From an uncultured Mycoplasmatota bacterium (GTDB lineage: Bacteria > Bacillota_I > Bacilli_A > RF39 > UBA660), in assembly GCA_946639185.1 (NCBI GenBank), contig CAMPBR010000003.1, positions 1 to 48,303 on the forward strand: a DNA stretch of 48,303 nucleotides, in the 5' to 3' direction. The translations under genes were made by a program, and so were the position numbers. Within the stretch, counting starts at the first letter, position 1. Each line of letters starts with the position of its first letter. The notes under the pieces were generated by a model. That model saw nothing but the letters and a program-made list of their open reading frames with translations, was not told the origin of the DNA and searched no databases. Shown here one piece after another: positions 1 through 48,303 of the stretch.

Positions 1-20
1 ATAATTTCATTTTTATCCAT
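1..20 (-). CDS. 5' end of a minus-strand CDS that leaves the window (MDKNEI...)
   Basis: ATG at 20..18 with an AAGAGAG-like RBS just upstream on the minus strand. Only 6 codons are visible. Confidence 0.2.
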
Positions 21-58
21 ATAAACACTCTCTTTCTATTCATTTAAACTTATGAGAT

Positions 59-83
59 AAAAAAAGAAACTATTACTAGTTTC
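59..83 (-). terminator. Rho-independent terminator after the yolD-like gene
   Basis: Stem GAAACTA/TAGTTTC (66..72 / 77..83), 4-nt loop, and a 7-nt A-run on the plus strand (a U-run on the minus transcript). It sits directly 3' of the stop codon at 87..89. Confidence 0.7.
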
Positions 84-86
84 CTA

Positions 87-488
87 TTAAGTTTCTATAT
101 CTATCTTAATTAAATCATCTATTTTAACATTTAAACCATCTTGAAAGATTAATTTTTTATCCACTGTATCTATCTTTTTTATTTTACCTATATGTTCTAG
201 ATATTCTCCACCTTTTTTCTTATTATCTTTTTTAAAATATAGTATTTTAACTTCAATACTATCTATATTATTTTTTATATCTAATAATTTCATATTTATA
301 TTTTCTTTTATATTATCATCAAGTTCTATTTTCTCATCTGTTAATCTAGATGTTTCAATTATAGCTTCTTCATAACCAGTTAAAGCAGCAAAAGGAGCAA
401 ACTGAGCTGACCTATTATAGATAGTCATTCTTTGATGATACTTTGGTTCAAAGTACGGTAAATTAATAATATCTTTATACTCATTCAT
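87..488 (-). CDS. YolD-like protein (accessory partner of Y-family polymerases)
   Basis: 133 aa. Its start overlaps the polymerase stop in ATGA (485..488). The ...SAQFAPFAALTGYEEAI... region and its position immediately downstream of a UmuC-like gene match the UvrX-YolD / YqjW-YqzH arrangement in Bacillus. Confidence 0.6.
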   Translation of the reverse strand: MNEYKDIINLPYFEPKYHQRMTIYNRSAQFAPFAALTGYEEAIIETSRLTDEKIELDDNIKENINMKLLDIKNNIDSIEVKILYFKKDNKKKGGEYLEHIGKIKKIDTVDKKLIFQDGLNVKIDDLIKIDIET

Positions 489-1984
489 CCTTTATGTCCT
501 CCTACTTGATTATTTCTATCTATTGTGGTACTTCCTTCTAATAAGTTCATTCCTTTTATAATAGCATTTTTACCATATTTATTTTTTATATTTAGAATAG
601 CTTTCTGAACTTTTCTTTCATCTTTTTCATTAGATAAAGTTTGATCTAATTCTTTATTTTGCTTATCTATATCTGAAAATAAATTAAATTGATGATAAGA
701 GTTAACTGTTCTTATACTATCTTCTTGTTCTAGGTTACAAGCTGTAAGCGTTATTCTTCTTGATAATAATATAGGATTAACTATTTTCTTATATAATTTC
801 ATAACTTCTTTAGTTATTTCTTTAGTAGAAGAAGTTTTATGAGTTAGTTTAACAGTACCATGAGCATGTTTAGGTACACATCTACCATAAAAATCAGTTA
901 CTATTTCTCCATCATATAAATCTCTTATTTTACTATTTTTTAAATTTTCAATATCATATCCAATCGTTAAAGTTACTAAATCAGTTACATAATGTTTAGA
1001 AACCATATCAAGTGTTAAGGCTTCTACCATTTCCATAACTATTAATTTAGTCTTATCATAATCATATGCTTCATGTAAGACTTGTCCTGATGATAAAGAA
1101 GAATTAGATGGTTTATATGATTTAACATCTTTTATAGTACATGGTTCATATCCCCAAGCATGATCTATTAAAAGTTCTGCATTAACGCCAAATAACTTAT
1201 ATAATAAATTTTCATTATTAATAGACATTAAACAGACATCACCCATCGTATGCATATTATTTTTTTCTAATTTTGCGGCTATTCCCTTACCAACTCGCCA
1301 AAAATCTGTTAATGGTTGATGATTCCATAATTTTTCTCTATAACTAAATTCATTAAGTTCCGCAATTCTAACACCATATTTATTAGCATCAACATGTTTA
1401 GCCACTATATCCATAGCTACTTTAGCTAAATACATATTAGTTCCAATTCCACCAGTTGCTGTTATTCCAGTTGTAGAATAAATATCTAAAATAATCTTAG
1501 TACATAGCTCACTAGGAGTAAGATTATACATCTTTAAATAATTAGTAATATCACAGAATACTTCATCTATTGAATAAACATATATATCTTCAGGAGCTAA
1601 ATACTTTAAATATATATTATATATATTAGTACTATAGCGCATATAATATTTCATTCTAGGAGTAGCTATAATAAAATCAAGTTCTAAATTAGGATTATTT
1701 TTAAGTTCTATATCATTATAAGATTTACCAGTAAACTTATATTTAATCTTTTTTCTTCTTTCTAAATTTATTTTATTTACTTCTTGTTTTACTTCATATA
1801 GTCTAGCTCGTCCACCTATTCCATACTGCTTTAAAGATGGAGTTACAGCTAAACATACTGTTTTATCAGTTCTACTACTATCAGCAACTACTAAATTAGT
1901 TGTAAGTGGATCTAGACCTCTTTCAACACATTCAACAGATGCATAAAAACTTTTTAAATCAATACACATATAGACTCTATCCAT
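485..1984 (-). CDS. Y-family (UmuC/UvrX/PolY2-like) translesion DNA polymerase
   Basis: 499 aa. The N-terminus MCIDLKSFYASVECVERGLDP is the canonical ImpB/MucB/SamB start. SIDEVFCDIT carries the catalytic acidic motif. An SOS box lies upstream. Confidence 0.9.
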   Translation of the reverse strand: MDRVYMCIDLKSFYASVECVERGLDPLTTNLVVADSSRTDKTVCLAVTPSLKQYGIGGRARLYEVKQEVNKINLERRKKIKYKFTGKSYNDIELKNNPNLELDFIIATPRMKYYMRYSTNIYNIYLKYLAPEDIYVYSIDEVFCDITNYLKMYNLTPSELCTKIILDIYSTTGITATGGIGTNMYLAKVAMDIVAKHVDANKYGVRIAELNEFSYREKLWNHQPLTDFWRVGKGIAAKLEKNNMHTMGDVCLMSINNENLLYKLFGVNAELLIDHAWGYEPCTIKDVKSYKPSNSSLSSGQVLHEAYDYDKTKLIVMEMVEALTLDMVSKHYVTDLVTLTIGYDIENLKNSKIRDLYDGEIVTDFYGRCVPKHAHGTVKLTHKTSSTKEITKEVMKLYKKIVNPILLSRRITLTACNLEQEDSIRTVNSYHQFNLFSDIDKQNKELDQTLSNEKDERKVQKAILNIKNKYGKNAIIKGMNLLEGSTTIDRNNQVGGHKG

Positions 1985-2003
1985 CTTACCACTTCCTTAT
2001 ATT

Positions 2004-2032
2004 ATTTTACCAAACATTCGTTCTATAATCAA
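2004..2032 (-). promoter_or_regulatory. SigA-type promoter with a LexA (Cheo) box in the spacer
   Basis: On the minus strand: TTGATT (2032..2027), 17 nt, TAAAAT (2009..2004). The spacer contains AGAACGAATGTTTG (2024..2011), which fits CGAACRNRYGTTYC at 12 of 14 positions, including the GAAC-N4-GTT core. Confidence 0.6.
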
Positions 2033-2035
2033 ATA

Positions 2036-2062
2036 AAATTAAAAGAAACTATTTCTAGTTTC
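2036..2062 (-). terminator. Rho-independent terminator after yafQ
   Basis: Stem GAAACTA/TAGTTTC (2045..2051 / 2056..2062), loop TTTC, U-rich tail on the minus transcript. It abuts the stop codon at 2063..2065. Confidence 0.65.
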
Positions 2063-2368
2063 TTAAAACAACTCACTATGACTACCAGTATCAATTAATA
2101 ATAAAATAAGTTCATTATTATCAATCTTATATACTAGTAACCAATCAGCCTCAATATGACATTCTCTACAATTTTTATAATATTTACTATCTGTTAAAGC
2201 ATGATCTTTATACTTTTCTTCTAGAATATTACCATTAGCTATATCTAAAACTATTTTTTCTAGTTTATCGATATCTTTACCCTGCTTATAAACTCTTCTT
2301 AAGCCTTTATTAAATGTAGATGAACTCCTAACTGCATACTTAGTATCAGTTAAAAAATCAATCTTCAT
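2063..2368 (-). CDS. yafQ: Type II toxin, YafQ family (RelE-fold mRNA interferase)
   Basis: 101 aa. ...KYKDHALTDSKYYKNCRECHIEADWLLVYKIDNNELILLLIDTGSHSELF matches the YafQ signature (DH.L.G...RE.H..PDWLLIY...TGTH). It overlaps the antitoxin gene by 11 nt. Confidence 0.85.
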   Translation of the reverse strand: MKIDFLTDTKYAVRSSSTFNKGLRRVYKQGKDIDKLEKIVLDIANGNILEEKYKDHALTDSKYYKNCRECHIEADWLLVYKIDNNELILLLIDTGSHSELF

Positions 2369-2651
2369 TTAATATATCTTTAAACATTTCATCTACATTA
2401 TGATAAGATTTATACTTTTCAGGATGCTTCATCATCTTATCAGCTTCTTTTAAAGCTTTTCTTAATCTTCTAGATGGTTTAGGGGCTTTTACTTCAAAGG
2501 GTATACCATTTTCATTAATACATTTACTTAAAAACATATTAATAGCTGTACTCATATTTAATCCTAAACTATTAAATAAATCATTAGCTTTTTGTTTTAA
2601 TTCATTATCAACACGAACATTAATAATACCATTATTAGAAATATTATCCAT
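2358..2651 (-). CDS. dinJ: Type II antitoxin, DinJ/RelB family
   Basis: INVRVDNELKQKANDLFNSLGLNMSTAINMFLSKCINENGIPFEV is a typical DinJ ribbon-helix-helix. I place the start at ATG 2651 (GGAG RBS). The ORF-track TTG at 2672 lies upstream of the predicted transcription start. Confidence 0.85.
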   Translation of the reverse strand: MDNISNNGIINVRVDNELKQKANDLFNSLGLNMSTAINMFLSKCINENGIPFEVKAPKPSRRLRKALKEADKMMKHPEKYKSYHNVDEMFKDILNED

Positions 2652-2673
2652 ACCATCATCTCCAATCACCAAG

Positions 2674-2719
2674 ATAATAACATATTATAAAATTATTGTC
2701 AACACATTGTATATACAAT
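2674..2719 (-). promoter_or_regulatory. dinJ-yafQ promoter plus a palindromic candidate operator
   Basis: On the minus strand: TTGACA (2702..2697), 17 nt, TATTAT (2679..2674) with TGn immediately upstream. A perfect 14-nt palindrome ATTGTATATACAAT (2706..2719) abuts the -35. Confidence 0.55.
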
Positions 2720-2787
2720 CATATATATAAATCACCTCAAGCTTTTTATAATACTAAATTACCTTGTCTAAATATGTCAGAATATGT

Positions 2788-2812
2788 AAAAAAAGAAACT
2801 ATTTCTAGTTTC
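2788..2812 (-). terminator. Rho-independent terminator after spoVIF
   Basis: A-run 2788..2794, stem GAAACTA/TAGTTTC (2795..2801 / 2806..2812). The 22 nt at 2791..2812 are identical to 2041..2062. The stem overlaps the TGA stop at 2811..2813. Confidence 0.7.
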
Positions 2813-3050
2813 ATATCATTTTATCTATATCTTTAGGTACATTATCTTTTAAAATTGTATTAACTATCTTATCTTCTTTTTCTTTACTTACATCTCTACC
2901 TGTAAGACTACTAAGTTCATGTACTAAATCTCTTAAAACATTTTCATCTTTCATGTTTGAATGTTGAAGTTTATCAGCTAAAGATATAATTGTATCTTTA
3001 TCAACTCCTGATTTATCTTCTATTTTTTTAAATAAAGAATCTTTAAACAT
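2811..3050 (-). CDS. spoVIF: Stage VI sporulation protein F-like
   Basis: 79 aa. The pattern F.KKIE.K.GV....I..LA..LQ..N.KDEN.LR......L.GR.V.KE.EDKIV..I matches my recollection of B. subtilis SpoVIF (YjcC). Confidence 0.65.
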   Translation of the reverse strand: MFKDSLFKKIEDKSGVDKDTIISLADKLQHSNMKDENVLRDLVHELSSLTGRDVSKEKEDKIVNTILKDNVPKDIDKMI

Positions 3051-3090
3051 AAAAACCTCCTACATTATTATATGTAGAAGGTTTTAAATG

Positions 3091-3285
3091 TTAATCATAA
3101 TATTTTCCAGCTTTTTTAAGTTTAGCTATATATTTTTCTTTTCTTTTACCAAACTCAGCTGATTGCTTCATATAAACTTCAGGTAGAACTTGCCCCTTTT
3201 CATATCTTTCATCAAGAATTTTTTGAGCTCTTTCTAATCCTTCTAATTCTGTTTTTGGATCATGTCTATCAAAGAACCATCCCAT
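3091..3285 (-). CDS. Small basic hypothetical protein (64 aa)
   Basis: Clean ORF in the der-downstream operon. No family recognised. Confidence 0.4.
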   Translation of the reverse strand: MGWFFDRHDPKTELEGLERAQKILDERYEKGQVLPEVYMKQSAEFGKRKEKYIAKLKKAGKYYD

Positions 3286-3293
3286 AATATCAC

Positions 3294-3677
3294 CTACTTA
3301 TCTTCATTATAGAATGTTTCTTTAACTTTATCAAACCAATTAATATCATTTTCGTCAACTAATGTAAATGAAATATCGATTTCGTTATTATTAACTTTAG
3401 ATGAAATAATAATATTCTTCTCTCCAAATCTAATATCAAATTCTTTAAATTTATTAAGAATATCATTAACTAACTGTTCATAAAAAGCTAAATGATTATC
3501 TTTTTTAATACCAATATCATGACATCTAAAATAACTATTTTTAATAACACTTACAGTAAGAATAATATTATCTTCTAAAGAAAGACCAATATTTCCTCTT
3601 GTATTAGAACCATATACTAATATTTGCGAAATATAATCATTTATAAGAAAACTTCTTTTATTAAATAAATCTTTCAT
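3294..3677 (-). CDS. Hypothetical protein (127 aa), translationally coupled to der
   Basis: Its start shares one nucleotide with the der stop (TAATG at 3675..3679). No family recognised. Confidence 0.5.
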   Translation of the reverse strand: MKDLFNKRSFLINDYISQILVYGSNTRGNIGLSLEDNIILTVSVIKNSYFRCHDIGIKKDNHLAFYEQLVNDILNKFKEFDIRFGEKNIIISSKVNNNEIDISFTLVDENDINWFDKVKETFYNEDK

Positions 3678-4984
3678 TAATCATCATTCCTATTTTTAAA
3701 CTGTAAAATTATTGGAGTACCAACTAAATCAAAGTTTTCTCTTATTTTATTTTCTAAATATCTATAATAAGAGAAATGTACTAATCCTTTATTATTTACA
3801 TTAAATGTAAACTTAGGAGGCTTAGATCCTGTTTGAGATACAAAATATATTTTAAGTCTTTTACCTTTATATGAAGGTGGGATATTAAGTTCATAAGCTT
3901 CAGTAATAACTTCATTTAATACACTAGTTTTAATTTCACGTTTAATATTTTCAGCTACTTTTAATACTTCAGGCATTAATGTATGAAGACGTTTTTTAGT
4001 AAGTGCTGATAAATAAACAATAGGAGCATAACTTAAGAACTTAAATTCTTCTCTAATTAGTTTTTCAAAATCTTTAGGATTTTTATTTTCAACAGTATCC
4101 CATTTATTAACAACTATTATTAATCCTTTACCTTTTTCAAGTGCATAACTAGCTATATGTTTATCATGTTCAATAATTCCTTCTTCTGCATTTAATACAA
4201 GTAAACAAATATCACTTCTATCAATAGCTTTTAAACTACGAAGTAGGCTATACTTTTCAACTGCTTCAAATACTTTACCTTTTTTACGCATTCCTGCTGT
4301 ATCGATTAAAACAAATTCTTCACCATTATATTTTAATACTGTATCAACAGCATCTCTAGTAGTACCAGCTTGATTAGATACAATAACTCTTTCTTCATTT
4401 AAAAGAGCATTTATTAAACTACTTTTTCCTACATTAGGACGCCCTATAACACTAAATTTAAGTCTAGTATCAGCATCTTCTTGATCAAACTCTTTAAAAT
4501 CTTTACATACTTCTTCTAATAACTCATATAAACCAGTATTATGTTCTCCACTTATAGGTACATATGTATCAAAACCTAGTTCATAGAAATCATATTGATG
4601 TTCTAAACTTTCTTTACTATCTACCTTATTAATAGCAACAACAACTCTTTTATTACTCTTAATTAACATATTACGAACAACTTTATCATTTTCTGTTATT
4701 CCTTCTTTTCCATCAACTAAGAAAATAACTACATCTGCTTCTTCTATAGCTATTTCTGCTTGAACTTTAATTTCATCATTAAATATTTCTTTAGATACAT
4801 CAATACCACCAGTATCTATTAAATTAAATTTATAATTATTATAAGTAACTTCACTATAAATTCTGTCTCTAGTAACACCTGGAGTATCTTCAATAATAGA
4901 TAATTTAGATCCAACTAATTTATTAAATAAAGTACTTTTTCCTACATTAGGTCTTCCTACTAATGCAACTGTTGGTAATACCAT
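3677..4984 (-). CDS. der: Ribosome-associated GTPase Der (EngA)
   Basis: Two tandem G-domains (GRPNVGKS twice, DTGG/DTAG, NKVD/NKWD) plus a KH-like C-terminus. I moved the start to ATG 4984 (MVLPTVALVGRPNVGKS) behind an AGAGGTGA RBS. Confidence 0.95.
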   Translation of the reverse strand: MVLPTVALVGRPNVGKSTLFNKLVGSKLSIIEDTPGVTRDRIYSEVTYNNYKFNLIDTGGIDVSKEIFNDEIKVQAEIAIEEADVVIFLVDGKEGITENDKVVRNMLIKSNKRVVVAINKVDSKESLEHQYDFYELGFDTYVPISGEHNTGLYELLEEVCKDFKEFDQEDADTRLKFSVIGRPNVGKSSLINALLNEERVIVSNQAGTTRDAVDTVLKYNGEEFVLIDTAGMRKKGKVFEAVEKYSLLRSLKAIDRSDICLLVLNAEEGIIEHDKHIASYALEKGKGLIIVVNKWDTVENKNPKDFEKLIREEFKFLSYAPIVYLSALTKKRLHTLMPEVLKVAENIKREIKTSVLNEVITEAYELNIPPSYKGKRLKIYFVSQTGSKPPKFTFNVNNKGLVHFSYYRYLENKIRENFDLVGTPIILQFKNRNDD

Positions 4985-5100
4985 ATAATCACCTCTTTTA
5001 AACTGATGATATTTTATCATAAAAATCAAAAAAAAACTAGTAGTTAGTTATTAAAACAGGTAATTAATTAATATATTCATAAAATATACTAGGTGATTAT

Positions 5101-5601
5101 ATGTTTATTAAAGACCAAATTAAAACAATAAAAAAGAATGATCCAGCTATTCATTCTATATTTGAAGTATTTTTATATCCAAGTTTTAAAGCTCAAGTTT
5201 ACTATAAAATATCTAGTTTTTTTTATAAAAAGAAATTATTCTTTTTAGCTAGATTAATATCTGAACATGCTAAAAGAAGAACAGGAATTGAAATACACCC
5301 AGGTGCTAAAATAGGAAAAAATCTATTTATTGATCACGGTAATGGTGTCGTAATTGGAGAAACAGCTATAATTGGTAATAATGTAGTTATGTTTCATGGG
5401 GTTACTTTAGGTGGATTAGGAAATATAAAAGGAAAAAGGCATCCTACTATTAAAGATAATGTTTATATCGGATGTGGAGCTAAAATACTAGGAAATATTA
5501 CGATAGGAGAAAATGCTAAAATTGGTGCTGGTAGTGTTGTTTTAAAAGATGTTAATCCTAATAGCACTGTTATTGGTATACCTGGAAAAGAAATTAAGTA
5601 A
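5101..5601 (+). CDS. cysE: Serine O-acetyltransferase (short form)
   Basis: 166 aa. [40 protein letters not shown]...GKRHPTI.DNV.IG.GAKILG is the CysE hexapeptide-repeat core. RBS AGGTGA. Confidence 0.85.
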
Positions 5602-6046
5602 GTAATATACCATTTTTTAAAATTTTATTAACATCTTTTCCATAAATAATTCTTCCATATTCAAATAATCTTATATCATCAATCATATTATCTATCTCAG
5701 TATAAAACTTATCTTCGTAATATATTTTATCTTTAGTAATTAAATTTAAATCTTCAAATTCATATAAAATCATACTATTTAAAAAAAGTGTAACATTAAA
5801 GTCTTTTCTACCATAATCGTCAATTAATTCAAAATCTAAAACATATATTCCTTTATAAGAATAGATTGTTACATCATAAAATCCATGCAAAGCATAATTA
5901 TACTTTCTAAATAATACATCATCTAAATATTTAAATAAAACTTTATACTCATCTTCATTAGAGAATATTTCATTAGTTATATAAAAAATAGTAAATGAAT
6001 CTTCACTGTTAAATTCTACTTTTATACTATCAATCAAATTAATCAC
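5594..6046 (-). CDS. Possible short MecA-family adaptor-like protein
   Basis: 150 aa. ...[14 protein letters not shown]... and the C-terminal [20 protein letters not shown] resemble the MecA C-terminal domain (LYSFENRYYLYVDF...LEEYGKLII....I). GTG start with a weak RBS. It overlaps the cysE 3' end by 8 nt in convergent orientation. Confidence 0.4.
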
Positions 6047-6067
6047 TACTTTCTAATATAAATTATG

Positions 6068-6096
6068 AAAAAAAAAGAATCTAGCTACTAGATTCT
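6068..6096 (-). terminator. Rho-independent terminator after engB
   Basis: Stem AGAATCTAG/CTAGATTCT (6076..6084 / 6088..6096) with a 9-nt A-run on the plus strand (a U-run on the minus transcript). Confidence 0.75.
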
Positions 6097-6103
6097 TTTA
6101 ATT

Positions 6104-6736
6104 CTAAATTATATCTTCATCATCATCTTCAGTATCTACTACTTCAACTTGATCATTAATTAAATTATCAATCTTAGCTAATACCTCTTCTTTACCTAGT
6201 TTAGAAACACCAGAGAATAATACTAAATCATCACCAACAACTAAGTTTAATGTATTAAGAATAATTTTCTTATTTTTATCTATTTTACTTCCCCCAACTT
6301 TATCTACCTTAGTAGCAACAATAGTTACAGGAATATTATAGTATTTTAAGAAATTATACATTAAAACATCATCTTCAGTAGGCTTATGTCTAAAATCAAC
6401 TAACATAAATACTCTAATTAATTGTTCGCGTTTTTCTAAATACTCCTCAATCATTTTACCAAACTTAGCTTGAGTTTCTTTATTAACCGCAGCATATCCA
6501 TAACCAGGTACATCAACAAGATAAAATTCATTATTAGCAAGATAAAAACTTAATGTTTGCGTTTTACCAGGTTTTCCTGAAGTATAAGCTAAATTCTTTC
6601 TACCAGATAAGGTATTAATAAAAGTACTTTTACCAACATTGCTTCTTCCTATTAACATAAATTCTGGTTTAGTATCTTCAGGATATTGACTACGTCTAAC
6701 AGCTTGAACATCTAATTTGATATCATTAATCTTCAT
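6104..6736 (-). CDS. engB: Ribosome biogenesis GTPase EngB (YsxC/YihA)
   Basis: GRSNVGKSTFIN, DVPGYGY, TKVDK. The start is set to ATG 6736 (MKINDIKL...) behind a GGGTGAT RBS. It overlaps the nrnA stop. Confidence 0.9.
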   Translation of the reverse strand: MKINDIKLDVQAVRRSQYPEDTKPEFMLIGRSNVGKSTFINTLSGRKNLAYTSGKPGKTQTLSFYLANNEFYLVDVPGYGYAAVNKETQAKFGKMIEEYLEKREQLIRVFMLVDFRHKPTEDDVLMYNFLKYYNIPVTIVATKVDKVGGSKIDKNKKIILNTLNLVVGDDLVLFSGVSKLGKEEVLAKIDNLINDQVEVVDTEDDDEDII

Positions 6737-7691
6737 TAATATCACCCAATTCTTCAATATATTTACGACATGCTTCATTTAAATCATCAATTAATTTATA
6801 TGCATCTTCTTTTATAGTAACCCTAGCTCCACTAGCTAATTTATGTCCACCACCATTATATTTCTCAGCTATTGTATTTATTACAGGGCCACGGCTTCTA
6901 ATATTAATCTTAAATATACCATTCTTTGTATCTTCAGTAATTGCTAACCATACTAACACTTCTTCAATATAATTAAAATTATTAATCATATTTCCACTAC
7001 TAGCAACATCAACACCATATTTTTTTAATACTTCATCACTTACTTCGATATATCCTACTCCATAATCAGTTACTTGCATTGACTCAGACATATAACCAAA
7101 TAAACGCATCTCAGCAAGTGGTCTCATATAAAGAGGAGAATATAAACTAGATATATCTAAATTATAATCTTTTATAACCTTAGATACTATATCAAATGTA
7201 GTATAAGATGAATTATTAAACATAAACCTATTTGTATCACTTACAAGTCCTAAATATAATACTTCCATAACTCTTTTAGTTGCTTCTAACTTAGTATCAT
7301 AAATCATACGCATAACAAGTTCACAAGCACTACTAGCTTTATCATCTACAAGTTCTAAATCACAAAACTTTTCCATAAATGGATGATGATCAATTTTAAT
7401 AGTATAAGCAAAGTTATCAATATCAGCTGAATCTACTCTTTTTCTATCTGGAGTATCTAAAACAATTAATAATGTTTTTGAATAATCTCCATCAAAGTGA
7501 TCAAGTTTACCTAAGAATGAAAACTTAGCTCCACCTGTACCAACTGCATATACTTTTTTTTCTGGAAAAGTATTTAAAATTGCATCTCTAAGTCCAACTT
7601 GACTAGCCATAGCATCAGGATCTACTCCAATATGTCTAGCAATAACTATACTATCGTATTTCTTAATTTCCTTTAATATTTTTTTAAACAT
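6726..7691 (-). CDS. nrnA: DHH/DHHA1 phosphoesterase, NrnA-like nanoRNase/pAp phosphatase
   Basis: 321 aa with the motifs ARHIGVDPDAMAS, DHHP and GGGHKLASGA. Confidence 0.85.
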   Translation of the reverse strand: MFKKILKEIKKYDSIVIARHIGVDPDAMASQVGLRDAILNTFPEKKVYAVGTGGAKFSFLGKLDHFDGDYSKTLLIVLDTPDRKRVDSADIDNFAYTIKIDHHPFMEKFCDLELVDDKASSACELVMRMIYDTKLEATKRVMEVLYLGLVSDTNRFMFNNSSYTTFDIVSKVIKDYNLDISSLYSPLYMRPLAEMRLFGYMSESMQVTDYGVGYIEVSDEVLKKYGVDVASSGNMINNFNYIEEVLVWLAITEDTKNGIFKINIRSRGPVINTIAEKYNGGGHKLASGARVTIKEDAYKLIDDLNEACRKYIEELGDINED

Positions 7692-7712
7692 ACTAACCTC
7701 TATTCTATTCTC

Positions 7713-8888
7713 TTACATAAGAGAAACTGTATCTAGCGCTATCATTAATTCTTCATTAGTTGGTACTACATAACAACTAACACTAGAGTCATCAGTCGAA
7801 ATTTTAACTTCTTCACCACAAACTTGATTTTTTTCTAAATCAATTTTAACTCCTAAACAAGTAAGTTTTTCCATTATAGCAAGTCTTGCAGCCGAAGCAT
7901 TTTCACCAAGTCCAGCAGTAAAGATAATAGCATCTACTCCACCAAGTTCTACATAATAAGAACCAATATAATTAGTAACAGTTCTTACATATTTATCAAA
8001 AGCTAATTTACATCTTTCATTACCTTCTAAAACACCTTTATAGATATCTCTAAAATCACTAGATACTCCACTTAAACCAAGAAAACCTGATTTTTTATTT
8101 AAATCACTAACAACATCTTCTACTTCTTTATCTTCTTTTTCCATAACATATGGAATTATTAATGGATCGATATCACCACTTCTTGTTCCCATCATTATAC
8201 CACATACTGGAGCAAATCCCATAGTAGTATCAACACTCTTACCATCTTTAACAGCACAAATTGATCCACCACTACCTAAATGACATATAATCGCTTTATA
8301 GTTTTCTTTTCCAAGTAATCTAGGAATTTCTTTACATATATATCTAAAACTTGTTCCATGGAAACCAAACTTACGAATATTATATTTTTGATACCATTCA
8401 TATGGTACTGGATAAAGATATGATACAGGATCCATAGTAGTATGGAATGTAGTATCAAAAACACCTACCATTGGAACATTAGGTAAAACAGCTTTAACTG
8501 CCTCTATCCCTAAAATATTAGCTGGAATATGAAGTGGAGCAAGTTCTGTTAAACTTCTTAAGTCTTCAATTACTTCATCAGTAATAACTACACTTTCTTT
8601 ATATTTTGTAGAACCATGAGCAAGTCTATGTCCTACACCTTCTATTTCATTTAAATCATTAATAATACCAATAGATATAAGTCTATCAAGTAATACTTCT
8701 ACTGCCTTTTTATGATCAGGAAGCTCTATTTCTTCTTTAATCTTTTCTCCATTATACTTAACAGTATAAAAACTATCATTAAGTCCAATTCTTTCAAAAA
8801 CACCTGATGCGATTAAACTCTCATCATTCATTTCAAATAAACTAAACTTTAAGGAACTACTTCCACAATTTACTGACATTACTTTCAT
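7713..8888 (-). CDS. Acetate (or other short-chain acid) kinase, paralog 1
   Basis: 391 aa. MKVMSVNCGSSSLKF, GHRLAHG, FDTTFHTTM, FGFHGTS, GTRSGDIDP and PTNEELMIA show that all canonical AckA catalytic positions are present. Confidence 0.85.
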   Translation of the reverse strand: MKVMSVNCGSSSLKFSLFEMNDESLIASGVFERIGLNDSFYTVKYNGEKIKEEIELPDHKKAVEVLLDRLISIGIINDLNEIEGVGHRLAHGSTKYKESVVITDEVIEDLRSLTELAPLHIPANILGIEAVKAVLPNVPMVGVFDTTFHTTMDPVSYLYPVPYEWYQKYNIRKFGFHGTSFRYICKEIPRLLGKENYKAIICHLGSGGSICAVKDGKSVDTTMGFAPVCGIMMGTRSGDIDPLIIPYVMEKEDKEVEDVVSDLNKKSGFLGLSGVSSDFRDIYKGVLEGNERCKLAFDKYVRTVTNYIGSYYVELGGVDAIIFTAGLGENASAARLAIMEKLTCLGVKIDLEKNQVCGEEVKISTDDSSVSCYVVPTNEELMIALDTVSLM

Positions 8889-8958
8889 GCTTTTTCCTTC
8901 TTTCTATGAGTATATTATACTATAAATATAAATCTTTTAAAAGATAAAGTTTTTCCAC

Positions 8959-8986
8959 TAAAAAAGAAGTAGAAATTCTACTTCTT
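8959..8986 (-). terminator. Rho-independent terminator after ackA paralog 2
   Basis: Stem AAGAAGTAG/CTACTTCTT (8964..8972 / 8978..8986), A-run on the plus strand. Confidence 0.65.
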
Positions 8987-8996
8987 AAATATTTAA

Positions 8997-10190
8997 TTAT
9001 TCACAATTACTTAATCTATAAGTATCTCTTGCTATCATTACTTCTTCATCAGTTGGAATTACATAAACAGGAATCTTAGAATCTACAGCTGATACTAATC
9101 CCTCTTTACCAAATCTAATAGCATCGTTCTTTTCTCTATCAATCTTAAATCCAAGACATGATAATCTATCAATAACCATACGTCTAACGTGTGGAGCATT
9201 TTCTCCAACACCAGCAGTAAATGCAATAGCATCAATTCTACCATTTAATTCAACATAATATCTAGCTATATAGTTAACGATTGAGTTAACAAATAAATAG
9301 TGAGCCATAATAGCTTGTTTATTCTTTTTAGCTATTTCTTCATCAATATCTCTAAAGTCAGATGATATTTCACTAGTTCCTAACATACCACTTTCTTTAT
9401 TTAAAATAGTATCAATTTCTTCTAGTGATAAACCACGTTTTTTAGCTATATATGGAATAATAGAATAATCAATATCACCACAACGTGATCCCATAATAAT
9501 ACCGGCATTAGGAGTAAATCCCATTGAAGTATCAACACATTTTCCATCTCTAACTAAAGAAATAGATCCACCATTACCAATATGACATACGATTACATTA
9601 GAATAATCTTTATCAACTAATTCACTTAATCTTTCAGATACATATCTATGACTCATTCCATGGAATCCATATTTTCTTACTCCATCTTTCTTATACCAAT
9701 CATATGGTACTGCATATAAATATCTATCTTCCTTCATAGTTTGATGAAAGGCTGTATCAAAACATGCAACTTGTACAGCATTAGGAATTTTTTTCATGAA
9801 TGCCTTAACACCCATTAAGTTAGCTGGATTATGAAGTGGAGCCAAACTTGATAAATCTTCAATTGTCTTAATAACATCTTTATCAATAACAACAGATTCA
9901 GAATATTTATCTCCTCCATGAACTATTCTGTGTCCAACCGCCTTAATCTCATCTAATGATTCGATTACTTTGTTTTCTAGTAATTCGTTAATTAAAATTT
10001 CAACACATACACCATGGTTTTTTAATTCAGCTTCTTTTTGAATTTTATCACCATTATATTTAATAGTGTAGAAGGCTTTATCTAAACCAATTCTTTCAAA
10101 TCTACCCGAAATTAAAACTTCCTCTTCTGGCATTTCATACATTTGAAATTTAAGTGATGAACTACCTGCATTAATAGATAATACTTTCAT
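8997..10190 (-). CDS. ackA: Acetate kinase, paralog 2
   Basis: MKVLSINAGSSSLKFQ, GHRIVHGG, FDTAFHQTM, FGFHGMSH, GSRCGDID, PTDEEVMIA. The start is set to ATG 10190 behind an AGGAGG RBS. Confidence 0.9.
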   Translation of the reverse strand: MKVLSINAGSSSLKFQMYEMPEEEVLISGRFERIGLDKAFYTIKYNGDKIQKEAELKNHGVCVEILINELLENKVIESLDEIKAVGHRIVHGGDKYSESVVIDKDVIKTIEDLSSLAPLHNPANLMGVKAFMKKIPNAVQVACFDTAFHQTMKEDRYLYAVPYDWYKKDGVRKYGFHGMSHRYVSERLSELVDKDYSNVIVCHIGNGGSISLVRDGKCVDTSMGFTPNAGIIMGSRCGDIDYSIIPYIAKKRGLSLEEIDTILNKESGMLGTSEISSDFRDIDEEIAKKNKQAIMAHYLFVNSIVNYIARYYVELNGRIDAIAFTAGVGENAPHVRRMVIDRLSCLGFKIDREKNDAIRFGKEGLVSAVDSKIPVYVIPTDEEVMIARDTYRLSNCE

Positions 10191-10269
10191 ATCAATCTTC
10201 CTCCTTGTATAATATAAATTATACATTATAAAAGAAGTTTTTCAATAGAAAAAAGAAAAAAAAGAATGT

Positions 10270-11097
10270 TTATCGCCACATTCTTTTAATCATTTCTTTT
10301 TCAAGTGATTTTTGCTTATCTAAATCAGTAATGCTATCATCTAATTCATAAGATAGATCATCTAAAATATGCATCATTCTATCTTTCATAACTTTATAAT
10401 ATCTAGCTTTATTTCTAGAAATAATTTTACCATTTAAAGTAGCCGTATACATAACAGACCAATCAAAATTTAAATCATTAAGAAATAAAATACGATTTTT
10501 ATCAAGTTTATATTTAGAATAATCATATCTTAAAGAAGAAACAAAGCTTCCCAATTTAAAACCATCAGCAAACTCAAAATAACGCGGGATATCTAAATCA
10601 CCAAATTTAGTATAATATTCCTCTAATCTAGAATATTTTTCATCCCACTTATTTGTATCTGATGACCATTTAGGATTTAATTTTTTTAATGTATGATTCA
10701 TTCTTGTAGTAAGAAAGTCTCTTTCTAAAGCGCATTTTTGCTGACTAAACCATAAACCTAATTGATATCCATCTGGTGAAATATAAGAAAATGGAACATT
10801 AGTTGATTGATATATATCATAAAAACATTGCAAATGCTTAAATCCTATATTCCACATCTCATCAATTAAATCCCACTTAAAGCCAACTTTTTCTAATAAA
10901 TATATACGTTCTTCAGACAAATGATCACCATTATATAAATCTCTTTGTTTTCTAACCCAATTCCATAATTTTACATTGTTTTCGGTAACATATTTAAACG
11001 GTACCTGGTTATTGTCATGCTCATTAAAATATTTAATTAATTCATTATAATACATTAACCATTCTTCTTTATTAGATTCTTTCAAACCAATCACCAC
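10270..11097 (-). CDS. Stand-alone helicase-associated (HA) domain repeat protein
   Basis: Three ~65-aa repeats of the form W...(Y/F)..L..(Y/F)......(V/I)P......G..LG.W(V/F)...R.........R...L..(L/V).F.W. There is no catalytic domain. The exact start is uncertain (GTG 11097, TTG 11085 or a downstream ATG). Confidence 0.6.
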   Translation of the reverse strand: MVIGLKESNKEEWLMYYNELIKYFNEHDNNQVPFKYVTENNVKLWNWVRKQRDLYNGDHLSEERIYLLEKVGFKWDLIDEMWNIGFKHLQCFYDIYQSTNVPFSYISPDGYQLGLWFSQQKCALERDFLTTRMNHTLKKLNPKWSSDTNKWDEKYSRLEEYYTKFGDLDIPRYFEFADGFKLGSFVSSLRYDYSKYKLDKNRILFLNDLNFDWSVMYTATLNGKIISRNKARYYKVMKDRMMHILDDLSYELDDSITDLDKQKSLEKEMIKRMWR

Positions 11098-11159
11098 CCT
11101 CTTTGGGAATAAAAAAACAATTGCATATTATATCACAATTTTAATAAAAAAGCAAATAC

Positions 11160-11187
11160 AAAAAAATAAGATAGAAATCTATCTTAT
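11160..11187 (-). terminator. Rho-independent terminator after the SASP gene
   Basis: Stem ATAAGATAG/CTATCTTAT (11166..11174 / 11179..11187), flanked by an A-run and a T-run, so potentially bidirectional. Confidence 0.7.
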
Positions 11188-11209
11188 TTTTCAAACACAC
11201 TTAGGTTAA

Positions 11210-11425
11210 TTATTTACCTTGGTAACTTCCGCTAATATTGTTCATTCCTGATTGAACTAAACGTCTAGTGATTTCACCACCAACGCTACCATTAGCTCTA
11301 GAAGTAGAATCAGCACCTAAATTAACACCAAATTCATTAGCTATTTCATATTTCATTTTTTCAATAGCTTGTTTAGCTCCAGGTACTCTCATTTTCATAG
11401 AATTATTATTTGAACTATTATTCAT
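11210..11425 (-). CDS. Alpha/beta-type small acid-soluble spore protein
   Basis: 71 aa. ...[44 protein letters not shown] is the SASP alpha/beta signature. The start is ATG 11425 behind AGGAGGTG; the ORF-track GTG lies inside that RBS. Confidence 0.9.
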
Positions 11426-11502
11426 GTGTTTCACCTCCTATACATTAATAGAATGTGAATTTTTTAATAAATCATACATTAATTTCTATGGAAAAATATG
11501 GA

Positions 11503-12687
11503 TTAAAGTAAATTTTCAAATTCTTTATCTTCTTCACTAGTTATATTAAGTGTTAATACATTATCAACTGTTTCATCAATTAATGTTTCATAATCAAACA
11601 TTGTTTCATTTAATAAACATTCACCTAAATTAGGATTAATTACTGGATGTTTAGGAACAAATATAGTACAGCAATCTTCAAATGGTAAAATACTAATATC
11701 ATAAGTATCTATTTTTTTAGCTATATCAATTATTTCTAATTTATCTAAACAAGCTACAGGTCTAATAACTGGCATATTAGTAACACTATTAATAACTGAC
11801 ATACTAGTTAAAGTTTGACTAGCTACTTGTCCAATAGACTCACCATTAATTATTACTAATCCTTTATTTCTTTTAGCTAATTTTTCCATTATGCGATACA
11901 TCATTCTACGCATAATAGTAATACAGTATTCAGGATTACATTCTTTATATATAGCTTCTTGAATTTTAGTAAATGGAACTATATGTAATTTCATAGAATC
12001 AGAATATTTACATAATTTTTTAGTTAAATCTATTACTTTTTTTCTAGCTTCTAAACTTGTATGTGGTATTGCCTCAAAATAAACAGCCTCAAGTTTAACA
12101 CCACGTTTTAAAGCTAAAAATCCAGCAACAGGTGAATCAATTCCACCACTTAACATAAGCATTCCTTTAGATTGAACACCAAGAGGATATCCACCTAATC
12201 CATAATACTTATCAGTATATAAATAAGTGTATCTTTCAAGTATTTCTATATCAAGTGTTGTATTTGGATTATGTACATCAACACTTAAATTACTATTATC
12301 TTTTAATACTACACCACCAATTTGTCTAGAAAACTCTATACTTTCAATTGGAAACTTCTTATCACTTCTTTTAGTAGCTACTTTAAAAGTACCAGTTTTT
12401 TCGTGCATAATAGTTCTAGCTGTTTCTTTAATAAGTTCTATATCACTATCAATCTTATAAGCAACTTGATAAGTATGAATACCAAATACTAAATTTAATT
12501 TTTCTAAAACCGTATCTAGATCATTATCATTAAACTCTATATACATACGAGAAATATCACGACTGATACTAACATCAAGACCTGACATTTTCTTCTTTAT
12601 ATTATTATATAAAGTATTTATAAAAAACTTTCTATTACCTTTCTTAGTAGTTAATTCTCCATATTTAATTAATACTACTCTATTCAT
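11503..12687 (-). CDS. thiI: tRNA 4-thiouridine synthase ThiI
   Basis: THUMP-like N-terminus (VLIKYGELTTKKGNR) and the PP-loop SGGIDSPVA. The start is ATG 12687 behind AAGAGGTAA. Confidence 0.9.
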   Translation of the reverse strand: MNRVVLIKYGELTTKKGNRKFFINTLYNNIKKKMSGLDVSISRDISRMYIEFNDNDLDTVLEKLNLVFGIHTYQVAYKIDSDIELIKETARTIMHEKTGTFKVATKRSDKKFPIESIEFSRQIGGVVLKDNSNLSVDVHNPNTTLDIEILERYTYLYTDKYYGLGGYPLGVQSKGMLMLSGGIDSPVAGFLALKRGVKLEAVYFEAIPHTSLEARKKVIDLTKKLCKYSDSMKLHIVPFTKIQEAIYKECNPEYCITIMRRMMYRIMEKLAKRNKGLVIINGESIGQVASQTLTSMSVINSVTNMPVIRPVACLDKLEIIDIAKKIDTYDISILPFEDCCTIFVPKHPVINPNLGECLLNETMFDYETLIDETVDNVLTLNITSEEDKEFENLL

Positions 12688-12726
12688 ATTATTACCTCTT
12701 TTCCACAAATAATGTTAATAACTTTT

Positions 12727-13857
12727 TTAAAATTTTAATTCTTTTATTTTCTTATCTAAAATTTCCACAAAAGTATCTATTTCTTCAACTGTAGTTAAAT
12801 AACTTAAACTAATTCTTAAAGAATATCCACTAATATCATGATTATATCCTAATGTAGTTAAAGTTAATGAATCACTATTATCTTTAGAACAAGCTGTTTT
12901 AGTAGAAATATAAATATTTTCTTCTTCTAAAGCATGTAACATAGTTTCTGGTTTAACTCCAGGAATACTTATATTTAAAATATGTGGTATACAAAAACTA
13001 TTACTATTTATAATAACACCATCAATTTTAGATAATTTATCTCTTAATAATGAATTTAAACTTTTAACATGGTCATACTTTTTATCTAAATCAGTGAGAG
13101 CTAGACGTAAAGCTTTACTAGTTGAAACTATTAAAGCAAGTGCCGGAGTTCCACTGCGATAATTAGATTGACTTTTTCCACCATGAATAATTGGATCTAT
13201 TTCTATATTATCTTTTTTAATTAATACTCCACATCCTTTAAGTCCATAAAATTTATGAGATGAAAAACTATATAAATCAATATTTTTTAAATCAATATTT
13301 ATCTTACCAACAGCTTGGGTTCCATCAACATGAAAAATAGTAGTTGGATACTTTTTTACAATTTCCCCAATCTTATTTACATTTTGAAGTATACCAACTT
13401 CACTGTTAACTTGACATATACTAACAAGAACAGTATCTTTATTTAATTTTTTTTCTAAATCTTCTAAATCAACTAAACCGTTTTCTAATATATTTACATA
13501 ATCAATTGTATAACCTTTTTTCTCTAAATAAGTCATACATTCTAAAACACTAGAATGTTCTAACTTAGTAGTTATAATATGCTTACCACGATTAGGATAT
13601 CTATTAATAGTACCAAATATAGCCAAATTATTTGATTCTGAAGCACCACTAGTTAAAATCACTTCATTTTCTTTAACATTTAATAAATTAGCTATTTGTT
13701 TAATAGAAGCATCCATTAATTTCTTAGACTCTAAACCTAATTTATGTAAAGAATTAGGATTACCAATATAATCTAAACTAACTTTACTAAATGTATCAAC
13801 CACATCTTTATTAGCTGGAGTAGTAGCACTATAATCTAAATAAATATTTTTTTTCAT
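12727..13857 (-). CDS. Class V aminotransferase / cysteine desulfurase (NifZ/IscS-like ThiI partner)
   Basis: 376 aa. YLDYSATTP, the SSHKFYGLKG lysine motif, and an ...ACS.. active-site Cys region. Its position next to thiI matches B. subtilis nifZ-thiI. Confidence 0.85.
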   Translation of the reverse strand: MKKNIYLDYSATTPANKDVVDTFSKVSLDYIGNPNSLHKLGLESKKLMDASIKQIANLLNVKENEVILTSGASESNNLAIFGTINRYPNRGKHIITTKLEHSSVLECMTYLEKKGYTIDYVNILENGLVDLEDLEKKLNKDTVLVSICQVNSEVGILQNVNKIGEIVKKYPTTIFHVDGTQAVGKINIDLKNIDLYSFSSHKFYGLKGCGVLIKKDNIEIDPIIHGGKSQSNYRSGTPALALIVSTSKALRLALTDLDKKYDHVKSLNSLLRDKLSKIDGVIINSNSFCIPHILNISIPGVKPETMLHALEEENIYISTKTACSKDNSDSLTLTTLGYNHDISGYSLRISLSYLTTVEEIDTFVEILDKKIKELKF

Positions 13858-13888
13858 AATATCACTTCCAAAATCTACAATATTATAT

Positions 13889-13916
13889 CAAAAAATAAAG
13901 ACTATTGCTAGTCTTT
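13889..13916 (-). terminator. Rho-independent terminator after ezrA
   Basis: Stem AAAGACTA/TAGTCTTT (13897..13904 / 13909..13916) overlapping the TAA stop, with a U-run on the minus transcript. Confidence 0.65.
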
Positions 13917-15627
13917 ATCCACCATATACATTTAATAATTTTTCTCTTATATCTTTTTCAACTATTTCTAAAGAGTTTAAAGATACTTCTAATGCATCTT
14001 TATAGTTACCTTTATGGTATAACATTTCAGCATTATCTAAGCCTTTATCAATTTCTTTAATAGTACTACGATATCTATTTCCATAAACAATAGCCATCTC
14101 TGCTAATTGCGCTGTTTTAACCATATTTGTAGTAGTTTTATAAAGTTTTAGTGCTAAATCACGAGCAGTATCAACTCTTACATTTAAAGTTTCAATAACT
14201 ATTGGCTTTTTATTAAGTTCATTAGCTATTTCATCTATTGCATCATTAGCTTCAGATAATTCAACAAAATAATTATTCATAATGATTGGTAATTTATAAC
14301 TACGAATAGTGAGTTTACATTGTTTTAATAAATCTCTTATTTCATCCAACTGACGACGAGCCCTTAATTCATCATCTTTCATACTACCTAAAGATTTTAA
14401 TGATTCATCTAAATGATTTTCAAGTTCAATAAGTAAATTTGATAATTTTTCAAGTTCTTTACTTAAATCAGTATAAGGAGTTTTAGCTTCTTTTTCATCT
14501 TTTAATAATTGATGATATTCTTTACGAATAGCTTCTAATTCTAATTTAATATTTTCAAGTTCTTTTACTTCTTCATCACTTAAATCATAAGAATTTCTAA
14601 TACTATCTAATTGTTTATATATATCTTTAATTATTTTAGATGTTTTCTTTAATTTAGTATCAAACGTACTAACTGTTTCACGATATATCTTTTTTGCTAA
14701 TTTTTCTTTTTCAATACTATCTAGAATATTATCTAAATAATCAAGTAATGTTTTAAGTTCAAACATACAATCATCTAAATTTAAAACTTTAATTCTATCT
14801 AAAATAGTACTAATATTTTTATAACATTCTTCCATATTATATTTAATATTTAAATAATCAAGATTATATCCTTCTTCTTGCATGCTTGTATTACTTTCAA
14901 CTATTTCTTCGATTCTTTTAGGAATTAACTTCTTAGCAAGTAACATAAGATTAGGAACTTCTACTACTACATTTCCCATATGATCAATCATAGTATCAAG
15001 AGCCTTAACAATATGTTTAACTTCATCATATTCATTTTCTTCCATACAATTATCAAAATCTAAAAATCTTTTTTCAATAGTTTCAAATTGTAACTCAATT
15101 GCATCTCCAATTTCATCATAATCCTCTTTGTGATTATTAAATTCAGCGTTTAGTTTACGATATTTAGATTTTAATTTAGTAACAATACTTCTATATTTTT
15201 CATCACTAATAGTTATTTCTTTAATTTCATCTAATAACTTATTAGCACCTTCTCTAACTTTATATACTTCCATTTCAACTTTAGCTATTCTTTGATCAAA
15301 TCCCTTATAATCATGCATATTAGAAGAAATATCAAGTTCATTAATCATATCATTAATTTTTTCTATTTTTTCATTTTTAATAACATCAAAACGTTTTTGC
15401 CAATTTTTATATTTTTCTTCCATCTTATCATTTTTAACAATAGCTTCTACTTTTTCAAGTTCAGAATAAACAGGAGTAGAAGCAATAAGATTCTTTTCTT
15501 TATCAAGTCTTTCTACTTGAGTTCTAAAAGAGTTGTATTGGTATTTTTTTAAAATGACTAAAACAACTGTTACTAATATAACAGCCACAATAAAAAAAGT
15601 ACCAATTAATAAGTAAACGCCACTCAT
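13915..15627 (-). CDS. ezrA: Septation ring formation regulator EzrA
   Basis: 570 aa with a single N-terminal TM helix followed by long coiled-coil repeats. Its position between the desulfurase/thiI genes and rpsD matches Bacillus. Confidence 0.8.
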   Translation of the reverse strand: MSGVYLLIGTFFIVAVILVTVVLVILKKYQYNSFRTQVERLDKEKNLIASTPVYSELEKVEAIVKNDKMEEKYKNWQKRFDVIKNEKIEKINDMINELDISSNMHDYKGFDQRIAKVEMEVYKVREGANKLLDEIKEITISDEKYRSIVTKLKSKYRKLNAEFNNHKEDYDEIGDAIELQFETIEKRFLDFDNCMEENEYDEVKHIVKALDTMIDHMGNVVVEVPNLMLLAKKLIPKRIEEIVESNTSMQEEGYNLDYLNIKYNMEECYKNISTILDRIKVLNLDDCMFELKTLLDYLDNILDSIEKEKLAKKIYRETVSTFDTKLKKTSKIIKDIYKQLDSIRNSYDLSDEEVKELENIKLELEAIRKEYHQLLKDEKEAKTPYTDLSKELEKLSNLLIELENHLDESLKSLGSMKDDELRARRQLDEIRDLLKQCKLTIRSYKLPIIMNNYFVELSEANDAIDEIANELNKKPIVIETLNVRVDTARDLALKLYKTTTNMVKTAQLAEMAIVYGNRYRSTIKEIDKGLDNAEMLYHKGNYKDALEVSLNSLEIVEKDIREKLLNVYGG

Positions 15628-15746
15628 ACTTTCGCTCCCCTATCCTAACTATATTATTATTTTAACATATAAATACAATTTTTTCTTCTTTTTTTTAGAT
15701 ATTTTTTAAATTTGGCATTCCCATATAAACAAATATTAAAAAAAGA

Positions 15747-15775
15747 TTGACTTTTTCCTTTATTTTATATATAAT
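15747..15775 (+). promoter_or_regulatory. Consensus SigA promoter of rpsD, followed by a ~150-nt leader
   Basis: TTGACT (15747..15752), 17 nt, TATAAT (15770..15775). The long 5' UTR up to ATG 15930 is consistent with S4 autoregulation as known in Bacillus. Confidence 0.7.
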
Positions 15776-15929
15776 TTAACTTGCATATTCATGAAACAGT
15801 GTTATTAAATTTATTAATGTGTTTATGAAATTGGCAAGTAACTTCACTGTTGGTGAAAACCTCAAACATAAACTCCCTAATAAATATTGTTTCTTCGTTT
15901 ATGACAATAAAATGAAGGAGGATTTGTAT

Positions 15930-16532
15930 ATGTCAAGATATACAGGATCAAGTTACAAACAAGCTCGTAGAGTTGGATTCTCACTTTTAGAAAATGGTAA
16001 AGAATTAGCTCGTCGTCCTTACGGTCCAGGTCAACATGGAGCTGATCGTAAAGGAAAATTATCTAACTATGGAGAACAATTAAAAGAAAAGAACAAAGTT
16101 AGATTTATGTATGGATTAAATGAAAGACAATTCCATAAGACTTTCAAAGAAGCTGAAAAAATGAAAGGTATGCATGGTGATAACTTCTTAAAATTACTAG
16201 AATCTAGATTAGATAACGTAGTTTATCGTTTAGGTTTAGCAACTACAAGAAGAGGAGCAAGACAAGTAGTTAACCATGGTCATATCACAGTTAATGGAGT
16301 TAAAGTTGATATTCCATCATACAGAGTTAAACCTGGAGATGTAGTAGCAGTTAAAGAAAACTCTAAAGACCATAAAGCTATTTTATCAGCACTTGAAAAA
16401 GTTACTAAAAGAGTTGAGTTTGTTACATTTGATGAAAAGAAACTTGAAGGTAAATTAGTAAGATTACCTGAAAGAAATGAATTAAATGCTGATATTAATG
16501 AAGCATTAATCGTTGAATTCTACAACAGATAG
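15930..16532 (+). CDS. rpsD: 30S ribosomal protein S4
   Basis: [19 protein letters not shown]...RPYGPGQHG... 200 aa, with a GAAGGAGGA RBS. The ORF-track start at 15819 is an in-frame upstream extension. Confidence 0.97.
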
Positions 16533-16536
16533 AAAT

Positions 16537-16567
16537 AAAAACTTCGCAAAAAGCGAAGTTTTTTTTA
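16537..16567 (+). terminator. rpsD terminator
   Basis: Stem ACTTCGC/GCGAAGT (16541..16547 / 16553..16559) followed by a T-run. Confidence 0.85.
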
Positions 16568-16571
16568 TGCA

Positions 16572-16597
16572 TAAAAAAAGTAGGAATTATTCCTACT
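16572..16597 (-). terminator. Terminator of the tyrS / 541-aa protein unit
   Basis: Stem AGTAGGAA/TTCCTACT (16579..16586 / 16590..16597) overlapping the TAG stop, with a U-run on the minus transcript. Confidence 0.65.
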
Positions 16598-18218
16598 TTG
16601 TATATATAAGTTTAAATCTTTTATTTAATTTAATTAATTCTCCAAAATAATCTTTTCCATTACTTCTAGAAGTTATAGCATTACCATTATTACTATTACT
16701 ATAACCAACTACATAGAAACTAATACCATCAGTTGCTATATTAGTTAGATTATCATTATTAGAACCACCTAATACTTCTTTCTTTAAAATATTACCATTA
16801 ATATCATATCTAACAATTAAACCAGTCATTTCATTTTTATTATCATTAATTACTTTTAAACCAGCATCAAGACTACAAATATGACCAACTACATAAAAGT
16901 TATTTTGATATAACATAATTGAATTATATCTTTCAAAACCACTTCCACCAAAGCTCTTTTCAAAAATAATATTTCCATCTAAATCATATTTTACTAAAAC
17001 AGCATCAGTATCTGAAGTAGTTCTATCATCTTCATCAGTAGTTCCAGGAGGAAGTATCTTTTTAGATCCTACAGCGTATAAATAATTATCTAAATAAGCA
17101 ACTCCACCAAAGCCAAAACTATCAGTGTATCCATAATTTTTATGCCAAAGATATTCACCATCAGCACTAAATTTAACTAAATTAGCATAATCAGCTCCAT
17201 CTTTACCAACTGCATATATACTGTTATCACTAGTAACAACAAAATCAGTAAAATTACCAGATTTAGTACCACCATGATTATTATGCCATAACTCGTTACC
17301 TTCTTTGTCATATTTAACGATAATAGCTCCACCTGTAGTATGATTACCAAGTTCATTATTAGCATAAATACTTTGACCAACTACAATATATCCATCACTA
17401 GTTTCCTTTACTTTATTAAATGATGTATCAGTTAAGACTTGATAAAACTTTTCCCAAATTAATTCACCATCTTTATCATATTTTAAAATAAAAGCTTCTT
17501 TTCCTTCATTTTTCTTTTCTTCTTCACTAAATATACCAGTACCAACTACGATATATCCATCACCGATAGAAATAATAGAATTAAATGTAGTAGCTATACC
17601 TTTATCATAAACCTTTTCAAATACAATATCTCCATTTAGAGTATATTTAATAATTTTACCATGAGAATTATGCTTATACTTAGTTAAACTATCATTTTTA
17701 AAATCACTATTACCTACAACAACAATACTTCCATCATCACTTATTACACTAGTATAACTATCATGATGAACAGCATCTTTTAAAATTGTATGTTGGGAAA
17801 CTAGAATAATACCTTCAACTAAAATAATAAAAAAGCATATTATACTTACTAAAACTAAATATTTAATACATTTAGGAGAATTATGAAACCATTTTATTAA
17901 TTCTTTCTTTTTATTTAAAAATATCTTTTTTAAACTCTCAAATTCTTGTTTAATATTAGATTTTTCAATAACTACTTCTTTTTTAGATACTACTTCATTT
18001 TCTATTTTAGCAGTCTTATCTACCTTTTTTTTAGTAACAGTAGTATTTGTTACTTTCTTATTTATATTTTTATTAGAAGTTACTTTAACATTAGTATTCT
18101 TCTTTTTAGTATTAACAGTATTCTTCTTAGTTTTAGAATTATTATTCTTTTTAGTAACAGTAGTATTCTTTTTAGTATTCTTTTTACTTTTTGAATTAGA
18201 CTTTGTCTTCGTAGCCAT
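16593..18218 (-). CDS. Membrane-anchored protein with a Lys/Asn/Thr-rich N-terminal tail, one TM helix and about 7-8 beta-propeller-like repeats
   Basis: 541 aa. The N-terminal ~90 aa are KKNT/TVTKK low complexity, followed by the TM segment LVLVSIICFFIILVEGIILV. A recurring ~45-aa unit then follows: DG(Y/S)I(V/Y)VG ... (V/I)(V/K)YD..G...W. Confidence 0.6.
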   Translation of the reverse strand: MATKTKSNSKSKKNTKKNTTVTKKNNNSKTKKNTVNTKKKNTNVKVTSNKNINKKVTNTTVTKKKVDKTAKIENEVVSKKEVVIEKSNIKQEFESLKKIFLNKKKELIKWFHNSPKCIKYLVLVSIICFFIILVEGIILVSQHTILKDAVHHDSYTSVISDDGSIVVVGNSDFKNDSLTKYKHNSHGKIIKYTLNGDIVFEKVYDKGIATTFNSIISIGDGYIVVGTGIFSEEEKKNEGKEAFILKYDKDGELIWEKFYQVLTDTSFNKVKETSDGYIVVGQSIYANNELGNHTTGGAIIVKYDKEGNELWHNNHGGTKSGNFTDFVVTSDNSIYAVGKDGADYANLVKFSADGEYLWHKNYGYTDSFGFGGVAYLDNYLYAVGSKKILPPGTTDEDDRTTSDTDAVLVKYDLDGNIIFEKSFGGSGFERYNSIMLYQNNFYVVGHICSLDAGLKVINDNKNEMTGLIVRYDINGNILKKEVLGGSNNDNLTNIATDGISFYVVGYSNSNNGNAITSRSNGKDYFGELIKLNKRFKLIYTK

Positions 18219-18238
18219 TACTACCCCTCCAATTAATA

Positions 18239-19477
18239 CTATGAATTAAAGTTACCTAAATAATACTTTTTCTTACCACGTCTTACTACAATATATTTAC
18301 CATCAATAGCCATATCTTTAGTAATAACTTTATCCATATCTGTTATCTTATTACCATTTATAGTAATACTTCCACTTGTTAAGAATTCTCTTGCTTCACG
18401 TTTGCTAGATAGTATACCATATTTTACTAAAAAATCAAGAATATTTTCACTTTCCTCTATATTAAACCTTGGTACTCCTCTAAATACTTGCTCAATTTCC
18501 TTACCAGTTAAACTAGCTATATCTCCACTAAATAAAACTTGACTAAGTTTTTCAGCATGTAGAAATGATTCTTCACCATGTAAATCAGTAATGAATTCTT
18601 TAGCTAAAGTCTTTTGTGCAAGTCTTGCTTCAGGACATTCAACATGCTTTTTCATAATATCTTCTATTTCATCTTTAGTTAAGAAAGTAAATACTTTTAA
18701 ATATTCTTCAACCTTAGAATCATCTGAATTAATTAAGTATTGATATAACTCATAAGATGAAGTTTTTTCTTCATTTAACCATAAAGCATTTCCTTCAGAT
18801 TTACCAAACTTGTTACCATTAGCATCTAAAATTAATGGCATAGTAAATGCATAAGCAGGTTTTCCTAACATTTTATTAATCAATTCTACACCAGTAGTAA
18901 TATTACCCCATTGATCAGAACCAGCTGCTTGCATAATACAATTTTTTTCTTTATATAAATGAACAAAGTCATAACCCTGAAGTAAAGTATAAGAAAATTC
19001 AGCAAATGTAATACCTGTTTCTAATCTTCTAGAAATAATATCTTTATTAAGCATATAATTAACATTAATATATTTACCTACATCTCTTAAAAAATCAATA
19101 AAACTAAAATCTTTAATCCAATCATAGTTATTAACAACCTCTACATTATTATCAAACAACTCTAAAACTTGATTCTTTATACCTTCAATATTTTTTTCTA
19201 CTGTTTCTTTAGAAATTATATCTCTTTCAGCAGTAGGTCTAGGATCACCAATTAAACCAGTAGCTCCTCCAACTAATAAAATAGGATGATGCCCATATTT
19301 CATTAATCTTTTAGCTGTTAAAAGTGAACTATAATGACCAATATGCAATGAATCAGCTGTTGGATCAGTTCCCCAATAAAAAGTCATATTTCCACTATTT
19401 AACTTCTCAATAAAATCTTCATTATTGGTCATATCTTTAATAAGACCTCTCCATTTTAAATCTTCATAACAATTCAT
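18239..19477 (-). CDS. tyrS: Tyrosyl-tRNA synthetase
   Basis: 412 aa. HIGH motif (SLHIGHY), KMSKS motif (KFGKS), and a C-terminal S4-like domain. Preceded by a T-box leader. Confidence 0.95.
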   Translation of the reverse strand: MNCYEDLKWRGLIKDMTNNEDFIEKLNSGNMTFYWGTDPTADSLHIGHYSSLLTAKRLMKYGHHPILLVGGATGLIGDPRPTAERDIISKETVEKNIEGIKNQVLELFDNNVEVVNNYDWIKDFSFIDFLRDVGKYINVNYMLNKDIISRRLETGITFAEFSYTLLQGYDFVHLYKEKNCIMQAAGSDQWGNITTGVELINKMLGKPAYAFTMPLILDANGNKFGKSEGNALWLNEEKTSSYELYQYLINSDDSKVEEYLKVFTFLTKDEIEDIMKKHVECPEARLAQKTLAKEFITDLHGEESFLHAEKLSQVLFSGDIASLTGKEIEQVFRGVPRFNIEESENILDFLVKYGILSSKREAREFLTSGSITINGNKITDMDKVITKDMAIDGKYIVVRRGKKKYYLGNFNS

Positions 19478-19490
19478 AATACCCTCCTAC

Positions 19491-19690
19491 AAACAAAAAA
19501 GATAGTACCCCAAAGGACGAATTCTCGTGGTACCACCTTACTTTATACTCTAAAACTATAACGCGTCACCGGTTTAACTCCAAACTGTGTATTTCATTAA
19601 AATATCTTGATTTGTTTCCACCACCACAAATTCTCTTATTACCAATATTTTAACTACTAAATAGTTCTTCTTCATTAAATCTAATAAGTA
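19491..19690 (-). promoter_or_regulatory. T-box riboswitch leader, Tyr specifier
   Basis: On the minus strand the T-box sequence AAGGTGGTACCACG lies at 19539..19526, followed by a terminator helix and U-run (19495..19500). A GAAA-UAC-A specifier-loop candidate places UAC at 19591..19589. An AGAGA box lies upstream. Confidence 0.8.
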
Positions 19691-19721
19691 TGATAACACA
19701 CTTTATCTAAAAAATCCAATC

Positions 19722-19925
19722 TTATCTGTATTTTTTTAACTCAGTTTCTAAAATTTCATCAAATCCACTATTATCCTTATTCTTATTCGAATTGTTATCG
19801 TTAGTATTACTATCTAATTTAGTATTCATATTAATAATACTAACCTTTTCTACCTTAGCTTCCTTTTTTAAACATAAAGGAAAATTATAATAATCTGATA
19901 AATTATCAGGCACACGAATAATCAT
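19722..19925 (-). CDS. Small hypothetical protein (67 aa) coupled to the ytxH-like gene
   Basis: TAATG overlap with the upstream stop. Asn-rich centre. No family recognised. Confidence 0.4.
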   Translation of the reverse strand: MIIRVPDNLSDYYNFPLCLKKEAKVEKVSIINMNTKLDSNTNDNNSNKNKDNSGFDEILETELKKYR

Positions 19926-20341
19926 TATTTACTTTTTTTTTTAGGATTTTCTAATCTTTCTAAAACTTCTTTAACTACATCAATAGTTTTTAATCTTACA
20001 TCATCAGCTGCTTTTTCAAGTACTGGTGTTCCTTTTTCTTTAGCCAATGATACTAATTCATCAGCTTTTTTCTTAATATCATTACCCTTTTCTTTAGCAA
20101 TTTTAAATACTTTTTCTTTATCTAATTCACTTAATTCCTTTTTTATTTCATCAATTTTATCAGAAATATTATCTTTTACTTCATTAACATCAATCTCTTT
20201 TGTTTTATCAAGTAAATCTTTCATTTTAGTGCCTAATTCTTTTCTAGTTTCAGATCCAGCTTTTGGAGCAAATAATACTCCAAGTCCAGCACCAACTAAG
20301 GCACCAAAAATAAATTTACCCATTCCTTTTTTCTTACTCAT
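19925..20341 (-). CDS. YtxH-like general stress protein
   Basis: MSKKKGMGKFIFGALVGAGLGVLFAPKAGSETRKEL is the YtxH signature. The start is set to ATG 20341 (GAGGAGG RBS inside the upstream gene's acidic tail). Confidence 0.8.
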   Translation of the reverse strand: MSKKKGMGKFIFGALVGAGLGVLFAPKAGSETRKELGTKMKDLLDKTKEIDVNEVKDNISDKIDEIKKELSELDKEKVFKIAKEKGNDIKKKADELVSLAKEKGTPVLEKAADDVRLKTIDVVKEVLERLENPKKKSK

Positions 20342-20645
20342 CTTCTTCATCCTCCTCTTCAAATTCTTTTTCTTTAGCTTTTTTCTTTTTGTAAAAAAGC
20401 CTTCCAATAGCAGAAGTAACAGCTCCTACCATAGTATCACTAATAGATGATAATGTATCTGTAATAGAATCTATTGCATCAAAAATACCATTTAGTGACT
20501 TAGTTTTATTATATGCATCATCTAAGATTTTATTTGTTTTATCAATAGTATGAATTAATTTAATGCTTAGAATAATTAATACACATAGTAAAACTGCTCC
20601 TAATAAGTATAAAACTATTGGAAAGTATTGAAGTAAATCTTCCAT
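20334..20645 (-). CDS. DUF948 (YtxG-like) membrane protein
   Basis: 103 aa. An N-terminal TM helix is followed by a helical LDD..NKTKSL......DSITDTLSSISD region. Its position upstream of ytxH matches B. subtilis ytxG-ytxH. Confidence 0.65.
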   Translation of the reverse strand: MEDLLQYFPIVLYLLGAVLLCVLIILSIKLIHTIDKTNKILDDAYNKTKSLNGIFDAIDSITDTLSSISDTMVGAVTSAIGRLFYKKKKAKEKEFEEEDEEDE

Positions 20646-21592
20646 TAATCTTCACCACCCTCATACATAGAATCAACTAAATCAAACAAATTATCTTCTA
20701 ATTTAACACTTTCTTCATTACTATCATCATTCTTTTTATCGCAAAAATCATCTTTAGTAACATCTTCTTTATCAAATCTATTATTAAGAATTACTTCTTC
20801 TATATCATTATCATGATAAATACTACTTCTTCTACCAGTAGCATTTTCATACTTTTGATCTTTATAATCAACATTATATTCTAATCCTAAATCATTAAAG
20901 TATTCTTCAGCATCACCAACAGTTACACTTCCAACTACAGGTTTAGATTCATCTTCCATCATATCATATAAGAAAGTACTTTCTTCTCTTTCTTCACTAG
21001 CAGGTTCTTCTTCCATAAAGAATCTTGAATTTTCACCATAAGCTTTTCTTCTAACTGAATCTAAATCAGCATTTTTTCTAGAAACATAACTACTAGGTTT
21101 ATCTTTTTTATCAATTACTTCTTCTTTGCGATAATTCTTATCTAATACACCATAAATAGGAGAAATAATAGGAGTTGGTTGAAATTTATTAGCATCAGTA
21201 GCTCCATATGCTTTATGAGAAGTAGATGTATATTTATTTAAATCATCTAATTTAAGTGACTTTTGAATACTACTAGCACTTTCACCATAAATTTTCTTTT
21301 CTTCAACTGGTTTAGATACTTTAACTGGCTTTTGAACTGGTTCAAAATCATCATCATCAAAATAAGTTATTTTTGTATTTTTATTAGCTAAATCTTTTTC
21401 AAAATAACTTTCTTTCTTCTCTTCTGGCTCTTCAAGTTCTTCAGCTACTTCCAATTCTTCTTCTATCGGTTTAACTTTTTTATCTTTTTTAACTTCTACT
21501 TTTTTAGCTACTTTTTCTGGTTTTACAGGTTCTTCTACCTCAACATATTCTTCTTCAAAAAAAGTATTTTTTAATTTTTCTAATAGTCCCAT
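20645..21592 (-). CDS. Acidic low-complexity protein with a SepF-like N-terminal amphipathic helix
   Basis: 315 aa. MGLLEKLKNTFFEEEYVEVEE resembles the SepF N-terminus (..KLKNFF..E.EY). No SepF core domain is evident. Confidence 0.45.
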   Translation of the reverse strand: MGLLEKLKNTFFEEEYVEVEEPVKPEKVAKKVEVKKDKKVKPIEEELEVAEELEEPEEKKESYFEKDLANKNTKITYFDDDDFEPVQKPVKVSKPVEEKKIYGESASSIQKSLKLDDLNKYTSTSHKAYGATDANKFQPTPIISPIYGVLDKNYRKEEVIDKKDKPSSYVSRKNADLDSVRRKAYGENSRFFMEEEPASEEREESTFLYDMMEDESKPVVGSVTVGDAEEYFNDLGLEYNVDYKDQKYENATGRRSSIYHDNDIEEVILNNRFDKEDVTKDDFCDKKNDDSNEESVKLEDNLFDLVDSMYEGGED

Positions 21593-21605
21593 ATAATACC
21601 CTTTC

Positions 21606-22286
21606 CTATTCTAGATTTTCTTCTATATCTAGTACATCTTCATCTTTACCATTCATACGTCCATCATCATGTTGTTCTACTACATCTAAGAACGTACCAC
21701 CATCATTACCATTTGATTTAAATATATTAAATTTTTCTTCATCATAATTAATAGCACCCGTTCCAACTAAAGAGTCGATAACAGAATCACTATATTTAAT
21801 ACTATTTAATATATAACCCATAACAGTAAGTGTCTTATTTATATCACTTTCTTTAACATAAGCTTCAATTTTACCATAATTATACATAAATTCTATAAAA
21901 TACTGGTTTTCTAACTTAGTTATTTCTAAATAGCCTTTCTTATTATCAATATTAATTTCTCTTGAATAATAAGCATCTTCTACTTTTTGATAACTATTTT
22001 CCACTTTATTATAATAAGATACTAAATCAACATATAAATACATCTTACTATGATTATAGTATAAAACAGAATTTAAACCTCTGCTACTTTTTAAACTAAC
22101 TCCTTGAGGTAAATAATAAGAATATCCCTCCGAAGAAACAGTTTTAAGTTTACTATCACTAGACAAAGTACTATCAATAATATCATCAATACTTTGCTTA
22201 TCAATATATACAATACTACATCCACTTAAGAGTAAAATGATAAATATCATGCAGAATATGTGCTTAAAAAACTTTGGTTTCACCAT
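21606..22286 (-). CDS. Lipoprotein, function unknown
   Basis: 226 aa. Signal peptide with lipobox LLLSG-C. AGGTGAG RBS. Confidence 0.65.
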   Translation of the reverse strand: MVKPKFFKHIFCMIFIILLLSGCSIVYIDKQSIDDIIDSTLSSDSKLKTVSSEGYSYYLPQGVSLKSSRGLNSVLYYNHSKMYLYVDLVSYYNKVENSYQKVEDAYYSREINIDNKKGYLEITKLENQYFIEFMYNYGKIEAYVKESDINKTLTVMGYILNSIKYSDSVIDSLVGTGAINYDEEKFNIFKSNGNDGGTFLDVVEQHDDGRMNGKDEDVLDIEENLE

Positions 22287-22354
22287 AACTCACCTACTCT
22301 TTAATTATTATAACAAACTTTAGAAAAATGATAAAGTTTTTTATAAATTTTTAC

Positions 22355-22385
22355 ATAAAAAGAAAAAGACTATACAATATAGTCT
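22355..22385 (-). terminator. Terminator of the secreted-protein operon (locus A)
   Basis: Stem AGACTATA/TATAGTCT (22367..22374 / 22378..22385) with a U-rich tail on the minus transcript. Confidence 0.7.
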
Positions 22386-22408
22386 AATTATCAGAAAGCA
22401 AAAAAAGT

Positions 22409-23290
22409 CTAAGATAATTTATACAATGAATATTGCCATGGATTCAATTGAGAAATCGTACAACTTCTAGGAGCAAAAATAACTCCTATGACATTAAATT
22501 TCTGATAATACGTCCCATAATCAGTTTCTCCCCAATAAGTATCAGTTTCATATAGAGAAACAAAATAGGCATCATTATCCAATTTGGGATAGAAATTAGT
22601 ATATCGTACATTACTAGTACTGTCATACCATGAACGCCAAATATAAATGCCATAATCTGCGTTATAAGATTGACTCGAACCACCTTGATTATTTTTACTT
22701 GACACTAATGAAGCTGAAGTATAATTTGCTGATGTTAAACCAGAAGAAACATTTATTGCATTTGAATAATAACCAGATGGAATAGTAATTTTAGATCCAC
22801 CATCTAAAATTAAATCAGAATTATTTAAAGTAACATTTGTGCTACTGGTAGTTACTGTTGTTCCACTTGTTGCAGCGGTTCCTCCAACGCCTTTTGGATT
22901 ATAATTAATCCCTGTATTAAAACTTGAATTTGCTGTATAATAGCCACTATTTACTGGCTTTACATATAACTTATTGCTTGTATTAGCTTTAGTACAGGTT
23001 TGTGCAGTTGAAGAACTATAATCATTCATCGTACCAGTTAATAATTGACCACTTGAAAATGCAGTCTTACCAGTTAATATATCTCCAGTTATAGCATTAC
23101 CTGATGTATGTATAGAATAAAGTTCATTGATAGCAGCTTCTACTGTTGTAGTTGTACCATTAGCTTTTACATGGACAACATCACCACTAGCAAACGATAT
23201 ACCTGAAGCATATACACTTATTCCAGAAACAACTATTCCTAATATGAATGCTGCAAATACTTTTAAATTATTTTTAATAAATTTCTGCAT
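22409..23290 (-). CDS. Secreted modular protein A1: constant N-terminal 184 aa, unique Trp/Tyr-rich C-terminal module
   Basis: 293 aa. Signal peptide ...GISVYA/SG. Motifs TTTVEAAINELYS, DILTGKTAFSSGQLLTGTM and ITIPSGYYSNAINVSSG. GGAGGTGGAAGT RBS. Confidence 0.8.
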   Translation of the reverse strand: MQKFIKNNLKVFAAFILGIVVSGISVYASGISFASGDVVHVKANGTTTTVEAAINELYSIHTSGNAITGDILTGKTAFSSGQLLTGTMNDYSSSTAQTCTKANTSNKLYVKPVNSGYYTANSSFNTGINYNPKGVGGTAATSGTTVTTSSTNVTLNNSDLILDGGSKITIPSGYYSNAINVSSGLTSANYTSASLVSSKNNQGGSSQSYNADYGIYIWRSWYDSTSNVRYTNFYPKLDNDAYFVSLYETDTYWGETDYGTYYQKFNVIGVIFAPRSCTISQLNPWQYSLYKLS

Positions 23291-23338
23291 ACTTCCACCT
23301 CCTTAATATTCATATAACTCATTTAAAGCGTATTCAAC
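22739..23338 (-). repeat. Direct repeat A, copy 1 (~600 nt): 48 nt of upstream sequence plus the first 552 nt of the CDS
   Basis: Aligns to 23720..24319 at a constant offset of 981 nt. The stretch 22824..22969 reads identical to 23805..23950. There are 15 amino-acid differences in 184 residues by my count. Confidence 0.85.
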
Positions 23339-23359
23339 TATTTGAATACACTAATTCAT

Positions 23360-24271
23360 TCATTTTAAACCACATATTTTTATTGGTATAGTGTTATTAT
23401 TAAATATACCAGTCGCATTTCTTTTCGTTGCAGCCGCTATCCTTACAGTTGTATCATTTACTTTAATAATTATACGTTCATACCATGCTGATGTATCTTT
23501 AGCGGTAATCATCCATCCTACCATATTATTCGTCTCTGTCTGAAATTCATCCAAAGGAATAAGCATACTACCATCATTATCACCTGATGTACTTACACGG
23601 CTATAGACCTTTAAGTATTTATAATTGTTAATACTATCAGAAAGTGGAACATCTTGTGCTGCAAAAGTAACAGTAGGACTTGAATTTGTCCATAATACTG
23701 TTTCAGATAATGCTACATTTCCAGATGAAACATTTATTGTATCAGAATAATAACCTGCAGGAATCGTGATTTTAGTTCCAGCCTCCAAAATTAAATTAGA
23801 ATTGTTTAAAGTAACATTTGTGCTACTGGTAGTTACTGTTGTTCCACTTGTTGCAGCGGTTCCTCCAACGCCTTTTGGATTATAATTAATCCCTGTATTA
23901 AAACTTGAATTTGCTGTATAATAGCCACTATTTACTGGCTTTACATATAATTCATTACTTGTATTAGCTTTAGTACAGGTTTGTGCAATTGAAGAACTAT
24001 AATCATTCATCGTACCAGTTAATAATTGACCATTTGAAAATGCAGTCTTACCTGTTAATATATCTCCAGTTGTAGCATTACCTGATGTATGTATAGAATA
24101 AAGTTCATTGATAGCAGATTCTACTGTTGTAGTTGTACCATTAGCTTTTGTATGAGCAACATCACCACTAGCAAACGATATACCTGAAGCATATACACTT
24201 ATACCAGAAACAACTATTCCTAATATGAATGCTGCAACTACTTTTAAATTATTTTTAATAAATTTCTGCAT
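23360..24271 (-). CDS. Secreted modular protein A2: same constant N-terminal module, different C-terminal module
   Basis: 303 aa. The first 184 aa are nearly identical to A1. The C-terminal ~120 aa (VLWTNSSPTVTFAAQDVPLSDSINNYKYLKVY...) are unrelated to A1. Confidence 0.8.
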   Translation of the reverse strand: MQKFIKNNLKVVAAFILGIVVSGISVYASGISFASGDVAHTKANGTTTTVESAINELYSIHTSGNATTGDILTGKTAFSNGQLLTGTMNDYSSSIAQTCTKANTSNELYVKPVNSGYYTANSSFNTGINYNPKGVGGTAATSGTTVTTSSTNVTLNNSNLILEAGTKITIPAGYYSDTINVSSGNVALSETVLWTNSSPTVTFAAQDVPLSDSINNYKYLKVYSRVSTSGDNDGSMLIPLDEFQTETNNMVGWMITAKDTSAWYERIIIKVNDTTVRIAAATKRNATGIFNNNTIPIKICGLK

Positions 24272-24319
24272 ACTTTCACATCCTTAATATTCATATAACT
24301 CATTTAAAGCGCATTCAAC
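23720..24319 (-). repeat. Direct repeat A, copy 2
   Basis: See copy 1. It includes the last 11 codons, the stop and the RBS region of the upstream 400-aa gene (24272..24319). Confidence 0.85.
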
Positions 24320-25486
24320 AGTAGTACAGGTTGTATAATTACTATTTGAATACTCTAACATTGCAGATGTTAATCTTGACCATTTAGCATAAAATACTTT
24401 ATTACCCCTAGAACCTTTATTAATTCGTGTTACAACGCTTCCAGTAAAATCAGAAGTTGTATGCCATCCTTCAAATACATACCCCTGGTATGTTGGTTCT
24501 AATAAATCAAAACTTGGTGTTTCAACATTATAACTTGTTACTGCATCTTCTCCTAATGTTCCACCATTTAAAACATAAGTTATAGAATACTCAGTATTAT
24601 CATAATATACTATTTCTGGATTACTCCAACTTGATTTTAAATTATCACTAGTTACCGCACGATAGTAAATATAATTTTGCCCAATTCTGATTACATTATA
24701 AGAGTCCATTGTCGTACCTGTAGCTATCGTTAAATCATTCGGTATATCATCACTATCATCTGCCACATAATATTCATAAGTTACTCCTCCAATTGCAGGT
24801 GTTGTTGGTACTAAACTTATTGTCTGTAGCTCTGTTGTCCAAATCATTCCAGTTCCTCCCGTAATTACAGGAGTTGGAATAGAAGCATCTACCATGCTAT
24901 AATCACTTTTAGAATTAACATTTACTCTAAAACTACCACTTGTTCCCATATATTCATTTGTATATATATTTACATCTTCACCTATCCACATTCTAACTCT
25001 AAAATTTTTTTCATAATTTTTAGTATTTTTTATAATTCTTTCTTGATAAATAACGTAATTTTCATAATCAGTTAAATATTTAACTTTACCTAGCCCATTA
25101 AAATTACTACTAATTTCTCTTTCTCCGCCATCAACTAATTCCGTAATATATATCTTTAATCCACTTAAATTAATAGTAGTATTAATTAATGGTTCTATGC
25201 TTACTTCATAAACCATGTCACTACCAATTAAATTAGATTCTATTTTAAAATCAAAATAATTATCTAATACTTTTCCTTCACTATCCGAAATAACATCACT
25301 GATATCTAGATTAATACCATTACCAATACCTGATACTTCCGTATATTTGAAATTTATATCACCACTTCTAATGCTAACAAGACCACTACCATTTTTTATA
25401 GCACTAAAAATCGCAACACTAACTCCAAGTGTTGCTAACAACAAAAAAGATATAATTGTAAGTAAAACTAAAGTTTTTCTTTTCAT
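24284..25486 (-). CDS. Secreted protein with a TasA/SipW-like signal region and a Listeria-Bacteroides repeat (Flg_new) domain
   Basis: The start is ATG 25486 (GGAG RBS). MKRKTLVLLTIISFLLLATLGVSVAIFSAIKNGSG resembles SipW-dependent signals (GGTFAFFSD). YSITYVLNGGTL...PTYQGYVFEGWHT...VFYAKW is a clear Flg_new repeat. The C-terminus is TTVECALNELYEY. Confidence 0.75.
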   Translation of the reverse strand: MKRKTLVLLTIISFLLLATLGVSVAIFSAIKNGSGLVSIRSGDINFKYTEVSGIGNGINLDISDVISDSEGKVLDNYFDFKIESNLIGSDMVYEVSIEPLINTTINLSGLKIYITELVDGGEREISSNFNGLGKVKYLTDYENYVIYQERIIKNTKNYEKNFRVRMWIGEDVNIYTNEYMGTSGSFRVNVNSKSDYSMVDASIPTPVITGGTGMIWTTELQTISLVPTTPAIGGVTYEYYVADDSDDIPNDLTIATGTTMDSYNVIRIGQNYIYYRAVTSDNLKSSWSNPEIVYYDNTEYSITYVLNGGTLGEDAVTSYNVETPSFDLLEPTYQGYVFEGWHTTSDFTGSVVTRINKGSRGNKVFYAKWSRLTSAMLEYSNSNYTTCTTVECALNELYEY

Positions 25487-25535
25487 ATATATCTCCATTT
25501 AAATCATCAAATTGTTATCGTCTATTGTTAATATA

Positions 25536-25564
25536 ATTTTATAATATATTTAGTATCGTGTCAA
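25536..25564 (-). promoter_or_regulatory. SigA-type promoter of the locus A operon
   Basis: On the minus strand: TTGACA (25564..25559), 17 nt, TAAAAT (25541..25536). Confidence 0.6.
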
Positions 25565-25588
25565 TTTCAGAATAAAAAAAAGAAAAAA

Positions 25589-26227
25589 CTATTTATTTTT
25601 TTCTTTTGTTACTTCAATGTAATAAATAGAATTTCCTTTTTTAGAAAATCTTTCCTCATATTCAGTCATAATATTGCCTTCAATACTACTATTATGTAAA
25701 TCTAAAGAAAAATCTTTAATAGTATAGCCATAATTACTAAATGATATAACTGAATACTCAAATAAATCTCTATTGTCAGTCTTTTGAATAATATGATTAT
25801 CACTTTTAAAAACTTTATCATATTTTTCTAAAAACACATCACTAGTTAATCTTCTCTTATACCATCTTTTTTTAGGCCATGGATCTGAAAAATTTAAATA
25901 AATAGTGTCAACTTCATGATTAAAAACTTCTTCTATTTCTAAGGCATTCATTCTTACTATTTTTAAATTTTGTAAACCATCAGGTATTTTTTGTAAACAA
26001 CGAGCAAGTATACTGTCAAATTTTTCAATCCCTATAAAATTAACATTAGGATTTTGTAAAGCTTTATTAATTATAAAATTACCTTTACCAGCACCAATTT
26101 CTATATGAATAGGATTATTATTTCTAAATAACTCATTCCATGCACCATAATACTTTTTAGGATCAGTAATTAAATAACTAGATGCATCCATAATTTCTTG
26201 TTTATTTTTTACATTTCTCAATCTCAT
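25589..26227 (-). CDS. trmB: tRNA (guanine46-N7)-methyltransferase
   Basis: IEIGAGKGNF..., FSDPWPKKRWYKRRL. The start is ATG 26227 behind AAGGTGAT. Confidence 0.9.
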   Translation of the reverse strand: MRLRNVKNKQEIMDASSYLITDPKKYYGAWNELFRNNNPIHIEIGAGKGNFIINKALQNPNVNFIGIEKFDSILARCLQKIPDGLQNLKIVRMNALEIEEVFNHEVDTIYLNFSDPWPKKRWYKRRLTSDVFLEKYDKVFKSDNHIIQKTDNRDLFEYSVISFSNYGYTIKDFSLDLHNSSIEGNIMTEYEERFSKKGNSIYYIEVTKEKNK

Positions 26228-26283
26228 AAATATCACCTTTCTTATTATACATCATATAATAAAATAAATAAAGGAGGGGTATT

Positions 26284-26496
26284 ATGCCATTTTTTACTAA
26301 TCCTATATATCCACCATTTATGAATCAAAACTATCCAAATGTTGACAGTATGCAAAACTCTAATATAACTACCTTAGAAGAAAAAATTAATAAATTAGAA
26401 AAAGAAATAAATAGTTTAAAAAATAAAATTACTAAATTAGAAAATGCTAATAACTATACGTCTAATTATAAAGCTAATAGCTATAATATGATGTAA
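26284..26496 (+). CDS. Small protein (70 aa): Pro/Asn/Tyr-rich N-terminus plus a short coiled coil
   Basis: Strong AAGGAGGGG RBS. A heptad-like LEEKINKLEKEINSLKNKITKLE segment. No family recognised. Confidence 0.45.
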   Translation: MPFFTNPIYPPFMNQNYPNVDSMQNSNITTLEEKINKLEKEINSLKNKITKLENANNYTSNYKANSYNMM

Positions 26497-26534
26497 GTTT
26501 TAAAAAAAAGTGATATAATATTAATGGTGATTAT

Positions 26535-27815
26535 ATGAAGTTTATTACAGATATAGAAAAAGATAGATATGAAGAATTTGTAAAGAATCATAAAAAGAGT
26601 CATTTCCTACAAAGCTATGCTTGGGGAGAATTTGCTCAAAAAGAAAAAAATCTAATACCACACTATGTTGGTCTAGAAGATAATGACAAACTAGTAGCAA
26701 CTGCTCTTATTCTAGAAAAAAAATTACCTTTAAACTTATCTTATTTCTATATACCTCGTGGTTATGTATTAGATTATGATAATTTAGATATATTAAAATG
26801 CTTTACTAAAAATATAAAAGATTATGCAAAAAAATATAAAGCTATATTCATTAAAATAGATCCTGATAATATTTATCACGAAGAAGATAATAATGGTAAT
26901 ATTATTAAAGATAATAATAATGAACTAGTTAAAAATTTAAAATCTCTAGGTTACAAACATCTAGGATTTACTAAAAACTTTGAAACAATGCAACCTAGAT
27001 ATACTTTTAGAATAAATATGGACAAACCTTATGAAGAAATAGAAAATAATTTTTCTAAGACTACTAAACAAAGAATCAAAAAAGCTAATGATTTAGATGT
27101 TAGTGTTAGAATTGGTAATGAAAATGATATTAATTCATTCTATAATTTAATGATTCTAACAGAAAATAGAAAAGATTTTATTACTCATAATGAACAATAT
27201 TATAAGTCTTTATATGAAATATGGAATAAAGATAATTCATGTAATATCTTTTTAGGAAGTGTTGATTTAGATAAAATAATTAATATTTTAGATAAAAAGA
27301 AAATTGAATTAGAAAGTGAATTAAACCTTCTTCCTAAAGAGGATTTATCTAAATCTCAAAAATCTAAAAAAGCAGAATTAGAAAGACAATTAGAAAAAAC
27401 TAATAGTGACATAGAAAAATATTCAAATAGTAAAAAAGAATACGGTTCTAATATCATATTATCTGCTCACTTTATAATTGAATATGGTAATACTGCTTGG
27501 GTATTATATGCTGGAAATCATAATATTTTATCTGAAACTTATACAAATTATAAAACTTATGAAGAACATATTAAGTATTATTATAATAAAGGTATTAAAA
27601 CTTATGATCAATTTGGAACTATTGGTGACTTAAGAAAAGATAATCCACTACTTGGACTTCATGAATTTAAGAAAAAGTTTGGTGGAAACTATGTTGAATT
27701 TTGTGGAGAATTCGATCTTATAACTAATAAACTTATGTATTTTATATTTACTAAACTGGTACCTATTTATAGAAATATAATTAAGAAAAATGCTAAAAAG
27801 AAAAGAGGTAAATAA
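26535..27815 (+). CDS. FemAB-family peptidoglycan interpeptide-bridge aminoacyltransferase (1 of 3)
   Basis: 426 aa. HFLQSYAWGEF, YIPRGYVLDY, a coiled-coil insertion, and ...LHEFKKKFGG typical of FemX/FemA/FemB. Confidence 0.85.
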   Translation: MKFITDIEKDRYEEFVKNHKKSHFLQSYAWGEFAQKEKNLIPHYVGLEDNDKLVATALILEKKLPLNLSYFYIPRGYVLDYDNLDILKCFTKNIKDYAKKYKAIFIKIDPDNIYHEEDNNGNIIKDNNNELVKNLKSLGYKHLGFTKNFETMQPRYTFRINMDKPYEEIENNFSKTTKQRIKKANDLDVSVRIGNENDINSFYNLMILTENRKDFITHNEQYYKSLYEIWNKDNSCNIFLGSVDLDKIINILDKKKIELESELNLLPKEDLSKSQKSKKAELERQLEKTNSDIEKYSNSKKEYGSNIILSAHFIIEYGNTAWVLYAGNHNILSETYTNYKTYEEHIKYYYNKGIKTYDQFGTIGDLRKDNPLLGLHEFKKKFGGNYVEFCGEFDLITNKLMYFIFTKLVPIYRNIIKKNAKKKRGK

Positions 27816-29113
27816 TGGAGTTTACAGAATTAACTAGTGAAGAATTTTTAAATTTTACTAAAAATCATGAACAAGTATCTTTTTACCAAACACTAAATTG
27901 GGGTAATCTTAAAAGAGAAAACGGATGGTTATCTCATTTAGTTGGAGTTAAAAAAGATGGTAGTGTTGTCGCAGCAAGTTTAATTTTATCAAAAGAAATT
28001 AAATTTGGTAAAAAAATGTTTTATGCTCCTCGTGGATTTATATTAGACTATAATGATTATGATTTATTAAAATTCTTTACTAAAAATATAAAAGAATATG
28101 CTAAAAGACGTGGCGCAATCTTTATTAAAATAGATCCATATATTTCTTATCAAGAAAGAGATTTAGAAGGAAATATCGTTCCAAATGGTAAAAACAATAA
28201 ACAAGCTTATGATAATTTAATTAAACTTGGATATAAACATTTTGGATTTAACTTAATGCAAGAAAGCTTACAACCTCGTTGGATATTTATAACTCCTTCT
28301 AAAAATACTACTGTTGAAGAAGTTATGAAAAATATGGATGCTAAAACAAGACAAATTTTAAGAAAAAATGAAAGAAATAAAATTAAAGTAAGAGAAATTG
28401 GTTATGATGAATTAAATAAATTTAAAGATATTATGGCTCATACTGGTGAAAGAAGAGAATTTATTGATAGACCTCTTTCATATTACCAAGAAATGTATAA
28501 ACATCTACACGATGATGGAATATTAAAAATATTAATTGCAGAACTTGATACAAATGAACTTATTAATGAATATCAAAATGAAATAGATAACTTAAAGAAA
28601 GAAAAAGAAGATAGAGCTAATAAATATAATCAAGATCCAGCCAAAATGAATGAGCAAAAGTATCGTGAAAAACAAGCTTTTTGTGATAAAGAAATAGAAA
28701 GAATTAATAAAACACAAAATCATATTAGAGATTTAAAATTAAAATATGGAAATGTTATTACTTTAGGTGGAATCTTATTCTTAATATATGGAAATGAAGT
28801 ATTATCATTAGTTGGAGGTTCTTATAAAGACTTTATGGAATTCCAATCTGCATATACTGTTCATTTTGCAGGATTAAAATATGCGATTGAAAATAACTAT
28901 GAAAGATATAATTTCTATGGTATAACAGGAGTATTTGATAAAGAAAACCCATTATTTGGATTATATTCATTTAAAAGAGACTTTGGTGGTAAAGTAGTAG
29001 AACTTATTGGAGAATTTGATTTAGTTATTGATAAACCTATGTATTCAATATATAAGTTAGCATTTAAAACATATAAAAAATTAAAAAATTTAAAAAATCA
29101 TATAAGAAACTAA
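27815..29113 (+). CDS. FemAB-family aminoacyltransferase (2 of 3)
   Basis: 432 aa. SFYQTLNWGNL, YAPRGFILDY, a coiled-coil arm, LYSFKRDFGG. Its start overlaps the stop of the previous fem gene. Confidence 0.85.
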   Translation: MEFTELTSEEFLNFTKNHEQVSFYQTLNWGNLKRENGWLSHLVGVKKDGSVVAASLILSKEIKFGKKMFYAPRGFILDYNDYDLLKFFTKNIKEYAKRRGAIFIKIDPYISYQERDLEGNIVPNGKNNKQAYDNLIKLGYKHFGFNLMQESLQPRWIFITPSKNTTVEEVMKNMDAKTRQILRKNERNKIKVREIGYDELNKFKDIMAHTGERREFIDRPLSYYQEMYKHLHDDGILKILIAELDTNELINEYQNEIDNLKKEKEDRANKYNQDPAKMNEQKYREKQAFCDKEIERINKTQNHIRDLKLKYGNVITLGGILFLIYGNEVLSLVGGSYKDFMEFQSAYTVHFAGLKYAIENNYERYNFYGITGVFDKENPLFGLYSFKRDFGGKVVELIGEFDLVIDKPMYSIYKLAFKTYKKLKNLKNHIRN

Positions 29114-29140
29114 AAAAGAGTGGATATTATCCACTCTTTT
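29114..29140. terminator. Bidirectional terminator between convergent fem operons
   Basis: Stem AAGAGTGGAT/ATCCACTCTT (29116..29125 / 29129..29138), flanked by an A-run and a T-run. Confidence 0.8.
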
Positions 29141-29143
29141 ATT

Positions 29144-29647
29144 TTATCTAATTGTAAAAAATATAATTGCACTAATTGCTAAGATAATCATACTAGCTAC
29201 TACTGTAGTTAAAAAGAATAAATCACTTGTACCTTTATTCATCATATTAAGTAAGTTTATCTTAAACATATCTTTATCTTTATTTTGCTTAGATACCATT
29301 ACACCTTTGTAAGCAGTAAGTTCAGATCTATGCCCTTCTTCCAATATATCTTCAGGAGTTATATTAGTTAAAAGTATAACTTTTTTATCTAAATAAACAG
29401 TATAGTGAAGAGTAATAGTACCATGAACTTTTTCAAACATCTTATCAGTAGGAAGTGGAAGCTCATACATAATACTACCATCTTTATTTTCACCCACTGC
29501 TTTACCTAAAAACTCACCAGTTTTTAGTTTAGGATAGTATTTGAAAGTCATTTCTTTGTATGCAAGCATATTATATTTTCTGACAGTTCTTTCTTTTACT
29601 CGGAAATCATTTTCATTTAAATATTCAAAAACAAAACTATCCTTCAT
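29144..29647 (-). CDS. Hypothetical C-terminally TM-anchored protein coupled to the third fem gene
   Basis: 167 aa. Soluble N-terminal ~135 aa and a C-terminal hydrophobic helix LFFLTTVVASMIILAISAIIFFTI. Its start lies 2 nt after the fem stop. Confidence 0.55.
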   Translation of the reverse strand: MKDSFVFEYLNENDFRVKERTVRKYNMLAYKEMTFKYYPKLKTGEFLGKAVGENKDGSIMYELPLPTDKMFEKVHGTITLHYTVYLDKKVILLTNITPEDILEEGHRSELTAYKGVMVSKQNKDKDMFKINLLNMMNKGTSDLFFLTTVVASMIILAISAIIFFTIR

Positions 29648-29649
29648 AG

Positions 29650-30906
29650 TTACCTCCCTATAATATTTTTTACCCTCTTTAGTAATCTATATACATTATA
29701 AAACAAACTTACCTTTAAGTCAAACTCTCCAATGTATTCTATTACATTTCCATTAAATCCTTTTTTAAATTCATATATTCCATAATATTTACCTTTAGGA
29801 TTAAAATCTCCAGTAATACCATAGAAATTACAGTATTTAAAACCTTCCTTATATGCTTCTTTTATATGATGTTCATACATTAAATACTTAGGTGTAAATT
29901 CTTTATAATCAGCTAAAATCCCACTAGATAAAGTTAAATATTCACATCCGCTTCTTAAAGATAATAAACATCCAATATCTCTTCCGTTAGGATACTCTTC
30001 TTTAAATTTAGTTGCTTTTTCTAATTCTTTTTCATATTTAGCTATTTGTTTTAAAGCAATTTCTTTATCGTTGATTAATTTAGCACCAACCATATTATTC
30101 TGCATTTTTTCTTCTACTTGATTAAGTTTACTCTTAGCTTCACTTAATAAACCCAAAGTATGCTCATAATAAATATCAGGATTTAAATAAGCAATATAAA
30201 TAGTCATTAAATTACTCATATTTTTATACATTTGTTGATAATATTCTAAAGTTCTAGAAAAGAAATCTTTTCTCCTTGAAGTAATTTCAAATATCTCGGT
30301 CATAGTAGCTAAATCATCAATAGTACCCTCTCTTACCATTAAGCCTTTTTTAATACAAGACTCAATATTCTTTCTAGTACTTTTGGAAAACTTCTTTTTC
30401 TTTTCTTCATATTCTTCATCAAGTTCTAATAAATAACACCATCTAGCTTGTTTAGTATCTAAATATAAATTAAATCCATGATGATTATATCCTAATTTTT
30501 TTAAATTATTAATTGCTTCATCATTTTGCCCATTTTCTGGAATAATATCTCCATCACTACTTCTCTTGCGATATATAACATTAGGATCAATAGTTAACAT
30601 AAAACCTTTATGTTTTTTAATATATTTTTTTACTTCATCAGTAAAAAATTTTAATAAATCATAATTATTATAATCAACTATTAAACCACGTGGAGCATAA
30701 AACATTTTTTTATTAAATATTGTTCTATCCTCTAATAATAATGATCCCGCAATTATCTTATCATTTTCTAAGACACCAACATAGTGTTTAATACTACCAC
30801 GTTCTTCTTTTAAATGAGCAAGTTCTGGAGTTTGCATAAAAGAAGAAGAAGGATTATCTTTAATAAATTTTCTAAATTCTTCTTCTGTTAATTCTCTAAA
30901 TTCCAA
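29650..30906 (-). CDS. FemAB-family aminoacyltransferase (3 of 3)
   Basis: SFMQTPELAHL, YAPRGLIVDY, a coiled-coil arm, IYEFKKGFNG. I prefer TTG 30906 as the start (GAGGTGA RBS), which gives M-EFRELTEEEF, parallel to MEFTELTSEEF in paralog 2. Confidence 0.85.
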   Translation of the reverse strand: MEFRELTEEEFRKFIKDNPSSSFMQTPELAHLKEERGSIKHYVGVLENDKIIAGSLLLEDRTIFNKKMFYAPRGLIVDYNNYDLLKFFTDEVKKYIKKHKGFMLTIDPNVIYRKRSSDGDIIPENGQNDEAINNLKKLGYNHHGFNLYLDTKQARWCYLLELDEEYEEKKKKFSKSTRKNIESCIKKGLMVREGTIDDLATMTEIFEITSRRKDFFSRTLEYYQQMYKNMSNLMTIYIAYLNPDIYYEHTLGLLSEAKSKLNQVEEKMQNNMVGAKLINDKEIALKQIAKYEKELEKATKFKEEYPNGRDIGCLLSLRSGCEYLTLSSGILADYKEFTPKYLMYEHHIKEAYKEGFKYCNFYGITGDFNPKGKYYGIYEFKKGFNGNVIEYIGEFDLKVSLFYNVYRLLKRVKNIIGR

Positions 30907-30925
30907 GATAATCACCTCATCTTTC

Positions 30926-32560
30926 TTATTTTTTCTTTAATTTACCAACTATTTTATTAACATAGTTTGTACCAAATATATTATACACTAGTTTAGTCTT
31001 AAACATAAGAGTAAAATATACAAATAAACCAATAATAGTATATAAAATAATATATAAAATGTTGAATAATCTATTAGTTGACGTAAATGGAATAAAGTAT
31101 CTAACACTAACTAATACTAATACCATAGCTAAAGTTATTAAAATTATATTAATAACTTTCTTTAAAGTATCTTCATAACTAATATTATATTTTTTATGAA
31201 TAAATCTTAAAGCTAAATAACTACATACTCCATAACCTAAAATAGTTGAAGTTGTAGAGCCATAATAAGCTGGTGCCTTCATAGCATTAAACGCATATAA
31301 TAATGGAATATTAAATAATGCATTTGTAAGTAAACCAGAAAGTAAGCATATAAATACTTGTTTATATTCTTTTAATAATTGTAAAATTGTAACACTTGCT
31401 GTAAATAATGTTGTAGCAAGTGCAACAAATACATAATATTTATATACACTTGGTCCAAACTTTGATACACCATAAAATATTGTCCATACTGGTTTAGCTA
31501 AGATTGATAATCCAAAAGTCATTGGTATAGTAAAAAATAGCATCCATTGTAAAGTTTGATTTATTTTTAAACTTACATCTTCCATATCTTTCTTAACAAA
31601 ACTAGCTGTTAAGTTTGGAATTAAACTTACCATTAAACCAGTAGCAACACTAGCTATAATCATATTAATCTTTTGTCCCCAAGTTGATATAACACTCATA
31701 ATAGCTTCTGCTTCTTTAGCCGTATATCCTAATCCATTAACAAGTACCTTTACTAGCATAAAGACATCTACTGAATTAATTAATGATTTAAAAACATCAA
31801 TCATAACAAATGGGAATGCATAAATTATAATTTTTCTAATTATTTCTTGATCAGTTATCTTAGGTTGAACTACCTTTAAAGTTTCTTTTTCTAATTCTTT
31901 ACTATTCTTTTTAACTTTAATAAATAAATAAAAATATGCAGATAATGCTCCAATAGTAGCAGCAAATACAGCTACACCAACAGCACTAGTTAAACTTAAT
32001 TTAAATACTTTTAACATTAAGAAACTTCCACCAACAATAATAGAAACTCTAACTATTTGTTCTAAAACTTGGCTTATAGATGTTGGAGTTATATACTTAT
32101 GTCCTTGTAAATATCCTCGATATATACTTAAAAATGGTACAACTAAAACAGCAGTTGATATAACTCTAATTACAAAAGTAACATCTGAAACTGTATTACC
32201 ACCTTTAATATCACCTATTATTATTAAAGCAAGTGGTTTAGCAAAAATAAACATAATTACAAAAGATATAACACCTAGCATAGCAAGTACTTTTTTTCCT
32301 AATTTAAAAGTACGTCTTTTAGCCTCATAATATCCTAATACATTATATTCACTAACAATCTTACTAATAGCAAGTGGAATACCAGCTTGACTTATACCTA
32401 AAAAGATTGAATATATCGAATAACCATAACCATATAGTGCTCCACCTTGTTCTCCTATAATTGCATAAAATGGAATAACATAAACAATTCCTAATATCTT
32501 ACTAAGAACAATACCTAAAGTCGCAATAAAAGCACCTTGCATAAAGGAATTTTTCTTCAT
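30926..32560 (-). CDS. murJ: MOP-superfamily flippase, MurJ/YtgP/SpoVB-like
   Basis: 544 aa and about 14 TM helices. The N-terminus GAFIATLGIVLSKILGIVYVIPF... is typical of Gram-positive YtgP-type lipid II flippases. It lies directly upstream of a fem gene. Confidence 0.7.
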   Translation of the reverse strand: MKKNSFMQGAFIATLGIVLSKILGIVYVIPFYAIIGEQGGALYGYGYSIYSIFLGISQAGIPLAISKIVSEYNVLGYYEAKRRTFKLGKKVLAMLGVISFVIMFIFAKPLALIIIGDIKGGNTVSDVTFVIRVISTAVLVVPFLSIYRGYLQGHKYITPTSISQVLEQIVRVSIIVGGSFLMLKVFKLSLTSAVGVAVFAATIGALSAYFYLFIKVKKNSKELEKETLKVVQPKITDQEIIRKIIIYAFPFVMIDVFKSLINSVDVFMLVKVLVNGLGYTAKEAEAIMSVISTWGQKINMIIASVATGLMVSLIPNLTASFVKKDMEDVSLKINQTLQWMLFFTIPMTFGLSILAKPVWTIFYGVSKFGPSVYKYYVFVALATTLFTASVTILQLLKEYKQVFICLLSGLLTNALFNIPLLYAFNAMKAPAYYGSTTSTILGYGVCSYLALRFIHKKYNISYEDTLKKVINIILITLAMVLVLVSVRYFIPFTSTNRLFNILYIILYTIIGLFVYFTLMFKTKLVYNIFGTNYVNKIVGKLKKK

Positions 32561-32638
32561 ATTACTCGCTCCTTCTATCTAATATTTTAACATATTTTTA
32601 GATATTTTAATATAAAAAGAAAAAGAACTTGACGTTCT

Positions 32639-33556
32639 TTACTTATAAATAGTATTATTATTAAATTTATCTACAATCTCTAATGCTTCACTAGTTAAAC
32701 TTCTAAGTTTATTAATTTTACTTTTTCTAAACCAAATACTATTAGAAAGTTTAATATTTAAATCTAATATTTTTGATAATAATTTTGATAATTTTTGAAA
32801 TGAATTAACTTCACCTGTAATAGTATCAAACCAATTATTTAAATCTTCTATATATCCATCAAATCTTAATTTTTCAAAAGTAGACATAAATGTTTTGTTT
32901 TCAACTAACTTTTTACATACAATAGATTCAAGTAAATAACTATTAGATTTATATCCAGATTGAACACTATGATTAATAGAATATAAAGTATTATTAACTA
33001 CTGTATTATTTATTTTATAATTATTAAAATCTTTAATTATATCAATAATAGATTCTGTTTGTTTTGTATTAATAACTTCTTCTAGGGTTATTTCATCTGT
33101 TTTTTTAATAAAATTTAAATTCTTATCAAATATATTATGACTAATACCAGTTCTAACTCTAACAAATTCATCTTCTATAAGTTCATAATTAATAGAATTA
33201 ACTGCATGATTATATTCATGAACTAAATTATCTAAAAGACCCATTAAAGTAGTATCATCATAATTACGAAGTACTATTCCTTTATTAAAAACAATTTTAT
33301 GTTCACTATTATATTCTGGAACACTAAAATAATAAGCTTGATACATCTTATCAAATTTTTTATCTATTCTAATTGGTGTTTCCATAAAACATTTTTCTAT
33401 TATACTTTTATTATTTACTCCATATTTAATAATAAAAGCTGGAATTATTAAATATAATAAATGTGTTATATTATCTGGATAACGATATTTAAAAGCTAAT
33501 TTATCACTATATTCTATAGCATCTTCCATTAATAAATTTAAATATTCACTATTCAT
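32639..33556 (-). CDS. Hypothetical HExxH metallopeptidase-like protein coupled to dinB
   Basis: 305 aa. LVHEYNHAV provides an HExxH motif. Its start lies 4 nt after the dinB stop. No family recognised. Confidence 0.5.
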   Translation of the reverse strand: MNSEYLNLLMEDAIEYSDKLAFKYRYPDNITHLLYLIIPAFIIKYGVNNKSIIEKCFMETPIRIDKKFDKMYQAYYFSVPEYNSEHKIVFNKGIVLRNYDDTTLMGLLDNLVHEYNHAVNSINYELIEDEFVRVRTGISHNIFDKNLNFIKKTDEITLEEVINTKQTESIIDIIKDFNNYKINNTVVNNTLYSINHSVQSGYKSNSYLLESIVCKKLVENKTFMSTFEKLRFDGYIEDLNNWFDTITGEVNSFQKLSKLLSKILDLNIKLSNSIWFRKSKINKLRSLTSEALEIVDKFNNNTIYK

Positions 33557-33560
33557 ATTA

Positions 33561-34754
33561 TCACTTATCCTTTTCTTTTAGTGATGCTGGAATTATTATG
33601 TTATCTCCATATTTATTACTTATATTATCTAACACTTCTTGAATTTTGTCATTACCCTCATCTTTTTTATCATCAAATAAAGATAATTGTTTATTATTAT
33701 CCATAGTCAAATTATCAAGTCTTATTCCAATTAATCTAATAGGTTCTTTTTTCCAACCTTTTTCTAATACGCTACATGCATACTTATATATTTCTTTAGT
33801 AACATTAGTTGGATTAACTAATTTCATTTGATGTGAATAACTAACAAAATCACTAGTCTTAAAAATAACAGCAATCGTCTTAGCATATAATTTCTGACTT
33901 CTTGCTTGTCTTCCAACACGATTAGCTTGTCCCAATAATACTTTTCGTAAATCAACTATATTATCAACGTCTTTTGGTAATGTTTCTGTAGTAGAAATAC
34001 TTTTATTCTTACTTATACGTGGCATTACTTCACTAAAATCAATTCCATTAGCATATTCATGCATAAAATCTGCTTGATTCTTAAAATGCTTTCTTAATAG
34101 ATTTAAATCATATTTAGCTAAATCTCCAATAGTATTAATACCCATTTCTGTTAAAGCTTTAGCTGAAGATTTTCCAACCATAAATAAATCTCCAACAGGA
34201 AGTGGCCACATCTTCTTTTCAATCTCATATGAAAATAAAGTATGAACTTTATTAGGCTTTTCAAAATCACTAGCCATCTTAGCACATAATTTATTATTAC
34301 CTATTCCTACATTAACAGTATATCCAAATTTTTCATATATCTCATCTTTCATATGATGAGCAAGTTTTATAGGATCAGGATATAAAAGTTCAGTCCCTGT
34401 CATATCTAAAAAACATTCATCTACTGAATATCTTTCAATCTTATCAGTAAATAAACAAAAATATTTATATAATTCATTCGAATTATGATGATATAAATAA
34501 TAATCTCCTGGAAATACTTTTAAATTAGGGCATTTCTTTCTAGCTGTATATAAACTTTCAGCAGTAACAATTCCCATCTTCTTAGCAACAGGACTTTTAG
34601 CTGTAACAATACCACGTCTAGCATCCTCATCTCCGCCAATAACAGCTGGAATAGTTCTTATATCAATTGGATAACCCTTTTTTAATAAATCAACTGCAGT
34701 CCATGACAAAAAGGCATTATTAACATCTATATGAAATATAAGTCTTTCCATCAT
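33561..34754 (-). CDS. dinB: DNA polymerase IV (DinB/PolY1-like)
   Basis: IFHIDVNNAFLSW, SVDECFLDMT, and a little-finger domain. The start is ATG 34754 behind a GAAGGAG RBS. Confidence 0.9.
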   Translation of the reverse strand: MMERLIFHIDVNNAFLSWTAVDLLKKGYPIDIRTIPAVIGGDEDARRGIVTAKSPVAKKMGIVTAESLYTARKKCPNLKVFPGDYYLYHHNSNELYKYFCLFTDKIERYSVDECFLDMTGTELLYPDPIKLAHHMKDEIYEKFGYTVNVGIGNNKLCAKMASDFEKPNKVHTLFSYEIEKKMWPLPVGDLFMVGKSSAKALTEMGINTIGDLAKYDLNLLRKHFKNQADFMHEYANGIDFSEVMPRISKNKSISTTETLPKDVDNIVDLRKVLLGQANRVGRQARSQKLYAKTIAVIFKTSDFVSYSHQMKLVNPTNVTKEIYKYACSVLEKGWKKEPIRLIGIRLDNLTMDNNKQLSLFDDKKDEGNDKIQEVLDNISNKYGDNIIIPASLKEKDK

Positions 34755-34767
34755 AACCACTCCTTCA

Positions 34768-35463
34768 CTAATCTAAATCATTACATATACATATAATTTT
34801 AGGATATTTTTCTAAATAAATACATGCTTCATCTAAACCATTTAAAGTCCATACATATAAAGGATATTTATCTATATACTTATTATAATAATCTATATTA
34901 AGCATTCTTTTATCAATAGCTAAAAAATCAAATGGAATTTTATAAATTAAACCAGTTTTAACAAAAAAATTTAATCCCTTATTTCGACTATTTCTCATAA
35001 CTAATAATCCTACTTTATATTTATTAGTTACTTTTTTTAATTCTTTAACTATAAATGGATTAAATGATTTTAACGTTACATCCCCATTATATTTTTCTAA
35101 CTCATCTAATACTAAACTAACTACTTCTTTAACTCTTTTAGTACTTTTAATTTCAATATCCAAAAAAACTTTACCATTTACTAAGTCTAAAACCTCACTT
35201 AAAGTTGGGATAGTTTCATTAGTATCTAATAATCTTAATTCTTTTATTTCATCATAAGTCATATCTTCAGTTTTTTTACAAACACCAGTCATTCTATTTA
35301 AATTATCATCATGATGTATAACTAATTTACTATCCTTAGTTATTTCAATATCAAACTCTATCGCATATCTTTTATCTATAGCTTTTTTAAAAGCTTTAAT
35401 AGAATTTTCAGGTATATCTTTATTATTATGAACTCCTCTATGCGCAATTATCATATACTTCAC
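34768..35463 (-). CDS. Glycerophosphodiester phosphodiesterase family protein
   Basis: 231 aa. IAHRGVH...PENSIKAF..A......IEFDI..TKD..LVI.HDDNL.R. Confidence 0.85.
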   Translation of the reverse strand: MKYMIIAHRGVHNNKDIPENSIKAFKKAIDKRYAIEFDIEITKDSKLVIHHDDNLNRMTGVCKKTEDMTYDEIKELRLLDTNETIPTLSEVLDLVNGKVFLDIEIKSTKRVKEVVSLVLDELEKYNGDVTLKSFNPFIVKELKKVTNKYKVGLLVMRNSRNKGLNFFVKTGLIYKIPFDFLAIDKRMLNIDYYNKYIDKYPLYVWTLNGLDEACIYLEKYPKIICICNDLD

Positions 35464-35512
35464 CTAATTAAATTATATACTAAAGGAATAGTATTTAAAA
35501 CACCCAAACATC

Positions 35513-35686
35513 TTATTTTTTATTATAAATTATCATAGCAGAAAAACAATATATTTGTTCTTTACCACATACACCTATAGAAACTTGATACTTTATATCT
35601 AATAAATCAATATCATTATCTAAAAAATCATTAATAGCTTCTTCTAAATCTTTTTCACTTTCAAAATCAAATAATTTTACTTTCAT
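35513..35686 (-). CDS. cse60: Sporulation protein Cse60 (YteV)-like
   Basis: 57 aa from ATG 35686. The pattern MKVKLFDFESEKDLEEAINDFL....DLLDIKYQVS......EQIYCFSAMIIY matches my recollection of the Cse60 family. Confidence 0.6.
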   Translation of the reverse strand: MKVKLFDFESEKDLEEAINDFLDNDIDLLDIKYQVSIGVCGKEQIYCFSAMIIYNKK

Positions 35687-35749
35687 ATAATCACCAATCA
35701 AATTATATAAAAATAATATTTAAAAAATTGTCAAAAAAAATACTGCCAA

Positions 35750-36505
35750 TTATCTAGCAGCATAATATGTTTTATTATACCAATCACGTGGTTTAATAAC
35801 TTTACAATTTTTTAAAGCAATTTCTTCTATACTTTCACTATTAATATCACCATAATTATATAATTCTTCTTGTTCTTCTAAAGTCGCATCAGCTTTAGTT
35901 ATAATTCCATTAGGATTAATAGTAATTAATGGTCCAACATGACATACCCCATTTTTTCTATCAAACATTTTTATTTTATTCATGTAAGTAACATAATTAT
36001 CTGGAAAATTAGCCGATCTAGTTATTATTCTAGGTTCCTTACAAAATTCATAAAAATATTTAGATTCCATATACTTCTTAACATGTGTTAAAGTTTCTCT
36101 ATAAATACCCAATCTCTTTAAAGAGTTTTTATGTTCAGTATCTCTTAAAATACTTAATCTAACATCAGCTGTATTAAAAGTATATATTAAATATCTATTA
36201 ATATAATCTAAAAGTCTTATAAAATCTTCATCATACTTAGTACCATTAATAGTTATATCAAGTGTTCTTAATTCCACTCTATTACGAAAAATAGATTTAA
36301 ACATATATTCTAAGGTATCTAAAGCCAATACAGGTTCTCCACCATATATATGTAGATTATTTACTCGATTTAATTGATTGAATGTAATATCAATAACTTC
36401 TGAAGACATATCTAGATTATTATTACTACATACACAATCATGACACTCTAAATTACATTTATTGGTGATTATCATAGCTAAGTTGTTTATATTAATTCTG
36501 TTCAT
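35750..36505 (-). CDS. Radical SAM protein with no SPASM/twitch extension, function unknown
   Basis: 251 aa from ATG 36505 (GGGGTGA RBS). CNLECHDC supplies the CX3CX2C motif, and HIYGGEPVL is the GGEP motif. There is no C-terminal Cys cluster. Confidence 0.7.
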   Translation of the reverse strand: MNRININNLAMIITNKCNLECHDCVCSNNNLDMSSEVIDITFNQLNRVNNLHIYGGEPVLALDTLEYMFKSIFRNRVELRTLDITINGTKYDEDFIRLLDYINRYLIYTFNTADVRLSILRDTEHKNSLKRLGIYRETLTHVKKYMESKYFYEFCKEPRIITRSANFPDNYVTYMNKIKMFDRKNGVCHVGPLITINPNGIITKADATLEEQEELYNYGDINSESIEEIALKNCKVIKPRDWYNKTYYAAR

Positions 36506-36577
36506 ATTATCACCCCAATCGCCTACATTATAACATGGTAACAATTAGTTTTCTATATGTTTACATATTTTTTACAA

Positions 36578-37384
36578 TTATTTCTTATCTTCAAGTTCTT
36601 TCACATTACTTTTAGGAGTTGGCAAATCTTCTGGCATTGTTCCACCAAGTTTCCTAATTGAATTTCTTACTTCTTTACCAACACTATAATGCGTAGAATT
36701 AGCATCATATTCATTATCTACTTTATCTCTTTTTAATTTGGCTTCAGTTTGCGTTATTCTAAAAATATTAGCACCTAACTCTTCACTACCCATATAATCC
36801 AATATATCTTCCCTATACTTAAGTTTCTTTCTTTTAAATATATCATTGGCTGTCTCACCATTATAAAGTCCCTTATATCCAGCATTATGAAATTCCGCCA
36901 TATTTTTAACACCAGAGGCTATAGCCGTTCTATTTAAACCAAAATTTAAACTTTTAACTCTTTTTCTGTTTCTAATTCGTTTTTCATCTTCACTAAGTTT
37001 ACTATATTCTTCTTCCAATAGTTCTTGTTTCCTTGTTTGATGAGCAAAATAAGTTTGAGCAAGAGCAATAGTTTTCTTCCTAGAATCACCATTTTGAGCA
37101 ATTAAATAACACGCATAACGTGATAGATGATAATCCTTGATTATTTCTTTTTTCCCTTTACCTGTAGTTATTGGCTTGTCGGCACCGACAAACCAATCAT
37201 TATCATTATTACCAGATTTTACACAAGCAATTTTGGCCTTATCAATTACTCCATTAAACTTTCTCCATTCAGTATAATCTAGTACTTTTTGAAGTTCCCT
37301 TGCACTCCAATATTCATTACCATCTTCATCAAAATGTTTAATACTATCAAAAATACTTGCTGTATAATTTTCTAAATTTTCCAT
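36578..37384 (-). CDS. dinD: DNA damage-inducible protein D (DinD, Bro-N-like domain)
   Basis: 268 aa. ...EYWSARELQKVLDYTEWRKF..VIDKAKIAC..SG......LSRYACYLIAQNGDSRK..IALAQTYFAHQTRKQELLEE parallels E. coli DinD along its length. Confidence 0.8.
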   Translation of the reverse strand: MENLENYTASIFDSIKHFDEDGNEYWSARELQKVLDYTEWRKFNGVIDKAKIACVKSGNNDNDWFVGADKPITTGKGKKEIIKDYHLSRYACYLIAQNGDSRKKTIALAQTYFAHQTRKQELLEEEYSKLSEDEKRIRNRKRVKSLNFGLNRTAIASGVKNMAEFHNAGYKGLYNGETANDIFKRKKLKYREDILDYMGSEELGANIFRITQTEAKLKRDKVDNEYDANSTHYSVGKEVRNSIRKLGGTMPEDLPTPKSNVKELEDKK

Positions 37385-37563
37385 AAAATTCCTCCTGTAA
37401 AAGCACTATAACACATACAAAAAAAGTAAACAAATTGCTATTTTAAAATATTAAAGCAAACAAAAAGAAGAAAAATTAATTTTCTTCTATACTTTATTCA
37501 AATTTCAACTAACCTTTAAATCTAAAATTCAAATTTCAGCAAATATATTTTTTTACATTTAAA

Positions 37564-37592
37564 TTGATAAAAAAATTATACTATGTTAAAAT
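37564..37592 (+). promoter_or_regulatory. SigA-type promoter of secreted-protein gene B1
   Basis: TTGATA (37564..37569), 17 nt, TGT-TAAAAT (extended -10, 37587..37592). Confidence 0.6.
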
Positions 37593-37599
37593 AAAACTA

Positions 37600-37762
37600 G
37601 GTGATAATATGAAGGTGTTTAAGAACCCAATCTTCATGTTTATTCTCGGTGTCTTTATTTCAAATGGGATTATGGTTTTTGCTGAATACGTAATTTCAGC
37701 TGATAAAATTGAGTATTCTACAAATATTTCTGTAAAAGATAAGATTGATGATTTATATACTA
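37600..37762 (+). repeat. Direct repeat B, copy 1 (163 nt): RBS plus the first 51 codons
   Basis: Reads 100% identical to 38390..38552 (offset 790). The flanking sequence on both sides is divergent. Confidence 0.9.
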
Positions 37763-38265
37763 AAGTTAAACCAACTTATACTGGTAGTACAATAGTAAAT
37801 CCTATTACTGGTTCTAATCCACTTATCTTACAAACTGCAGGCAAAATACTAAATAATGATATTACTATCAATCCGATACCAAATAGTTTTACAGATGTAT
37901 CTTTATCAACTATAACTAGTACCGATGATATAATGTCAGGAAAGAAAGCATATAAACCAGATGGTACTCTAATAACAGGTACAGGAAATAAAAGTATTAT
38001 ACAAAATTTCTCAATAGATTCCAATTATAGTAACTCTACATATAAATTTGAATTAGGATTCCAACCTAGTTTAATATACATAGCATGGCAAAATGGTTAT
38101 TGCTGGATATATGTTAATAATAAGCAATATGTATATAATACTACAAATGGTACCGGTTATAATTCATCATTTGATGGTATGATAATAACAAATACTGGTT
38201 TCAATATGAATGTTACCAAATACCAAATACAAGGAATGTCTGGTACAATGTATGTAATGAATTAA
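37609..38265 (+). CDS. Secreted modular protein B1
   Basis: 218 aa from ATG 37609 (GGTGATAAT RBS). Signal peptide ...GIMVFA/EY. Motifs IEYSTNISVKDKIDDLYT and DIMSGKKAYKPDGTLITGT. Unique C-terminal module. Confidence 0.8.
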   Translation: MKVFKNPIFMFILGVFISNGIMVFAEYVISADKIEYSTNISVKDKIDDLYTKVKPTYTGSTIVNPITGSNPLILQTAGKILNNDITINPIPNSFTDVSLSTITSTDDIMSGKKAYKPDGTLITGTGNKSIIQNFSIDSNYSNSTYKFELGFQPSLIYIAWQNGYCWIYVNNKQYVYNTTNGTGYNSSFDGMIITNTGFNMNVTKYQIQGMSGTMYVMN

Positions 38266-38269
38266 AAAA

Positions 38270-38296
38270 GGTTAGTAGAATTTCTACTAACCTTTT
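38270..38296 (+). terminator. Terminator after B1
   Basis: Perfect 10-bp stem GGTTAGTAGA/TCTACTAACC (38270..38279 / 38283..38292) plus TTTT. Confidence 0.8.
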
Positions 38297-38327
38297 ACTA
38301 CGATATTAACAATCTTACCTTTAATAA
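38280..38327 (-). pseudogene. Orphan copy of the leuS 3' end (last 13 codons, the stop, and half of the terminator)
   Basis: 48 nt identical to 39089..39136 (offset 809). The minus strand encodes ...IKGKIVNIVVKG*, the same as the LeuS C-terminus, with no leuS body attached. Confidence 0.85.
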
Positions 38328-38352
38328 TGTTATTTTTTATATTTAATTTAAT

Positions 38353-38381
38353 TTGACTTACTAACAACCATATGCTAGAAT
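38353..38381 (+). promoter_or_regulatory. SigA-type promoter of secreted-protein gene B2
   Basis: TTGACT (38353..38358), 17 nt, TGC-TAGAAT (38376..38381). Confidence 0.6.
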
Positions 38382-38389
38382 TATAGTAA

Positions 38390-38552
38390 GGTGATAATAT
38401 GAAGGTGTTTAAGAACCCAATCTTCATGTTTATTCTCGGTGTCTTTATTTCAAATGGGATTATGGTTTTTGCTGAATACGTAATTTCAGCTGATAAAATT
38501 GAGTATTCTACAAATATTTCTGTAAAAGATAAGATTGATGATTTATATACTA
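38390..38552 (+). repeat. Direct repeat B, copy 2
   Basis: See copy 1. Confidence 0.9.
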
Positions 38553-39040
38553 CTGCCAATAATACTTTAGCAACTAAAGAGCAAACAATATCTACATTAT
38601 CTGGACAAGTTAATTCATTACAAGAAGAACTAGATAGTTTAGAAGATGATATTTCAACTGGAACAAAAGAAATAACAGCAAATGGTCAACAAACATTAGA
38701 TAAATATTATAAAAAAGTTAACGTTAATGTTCCATTAGATATAAAAAGTGGATTAAGTGGAAAAACTAGTTTTGGTCAAAAAGGAGTTAGTTGGAGTGGA
38801 TTTACCGTAAATCATAAATATTTAGCATTATATTCAAGTGTATACTTTGCATATGGAACACAAGCATATTTAAATTCTGGTGCTAAAGATATAGAAATTC
38901 TTGCTTCTACTAGCATTACTAAAAATTCAGTTTGGAATTTATGTTCCGTTATAACATTTACAGCTACTAGTTCTACAGTAAGTTTATATTATGAGGGTTC
39001 AACAGATTATTACTTTATGAAGTTTATTGATATAACCTAA
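38399..39040 (+). CDS. Secreted modular protein B2
   Basis: 213 aa. The first 51 aa are identical to B1. A short coiled coil follows (LSGQVNSLQEELDSLEDDIS), then ITANGQQTLDKYYKKVNVNVP and a unique C-terminal module. Confidence 0.8.
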   Translation: MKVFKNPIFMFILGVFISNGIMVFAEYVISADKIEYSTNISVKDKIDDLYTTANNTLATKEQTISTLSGQVNSLQEELDSLEDDISTGTKEITANGQQTLDKYYKKVNVNVPLDIKSGLSGKTSFGQKGVSWSGFTVNHKYLALYSSVYFAYGTQAYLNSGAKDIEILASTSITKNSVWNLCSVITFTATSSTVSLYYEGSTDYYFMKFIDIT

Positions 39041-39046
39041 TCTATT

Positions 39047-39069
39047 AGAAGGGCTATCCTTCTTTTTTT
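39047..39069 (+). terminator. Terminator after B2
   Basis: Stem AGAAGG/CCTTCT (39047..39052 / 39058..39063) followed by a T-run. Confidence 0.6.
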
Positions 39070-39071
39070 AT

Positions 39072-39102
39072 ACGAAAAAAAGATTAGTATTTCTACTAAC
39101 CT
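39072..39102 (-). terminator. leuS terminator
   Basis: Stem AGATTAGTA/TACTAACCT (39081..39089 / 39094..39102, one mismatch) overlapping the TAG stop, with an A-run on the plus strand (a U-run on the minus transcript). Confidence 0.65.
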
Positions 39103-41501
39103 TTTACTACGATATTAACAATCTTACCTTTAATAACGATTGTCTTTAAAATTTCATTACCATCTGTATATTTCTTAACATTATCGCAAGCTAATGCTTT
39201 TTCTAAAATAACTTCATCACTATCATTAATATTTACATTAATAGTAGCTCTTACTTTACCATTTACTTGAACAGCTATAGTCTTCTCTTCATCAACTAAC
39301 TTAGATTCTTCATAAGTTGGCCAAGTAGATTCACAGAATGGTTTACCTAAATTATATTCTTCATTTAACTCTTCAGTAATATGAGGAGCAACTGGATTTA
39401 ATAAATGTAAGAATGTACGATAATCAGCTTTTGTAATACTATCCATCTTATCCATTGTATTAGATAAAATCATTAATGCTGAAATAGCAGTATTAAATTT
39501 AAGACTATCCATATCCTCTGTAACTTTTTTAACAGTTTTGTGGATATCTTTTTCTAATTCTTTACTATATTCATTATTATCAACAACTTTTTCACCTAAA
39601 CGAACAATCTTATCTAAGAAACGTTTAGCTCCTGCTACACCTTGTTCACTCCATGTAGCTTCTTTTTCATAATCACCAATAAACATTTCATAAACTCGAA
39701 GTGTATCAGCTCCATAAGCATCTACGATTTCATCAGGATTAATAACGTTACCAAGAGATTTACTCATCTTAACGCCACCTTCACCTAAAATCATACCATG
39801 ACTAGCTCTTACTTTAAATGGTTCCTTATTTGGAACTAATCCTTCATTATATAAGAATTGATTCCAGAATCTAGCATAAAGTAAATGACGTGTAGCATGT
39901 TCCATACCACCATTATACCAATCTACTTTTCCCCAATATTCAAGTGCTTCACGAGAAACAAATTCTTTTTCATTATGAGGATCCATATATCTTAAGAAAT
40001 ACCAAGATGAACCTGCCCAGTTAGGCATTGTATCAGTTTCTCTCTTAGCAGGTTTTCCACAATGAGGACAAGTAGTATTTACAAACTCAGGAATACGAGC
40101 AAGTGGACTTTCTCCATCATCAGTAGGCTCATATTCAGCAACATTTGGTAACACTACTGGTAAATCTTTTTCATCTACAGGTACCCAGCCACAATCCTCA
40201 CAATAAACTAGAGGGATTGGCTCTCCCCAGAATCTTTGACGAGTAAAGATCCAATCTTGAAGTTTAAAATTAGTTTTCTTACGACCAATACCCTTTTCTT
40301 CAAGATACTCTATCATCTTATTAATAGAATCTTTTTTATTATCAAATCCATTTAAGAAATCAGAATTAACCATTTCACCATCTTCAGTATAAGCAGCTTT
40401 TGATATATCTCCACCCTTAATTACTTCAATAATATCAATTCCAAATTTCTTTGCGAAATCATAATCTCTAGCATCATGAGCAGGAACAGCCATAATAGCT
40501 CCAGTTCCATAATTCATCATTACATAATCAGAAATATAAATTGGAATTTCTTTTCCATTGACTGGATTAATTGCTGATAATCCATCTAACTTAACACCAG
40601 TTTTATCTTTAACTAATTGCGTACGTTCAAATTCACTTTTCTTATTAGCTTGTTCACGATAATCAATTACTTCATTCATATTCTTAATTAATCCACCATA
40701 TAGATCAATGTAAGGATGTTCAGGAGCAACTACCATAAATGTAACTCCAAATAATGTATCTGGACGAGTTGTATAAATAGTTAACTTTTCATCTACTTGT
40801 TTAAGTTTAAAATCAACTTCAGCACCTGTAGATTTACCTATCCAATTAATTTGAGCAACCTTAGTTTTTTCTTGAAACTCTGTATCATCAAGGCCATCTA
40901 TTAATTGTTGTGCATAATCACTCATTCTAAGAACCCATTGTTCTTTTTCTTTTTGAACAACTTGACTACCACATCTTTCACATACTCCACCACTAGAATC
41001 TTCATTAGATAATCCCATTTTACATTTAGGACACCAATTTATATTCTTTTTAGCCTTATAAGCCATACCCTTTTTAAAGAATTGTAAGAATTGCCATTGA
41101 GTCCATTTATAATATTCAGGATCAGTTGTTGAAAACTCACGTTCCCAATCAAAAGAAATACCTAATCTTTGAATTTGAGCTTTAAATGTTTTAATATTTT
41201 CTTTTACAGCAATACTAGGATGTATATGATTCTTAATAGCATATTGTTCAGCAGGAGCTCCAAATGCATCCCATCCCATTGGGAATAATACATTATATCC
41301 TTGCATTCTCTTTTTACGAGCTAAACTATCAAGAGCAGTATAACTTCTTACATGTCCAACATGAAGACCTGCTCCAGATGGATAAGGAAATTCTACTAAA
41401 TAATAATATTTTTCTTTATTTTTATCAATTTCAGCATGGAAAGTTTTATTATCTTCCCAATACTTTTGCCACTTTTCTTCTAATCTTTTAGTACTTATCA
41501 T
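39096..41501 (-). CDS. leuS: Leucyl-tRNA synthetase
   Basis: 801 aa. HVGH (HIGH) motif, a KMSKS motif (VKMSKS), a CP1 editing domain and a Zn-finger CPKC...CERC. Confidence 0.97.
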   Translation of the reverse strand: MISTKRLEEKWQKYWEDNKTFHAEIDKNKEKYYYLVEFPYPSGAGLHVGHVRSYTALDSLARKKRMQGYNVLFPMGWDAFGAPAEQYAIKNHIHPSIAVKENIKTFKAQIQRLGISFDWEREFSTTDPEYYKWTQWQFLQFFKKGMAYKAKKNINWCPKCKMGLSNEDSSGGVCERCGSQVVQKEKEQWVLRMSDYAQQLIDGLDDTEFQEKTKVAQINWIGKSTGAEVDFKLKQVDEKLTIYTTRPDTLFGVTFMVVAPEHPYIDLYGGLIKNMNEVIDYREQANKKSEFERTQLVKDKTGVKLDGLSAINPVNGKEIPIYISDYVMMNYGTGAIMAVPAHDARDYDFAKKFGIDIIEVIKGGDISKAAYTEDGEMVNSDFLNGFDNKKDSINKMIEYLEEKGIGRKKTNFKLQDWIFTRQRFWGEPIPLVYCEDCGWVPVDEKDLPVVLPNVAEYEPTDDGESPLARIPEFVNTTCPHCGKPAKRETDTMPNWAGSSWYFLRYMDPHNEKEFVSREALEYWGKVDWYNGGMEHATRHLLYARFWNQFLYNEGLVPNKEPFKVRASHGMILGEGGVKMSKSLGNVINPDEIVDAYGADTLRVYEMFIGDYEKEATWSEQGVAGAKRFLDKIVRLGEKVVDNNEYSKELEKDIHKTVKKVTEDMDSLKFNTAISALMILSNTMDKMDSITKADYRTFLHLLNPVAPHITEELNEEYNLGKPFCESTWPTYEESKLVDEEKTIAVQVNGKVRATINVNINDSDEVILEKALACDNVKKYTDGNEILKTIVIKGKIVNIVVKG

Positions 41502-41502
41502 A

Positions 41503-41958
41503 TTATTTCACCTTTTTCTTTCTTCTTATTTTATTTTCTTTTTTAGCCTCTTTTTTACTATCTTTTTCTTTTAACTTTTCTAAATACTTCTTTTCTTTTT
41601 CTAATTCCTTAGAATTATCTTTTGTTTGTTTCTTTTGATAAAACTTACCAAGTAACATAAATGTAATAGCTATAATAGGAATTATTATAATTAAACTAAA
41701 TAATATCTGCCAAATAACTCTACTATCAATTACAGCTACCAAAGTAGCAACCAATGCTACATCAAAACTTGTAACTAATCCAACTATTTTTATAAATTTA
41801 CGATAACTAAATTTATTAACATCTAGCTTATATAAATTTATTAAATAATTAGCTTCACTTGGTACTTTTTCTCCTCTTACAGTTCTTCTAATAAACCATA
41901 CATAATATATACAATATATCAGTATATAATCAAAAATAAACCATCCAAGTATTTCCAT
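41503..41958 (-). CDS. Small membrane protein (about 3 TM helices plus a Lys/Glu-rich tail) co-transcribed with leuS
   Basis: 151 aa with a GGAGG RBS. Its stop TAA lies 1 nt before the leuS ATG, and the leuS RBS lies inside its 3' end. It sits between the Leu T-box and leuS. Confidence 0.6.
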   Translation of the reverse strand: MEILGWFIFDYILIYCIYYVWFIRRTVRGEKVPSEANYLINLYKLDVNKFSYRKFIKIVGLVTSFDVALVATLVAVIDSRVIWQILFSLIIIIPIIAITFMLLGKFYQKKQTKDNSKELEKEKKYLEKLKEKDSKKEAKKENKIRRKKKVK

Positions 41959-41971
41959 AAAACCTCCATAA

Positions 41972-42161
41972 AAAGAAAAAAGGTGATACCTAAAGGACGA
42001 ACATGTCGTGGTACCACCTTATTTTATACTCTAAACTGATATAGGAGTCACCCTAATTCACTCAAAGAAGCAAGTTCATATAAACATTATTATCTACTTA
42101 CACCAACCATAGACTCTCTTCAAATAATTTTTATATTACTACTCTTCCATCAACATGAAAC
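41972..42161 (-). promoter_or_regulatory. T-box riboswitch leader, Leu specifier
   Basis: On the minus strand AAGGTGGTACCACG lies at 42020..42007. The terminator pairs AAGGTGGTACC with GGTATCACCTT and has a U-run (41981..41976). An AGAGAG box is present, and the specifier candidate GAA-CUU-G places CUU at 42074..42072. Confidence 0.8.
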
Positions 42162-42167
42162 AAACTT

Positions 42168-42196
42168 ATTATACTAAATTGTTCCCATATATTCAA
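42168..42196 (-). promoter_or_regulatory. SigA-type promoter of the T-box / membrane protein / leuS unit
   Basis: On the minus strand: TTGAAT (42196..42191), 17 nt, TATAAT (42173..42168). It overlaps the 3' end of the GH31 gene. Confidence 0.6.

Positions 42197-48303: not shown

Follow-up and report, generated by a model that had tools for sequence, protein, structure and literature searches.

A strain-variable 3′ cassette, probably of the adhesin type, at the end of a predicted cell-surface protein gene in an uncultured Bacillota-like bacterium

In the receptor-binding proteins and tail fibres of phages, among them lactococcal and T-even phages, the N-terminal part used for attachment is conserved, and the C-terminal part, which binds the receptor, can be exchanged. 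Polymorphic toxin loci such as CdiA-CT/CdiI and Rhs similarly encode a constant N-terminus and a hypervariable C-terminus and are accompanied by orphan cassettes; a constant N-terminal part, a variable C-terminal part and an extra copy behind an upstream fragment make up the typical CDI/Rhs orphan layout. In Neisseria pilE/pilS and in the variable surface proteins of mycoplasmas, antigenic variation proceeds through constant 5′ and variable 3′ cassettes. Here we describe a locus in a window of 48,303 nt (the whole stretch of DNA that was analyzed) from an uncultured 26% GC Bacillota-like bacterium of the gut or rumen with a low-GC genome. The locus comprises three genes, all on the minus strand: g1 (24284..25486, 400 aa, the ORF opening at 25498), g2 (23360..24271, 303 aa) and g3 (22409..23290, 293 aa). 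We consider it probable that the region is a strain-variable "tip cassette" allele at the 3′ end of a cell-surface protein gene, that is, an adhesin-type locus.

Comparison with the described systems showed likenesses and differences in each case. Like phage fibres, the g2/g3 family has a conserved front part followed by unrelated C modules swapped at a fixed junction, and a phage-context protein has modules homologous to the g2 C module; unlike phage fibres, g2 and g3 are chromosomal genes in a housekeeping setting, each with its own signal peptide and with no virion genes. The locus resembles CdiA-CT/CdiI and Rhs in its extra copy, g3, placed behind a fragment of the g1 end, and in its many alleles among close strains, but it lacks immunity genes, toxin domains and a junction of the VENN or PxxxxDPxGL type, its modules resemble binding domains, and g3, the copy lying downstream, is a complete gene. 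With pilE/pilS it shares the constant 5′ and variable 3′ parts and the signs of gene conversion (a 146-nt tract, p=0.003, and a 164-nt tract at a second locus, locus B). Unlike pilE/pilS, however, both g2 and g3 are complete and apparently expressed, the locus has neither silent promoterless cassettes nor an invertase or a repeat-tract switch, and the variation at the g1-g3 locus is found between strains and not within a clone. Surface proteins with Flg_new (Listeria-Bacteroides repeat) or BspA-type LRR domains, such as internalin B with its B-repeat, are similar in that g1 has one Flg_new domain and one allele adds BspA-type LRRs; they differ in that g1 has no LPXTG, GW, SLH or other known wall anchor and its N-terminal 200 aa belong to no known family. 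A literature search found no description of an allelic C-terminal cassette system for Flg_new/BspA-LRR proteins.

The g1 protein begins with an N-terminal hydrophobic anchor or signal (MKRKTLVLLTIISFLLLATLGVSVAIFSA), followed by a beta-rich domain, here called g1N, a segment resembling FN3, one Flg_new domain (E=7e-12, passing the Pfam cut-off) and a 31-aa TAIL. The start at 25486 is backed by a GGAG 7 nt upstream and by homologues beginning at MKRK. The g1N domain, i.e., the N-terminal 200 aa, matched no family in Pfam, NCBIfam or PDB, the PDB relatives of the Flg_new domain were InlB B-repeats only, and a scan of GTDB representative genomes recovered neither of the genes sought from the locus. 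AlphaFold models of g1 and g2 reached a pLDDT of 51 and 38, respectively, and gave no Foldseek match below E=4.5e-3. The N-terminal hydrophobic segments suggest that the products of g1 to g3 are secreted, and a signal-peptide cleavage at VYA|SG and a surface location are predicted. Upstream of g1 lies a promoter-like site (25536..25564, minus strand) with TTGACA, a 17-nt spacer and TAAAAT, matching 11 of 12 consensus positions; promoter-like sites in the region are no more frequent than in shuffled sequence, and this site is a consensus match only. Downstream of g3 a terminator-like hairpin (22356..22385, minus strand; AGACTATA-TTG-TATAGTCT plus a T run; -11.5 kcal/mol, z=-3.8) was found, which a consensus scan had missed because its stem is AT-rich. 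From the promoter-like site, the ribosome-binding sites and the single terminator, g1, g2 and g3 probably form an operon. The locus is flanked by trmB on one side and by lipoprotein, YtxH and tyrS genes on the other.

The initial annotation had reported a repeat of about 600 nt at an offset of 981 nt, and constant-offset comparison together with repeat finding reproduced it as a direct repeat of 599 nt, 22740..23338 matching 23721..24319, with 32 differences (94.7% identity); beyond its ends the identity drops to 25-35%, the expectation for sequence of 26% GC. The first copy (23721..24319, minus strand) consists of the final 36 nt of g1, the g1 stop codon, the ribosome-binding site and g2 codons 1-184, and the second (22740..23338, minus strand) holds a fossil of the g1 end, the ribosome-binding site and g3 codons 1-184. 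As described before, both copies extend 48 nt 5′ of the ATG, exactly 15 amino acid differences separate codons 1-184, and the longest identical run is 146 nt (22824..22969); at the codon level, 15 differences are non-synonymous and 11 synonymous. Upstream of g2 the sequence encodes the real g1 end, ...TTVECALNELYEY, followed by GGATGTG, and upstream of g3 it encodes VEYALNELYEY, followed by GGAGGTG. The repeat is not an assembly artefact: contig L003, which comes from a different sample, matches the window at 100% identity along 12,012 nt that include both repeat copies.

That an orphan fragment of the g1 end precedes g3 had been recognized from VEYALNELYEY*, still readable at 23338..23303; its extent had been underestimated, however, since gapped alignment to g1 24362..24272 showed that the fossil and ribosome-binding site (23291..23360, minus strand, 70 nt) occupy the entire 69-nt g2-g3 spacer and share the final base of the g2 stop codon. 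The fossil carries a 2-nt insertion and a 23-nt deletion, and the conserved second Cys is now Tyr. As the whole spacer is derived from g1, the copied unit directly abuts the g2 stop codon. An 11-bp hairpin in the spacer (23327..23352, minus strand; centroid -11.6 kcal/mol, z=-2.4) is a product of the 23-nt deletion and is not followed by a T run; it is a weak candidate element only.

In both g2 (24271..23720, minus strand) and g3 (23290..22739, minus strand) the front module, codons 1-184, joins a signal peptide to a conserved HEAD motif and to fibre-type repeats, so the earlier designation as an export module holds for the signal peptide but is too narrow for the module as a whole. Behind them stand the C module of g2 (23719..23363, minus strand), of the "VLWTNSSPT...IPIKICGLK" type, and that of g3 (22738..22412, minus strand), which is the Trp- and Tyr-rich C-terminus noticed before. 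The two C-terminal halves (119 and 109 aa) are unrelated past codon 184, as had been claimed (BLASTP E=15). Ten front modules, 46-92% identical to that of g2, each carry a C module of their own, and the identity, 82-100% up to the junction, collapses to background over a few codons, at a position that is the same in each of the ten family members. Among the ten C modules, pairwise comparison gave nothing convincing: aligned stretches stayed within about 70 residues, and the best E value, 0.005, belongs to a low-complexity G/S/T stretch; formal alignment thus finds no homologous C-terminal halves, in g2/g3 or in the wider family. The g2 C module matches P0011 (E=5.5e-26), P0012 and P0013, as well as P0102 in a 186-protein set, and weakly PF23624 ORF68_C (E=0.0035, below the cut-off). 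P0011 carries two copies of this module and adjoins Phage_XkdX and a GH25 lysin, a phage-type context. Since the homologues of the g2 C module sit on quite different N-terminal parts, module transfer is required. The g3 C module had no relative in any search, so that direct documentation of exchange is limited to the g2 module and the g1 cassettes.

The front module belongs to an unnamed superfamily in which its profile finds at least 1755 cluster representatives at E<=1e-3; a Pfam scan gave no family match for g3 or for the seven superfamily members scanned, and a Laminin_G_3 domain is present in related proteins. Long proteins of fibre-like appearance, 1000-1500 aa in size, are likewise built from the superfamily repeat, "ILxGKTA..G..TGTM...IPAGY(Y/H)", with up to 20 copies, and in P0111 a type IV pilin is fused to such repeats. 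The locus B genes match the HEAD profile with E values of 5e-12 and 4e-11 and belong to the same superfamily, so the "same logic" that the initial annotation saw at two loci is real. Locus B has a tandem duplication of its own with a 164-nt tract at 100% identity, and separate tandem duplications occur in two related loci, L001 and L006 (the latter over 1225 nt at 91%); these duplications are independent, and their end points differ each time. The g2 and g3 front modules have diverged in a mosaic fashion: codons 1-107 show a dS of 0.07, the 146-nt run one of zero (permutation p=0.003), and codons 156-184 one of 0.64.

Comparison between strains showed that a whole block is exchanged at this locus. 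The constant part of g1 (24380..25486, minus strand), common to all cassette alleles and ending at the Trp codon of ...YAKW, is 99.8, about 97 and about 94% identical between the window and the related contigs L012, L007 and L009, respectively, and homology to all three ends at 24378-24380, just after the Flg_new domain. It resumes at the terminator (22389 in L012, 22385 in L007, 22373 in L009), the hairpin being the right-hand boundary common to all cassette alleles. Between these boundaries the window strain carries a cassette of about 1990 nt (22386..24379, minus strand) with the g1 TAIL, g2 and g3, and unrelated sequence of 1215, 460 or 482 nt takes its place in the other strains: in L012, 1215 nt encoding Flg_new and LRR_5 (E=2e-52), with identity back at the terminator; in L007/L008, a 460-nt allele between flanks 97 and 91% identical upstream and 100% identical downstream; and in L009, a 482-nt F5_F8_type_C allele between flanks of 94-97% upstream and 98.9% downstream. 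In the alternative alleles a binding-type module is fused directly to g1: F5/8 type C, LRRs of the BspA type, or an unnamed third one. Comparative genomics therefore showed the opposite of a fixed two-gene arrangement, with four distinct cassettes at identical boundaries among near-identical strains (flanks 97-99.8% identical). The C-terminal modules do vary, as had been proposed, but the exchanged unit is larger, since g1 tail, g2 and g3 are swapped here together, as one block reaching from the codon that follows ...YAKW to the terminator.

The TAIL (24287..24379, minus strand), the last 31 residues of g1 (SRLTSAMLEYSNSNYTTCTTVECALNELYEY) with a CxxxxC pair, is homologous to the HEAD motif; among the 267 ORFs of the window, a broad HEAD profile picked up residues 369-403 of g1 (E=1.2e-5). 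TAIL was also found in L001, L002, L005, L010 and L023, and in six of six distinct loci of related organisms the gene that ends in TAIL has a HEAD gene after it; among the available comparison loci, no g1N gene without TAIL is followed by one. The carriers are of three kinds: besides g1N proteins with Flg_new, TAIL is borne by a type IV prepilin (L002) and by a 257-aa protein (L023) that is a minimal g1N. Only about 24 of 36 nucleotides are shared between TAIL and HEAD, which are therefore not recombination substrates, and their similarity may be an old remnant. We hypothesize that g2 and g3 dock on the g1 C-terminus via TAIL and HEAD, by analogy with cohesin-dockerin, where an anchored scaffold uses a short conserved motif to hold secreted modules that can be interchanged; the analogy extends to the docking hypothesis only, as TAIL/HEAD have no sequence relationship to that pair and the interaction is hypothetical. 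Common descent or neighbourhood inheritance could also explain the co-occurrence, without physical contact.

An unlikely alternative is that g1-type and HEAD proteins are pilus or fibre subunits, put together by a pathway like that of type IV pili or TasA, with TAIL and HEAD serving polymerisation by strand or helix exchange instead of docking. T2SSF (PilC) and peptidase A24 (PilD) genes directly upstream of the g1-type gene in L002, L013 and L015, the canonical prepilin signal MNKRGFTLVELL joined to the same TAIL in the L002 protein, and the pilin-repeat fusion P0111 agree with it, as does, by eye, the resemblance of the g1 N-terminus ...GVSVAIFSA to a SipW/TasA-type signal. The second-ranked Foldseek match of g1 is the archaeal bundling pilin 7ueg (probability 0.94 but TM 0.29, E=0.01, not significant). 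However, the G|FTLxE prepilin motif is absent from g1, g2 and g3, which match no N_methyl, TasA/Peptidase_M73 or SipW-signal model and yielded no TasA or pilin sequence in the PDB search, and no pilB, pilC, pilD or sipW gene occurs within 48 kb. Ordinary paralog divergence, i.e., tandem duplication and then very fast C-terminal divergence under diversifying selection with no module exchange, appears quite improbable: the exact 981-nt register, the similar lengths of the C-terminal halves and the far higher dS of the last 29 shared codons, as in a divergence gradient, speak for it, and low-quality structure models leave room for a common fold, but it is contradicted by the abrupt drop of identity at one position throughout the ten-member family, by the absence of residual C-terminal similarity, by the g2 C module on different N-terminal parts including a phage-context protein, and by the whole-cassette replacement directly visible beside a 99.8% identical flank.

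Equally concerned with the C-terminal modules is the proposal that the locus is a polymorphic toxin system of the CDI/Rhs type, with g2 and g3 as secreted effectors and g3 as an "orphan" cassette for C-terminal displacement via the retained upstream fragment. The layout and the numerous alleles among close strains match such loci, but we hold this very unlikely, given that there is no ORF of immunity size, the spacer being wholly g1-derived and the terminator following right after g3; that Pfam and NCBIfam show no toxin domain; that other alleles or related proteins hold binding-type domains (F5/8 type C and BspA LRR; Laminin_G_3) and the g2 module resembles one beside phage XkdX; and that g3, with its own ribosome-binding site, start codon and signal peptide, is no promoterless orphan. 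This same g2 module, homologous to the tandem P0011 modules beside Phage_XkdX and upstream of the GH25 lysin, could point to a decayed prophage or tailocin, with g2 and g3 as its genes for tail fibres or receptor-binding proteins and the repeat as the usual conserved fibre N-terminus; weak matches to phrog_38337 (E=2e-4) and ORF68_C and the fibre-like look of long superfamily members without signal peptides add to this. We regard it as very improbable: no phage genes lie near the locus between trmB and the lipoprotein, YtxH and tyrS genes, virion proteins lack the N-terminal signal or anchor segments that g1, g2 and g3 carry, sister strains hold non-phage adhesin-type modules at the same position, and neither tblastn in 50,697 phage genomes nor an IMG/VR scan gave a match.

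The best reading of the locus is one of diversification by cassette replacement, tandem duplication and gene conversion. The constant g1 part (anchor or signal, g1N, FN3-like segment and Flg_new) is retained in every strain compared, and alleles would be exchanged through homologous recombination in the conserved flanks. In the window strain, g1 ends in the short TAIL, and the variable modules sit on the separate genes g2 and g3, a pair that forms a tandem array of the unit g1 tail, ribosome-binding site, front module and C module, the second unit beginning at the g2 stop codon with the decayed, 23-nt-deleted tail copy. This pair may have arisen by illegitimate duplication at an AATG microhomology or by addition of a second allele, with later gene conversion homogenising codons 1-155. 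Of the scheme proposed initially, duplication followed by replacement of the 3′ half, the tandem unit that includes the g1 tail stood, and the order of events is one possibility among several, an added second allele or gene conversion fitting equally well; data from one strain favour no particular order of duplication, replacement and conversion. The C modules would serve as ligand- or glycan-binding tips, and if the docking is true, the window strain would have a split version of the fused proteins, with two specificities on one stalk.

Locus A consists of three minus-strand genes, which we call g1, g2 and g3, in a window of 26% GC. The first was called as a 404-aa ORF (25498..24284); translation most likely begins at the ATG of 25486, given a GGAG 7 nt before it and the MKRK N-terminus of all homologues, and this start agrees with the 400-aa size in the initial annotation. 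It is followed by g2 (24271..23360, 303 aa) and g3 (23290..22409, 293 aa). A consensus match to a promoter, TTGACA-17-TAAAAT, is located at 25564..25536 (-) and an AT-rich hairpin with a T run, resembling a terminator, follows g3 at 22385..22356 (-) (z=-3.8). The minus strand has no ORF of 40 aa or more in the spacer separating g2 from g3, nor in the stretch from g3 to the terminator, apart from those overlapping the g3 coding region. Both flanks hold ordinary chromosomal genes: trmB, three FemAB genes and MurJ in one, and a lipoprotein gene, YtxH, tyrS, rpsD and ezrA in the other.

Several features of the surrounding DNA were recorded along the way. The three FemAB-family genes (26535..30915; a plus-strand tandem pair and a single minus-strand gene) show patches of about 73% nucleotide similarity, and a related contig, L009, has an additional 164-aa ORF among its FemAB genes. 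A RelB antitoxin and YafQ/ParE-type toxin pair lies at 2063..2672 (-). ORFs of 541 aa (16593..18218 (-), with short direct repeats inside it at 18025..18191) and 460 aa (44634..46016 (-)) have no Pfam match, and a 305-aa ORF (32639..33556 (-)) has only a weak UDPGT match under the cut-off. T-box leaders are present 5′ of tyrS (19510..19681 (-)) and, probably, 5′ of leuS (41956..42035), and the two are 75% identical over a stretch of 80 nt. At 67.6 bits (E=1.4e-14) the tyrS leader falls short of the Rfam gathering score of 93 and so is missed by default; a Rfam scan of the window at gathering thresholds returned no matches.

The shared front of g2 and g3 is a direct repeat, as had been described from the sequence. 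In a constant-offset comparison 22740..23338 aligned with 23721..24319, 981 nt away, and 32 of the 599 nt differed; the comparison reproduced the 15 amino-acid changes in 184 residues, the identical run of 146 nt (22824..22969) and the 48 nt common to both copies upstream of each ATG. The tandem pair is no assembly accident, since L003, a contig from a different sample, matches the window at 100% over 12 kb and has both repeat copies. The true end of g1 reads VECALNELYEY* and an orphan copy, VEYALNELYEY*, stands 5′ of g3. This orphan fragment had been noticed before, although its extent of 36 nt was too short: the fossil, i.e., the copied g1 3′ end, takes up the whole 69-nt g2-g3 spacer, which is entirely g1-derived, and reaches into the g2 stop codon by one base. 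In a gapped alignment the source of 23360..23291 is g1 24362..24272, with one insertion (2 nt) and one deletion (23 nt), and since the fossil fills the spacer up to the g2 stop, the copied unit begins exactly there, at a common AATG. The second conserved Cys of the g1 end is replaced by Tyr in the fossil, as would be expected of a dead copy. The spacer also contains an 11-bp hairpin (23327..23352; z=-2.4), which arose because the 23-nt deletion removed the loop between two inverted segments already present in the g1 tail; the Cys-to-Tyr change turns a G-U pair of this hairpin into an A-U pair.

Divergence between the two repeat copies is mosaic. The synonymous distance (dS) was 0.07 in codons 1-107 and zero across the 146-nt run (permutation p=0.003), and it rose to 0.64 in codons 156-184; over these codons the distance between g2 and g3 is similar to that separating either of them from its counterparts of other organisms. 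Overall dN/dS between the copies was 0.34. Beyond codon 184 the C-terminal halves have no detectable similarity (E=15), in line with the initial annotation. Likewise, the C modules of ten family members (58-142 aa) are pairwise unrelated, with the same divergence point in all ten, just past ...IPAGYYS.AINVS.G. The g2 C module (VLWTNSSPT...IPIKICGLK) is shared with other architectures: protein P0011, which adjoins Phage_XkdX upstream of a GH25 lysin, carries two tandem copies (E=5.5e-26), and the module is also found in P0012, P0013 and P0102, the last being a member of the wider family with another front. With clear homologues in other architectures, the g2 module is a case of transfer and not of divergence. 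A 183-aa protein of contig L023 resembles the g2 module in a 19-aa motif only (pairwise E=1e-5) and is not taken as firm evidence; PF23624 (ORF68_C) matches the module under its cut-off (E=0.0035). No relative of the g3 C module was found in any search made. A search with eight concatenated C modules was dominated by DnaE proteins and did not recover the query proteins, and is uninformative on the other modules. The DnaE matches came from one of the queries, the HEAD-family protein P0004 (L010 1013..1993), which ends in 81 residues that are 58-82% identical to the DnaE C-terminus of several genomes. A piece of a neighbouring gene may truly have been fused to it, or the join may be chimeric, the contig having 1.8x coverage.

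A survey of homologous loci, compared as short metagenomic contigs throughout, showed that the arrangement is not fixed and that whole cassettes are exchanged within near-identical flanks. The cassette of the window (22386..24379) comprises about 1990 nt, i.e., the g1 tail, g2 and g3. Contig L012 is 99.8% identical to the window from 25504 to 24380 (2 mismatches in 1125 nt), where the constant part of g1 ends in ...YAKW, and identity resumes at 22389..22336; between these points it has 1215 unrelated nt, and the resulting protein, of 779 aa, gains another Flg_new as well as LRRs of the BspA type (LRR_5, E=2e-52). In L007 and L008, which are 97% and 91% identical to the window upstream and 100% downstream, the segment is 460 nt and fuses an unnamed module to g1 (521 aa), and in L009 (94-97% upstream, 98.9% downstream) it is 482 nt and supplies an F5/8 type C module, for a protein of 524 aa. 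Both break points of these alleles are those of L012, and g2 and g3 are absent from the L007/L008 and L009 loci. Given the common break points, the region past the ...YAKW codon is one of at least four alternative cassettes, limited by a domain boundary in g1 and by the terminator. Other g1-type proteins bear further C-terminal modules, e.g., Laminin_G_3 or additional Flg_new repeats. The record names suggest that the relatives come from ruminant and human gut samples. At one related locus (L004 1250..1330) the g1-type gene is broken just 5′ of its tail by some 60 nt of GC-rich sequence (…CCGCTCCAGGCGGCGCCTGTG…); this may be a misassembly or a small insertion, and the matching contig L005 is intact there.

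Proteins with the locus A front module are few: a database of 5.8 billion proteins contained only ten (g2, g3 and P0003-P0010), with fronts of 46-92% identity. A front-module profile run against 1.84 billion cluster representatives retrieved 1755 proteins at E<=1e-3, which defines a superfamily that has no Pfam model and comprises 1755 or more clusters (50% identity). Its plan, to which g2, g3 and the locus B genes conform, is a hydrophobic N-terminal signal, a motif that we call HEAD (V.Y......T.V..A(L/I).(D/E)LY) and then repeats (G.A.A..IL.GKTA...G..(I/L)TGTM ... IPAGY(Y/H)). The hydrophobic segment ends in (V/T/I)YA, which we take from the sequence to be a putative signal peptidase I site, such an ending being typical of one. 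HEAD is predicted, with low confidence, as two short strands and a helix in the g2 model. Some members of 1000-1500 aa have up to 20 repeats and no signal peptide, and these look fibre-like; P0111 joins the repeats to a type IV pilin of canonical form. Pfam has no family for g3 and seven of ten superfamily members scanned, and the matches of g2 and the other three are weak, under the cut-offs or without a qualifying domain. Among PDB sequences the front module found nothing meaningful, the lone listed match, to a mitochondrial ribosomal protein (E=0.63), being attributed to chance. GTDB representative genomes gave no relative with front-module or g1 profiles, and JGI metagenomes gave none with the front-module profile and 11 loci with the g1 profile, which were used in the comparison. 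AlphaFold2 models of g2 (13-sequence alignment, pLDDT 38) and g1 (12 sequences, pLDDT 51) were too poor for fold assignment, and Foldseek of the g1 model against PDB gave no match below E=4.5e-3. Literature searches returned no description of the HEAD family or of this type of locus.

Tandem pairs with a common 5′ part and differing 3′ parts recur, each with different end points, which supports the suggestion of a recurrent mechanism rather than an accident. Locus B (37564..39153 (+)) has two tandem genes with likely ATGs at 37609 and 38399. With a 93-sequence HEAD profile they score 5e-12 and 4e-11 (g2, 8e-39; g3, 8e-38), and loci A and B are therefore paralogous, in keeping with the earlier view that the same logic operates at both. 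Here 37599..37762 and 38389..38552 are 100% identical over 164 nt, i.e., 10 nt of upstream sequence and 51 codons for signal peptide and HEAD, after which the genes differ. After each locus B gene comes a stretch of 69 nt, the two being 88% identical; the second is the real leuS 3′ end and the first a copied fragment of it (38276..38344). Contig L006 (93..3246) has tandem g1-type genes (594 and 598 aa) with 1225 nt in common at 91%, including about 60 nt upstream, followed by different C-terminal modules. At the syntenic site, L001 has a g1 gene that ends in the tail, a complete HEAD gene and a truncated 86-aa copy of it, the part common to the two HEAD genes beginning about 15 nt before the ATG.

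Taken at face value, two similar genes in tandem could be ordinary diverged paralogs, and this is contradicted by the unrelated C modules, the presence of the g2 module in other architectures and the replacement of the cassette in relatives. Homology between the C-terminal halves and a fixed two-gene arrangement were both looked for and neither was found, so that the modular interpretation is supported, with the corrections given here. A polymorphic-toxin locus of the CDI/Rhs type, with which locus A has its layout in common, fails as an explanation because such loci carry an immunity gene after each variable module, which locus A lacks, because g2 and g3 match no toxin family in Pfam or NCBIfam, and because the sister alleles bear F5/8 type C and BspA LRR modules. 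With these alternatives, Laminin_G_3 in a related g1-type protein and a module like that found in a phage context, the C modules point to ligand binding or adhesion and not to toxicity. Kinship of the C modules with phage-borne receptor-binding modules is possible for g2, given its P0011 match beside Phage_XkdX and the ORF68_C match under the cut-off; g3 has no match. A prophage remnant fails too: the flanks (trmB, FemAB, lipoprotein gene, YtxH, tyrS) contain no phage structural gene module, the locus A proteins have predicted signal peptides, and neither IMG/VR searched with the front-module profile nor INPHARED phages searched by tblastn with both g2 modules gave a match.

A role in pilus or fibre assembly is suggested by g1-type genes lying beside PilC-PilD, directly downstream of T2SSF (PilC-like) and A24 peptidase genes, in L002 (1676..7013) and L013/L015 (7659..15580), and by a non-significant Foldseek match to the TasA-like archaeal bundling pilin 7ueg. 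Against it, g1, g2 and g3 of the window lack the prepilin G|F(T/S)LxE motif and a SipW-type signal, and no A24 or T2SSF gene or assembly machinery lies within the 48 kb; of the proteins compared, the L002 counterpart and P0111 alone have the class III signal of type IV pilins. No ATPase gene is in view near the T2SSF/A24 genes of L002, L013 and L015. The L013/L015 protein (about 1866 aa) has an N-terminus like the β-rich N-terminal domain of g1 (g1N) and many Ig-like repeats, and the L002 protein a canonical prepilin signal instead. Reading the g1 N-terminus as TasA/SipW-like or as a divergent pilin found no support in Pfam, NCBIfam or PDB sequences and is retained as an unlikely alternative; for TasA/camelysin there was no TIGR04088 or PF12389 match, no PDB TasA sequence and no signal peptidase gene nearby. 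Like the Flg_new (Listeria-Bacteroides repeat) surface proteins, g1 carries a PF09479 repeat that scores above the gathering cut-off (residues 304-372, 45.7 bits vs 27; TIGR02543, 36.7 bits vs 20.95). The locus also differs from pilE/pilS, in which silent, partial cassettes that lack promoters serve as donors for one expression site: locus A has none, both front-module copies are full genes with RBS and start codon, and a search of the window with front-module and g1N profiles found no partial cassettes elsewhere. Locus A is read as a site of modular, recombination-driven diversification of surface or fibre proteins of an uncharacterised superfamily.

The 31-residue C-terminus of g1 (TAIL) is related to the HEAD of the genes that follow it. 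Residues 369-403 of g1 matched the HEAD profile (1.2e-5 among 267 ORFs), so that the tail is itself a HEAD-like motif, set apart by two cysteines (T.C..V.CA.NELY). At every locus with a TAIL-ending gene (window/L003, L001, L002, L004/L005, L010 and L023/L024) the next gene encodes a signal peptide and HEAD. The carriers of TAIL are of three kinds: Flg_new-bearing g1N proteins, the L002 type IV prepilin (689 aa; MNKRGFTLVELL), whose gene follows those for PilC and PilD, and, in L023, a minimal g1N protein of 257 aa. Conversely, the TAIL-less g1N genes (both L006 genes, L007/L008, L009, L012 and L013-L020) have fused modules and, within the contigs examined, no HEAD gene after them. Both motifs read NVQ.AIDEL in L023 and TVE.A.NEL in the window, which hints that TAIL and HEAD co-vary. 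A function as DNA-level recombination substrates was rejected, as only about 24 of 36 nt are common with no long exact match, which makes the link either ancient or one between proteins. Secreted g2 and g3 might be held on the g1 C-terminus through TAIL and HEAD, in a split equivalent of the fused alleles; as neither has a recognisable wall anchor, some means of retention is plausible. More generally, and on present evidence rather improbably, the two could form a portable docking pair in which a CxxxxC TAIL, borne by anchored proteins as varied as g1N stalks, a type IV pilin and the minimal 257-aa protein, captures secreted proteins whose N-terminus, once the signal peptide is cleaved off, is the homologous HEAD. 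The TAIL-HEAD pairing could be the sole element that is new in kind.

Allelic replacement of the cassette occurs between fixed boundaries and may proceed by homologous recombination in the conserved flanks. The g2-g3 pair is a tandem array of units of tail, RBS, front and C module, and replacement of the 3′ half, as proposed in the initial annotation, belongs to one of two possible routes to the pair. Microhomology-mediated tandem duplication could have been followed by replacement of one C module, or a second allele could have been added along with its upstream context. Subsequent gene conversion would have homogenised codons 1-155, leaving untouched an older, module-linked divergence in codons 156-184.

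Locus A provides a natural example of how uncultured gut and rumen bacteria re-tool surface specificity, with boundaries resolved to the base: one gene end bears four different putative binding cassettes in backgrounds up to 99.8% identical, and the same protein family makes tandem pairs repeatedly, with common fronts and different backs. It also defines a large Pfam-less superfamily of signal peptide, HEAD and fibre repeats. In strain-resolved metagenomics, loci of this type serve as markers of strain identity and account for breaks in contigs, and in microbiome ecology they are candidate determinants of attachment to substrate, host or phage. TAIL-HEAD docking is a testable idea for how separate secreted modules could be held on a stalk; if true, gut and rumen Bacillota would keep the stalk fixed and change the binding tips shown on it by horizontal exchange, and a large superfamily that has no name yet would work as a ‘plug-in adhesin’ system without covalent attachment.

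Follow-up and report, generated by a model that had tools for sequence, protein, structure and literature searches.

Tandem genes for two small, probably exported proteins beside leuS: an old duplication likely homogenised by gene conversion

The window, i.e. the whole stretch of 48,303 nucleotides that was analysed, contains two adjacent genes, A and B, next to leuS. Our main reading, to which we assign a probability of roughly three in four, is that their products are two small exported proteins, made by an uncultured low-GC gut species of Bacilli, and that the pair goes back to an old tandem duplication homogenised by gene conversion. The locus clearly illustrates a process already known and does not amount to a novel machine for swapping cassettes.

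Two identical repeats and the genes that carry them

The 5' repeat was found to be 164 nt long and 100% identical between positions 37599-37762 and 38389-38552 of the forward strand, with neither end extending further (BLAST E=9e-83, much too low for a chance match in 48 kb). It contains the RBS (AGGTGA), the ATG and 51 codons, specifying a signal-like helix and ADKIEYSTNISVKDKIDDLYT. The 3' repeat, 48 nt and also 100% identical (38280-38327 and 39089-39136, both read on the reverse strand), is embedded in an 86-nt alignment of 87% identity (38264-38348 and 39076-39158, BLAST E=5e-23), and the similarity has decayed immediately past this 48-nt arm. The sequence-only reading had placed both repeats correctly to within 1 nt. 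It had also taken the right-hand 48 nt for the genuine leuS end and the left-hand copy for an orphan, which was borne out by annotation of both: the former comprises the final 13 codons and TAG stop of leuS with 7 nt of its terminator, and the latter repeats the same codons (IKGKIVNIVVKG), stop and terminator part. The unequal offsets of the two repeats, 790 and 809, had been read as evidence against a simple recent tandem duplication followed by drift; they differ solely because the A and B cores differ in length.

Gene A (37609..38265, forward strand, 218 aa) encodes the N-terminal module, an extended middle module with the pattern 'KVKP...TP..Q.L...NITINPIP...GKKAY..DGT' and a C-terminal beta-sandwich. 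Its start at ATG 37609 is backed by the RBS and by homologs, and on the same grounds TTG 37564 was rejected as a start. Searches of gene A against Pfam, PHROG, NCBIfam and PADLOC gave no match, and its AF2 model was of medium confidence (pLDDT 73). Gene B (38399..39040, forward strand, 213 aa) encodes the N-terminal module, a long helical stalk that spans residues 42-87, and a domain at the C-terminus for which homologs were not found outside the same species; its AF2 model was poor, being confident for the helix only. Fold searches returned no significant match. The sequence-only reading had called the 3' parts of the genes unrelated, and indeed no BLAST similarity was found between the cores (BLASTP from residue 52 to the end, E>4).

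Each gene is preceded by a predicted sigma-70-like promoter, identified by consensus match and having an extended -10 TG, at 37564..37592 for A (TTGATA-17-TAAAAT) and at 38353..38381 for B (TTGACT-17-TAGAAT), both on the forward strand. These were the best-scoring plus-strand sites of this type, in agreement with the earlier proposal of a separate SigA-like promoter for each gene; promoter-like sites as a whole were no more numerous than expected by chance in DNA this rich in AT. Gene A is followed by a perfect 14-bp terminator hairpin with A and T runs on either side (38266..38296; -17.2 kcal/mol, z=-6.6), whose right arm belongs to the orphan leuS fragment, and gene B by an intrinsic terminator with a 7-bp stem and a T run (39047..39063, forward strand). 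Convergent with gene B lies leuS (39096..41501, reverse strand), encoding an 801-aa leucyl-tRNA synthetase, and directly upstream of gene A lies a DinD/Bro-N-like gene (36578..37384, reverse strand; NCBIfam NF008573 2e-101, Pfam Bro-N, PADLOC PDC-S13 1e-98).

Duplication junction and conversion tracts among strains

The comparison set the window against nine further contigs from this species, all strains being more than 98% identical. The DinD/Bro-N-like gene was present in the window, L001 and L095 and missing in L002, where an rSAM gene lies directly upstream instead. In L096-L098 the upstream sequence matched the contigs bearing this gene as far as the contigs reach; the segment upstream of gene A showed 0/214 differences from the window in L095, L097 and L098 and 0/205 in L096. 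Insertion of the DinD/Bro-N-like gene explains why the 5' repeat of the window begins only at 37599. In L002, a 222-nt repeat of 89% identity that includes the promoter lies upstream of both A and B (1016-1237 and 1807-2027), the promoter of gene B being homologous to the one upstream of A in this strain. The leuS-derived repeat of L002 (1739-1823 and 2551-2633) ends approximately 4 nt from the start of that promoter-plus-5'-module repeat.

The same arrangement was found in the window, where the 3' homology stops at 38327 and homology to the L002 upstream-of-A region begins at approximately 38332. This abutment shows a tandem-duplication junction at 38328..38331. We infer from it a single tandem duplication of approximately 0.8 kb, whose unit would have begun shortly before the promoter and reached 13 codons into the convergent leuS; such a unit would account for the leuS scrap and terminator arm beside the second promoter and 5' module. 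Both "arms" are thus best read as one block, the 48-nt arm being the apparent scar of the duplication. No shared 3' repeat or leuS fragment was found at any other family locus examined, and the 48 nt, earlier described as a fixed 3' homology arm, do not appear to be one. The A-B insertion itself appears to be species-specific: none of 80 leuS loci in relatives had a family gene downstream, and the closest species (85% LeuS identity) has no such leuS-proximal locus.

The 5' module of gene A was essentially invariant across the seven strains in which it is assembled, and that of gene B was found in four mosaic states, ranging from 9% divergent from A to identical. Differences of the B module from the window amounted to 15/164 in L002, 11/164 in L095-L098 and 8/105 in L091 and L093, against a background of 0-0.8% (Fisher p=2e-11 for the excess in L002). 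When haplotypes were tabulated, all four combinations of two site blocks occurred in the B module and the A copy did not vary. The B-type variants are common to paralogs at another locus, indicating that they are ancestral. Moreover, both copies in the window carry a G-to-A change private to it (37664 and 38454), and L001 has G in both.

A mosaic B module beside a nearly constant A module indicates that A repeatedly converted B, copy 1 being the donor and copy 2 the recipient. Ordinary homologous recombination has again and again copied short tracts between the repeats, with the A module overwriting that of B partly or wholly depending on the strain, and entirely in the window and L001. The 100% identities of the window are the newest conversion tracts, limited by the extent of homology. 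The conversion step is demonstrated by strain comparison.

At the leuS end, the orphan fragment had the same sequence in all strains save for a loop base and extra differences in the low-coverage L097. The genuine end carries the codons GGA/AAA/ATT in five strains; in the window, L001 and L002 the codons are those of the orphan, GGT/AAG/ATC (window positions 39111, 39123 and 39126). All three changes are synonymous, and each of the GGA/AAA/ATT codons is matched by at least one of two outgroup species (L010 and L011). In L094, 3/10 differences lie in these 48 nt (p=4.5e-4). The orphan fragment has therefore probably replaced the final 13 codons of leuS proper with its own version, which differs by synonymous changes only. 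Alternatively, the derived leuS codons may have been present already in the lineage in which the duplication took place, the block then spreading between strains by allelic recombination, which would explain the 3' pattern without orphan-to-leuS conversion. The earlier suggestion that gene conversion caused the perfect identity was upheld by the four B states, the invariant A module and the orphan-type variants in leuS.

Origin of the cores and competing explanations

Genes A and B fall within an unannotated family comprising approximately 2,300 clusters, in which an N-terminal signal-like helix and a KDKIDDLY motif are followed by many different C-terminal heads, one of them, in a single distant member, an H-type lectin. 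Large LRR-, DUF285- and PHROG-repeat proteins also contain the middle module. The N-terminal module combines a K-rich n-region with a stretch of approximately 19 hydrophobic residues and a V-F-A sequence whose -1 Ala is conserved to at least 90%; its hydrophobic segment is a putative export signal, either cleaved or serving as an N-terminal membrane anchor, and the A and B proteins are likely secreted or surface-displayed. The family comparison thus agrees with the earlier idea of a constant export module with varied C-terminal modules, and suggests an export/docking module with interchangeable, probably ligand- or glycan-binding heads.

The units at leuS would carry cores of two older subfamilies that differ from each other: the A-type has the middle module and a beta-sandwich, the B-type a helical stalk and another head. 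The pair therefore most likely arose when different alleles underwent unequal or homology-facilitated recombination, or else one core was replaced later on. The alternative that survives best, although unlikely, is that one gene was duplicated at leuS in ancient times and the cores diverged in situ past recognition, the flanks being kept alike by selection on signal peptide and terminator together with continuing conversion. The flanks are demonstrably maintained by conversion, the decay past the 48-nt arm would fit, and the B core gave a marginal, colinear match to the family-core profile (12.1 bits; maximum of 9.1 in 1000 shuffles), so that very old common ancestry of the two cores may exist. 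However, genes of A-type and of B-type architecture were also found elsewhere, at different loci and in other genomes, and the locus is absent from the closest species, indicating that the subfamilies predate it. In addition, similarity between A and B breaks abruptly at codon 51, a family-wide module boundary, and the non-coding promoter regions of A and B in L002 are still about 85-89% identical.

Less probable still is a dedicated system in which the 163-nt and 48-nt arms serve programmed swapping or stacking of C-terminal modules at leuS. Both repeats are perfect and the cores unrelated, and elsewhere the family offers many heads per N-terminal module and frequent tandem arrays in which cassettes have been gained, lost and collapsed, with different cores and a 38-codon collapsed relic in two strains at the spoIIR-prmC locus. 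The shared 5' module would allow such stacking and collapse by recombination, and to this extent the earlier proposal of stacking stands. At leuS, however, every same-species contig reaching the locus had the A-B-leuS order with the same two cores, so the variation in core or cassette number that the proposal anticipated was not seen; given strains more than 98% identical, this constancy holds over a short evolutionary distance only. The observed exchanges hit the constant parts alone, contrary to the proposed swapping of variable cores, and the 3' arm occurs at this locus alone, next to the 5' repeat at the duplication junction. No recombinase was found within approximately 10 kb, and no integrase, attC-like site, silent cassette or other site-specific element nearby.

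It is very improbable that the locus serves phase or antigenic variation in the manner of mycoplasma vsp/vsa or of pilE/pilS, in which one expressed gene is switched, either through site-specific inversion or by one-way conversion with silent copies as the source. The conserved 5' region and signal with a variable remainder recall Vsp lipoproteins (PMC10504702), and the host belongs to a reduced-genome, Mollicutes-like gut lineage. Against this, both genes are complete, each with a promoter-like site, RBS and terminator; the N-terminal module has no lipobox cysteine, no significant inverted repeats flank the promoters, neither gene has simple-sequence or tandem coding repeats, and the variable cores are identical among strains.

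The contig ends were consistent with the repeat and confirmed it: L091 and L093 stop exactly 55 nt into the A-identical tract and L094 stops at the module boundary. That the identical segments are collapsed or mis-joined metagenome repeats is hardly credible, for although the 164-nt repeat is longer than common k-mer sizes and several contigs from other samples break at it, the A-orphan-B-leuS order was recovered independently in assemblies of several other samples, the path is unambiguous in the five contigs spanning both genes (L002 and L095-L098), whose A and B modules are approximately 91-93% identical with 11-15 differing sites, and in L001, as an independent case, the two copies are 99.4% identical, with a single private difference.

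Comparison with known systems

The sequence-only reading knew of no described system with this layout, which holds for the leuS detail only, since surface-protein paralogs with identical termini that exchange by conversion are well known (PMC4552749). In Helicobacter pylori, babA, babB and babC have near-identical terminal segments and a divergent, function-determining remainder, and intragenomic conversion at the 5' end yields strain-specific chimeric alleles (PMC4552749). The mosaic B modules follow the same pattern as bab and similar OMP adhesins. In contrast to the dispersed bab loci, A and B are adjacent in tandem, share only the 5' end within the coding region (the second repeat being a housekeeping-gene scrap), lack CT-repeat phase switches, and encode small proteins (approximately 215 aa) of a Gram-positive-type lineage, not beta-barrel OMPs; conversion here has so far only homogenised the constant part.

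The vsp cluster of Mycoplasma (Mycoplasmopsis) bovis, whose repertoire is strain-dependent, likewise combines a conserved promoter/5' region and an N-terminal export/membrane-insertion domain with a variable remainder (PMC10504702). Vsps are lipoproteins with repetitive C-termini that undergo site-specific inversion by a dedicated recombinase, whereas A and B lack lipobox, coding tandem repeats, recombinase and inversion signals. In Anaplasma msp2, Borrelia vlsE and Neisseria pilE/pilS, conserved 5' and 3' ends surround a variable segment and recombination between copies is non-reciprocal (PMC4534519). There, promoterless donors supply sequence to the variable region of a single expressed gene by conversion; at the present locus A and B are both complete genes, and it is the constant flanks that have been converted.

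Generic concerted evolution of tandem duplicates, by homology-facilitated or unequal recombination, shows no essential difference from what was found here: a duplication junction, homology-bounded tracts, and array expansion and collapse via shared segments. What is unusual at A and B is the presence of unrelated cores in one duplication footprint, and an orphan fragment that appears to feed synonymous changes into the essential leuS.

Tandem layout of the A-B-leuS locus

Genes A (37609-38265, 218 aa) and B (38399-39040, 213 aa), which each join a constant 5' module of 51 codons to a core, or head, of their own, were found in a short plus-strand island of a window with approximately 25% G+C in which the minus strand holds most genes. 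Both face leuS (39096-41501, minus strand) in convergent orientation, and upstream of them lie a DinD/Bro-N-like gene (36578-37384) and a radical-SAM gene. The segments 37599-37762 and 38389-38552 were 100% identical over 164 nt, an identity that continued no further in either direction, and 38280-38327 was identical to 39089-39136 over 48 nt, within an 86-nt alignment at 87%. The right-hand 48 nt consist of the last 13 leuS codons, the stop and part of the leuS terminator. The left-hand 48 nt are an orphan leuS fragment that closes a spurious ORF (38287-38559) with the same IKGKIVNIVVKG and stop. The 48-nt repeat is located outside the coding regions of A and B, and the perfect 14-bp hairpin that terminates gene A takes its right arm from the orphan piece. 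The best plus-strand sigma-70-like sites adjoin the RBS of A and of B, one each, just upstream. Compared with each other, the cores gave BLASTP E>4, confirming the combination of paired identical repeats and unlike cores first described in the sequence-only reading. Against a family-core profile built without B, the core of B gave a colinear, marginal match of 12.1 bits (best of 1000 shuffles, 9.1).

In L002, another assembly of the same species that does not contain the DinD-like gene, the regions upstream of A and upstream of B were homologous over 222 nt (89%), promoter included. In window coordinates, this upstream homology starts at approximately 38332 and the leuS-derived homology ends at 38327, so the 5' and 3' arms are contiguous. 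Judged from these boundaries, the contiguous arms would be the novel joint of one tandem duplication with a unit of approximately 0.8 kb, which would have comprised the promoter, the 5' module, the core, the terminator and 13 leuS codons. The two repeat pairs have offsets of 790 and 809 nt only because the core lengths differ. The sequence-only reading had taken the unequal offsets to speak against a simple recent tandem duplication followed by drift. Its proposal of fixed 5' and 3' homology arms was not supported, both arms being found at a single joint. The 5' repeat of the window begins at 37599 because the DinD-containing segment replaced the original upstream region of A. A possible decayed third junction of leuS terminator arm and promoter was seen 5' of A at 37500-37568 (AATTTCAACTAACCTTT...). 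Its local alignment score was matched by 18 of 1000 shuffles in the window, and the equivalent in L002 was not significant; if real, this copy would imply an earlier third cassette.

T-box leaders were located on the minus strand upstream of the operon of the 151-aa ORF and leuS (41990-42162, 80.4 bits) and upstream of tyrS (19510-19681, 67.6 bits). The default Rfam scan reported no RNA because these scores fall below the gathering cut-off of 93, and the 81-nt repeat 19475-19554/41956-42035 is explained by the presence of T-box leaders at both sites. Elsewhere in the window, two adjacent paralogs of approximately 430 aa, 34% identical, occupy 26535-29113 (plus strand) and 29650-30915 (minus strand); DNA stretches of 73% identity link the two to each other and also to an inverted gene at approximately 30.5 kb, and their N-termini (MKFITDIEKDRYEEF.../MEFTELTSEEFLNF...) may be FemAB-like.

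Exchange between repeat copies among strains

The window was compared with nine same-species contigs from other metagenome assemblies (L001, L002, L091 and L093-L098). Exact look-up of the LeuS and A proteins of the window returned no records, and the extra strains were obtained via the flanking 151-aa protein and cluster members. Divergence from the window was 0-0.8% per segment with two exceptions, the 5' module of B and the 48-nt leuS arm. The module of B differed from that of the window at 15 of 164 positions in L002, 11 of 164 in L095-L098 and 8 of 105 in L091 and L093, and the differences were clustered (p=2e-11 for L002). The module of A was invariant across strains apart from one change private to the window. 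Four states of the B module were distinguished. In L002 the module is B-type throughout; in L095-L098 it is B-type except for an A-type patch inside it at 38503-38512; L091 and L093 have A-type sequence at 38459-38486 and B-type sequence from 38503 on; and in the window and L001 it is A-type throughout. The two site blocks were seen in all four combinations, which requires exchange and not mutation. The B-type variants represent the older state, because they are largely common to paralogs at another locus. The window-private change, G to A, sits in both module copies (37664 and 38454). The cores of A and B were 99.4-100% identical in all strains, and exchange was seen in the constant parts only. 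Mosaic B modules set against an invariant A module support the gene-conversion reading proposed earlier, and the strain comparison indicates that the perfect identity of the repeat is due to recurrent gene conversion.

The SPAdes-style contigs L091 and L093 both end at window position 38448, exactly 55 nt inside the stretch of the B module that is identical to A, and L094 ends at 38558, at the module boundary. These breaks in short-read assemblies of other samples are independent evidence of the repeat in those genomes, and a practical indication that near-identical modules fragment metagenome-assembled genomes at such genes.

The 48-nt leuS arm diverged from the window at 3 of 48 positions in five strains. 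In these (L091, L093, L094, L095 and L096), the true leuS end carries the codons GGA/AAA/ATT, each of which was matched by at least one of two outgroup species (L010 and L011). In the window, L001 and L002, the true end carries GGT/AAG/ATC as in the orphan; all three changes are synonymous. The orphan sequence was the same in all strains where it was recovered, the L091-type strains not being among them. In L094, 3 of the 10 differences from the window lay within the 48-nt arm (p=4.5e-4). The simplest reading of this pattern is that the orphan copy converted the 3' end of the essential leuS gene. Alternatively, the duplication may have arisen in a lineage that already had GGT/AAG/ATC, with allelic recombination spreading the block afterwards. 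Under conversion by the orphan, a scrap of sequence would be feeding synonymous changes into an essential tRNA-synthetase gene, which is part of the value of the example.

On this reading, the locus is the scar of a tandem duplication that recurrent gene conversion has kept sharp, and it reveals no new genetic mechanism. The findings provide a well-resolved natural case of concerted evolution in a bacterium, with several independent conversion tracts, differing endpoints and a consistent donor. The locus may be used as a teaching or benchmark case, and it is also a caution, as repeats of this kind interrupt short-read assemblies right at the boundary of the module. A 599-nt direct repeat at 94.7% identity (22740-23338 versus 23721-24319) was also observed in the window, in adjacent minus-strand genes at 22409-23290 and 23360-24271 (293 and 303 aa, no Pfam match); this pair looks like a second case of tandem paralogs in concerted evolution.

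A modular protein family and its turnover

Searches of A and B against Pfam, PHROGs, NCBIfam and PADLOC gave no match beyond coiled-coil noise for B. The family was defined from approximately 45 close unnamed homologs and approximately 2,300 representatives at E<=1e-3, and amounts to approximately 2,300 clusters at 50% identity. Pfam matched none of the 45 close members, and a search of the family profile against GTDB representatives, among which the species of the window is not included, gave 42 pattern matches, 0 of them confirmed. The N-terminus of A and B consists of MKVFK, approximately 19 hydrophobic residues and V-F-A (consensus VFA|EY), and family members likewise begin with a K-rich, hydrophobic segment of this kind. 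Among the 45 homologs, conservation of the Ala at -1 is 90% or higher, and AF2 predicted a helix at residues 7-19; the N-terminus may be a type I (Sec) signal peptide or, alternatively, an uncleaved anchor. It is followed by a family-invariant strand-helix motif, "...IEY..N.SVKDKIDDLY". A-type proteins continue with an extended middle module and a beta-sandwich of approximately 100 aa, often with a Cys...ACK pair, and B-type proteins with a long helix (residues 42-87); several other heads occur in the family. Repeats of the middle module are also present in large proteins that carry BspA-type LRR and DUF285, where the module matches PHROG repeat families of unknown function. The model of A had no PDB match at E<=0.001 in Foldseek and only weak matches in BFVD, to phage tail/fibre proteins (best E=2e-4, TM 0.2-0.3), and the model of B (pLDDT 50) was too poor for a fold search. 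A tandem array of four distant family members with a longer N-motif (...SSDVSYDNSSSGLEANNVKDALDDLY...) was observed on contig L111 at 917-3353. In the fourth gene of this array (2907-3353), the C-terminal domain is an H-type lectin (PF09458, 26.3 bits, cut-off 24; PHROG "lectin"); this was the only distant member to pass the H_lectin profile, which A and B did not match.

We infer that A and B are exported and function in binding, probably in association with the surface, through heads that can be interchanged. The genes carrying the scar would thus belong to a new, unannotated modular family of predicted exported proteins. The locus draws attention to this sizeable family of small modular proteins, found in uncultured low-GC Bacilli of gut and rumen, whose variable heads (at least one being a lectin) could plausibly mediate interactions with surfaces or glycans.

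The sequence-only reading had suggested a built-in layout for swapping or stacking cassettes. When cassettes and cores at the leuS locus were compared across strains, no variation in number or core was found, and every strain reaching the locus had the same two cores in the same order. None of 80 leuS loci of related species, the closest (85% LeuS identity) included, had a family gene downstream of leuS, which makes the A-B pair a species-specific insertion in a variable spot. The DinD/Bro-N-like gene, absent from L002, matched PDC-S13, a candidate defence family in PADLOC (E=1e-98). The radical-SAM gene (35750-36544) had a weak prokaryotic-viperin match and was only 84% identical between L002 and the window, compared to approximately 98% for A-B-leuS. 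The spot downstream of leuS looks like a hotspot of recombination and defence genes.

Neither the leuS fragment nor a shared 3' repeat was found at other family loci. On contig L003, four family genes form an array flanked by GerE-like and GerM-like genes, with 5' modules 78-95% identical to one another and only approximately 70-78% identical to those of the window; further arrays, of two and of four genes, were found in JGI contigs, and single family genes adjoin a sigma factor, ezrA or spoIIR. Two strains compared at the spoIIR-prmC locus were 94-100% alike in the flanks and over the first ~270 nt of the gene, and had non-homologous heads. One of them also carries a relic, a 38-codon mini-ORF on contig L009 (1838-1960, MKVFKNLIFMFILGGFIFSGITSARYTDSFTVEYIACM and stop) directly 3' of an intact paralog, in which 23 N-terminal codons are fused in frame to the last 15 codons of the other strain's gene; a whole family gene has collapsed here without loss of frame. 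Stacking, loss and collapse of cassettes via the shared 5' module are therefore real at the level of the family, and this turnover is explained by ordinary homologous recombination. What stands of the suggested swapping layout is the modular family with its turnover at other loci; the A-B-leuS locus itself, constant in cores and order, is a duplication scar sharpened by conversion.

We regard as improbable a broader proposal in which the family is a diversity system, with the N-module docking to a conserved surface structure, the 5' DNA kept as a recombination substrate, and glycan- or ligand-binding heads being shuffled, stacked and discarded. Such a system would mirror the swapping of phage receptor-binding proteins, but on the chromosome and with no recombinase. 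A role at the interface with phage or host is conceivable because the genes lie in variable spots beside candidate defence genes.

Comparison with known systems

Mycoplasma Vsp families, which are also close to the locus, conserve the 5' and export region (PMC10504702). Unlike vsp/vsa genes, A and B have no lipobox cysteine (no Cys in residues 1-51), each has its own promoter-like site in place of a single active promoter, and no C-terminal tandem repeat units were present (TRF of 37400-39200 found one trivial 17-nt repeat). No recombinase was found among the neighbours of A and B, and no significant inverted repeats besides the terminators. A reading as inversion or phase variation was rejected for want of a recombinase, inverted sites or coding repeats. 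Silent cassettes of the pilE/pilS, vlsE or msp2 type (reviewed in PMC4534519) were rejected because each of the two genes is complete, from promoter-like site, RBS and ATG through a full ORF to a terminator. Integron cassettes were rejected because no integrase lies nearby and the boundary is a leuS fragment plus terminator, not an attC-like imperfect palindrome common to other cassettes. Polymorphic toxins of the Rhs-CDI kind were rejected, the proteins being 213-218 aa with a constant part of 51 aa; no toxin or immunity domain was matched in Pfam, PHROG, NCBIfam or PADLOC, and no small ORF pairs were found. The N-terminal motif "...YDNS.SGL...V.DAIDDLY" is one that we took to be typical of phage fibres, and this link was dropped when neither gene A nor the motif gave a tblastn match in 50,697 phage records (motif to E<=10); phage tail-fibre or receptor-binding proteins were rejected given the lack of a PHROG match beyond coiled-coil noise and a context of chromosomal housekeeping genes.

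The known systems nearest to the locus are paralogous adhesin genes such as babA/babB of H. pylori, which have identical termini and form chimeras by gene conversion (PMC4552749). Unlike the bab type, exchange between A and B leaves the variable region unchanged, and only constant parts were seen to move. As in the bab type, a near-identical terminal segment (164 nt at 100%) is joined to a divergent remainder (core E>4), the strains carry mosaic alleles that require non-allelic exchange (four B-module haplotypes), and short conversion tracts pass between conserved 5' ends.
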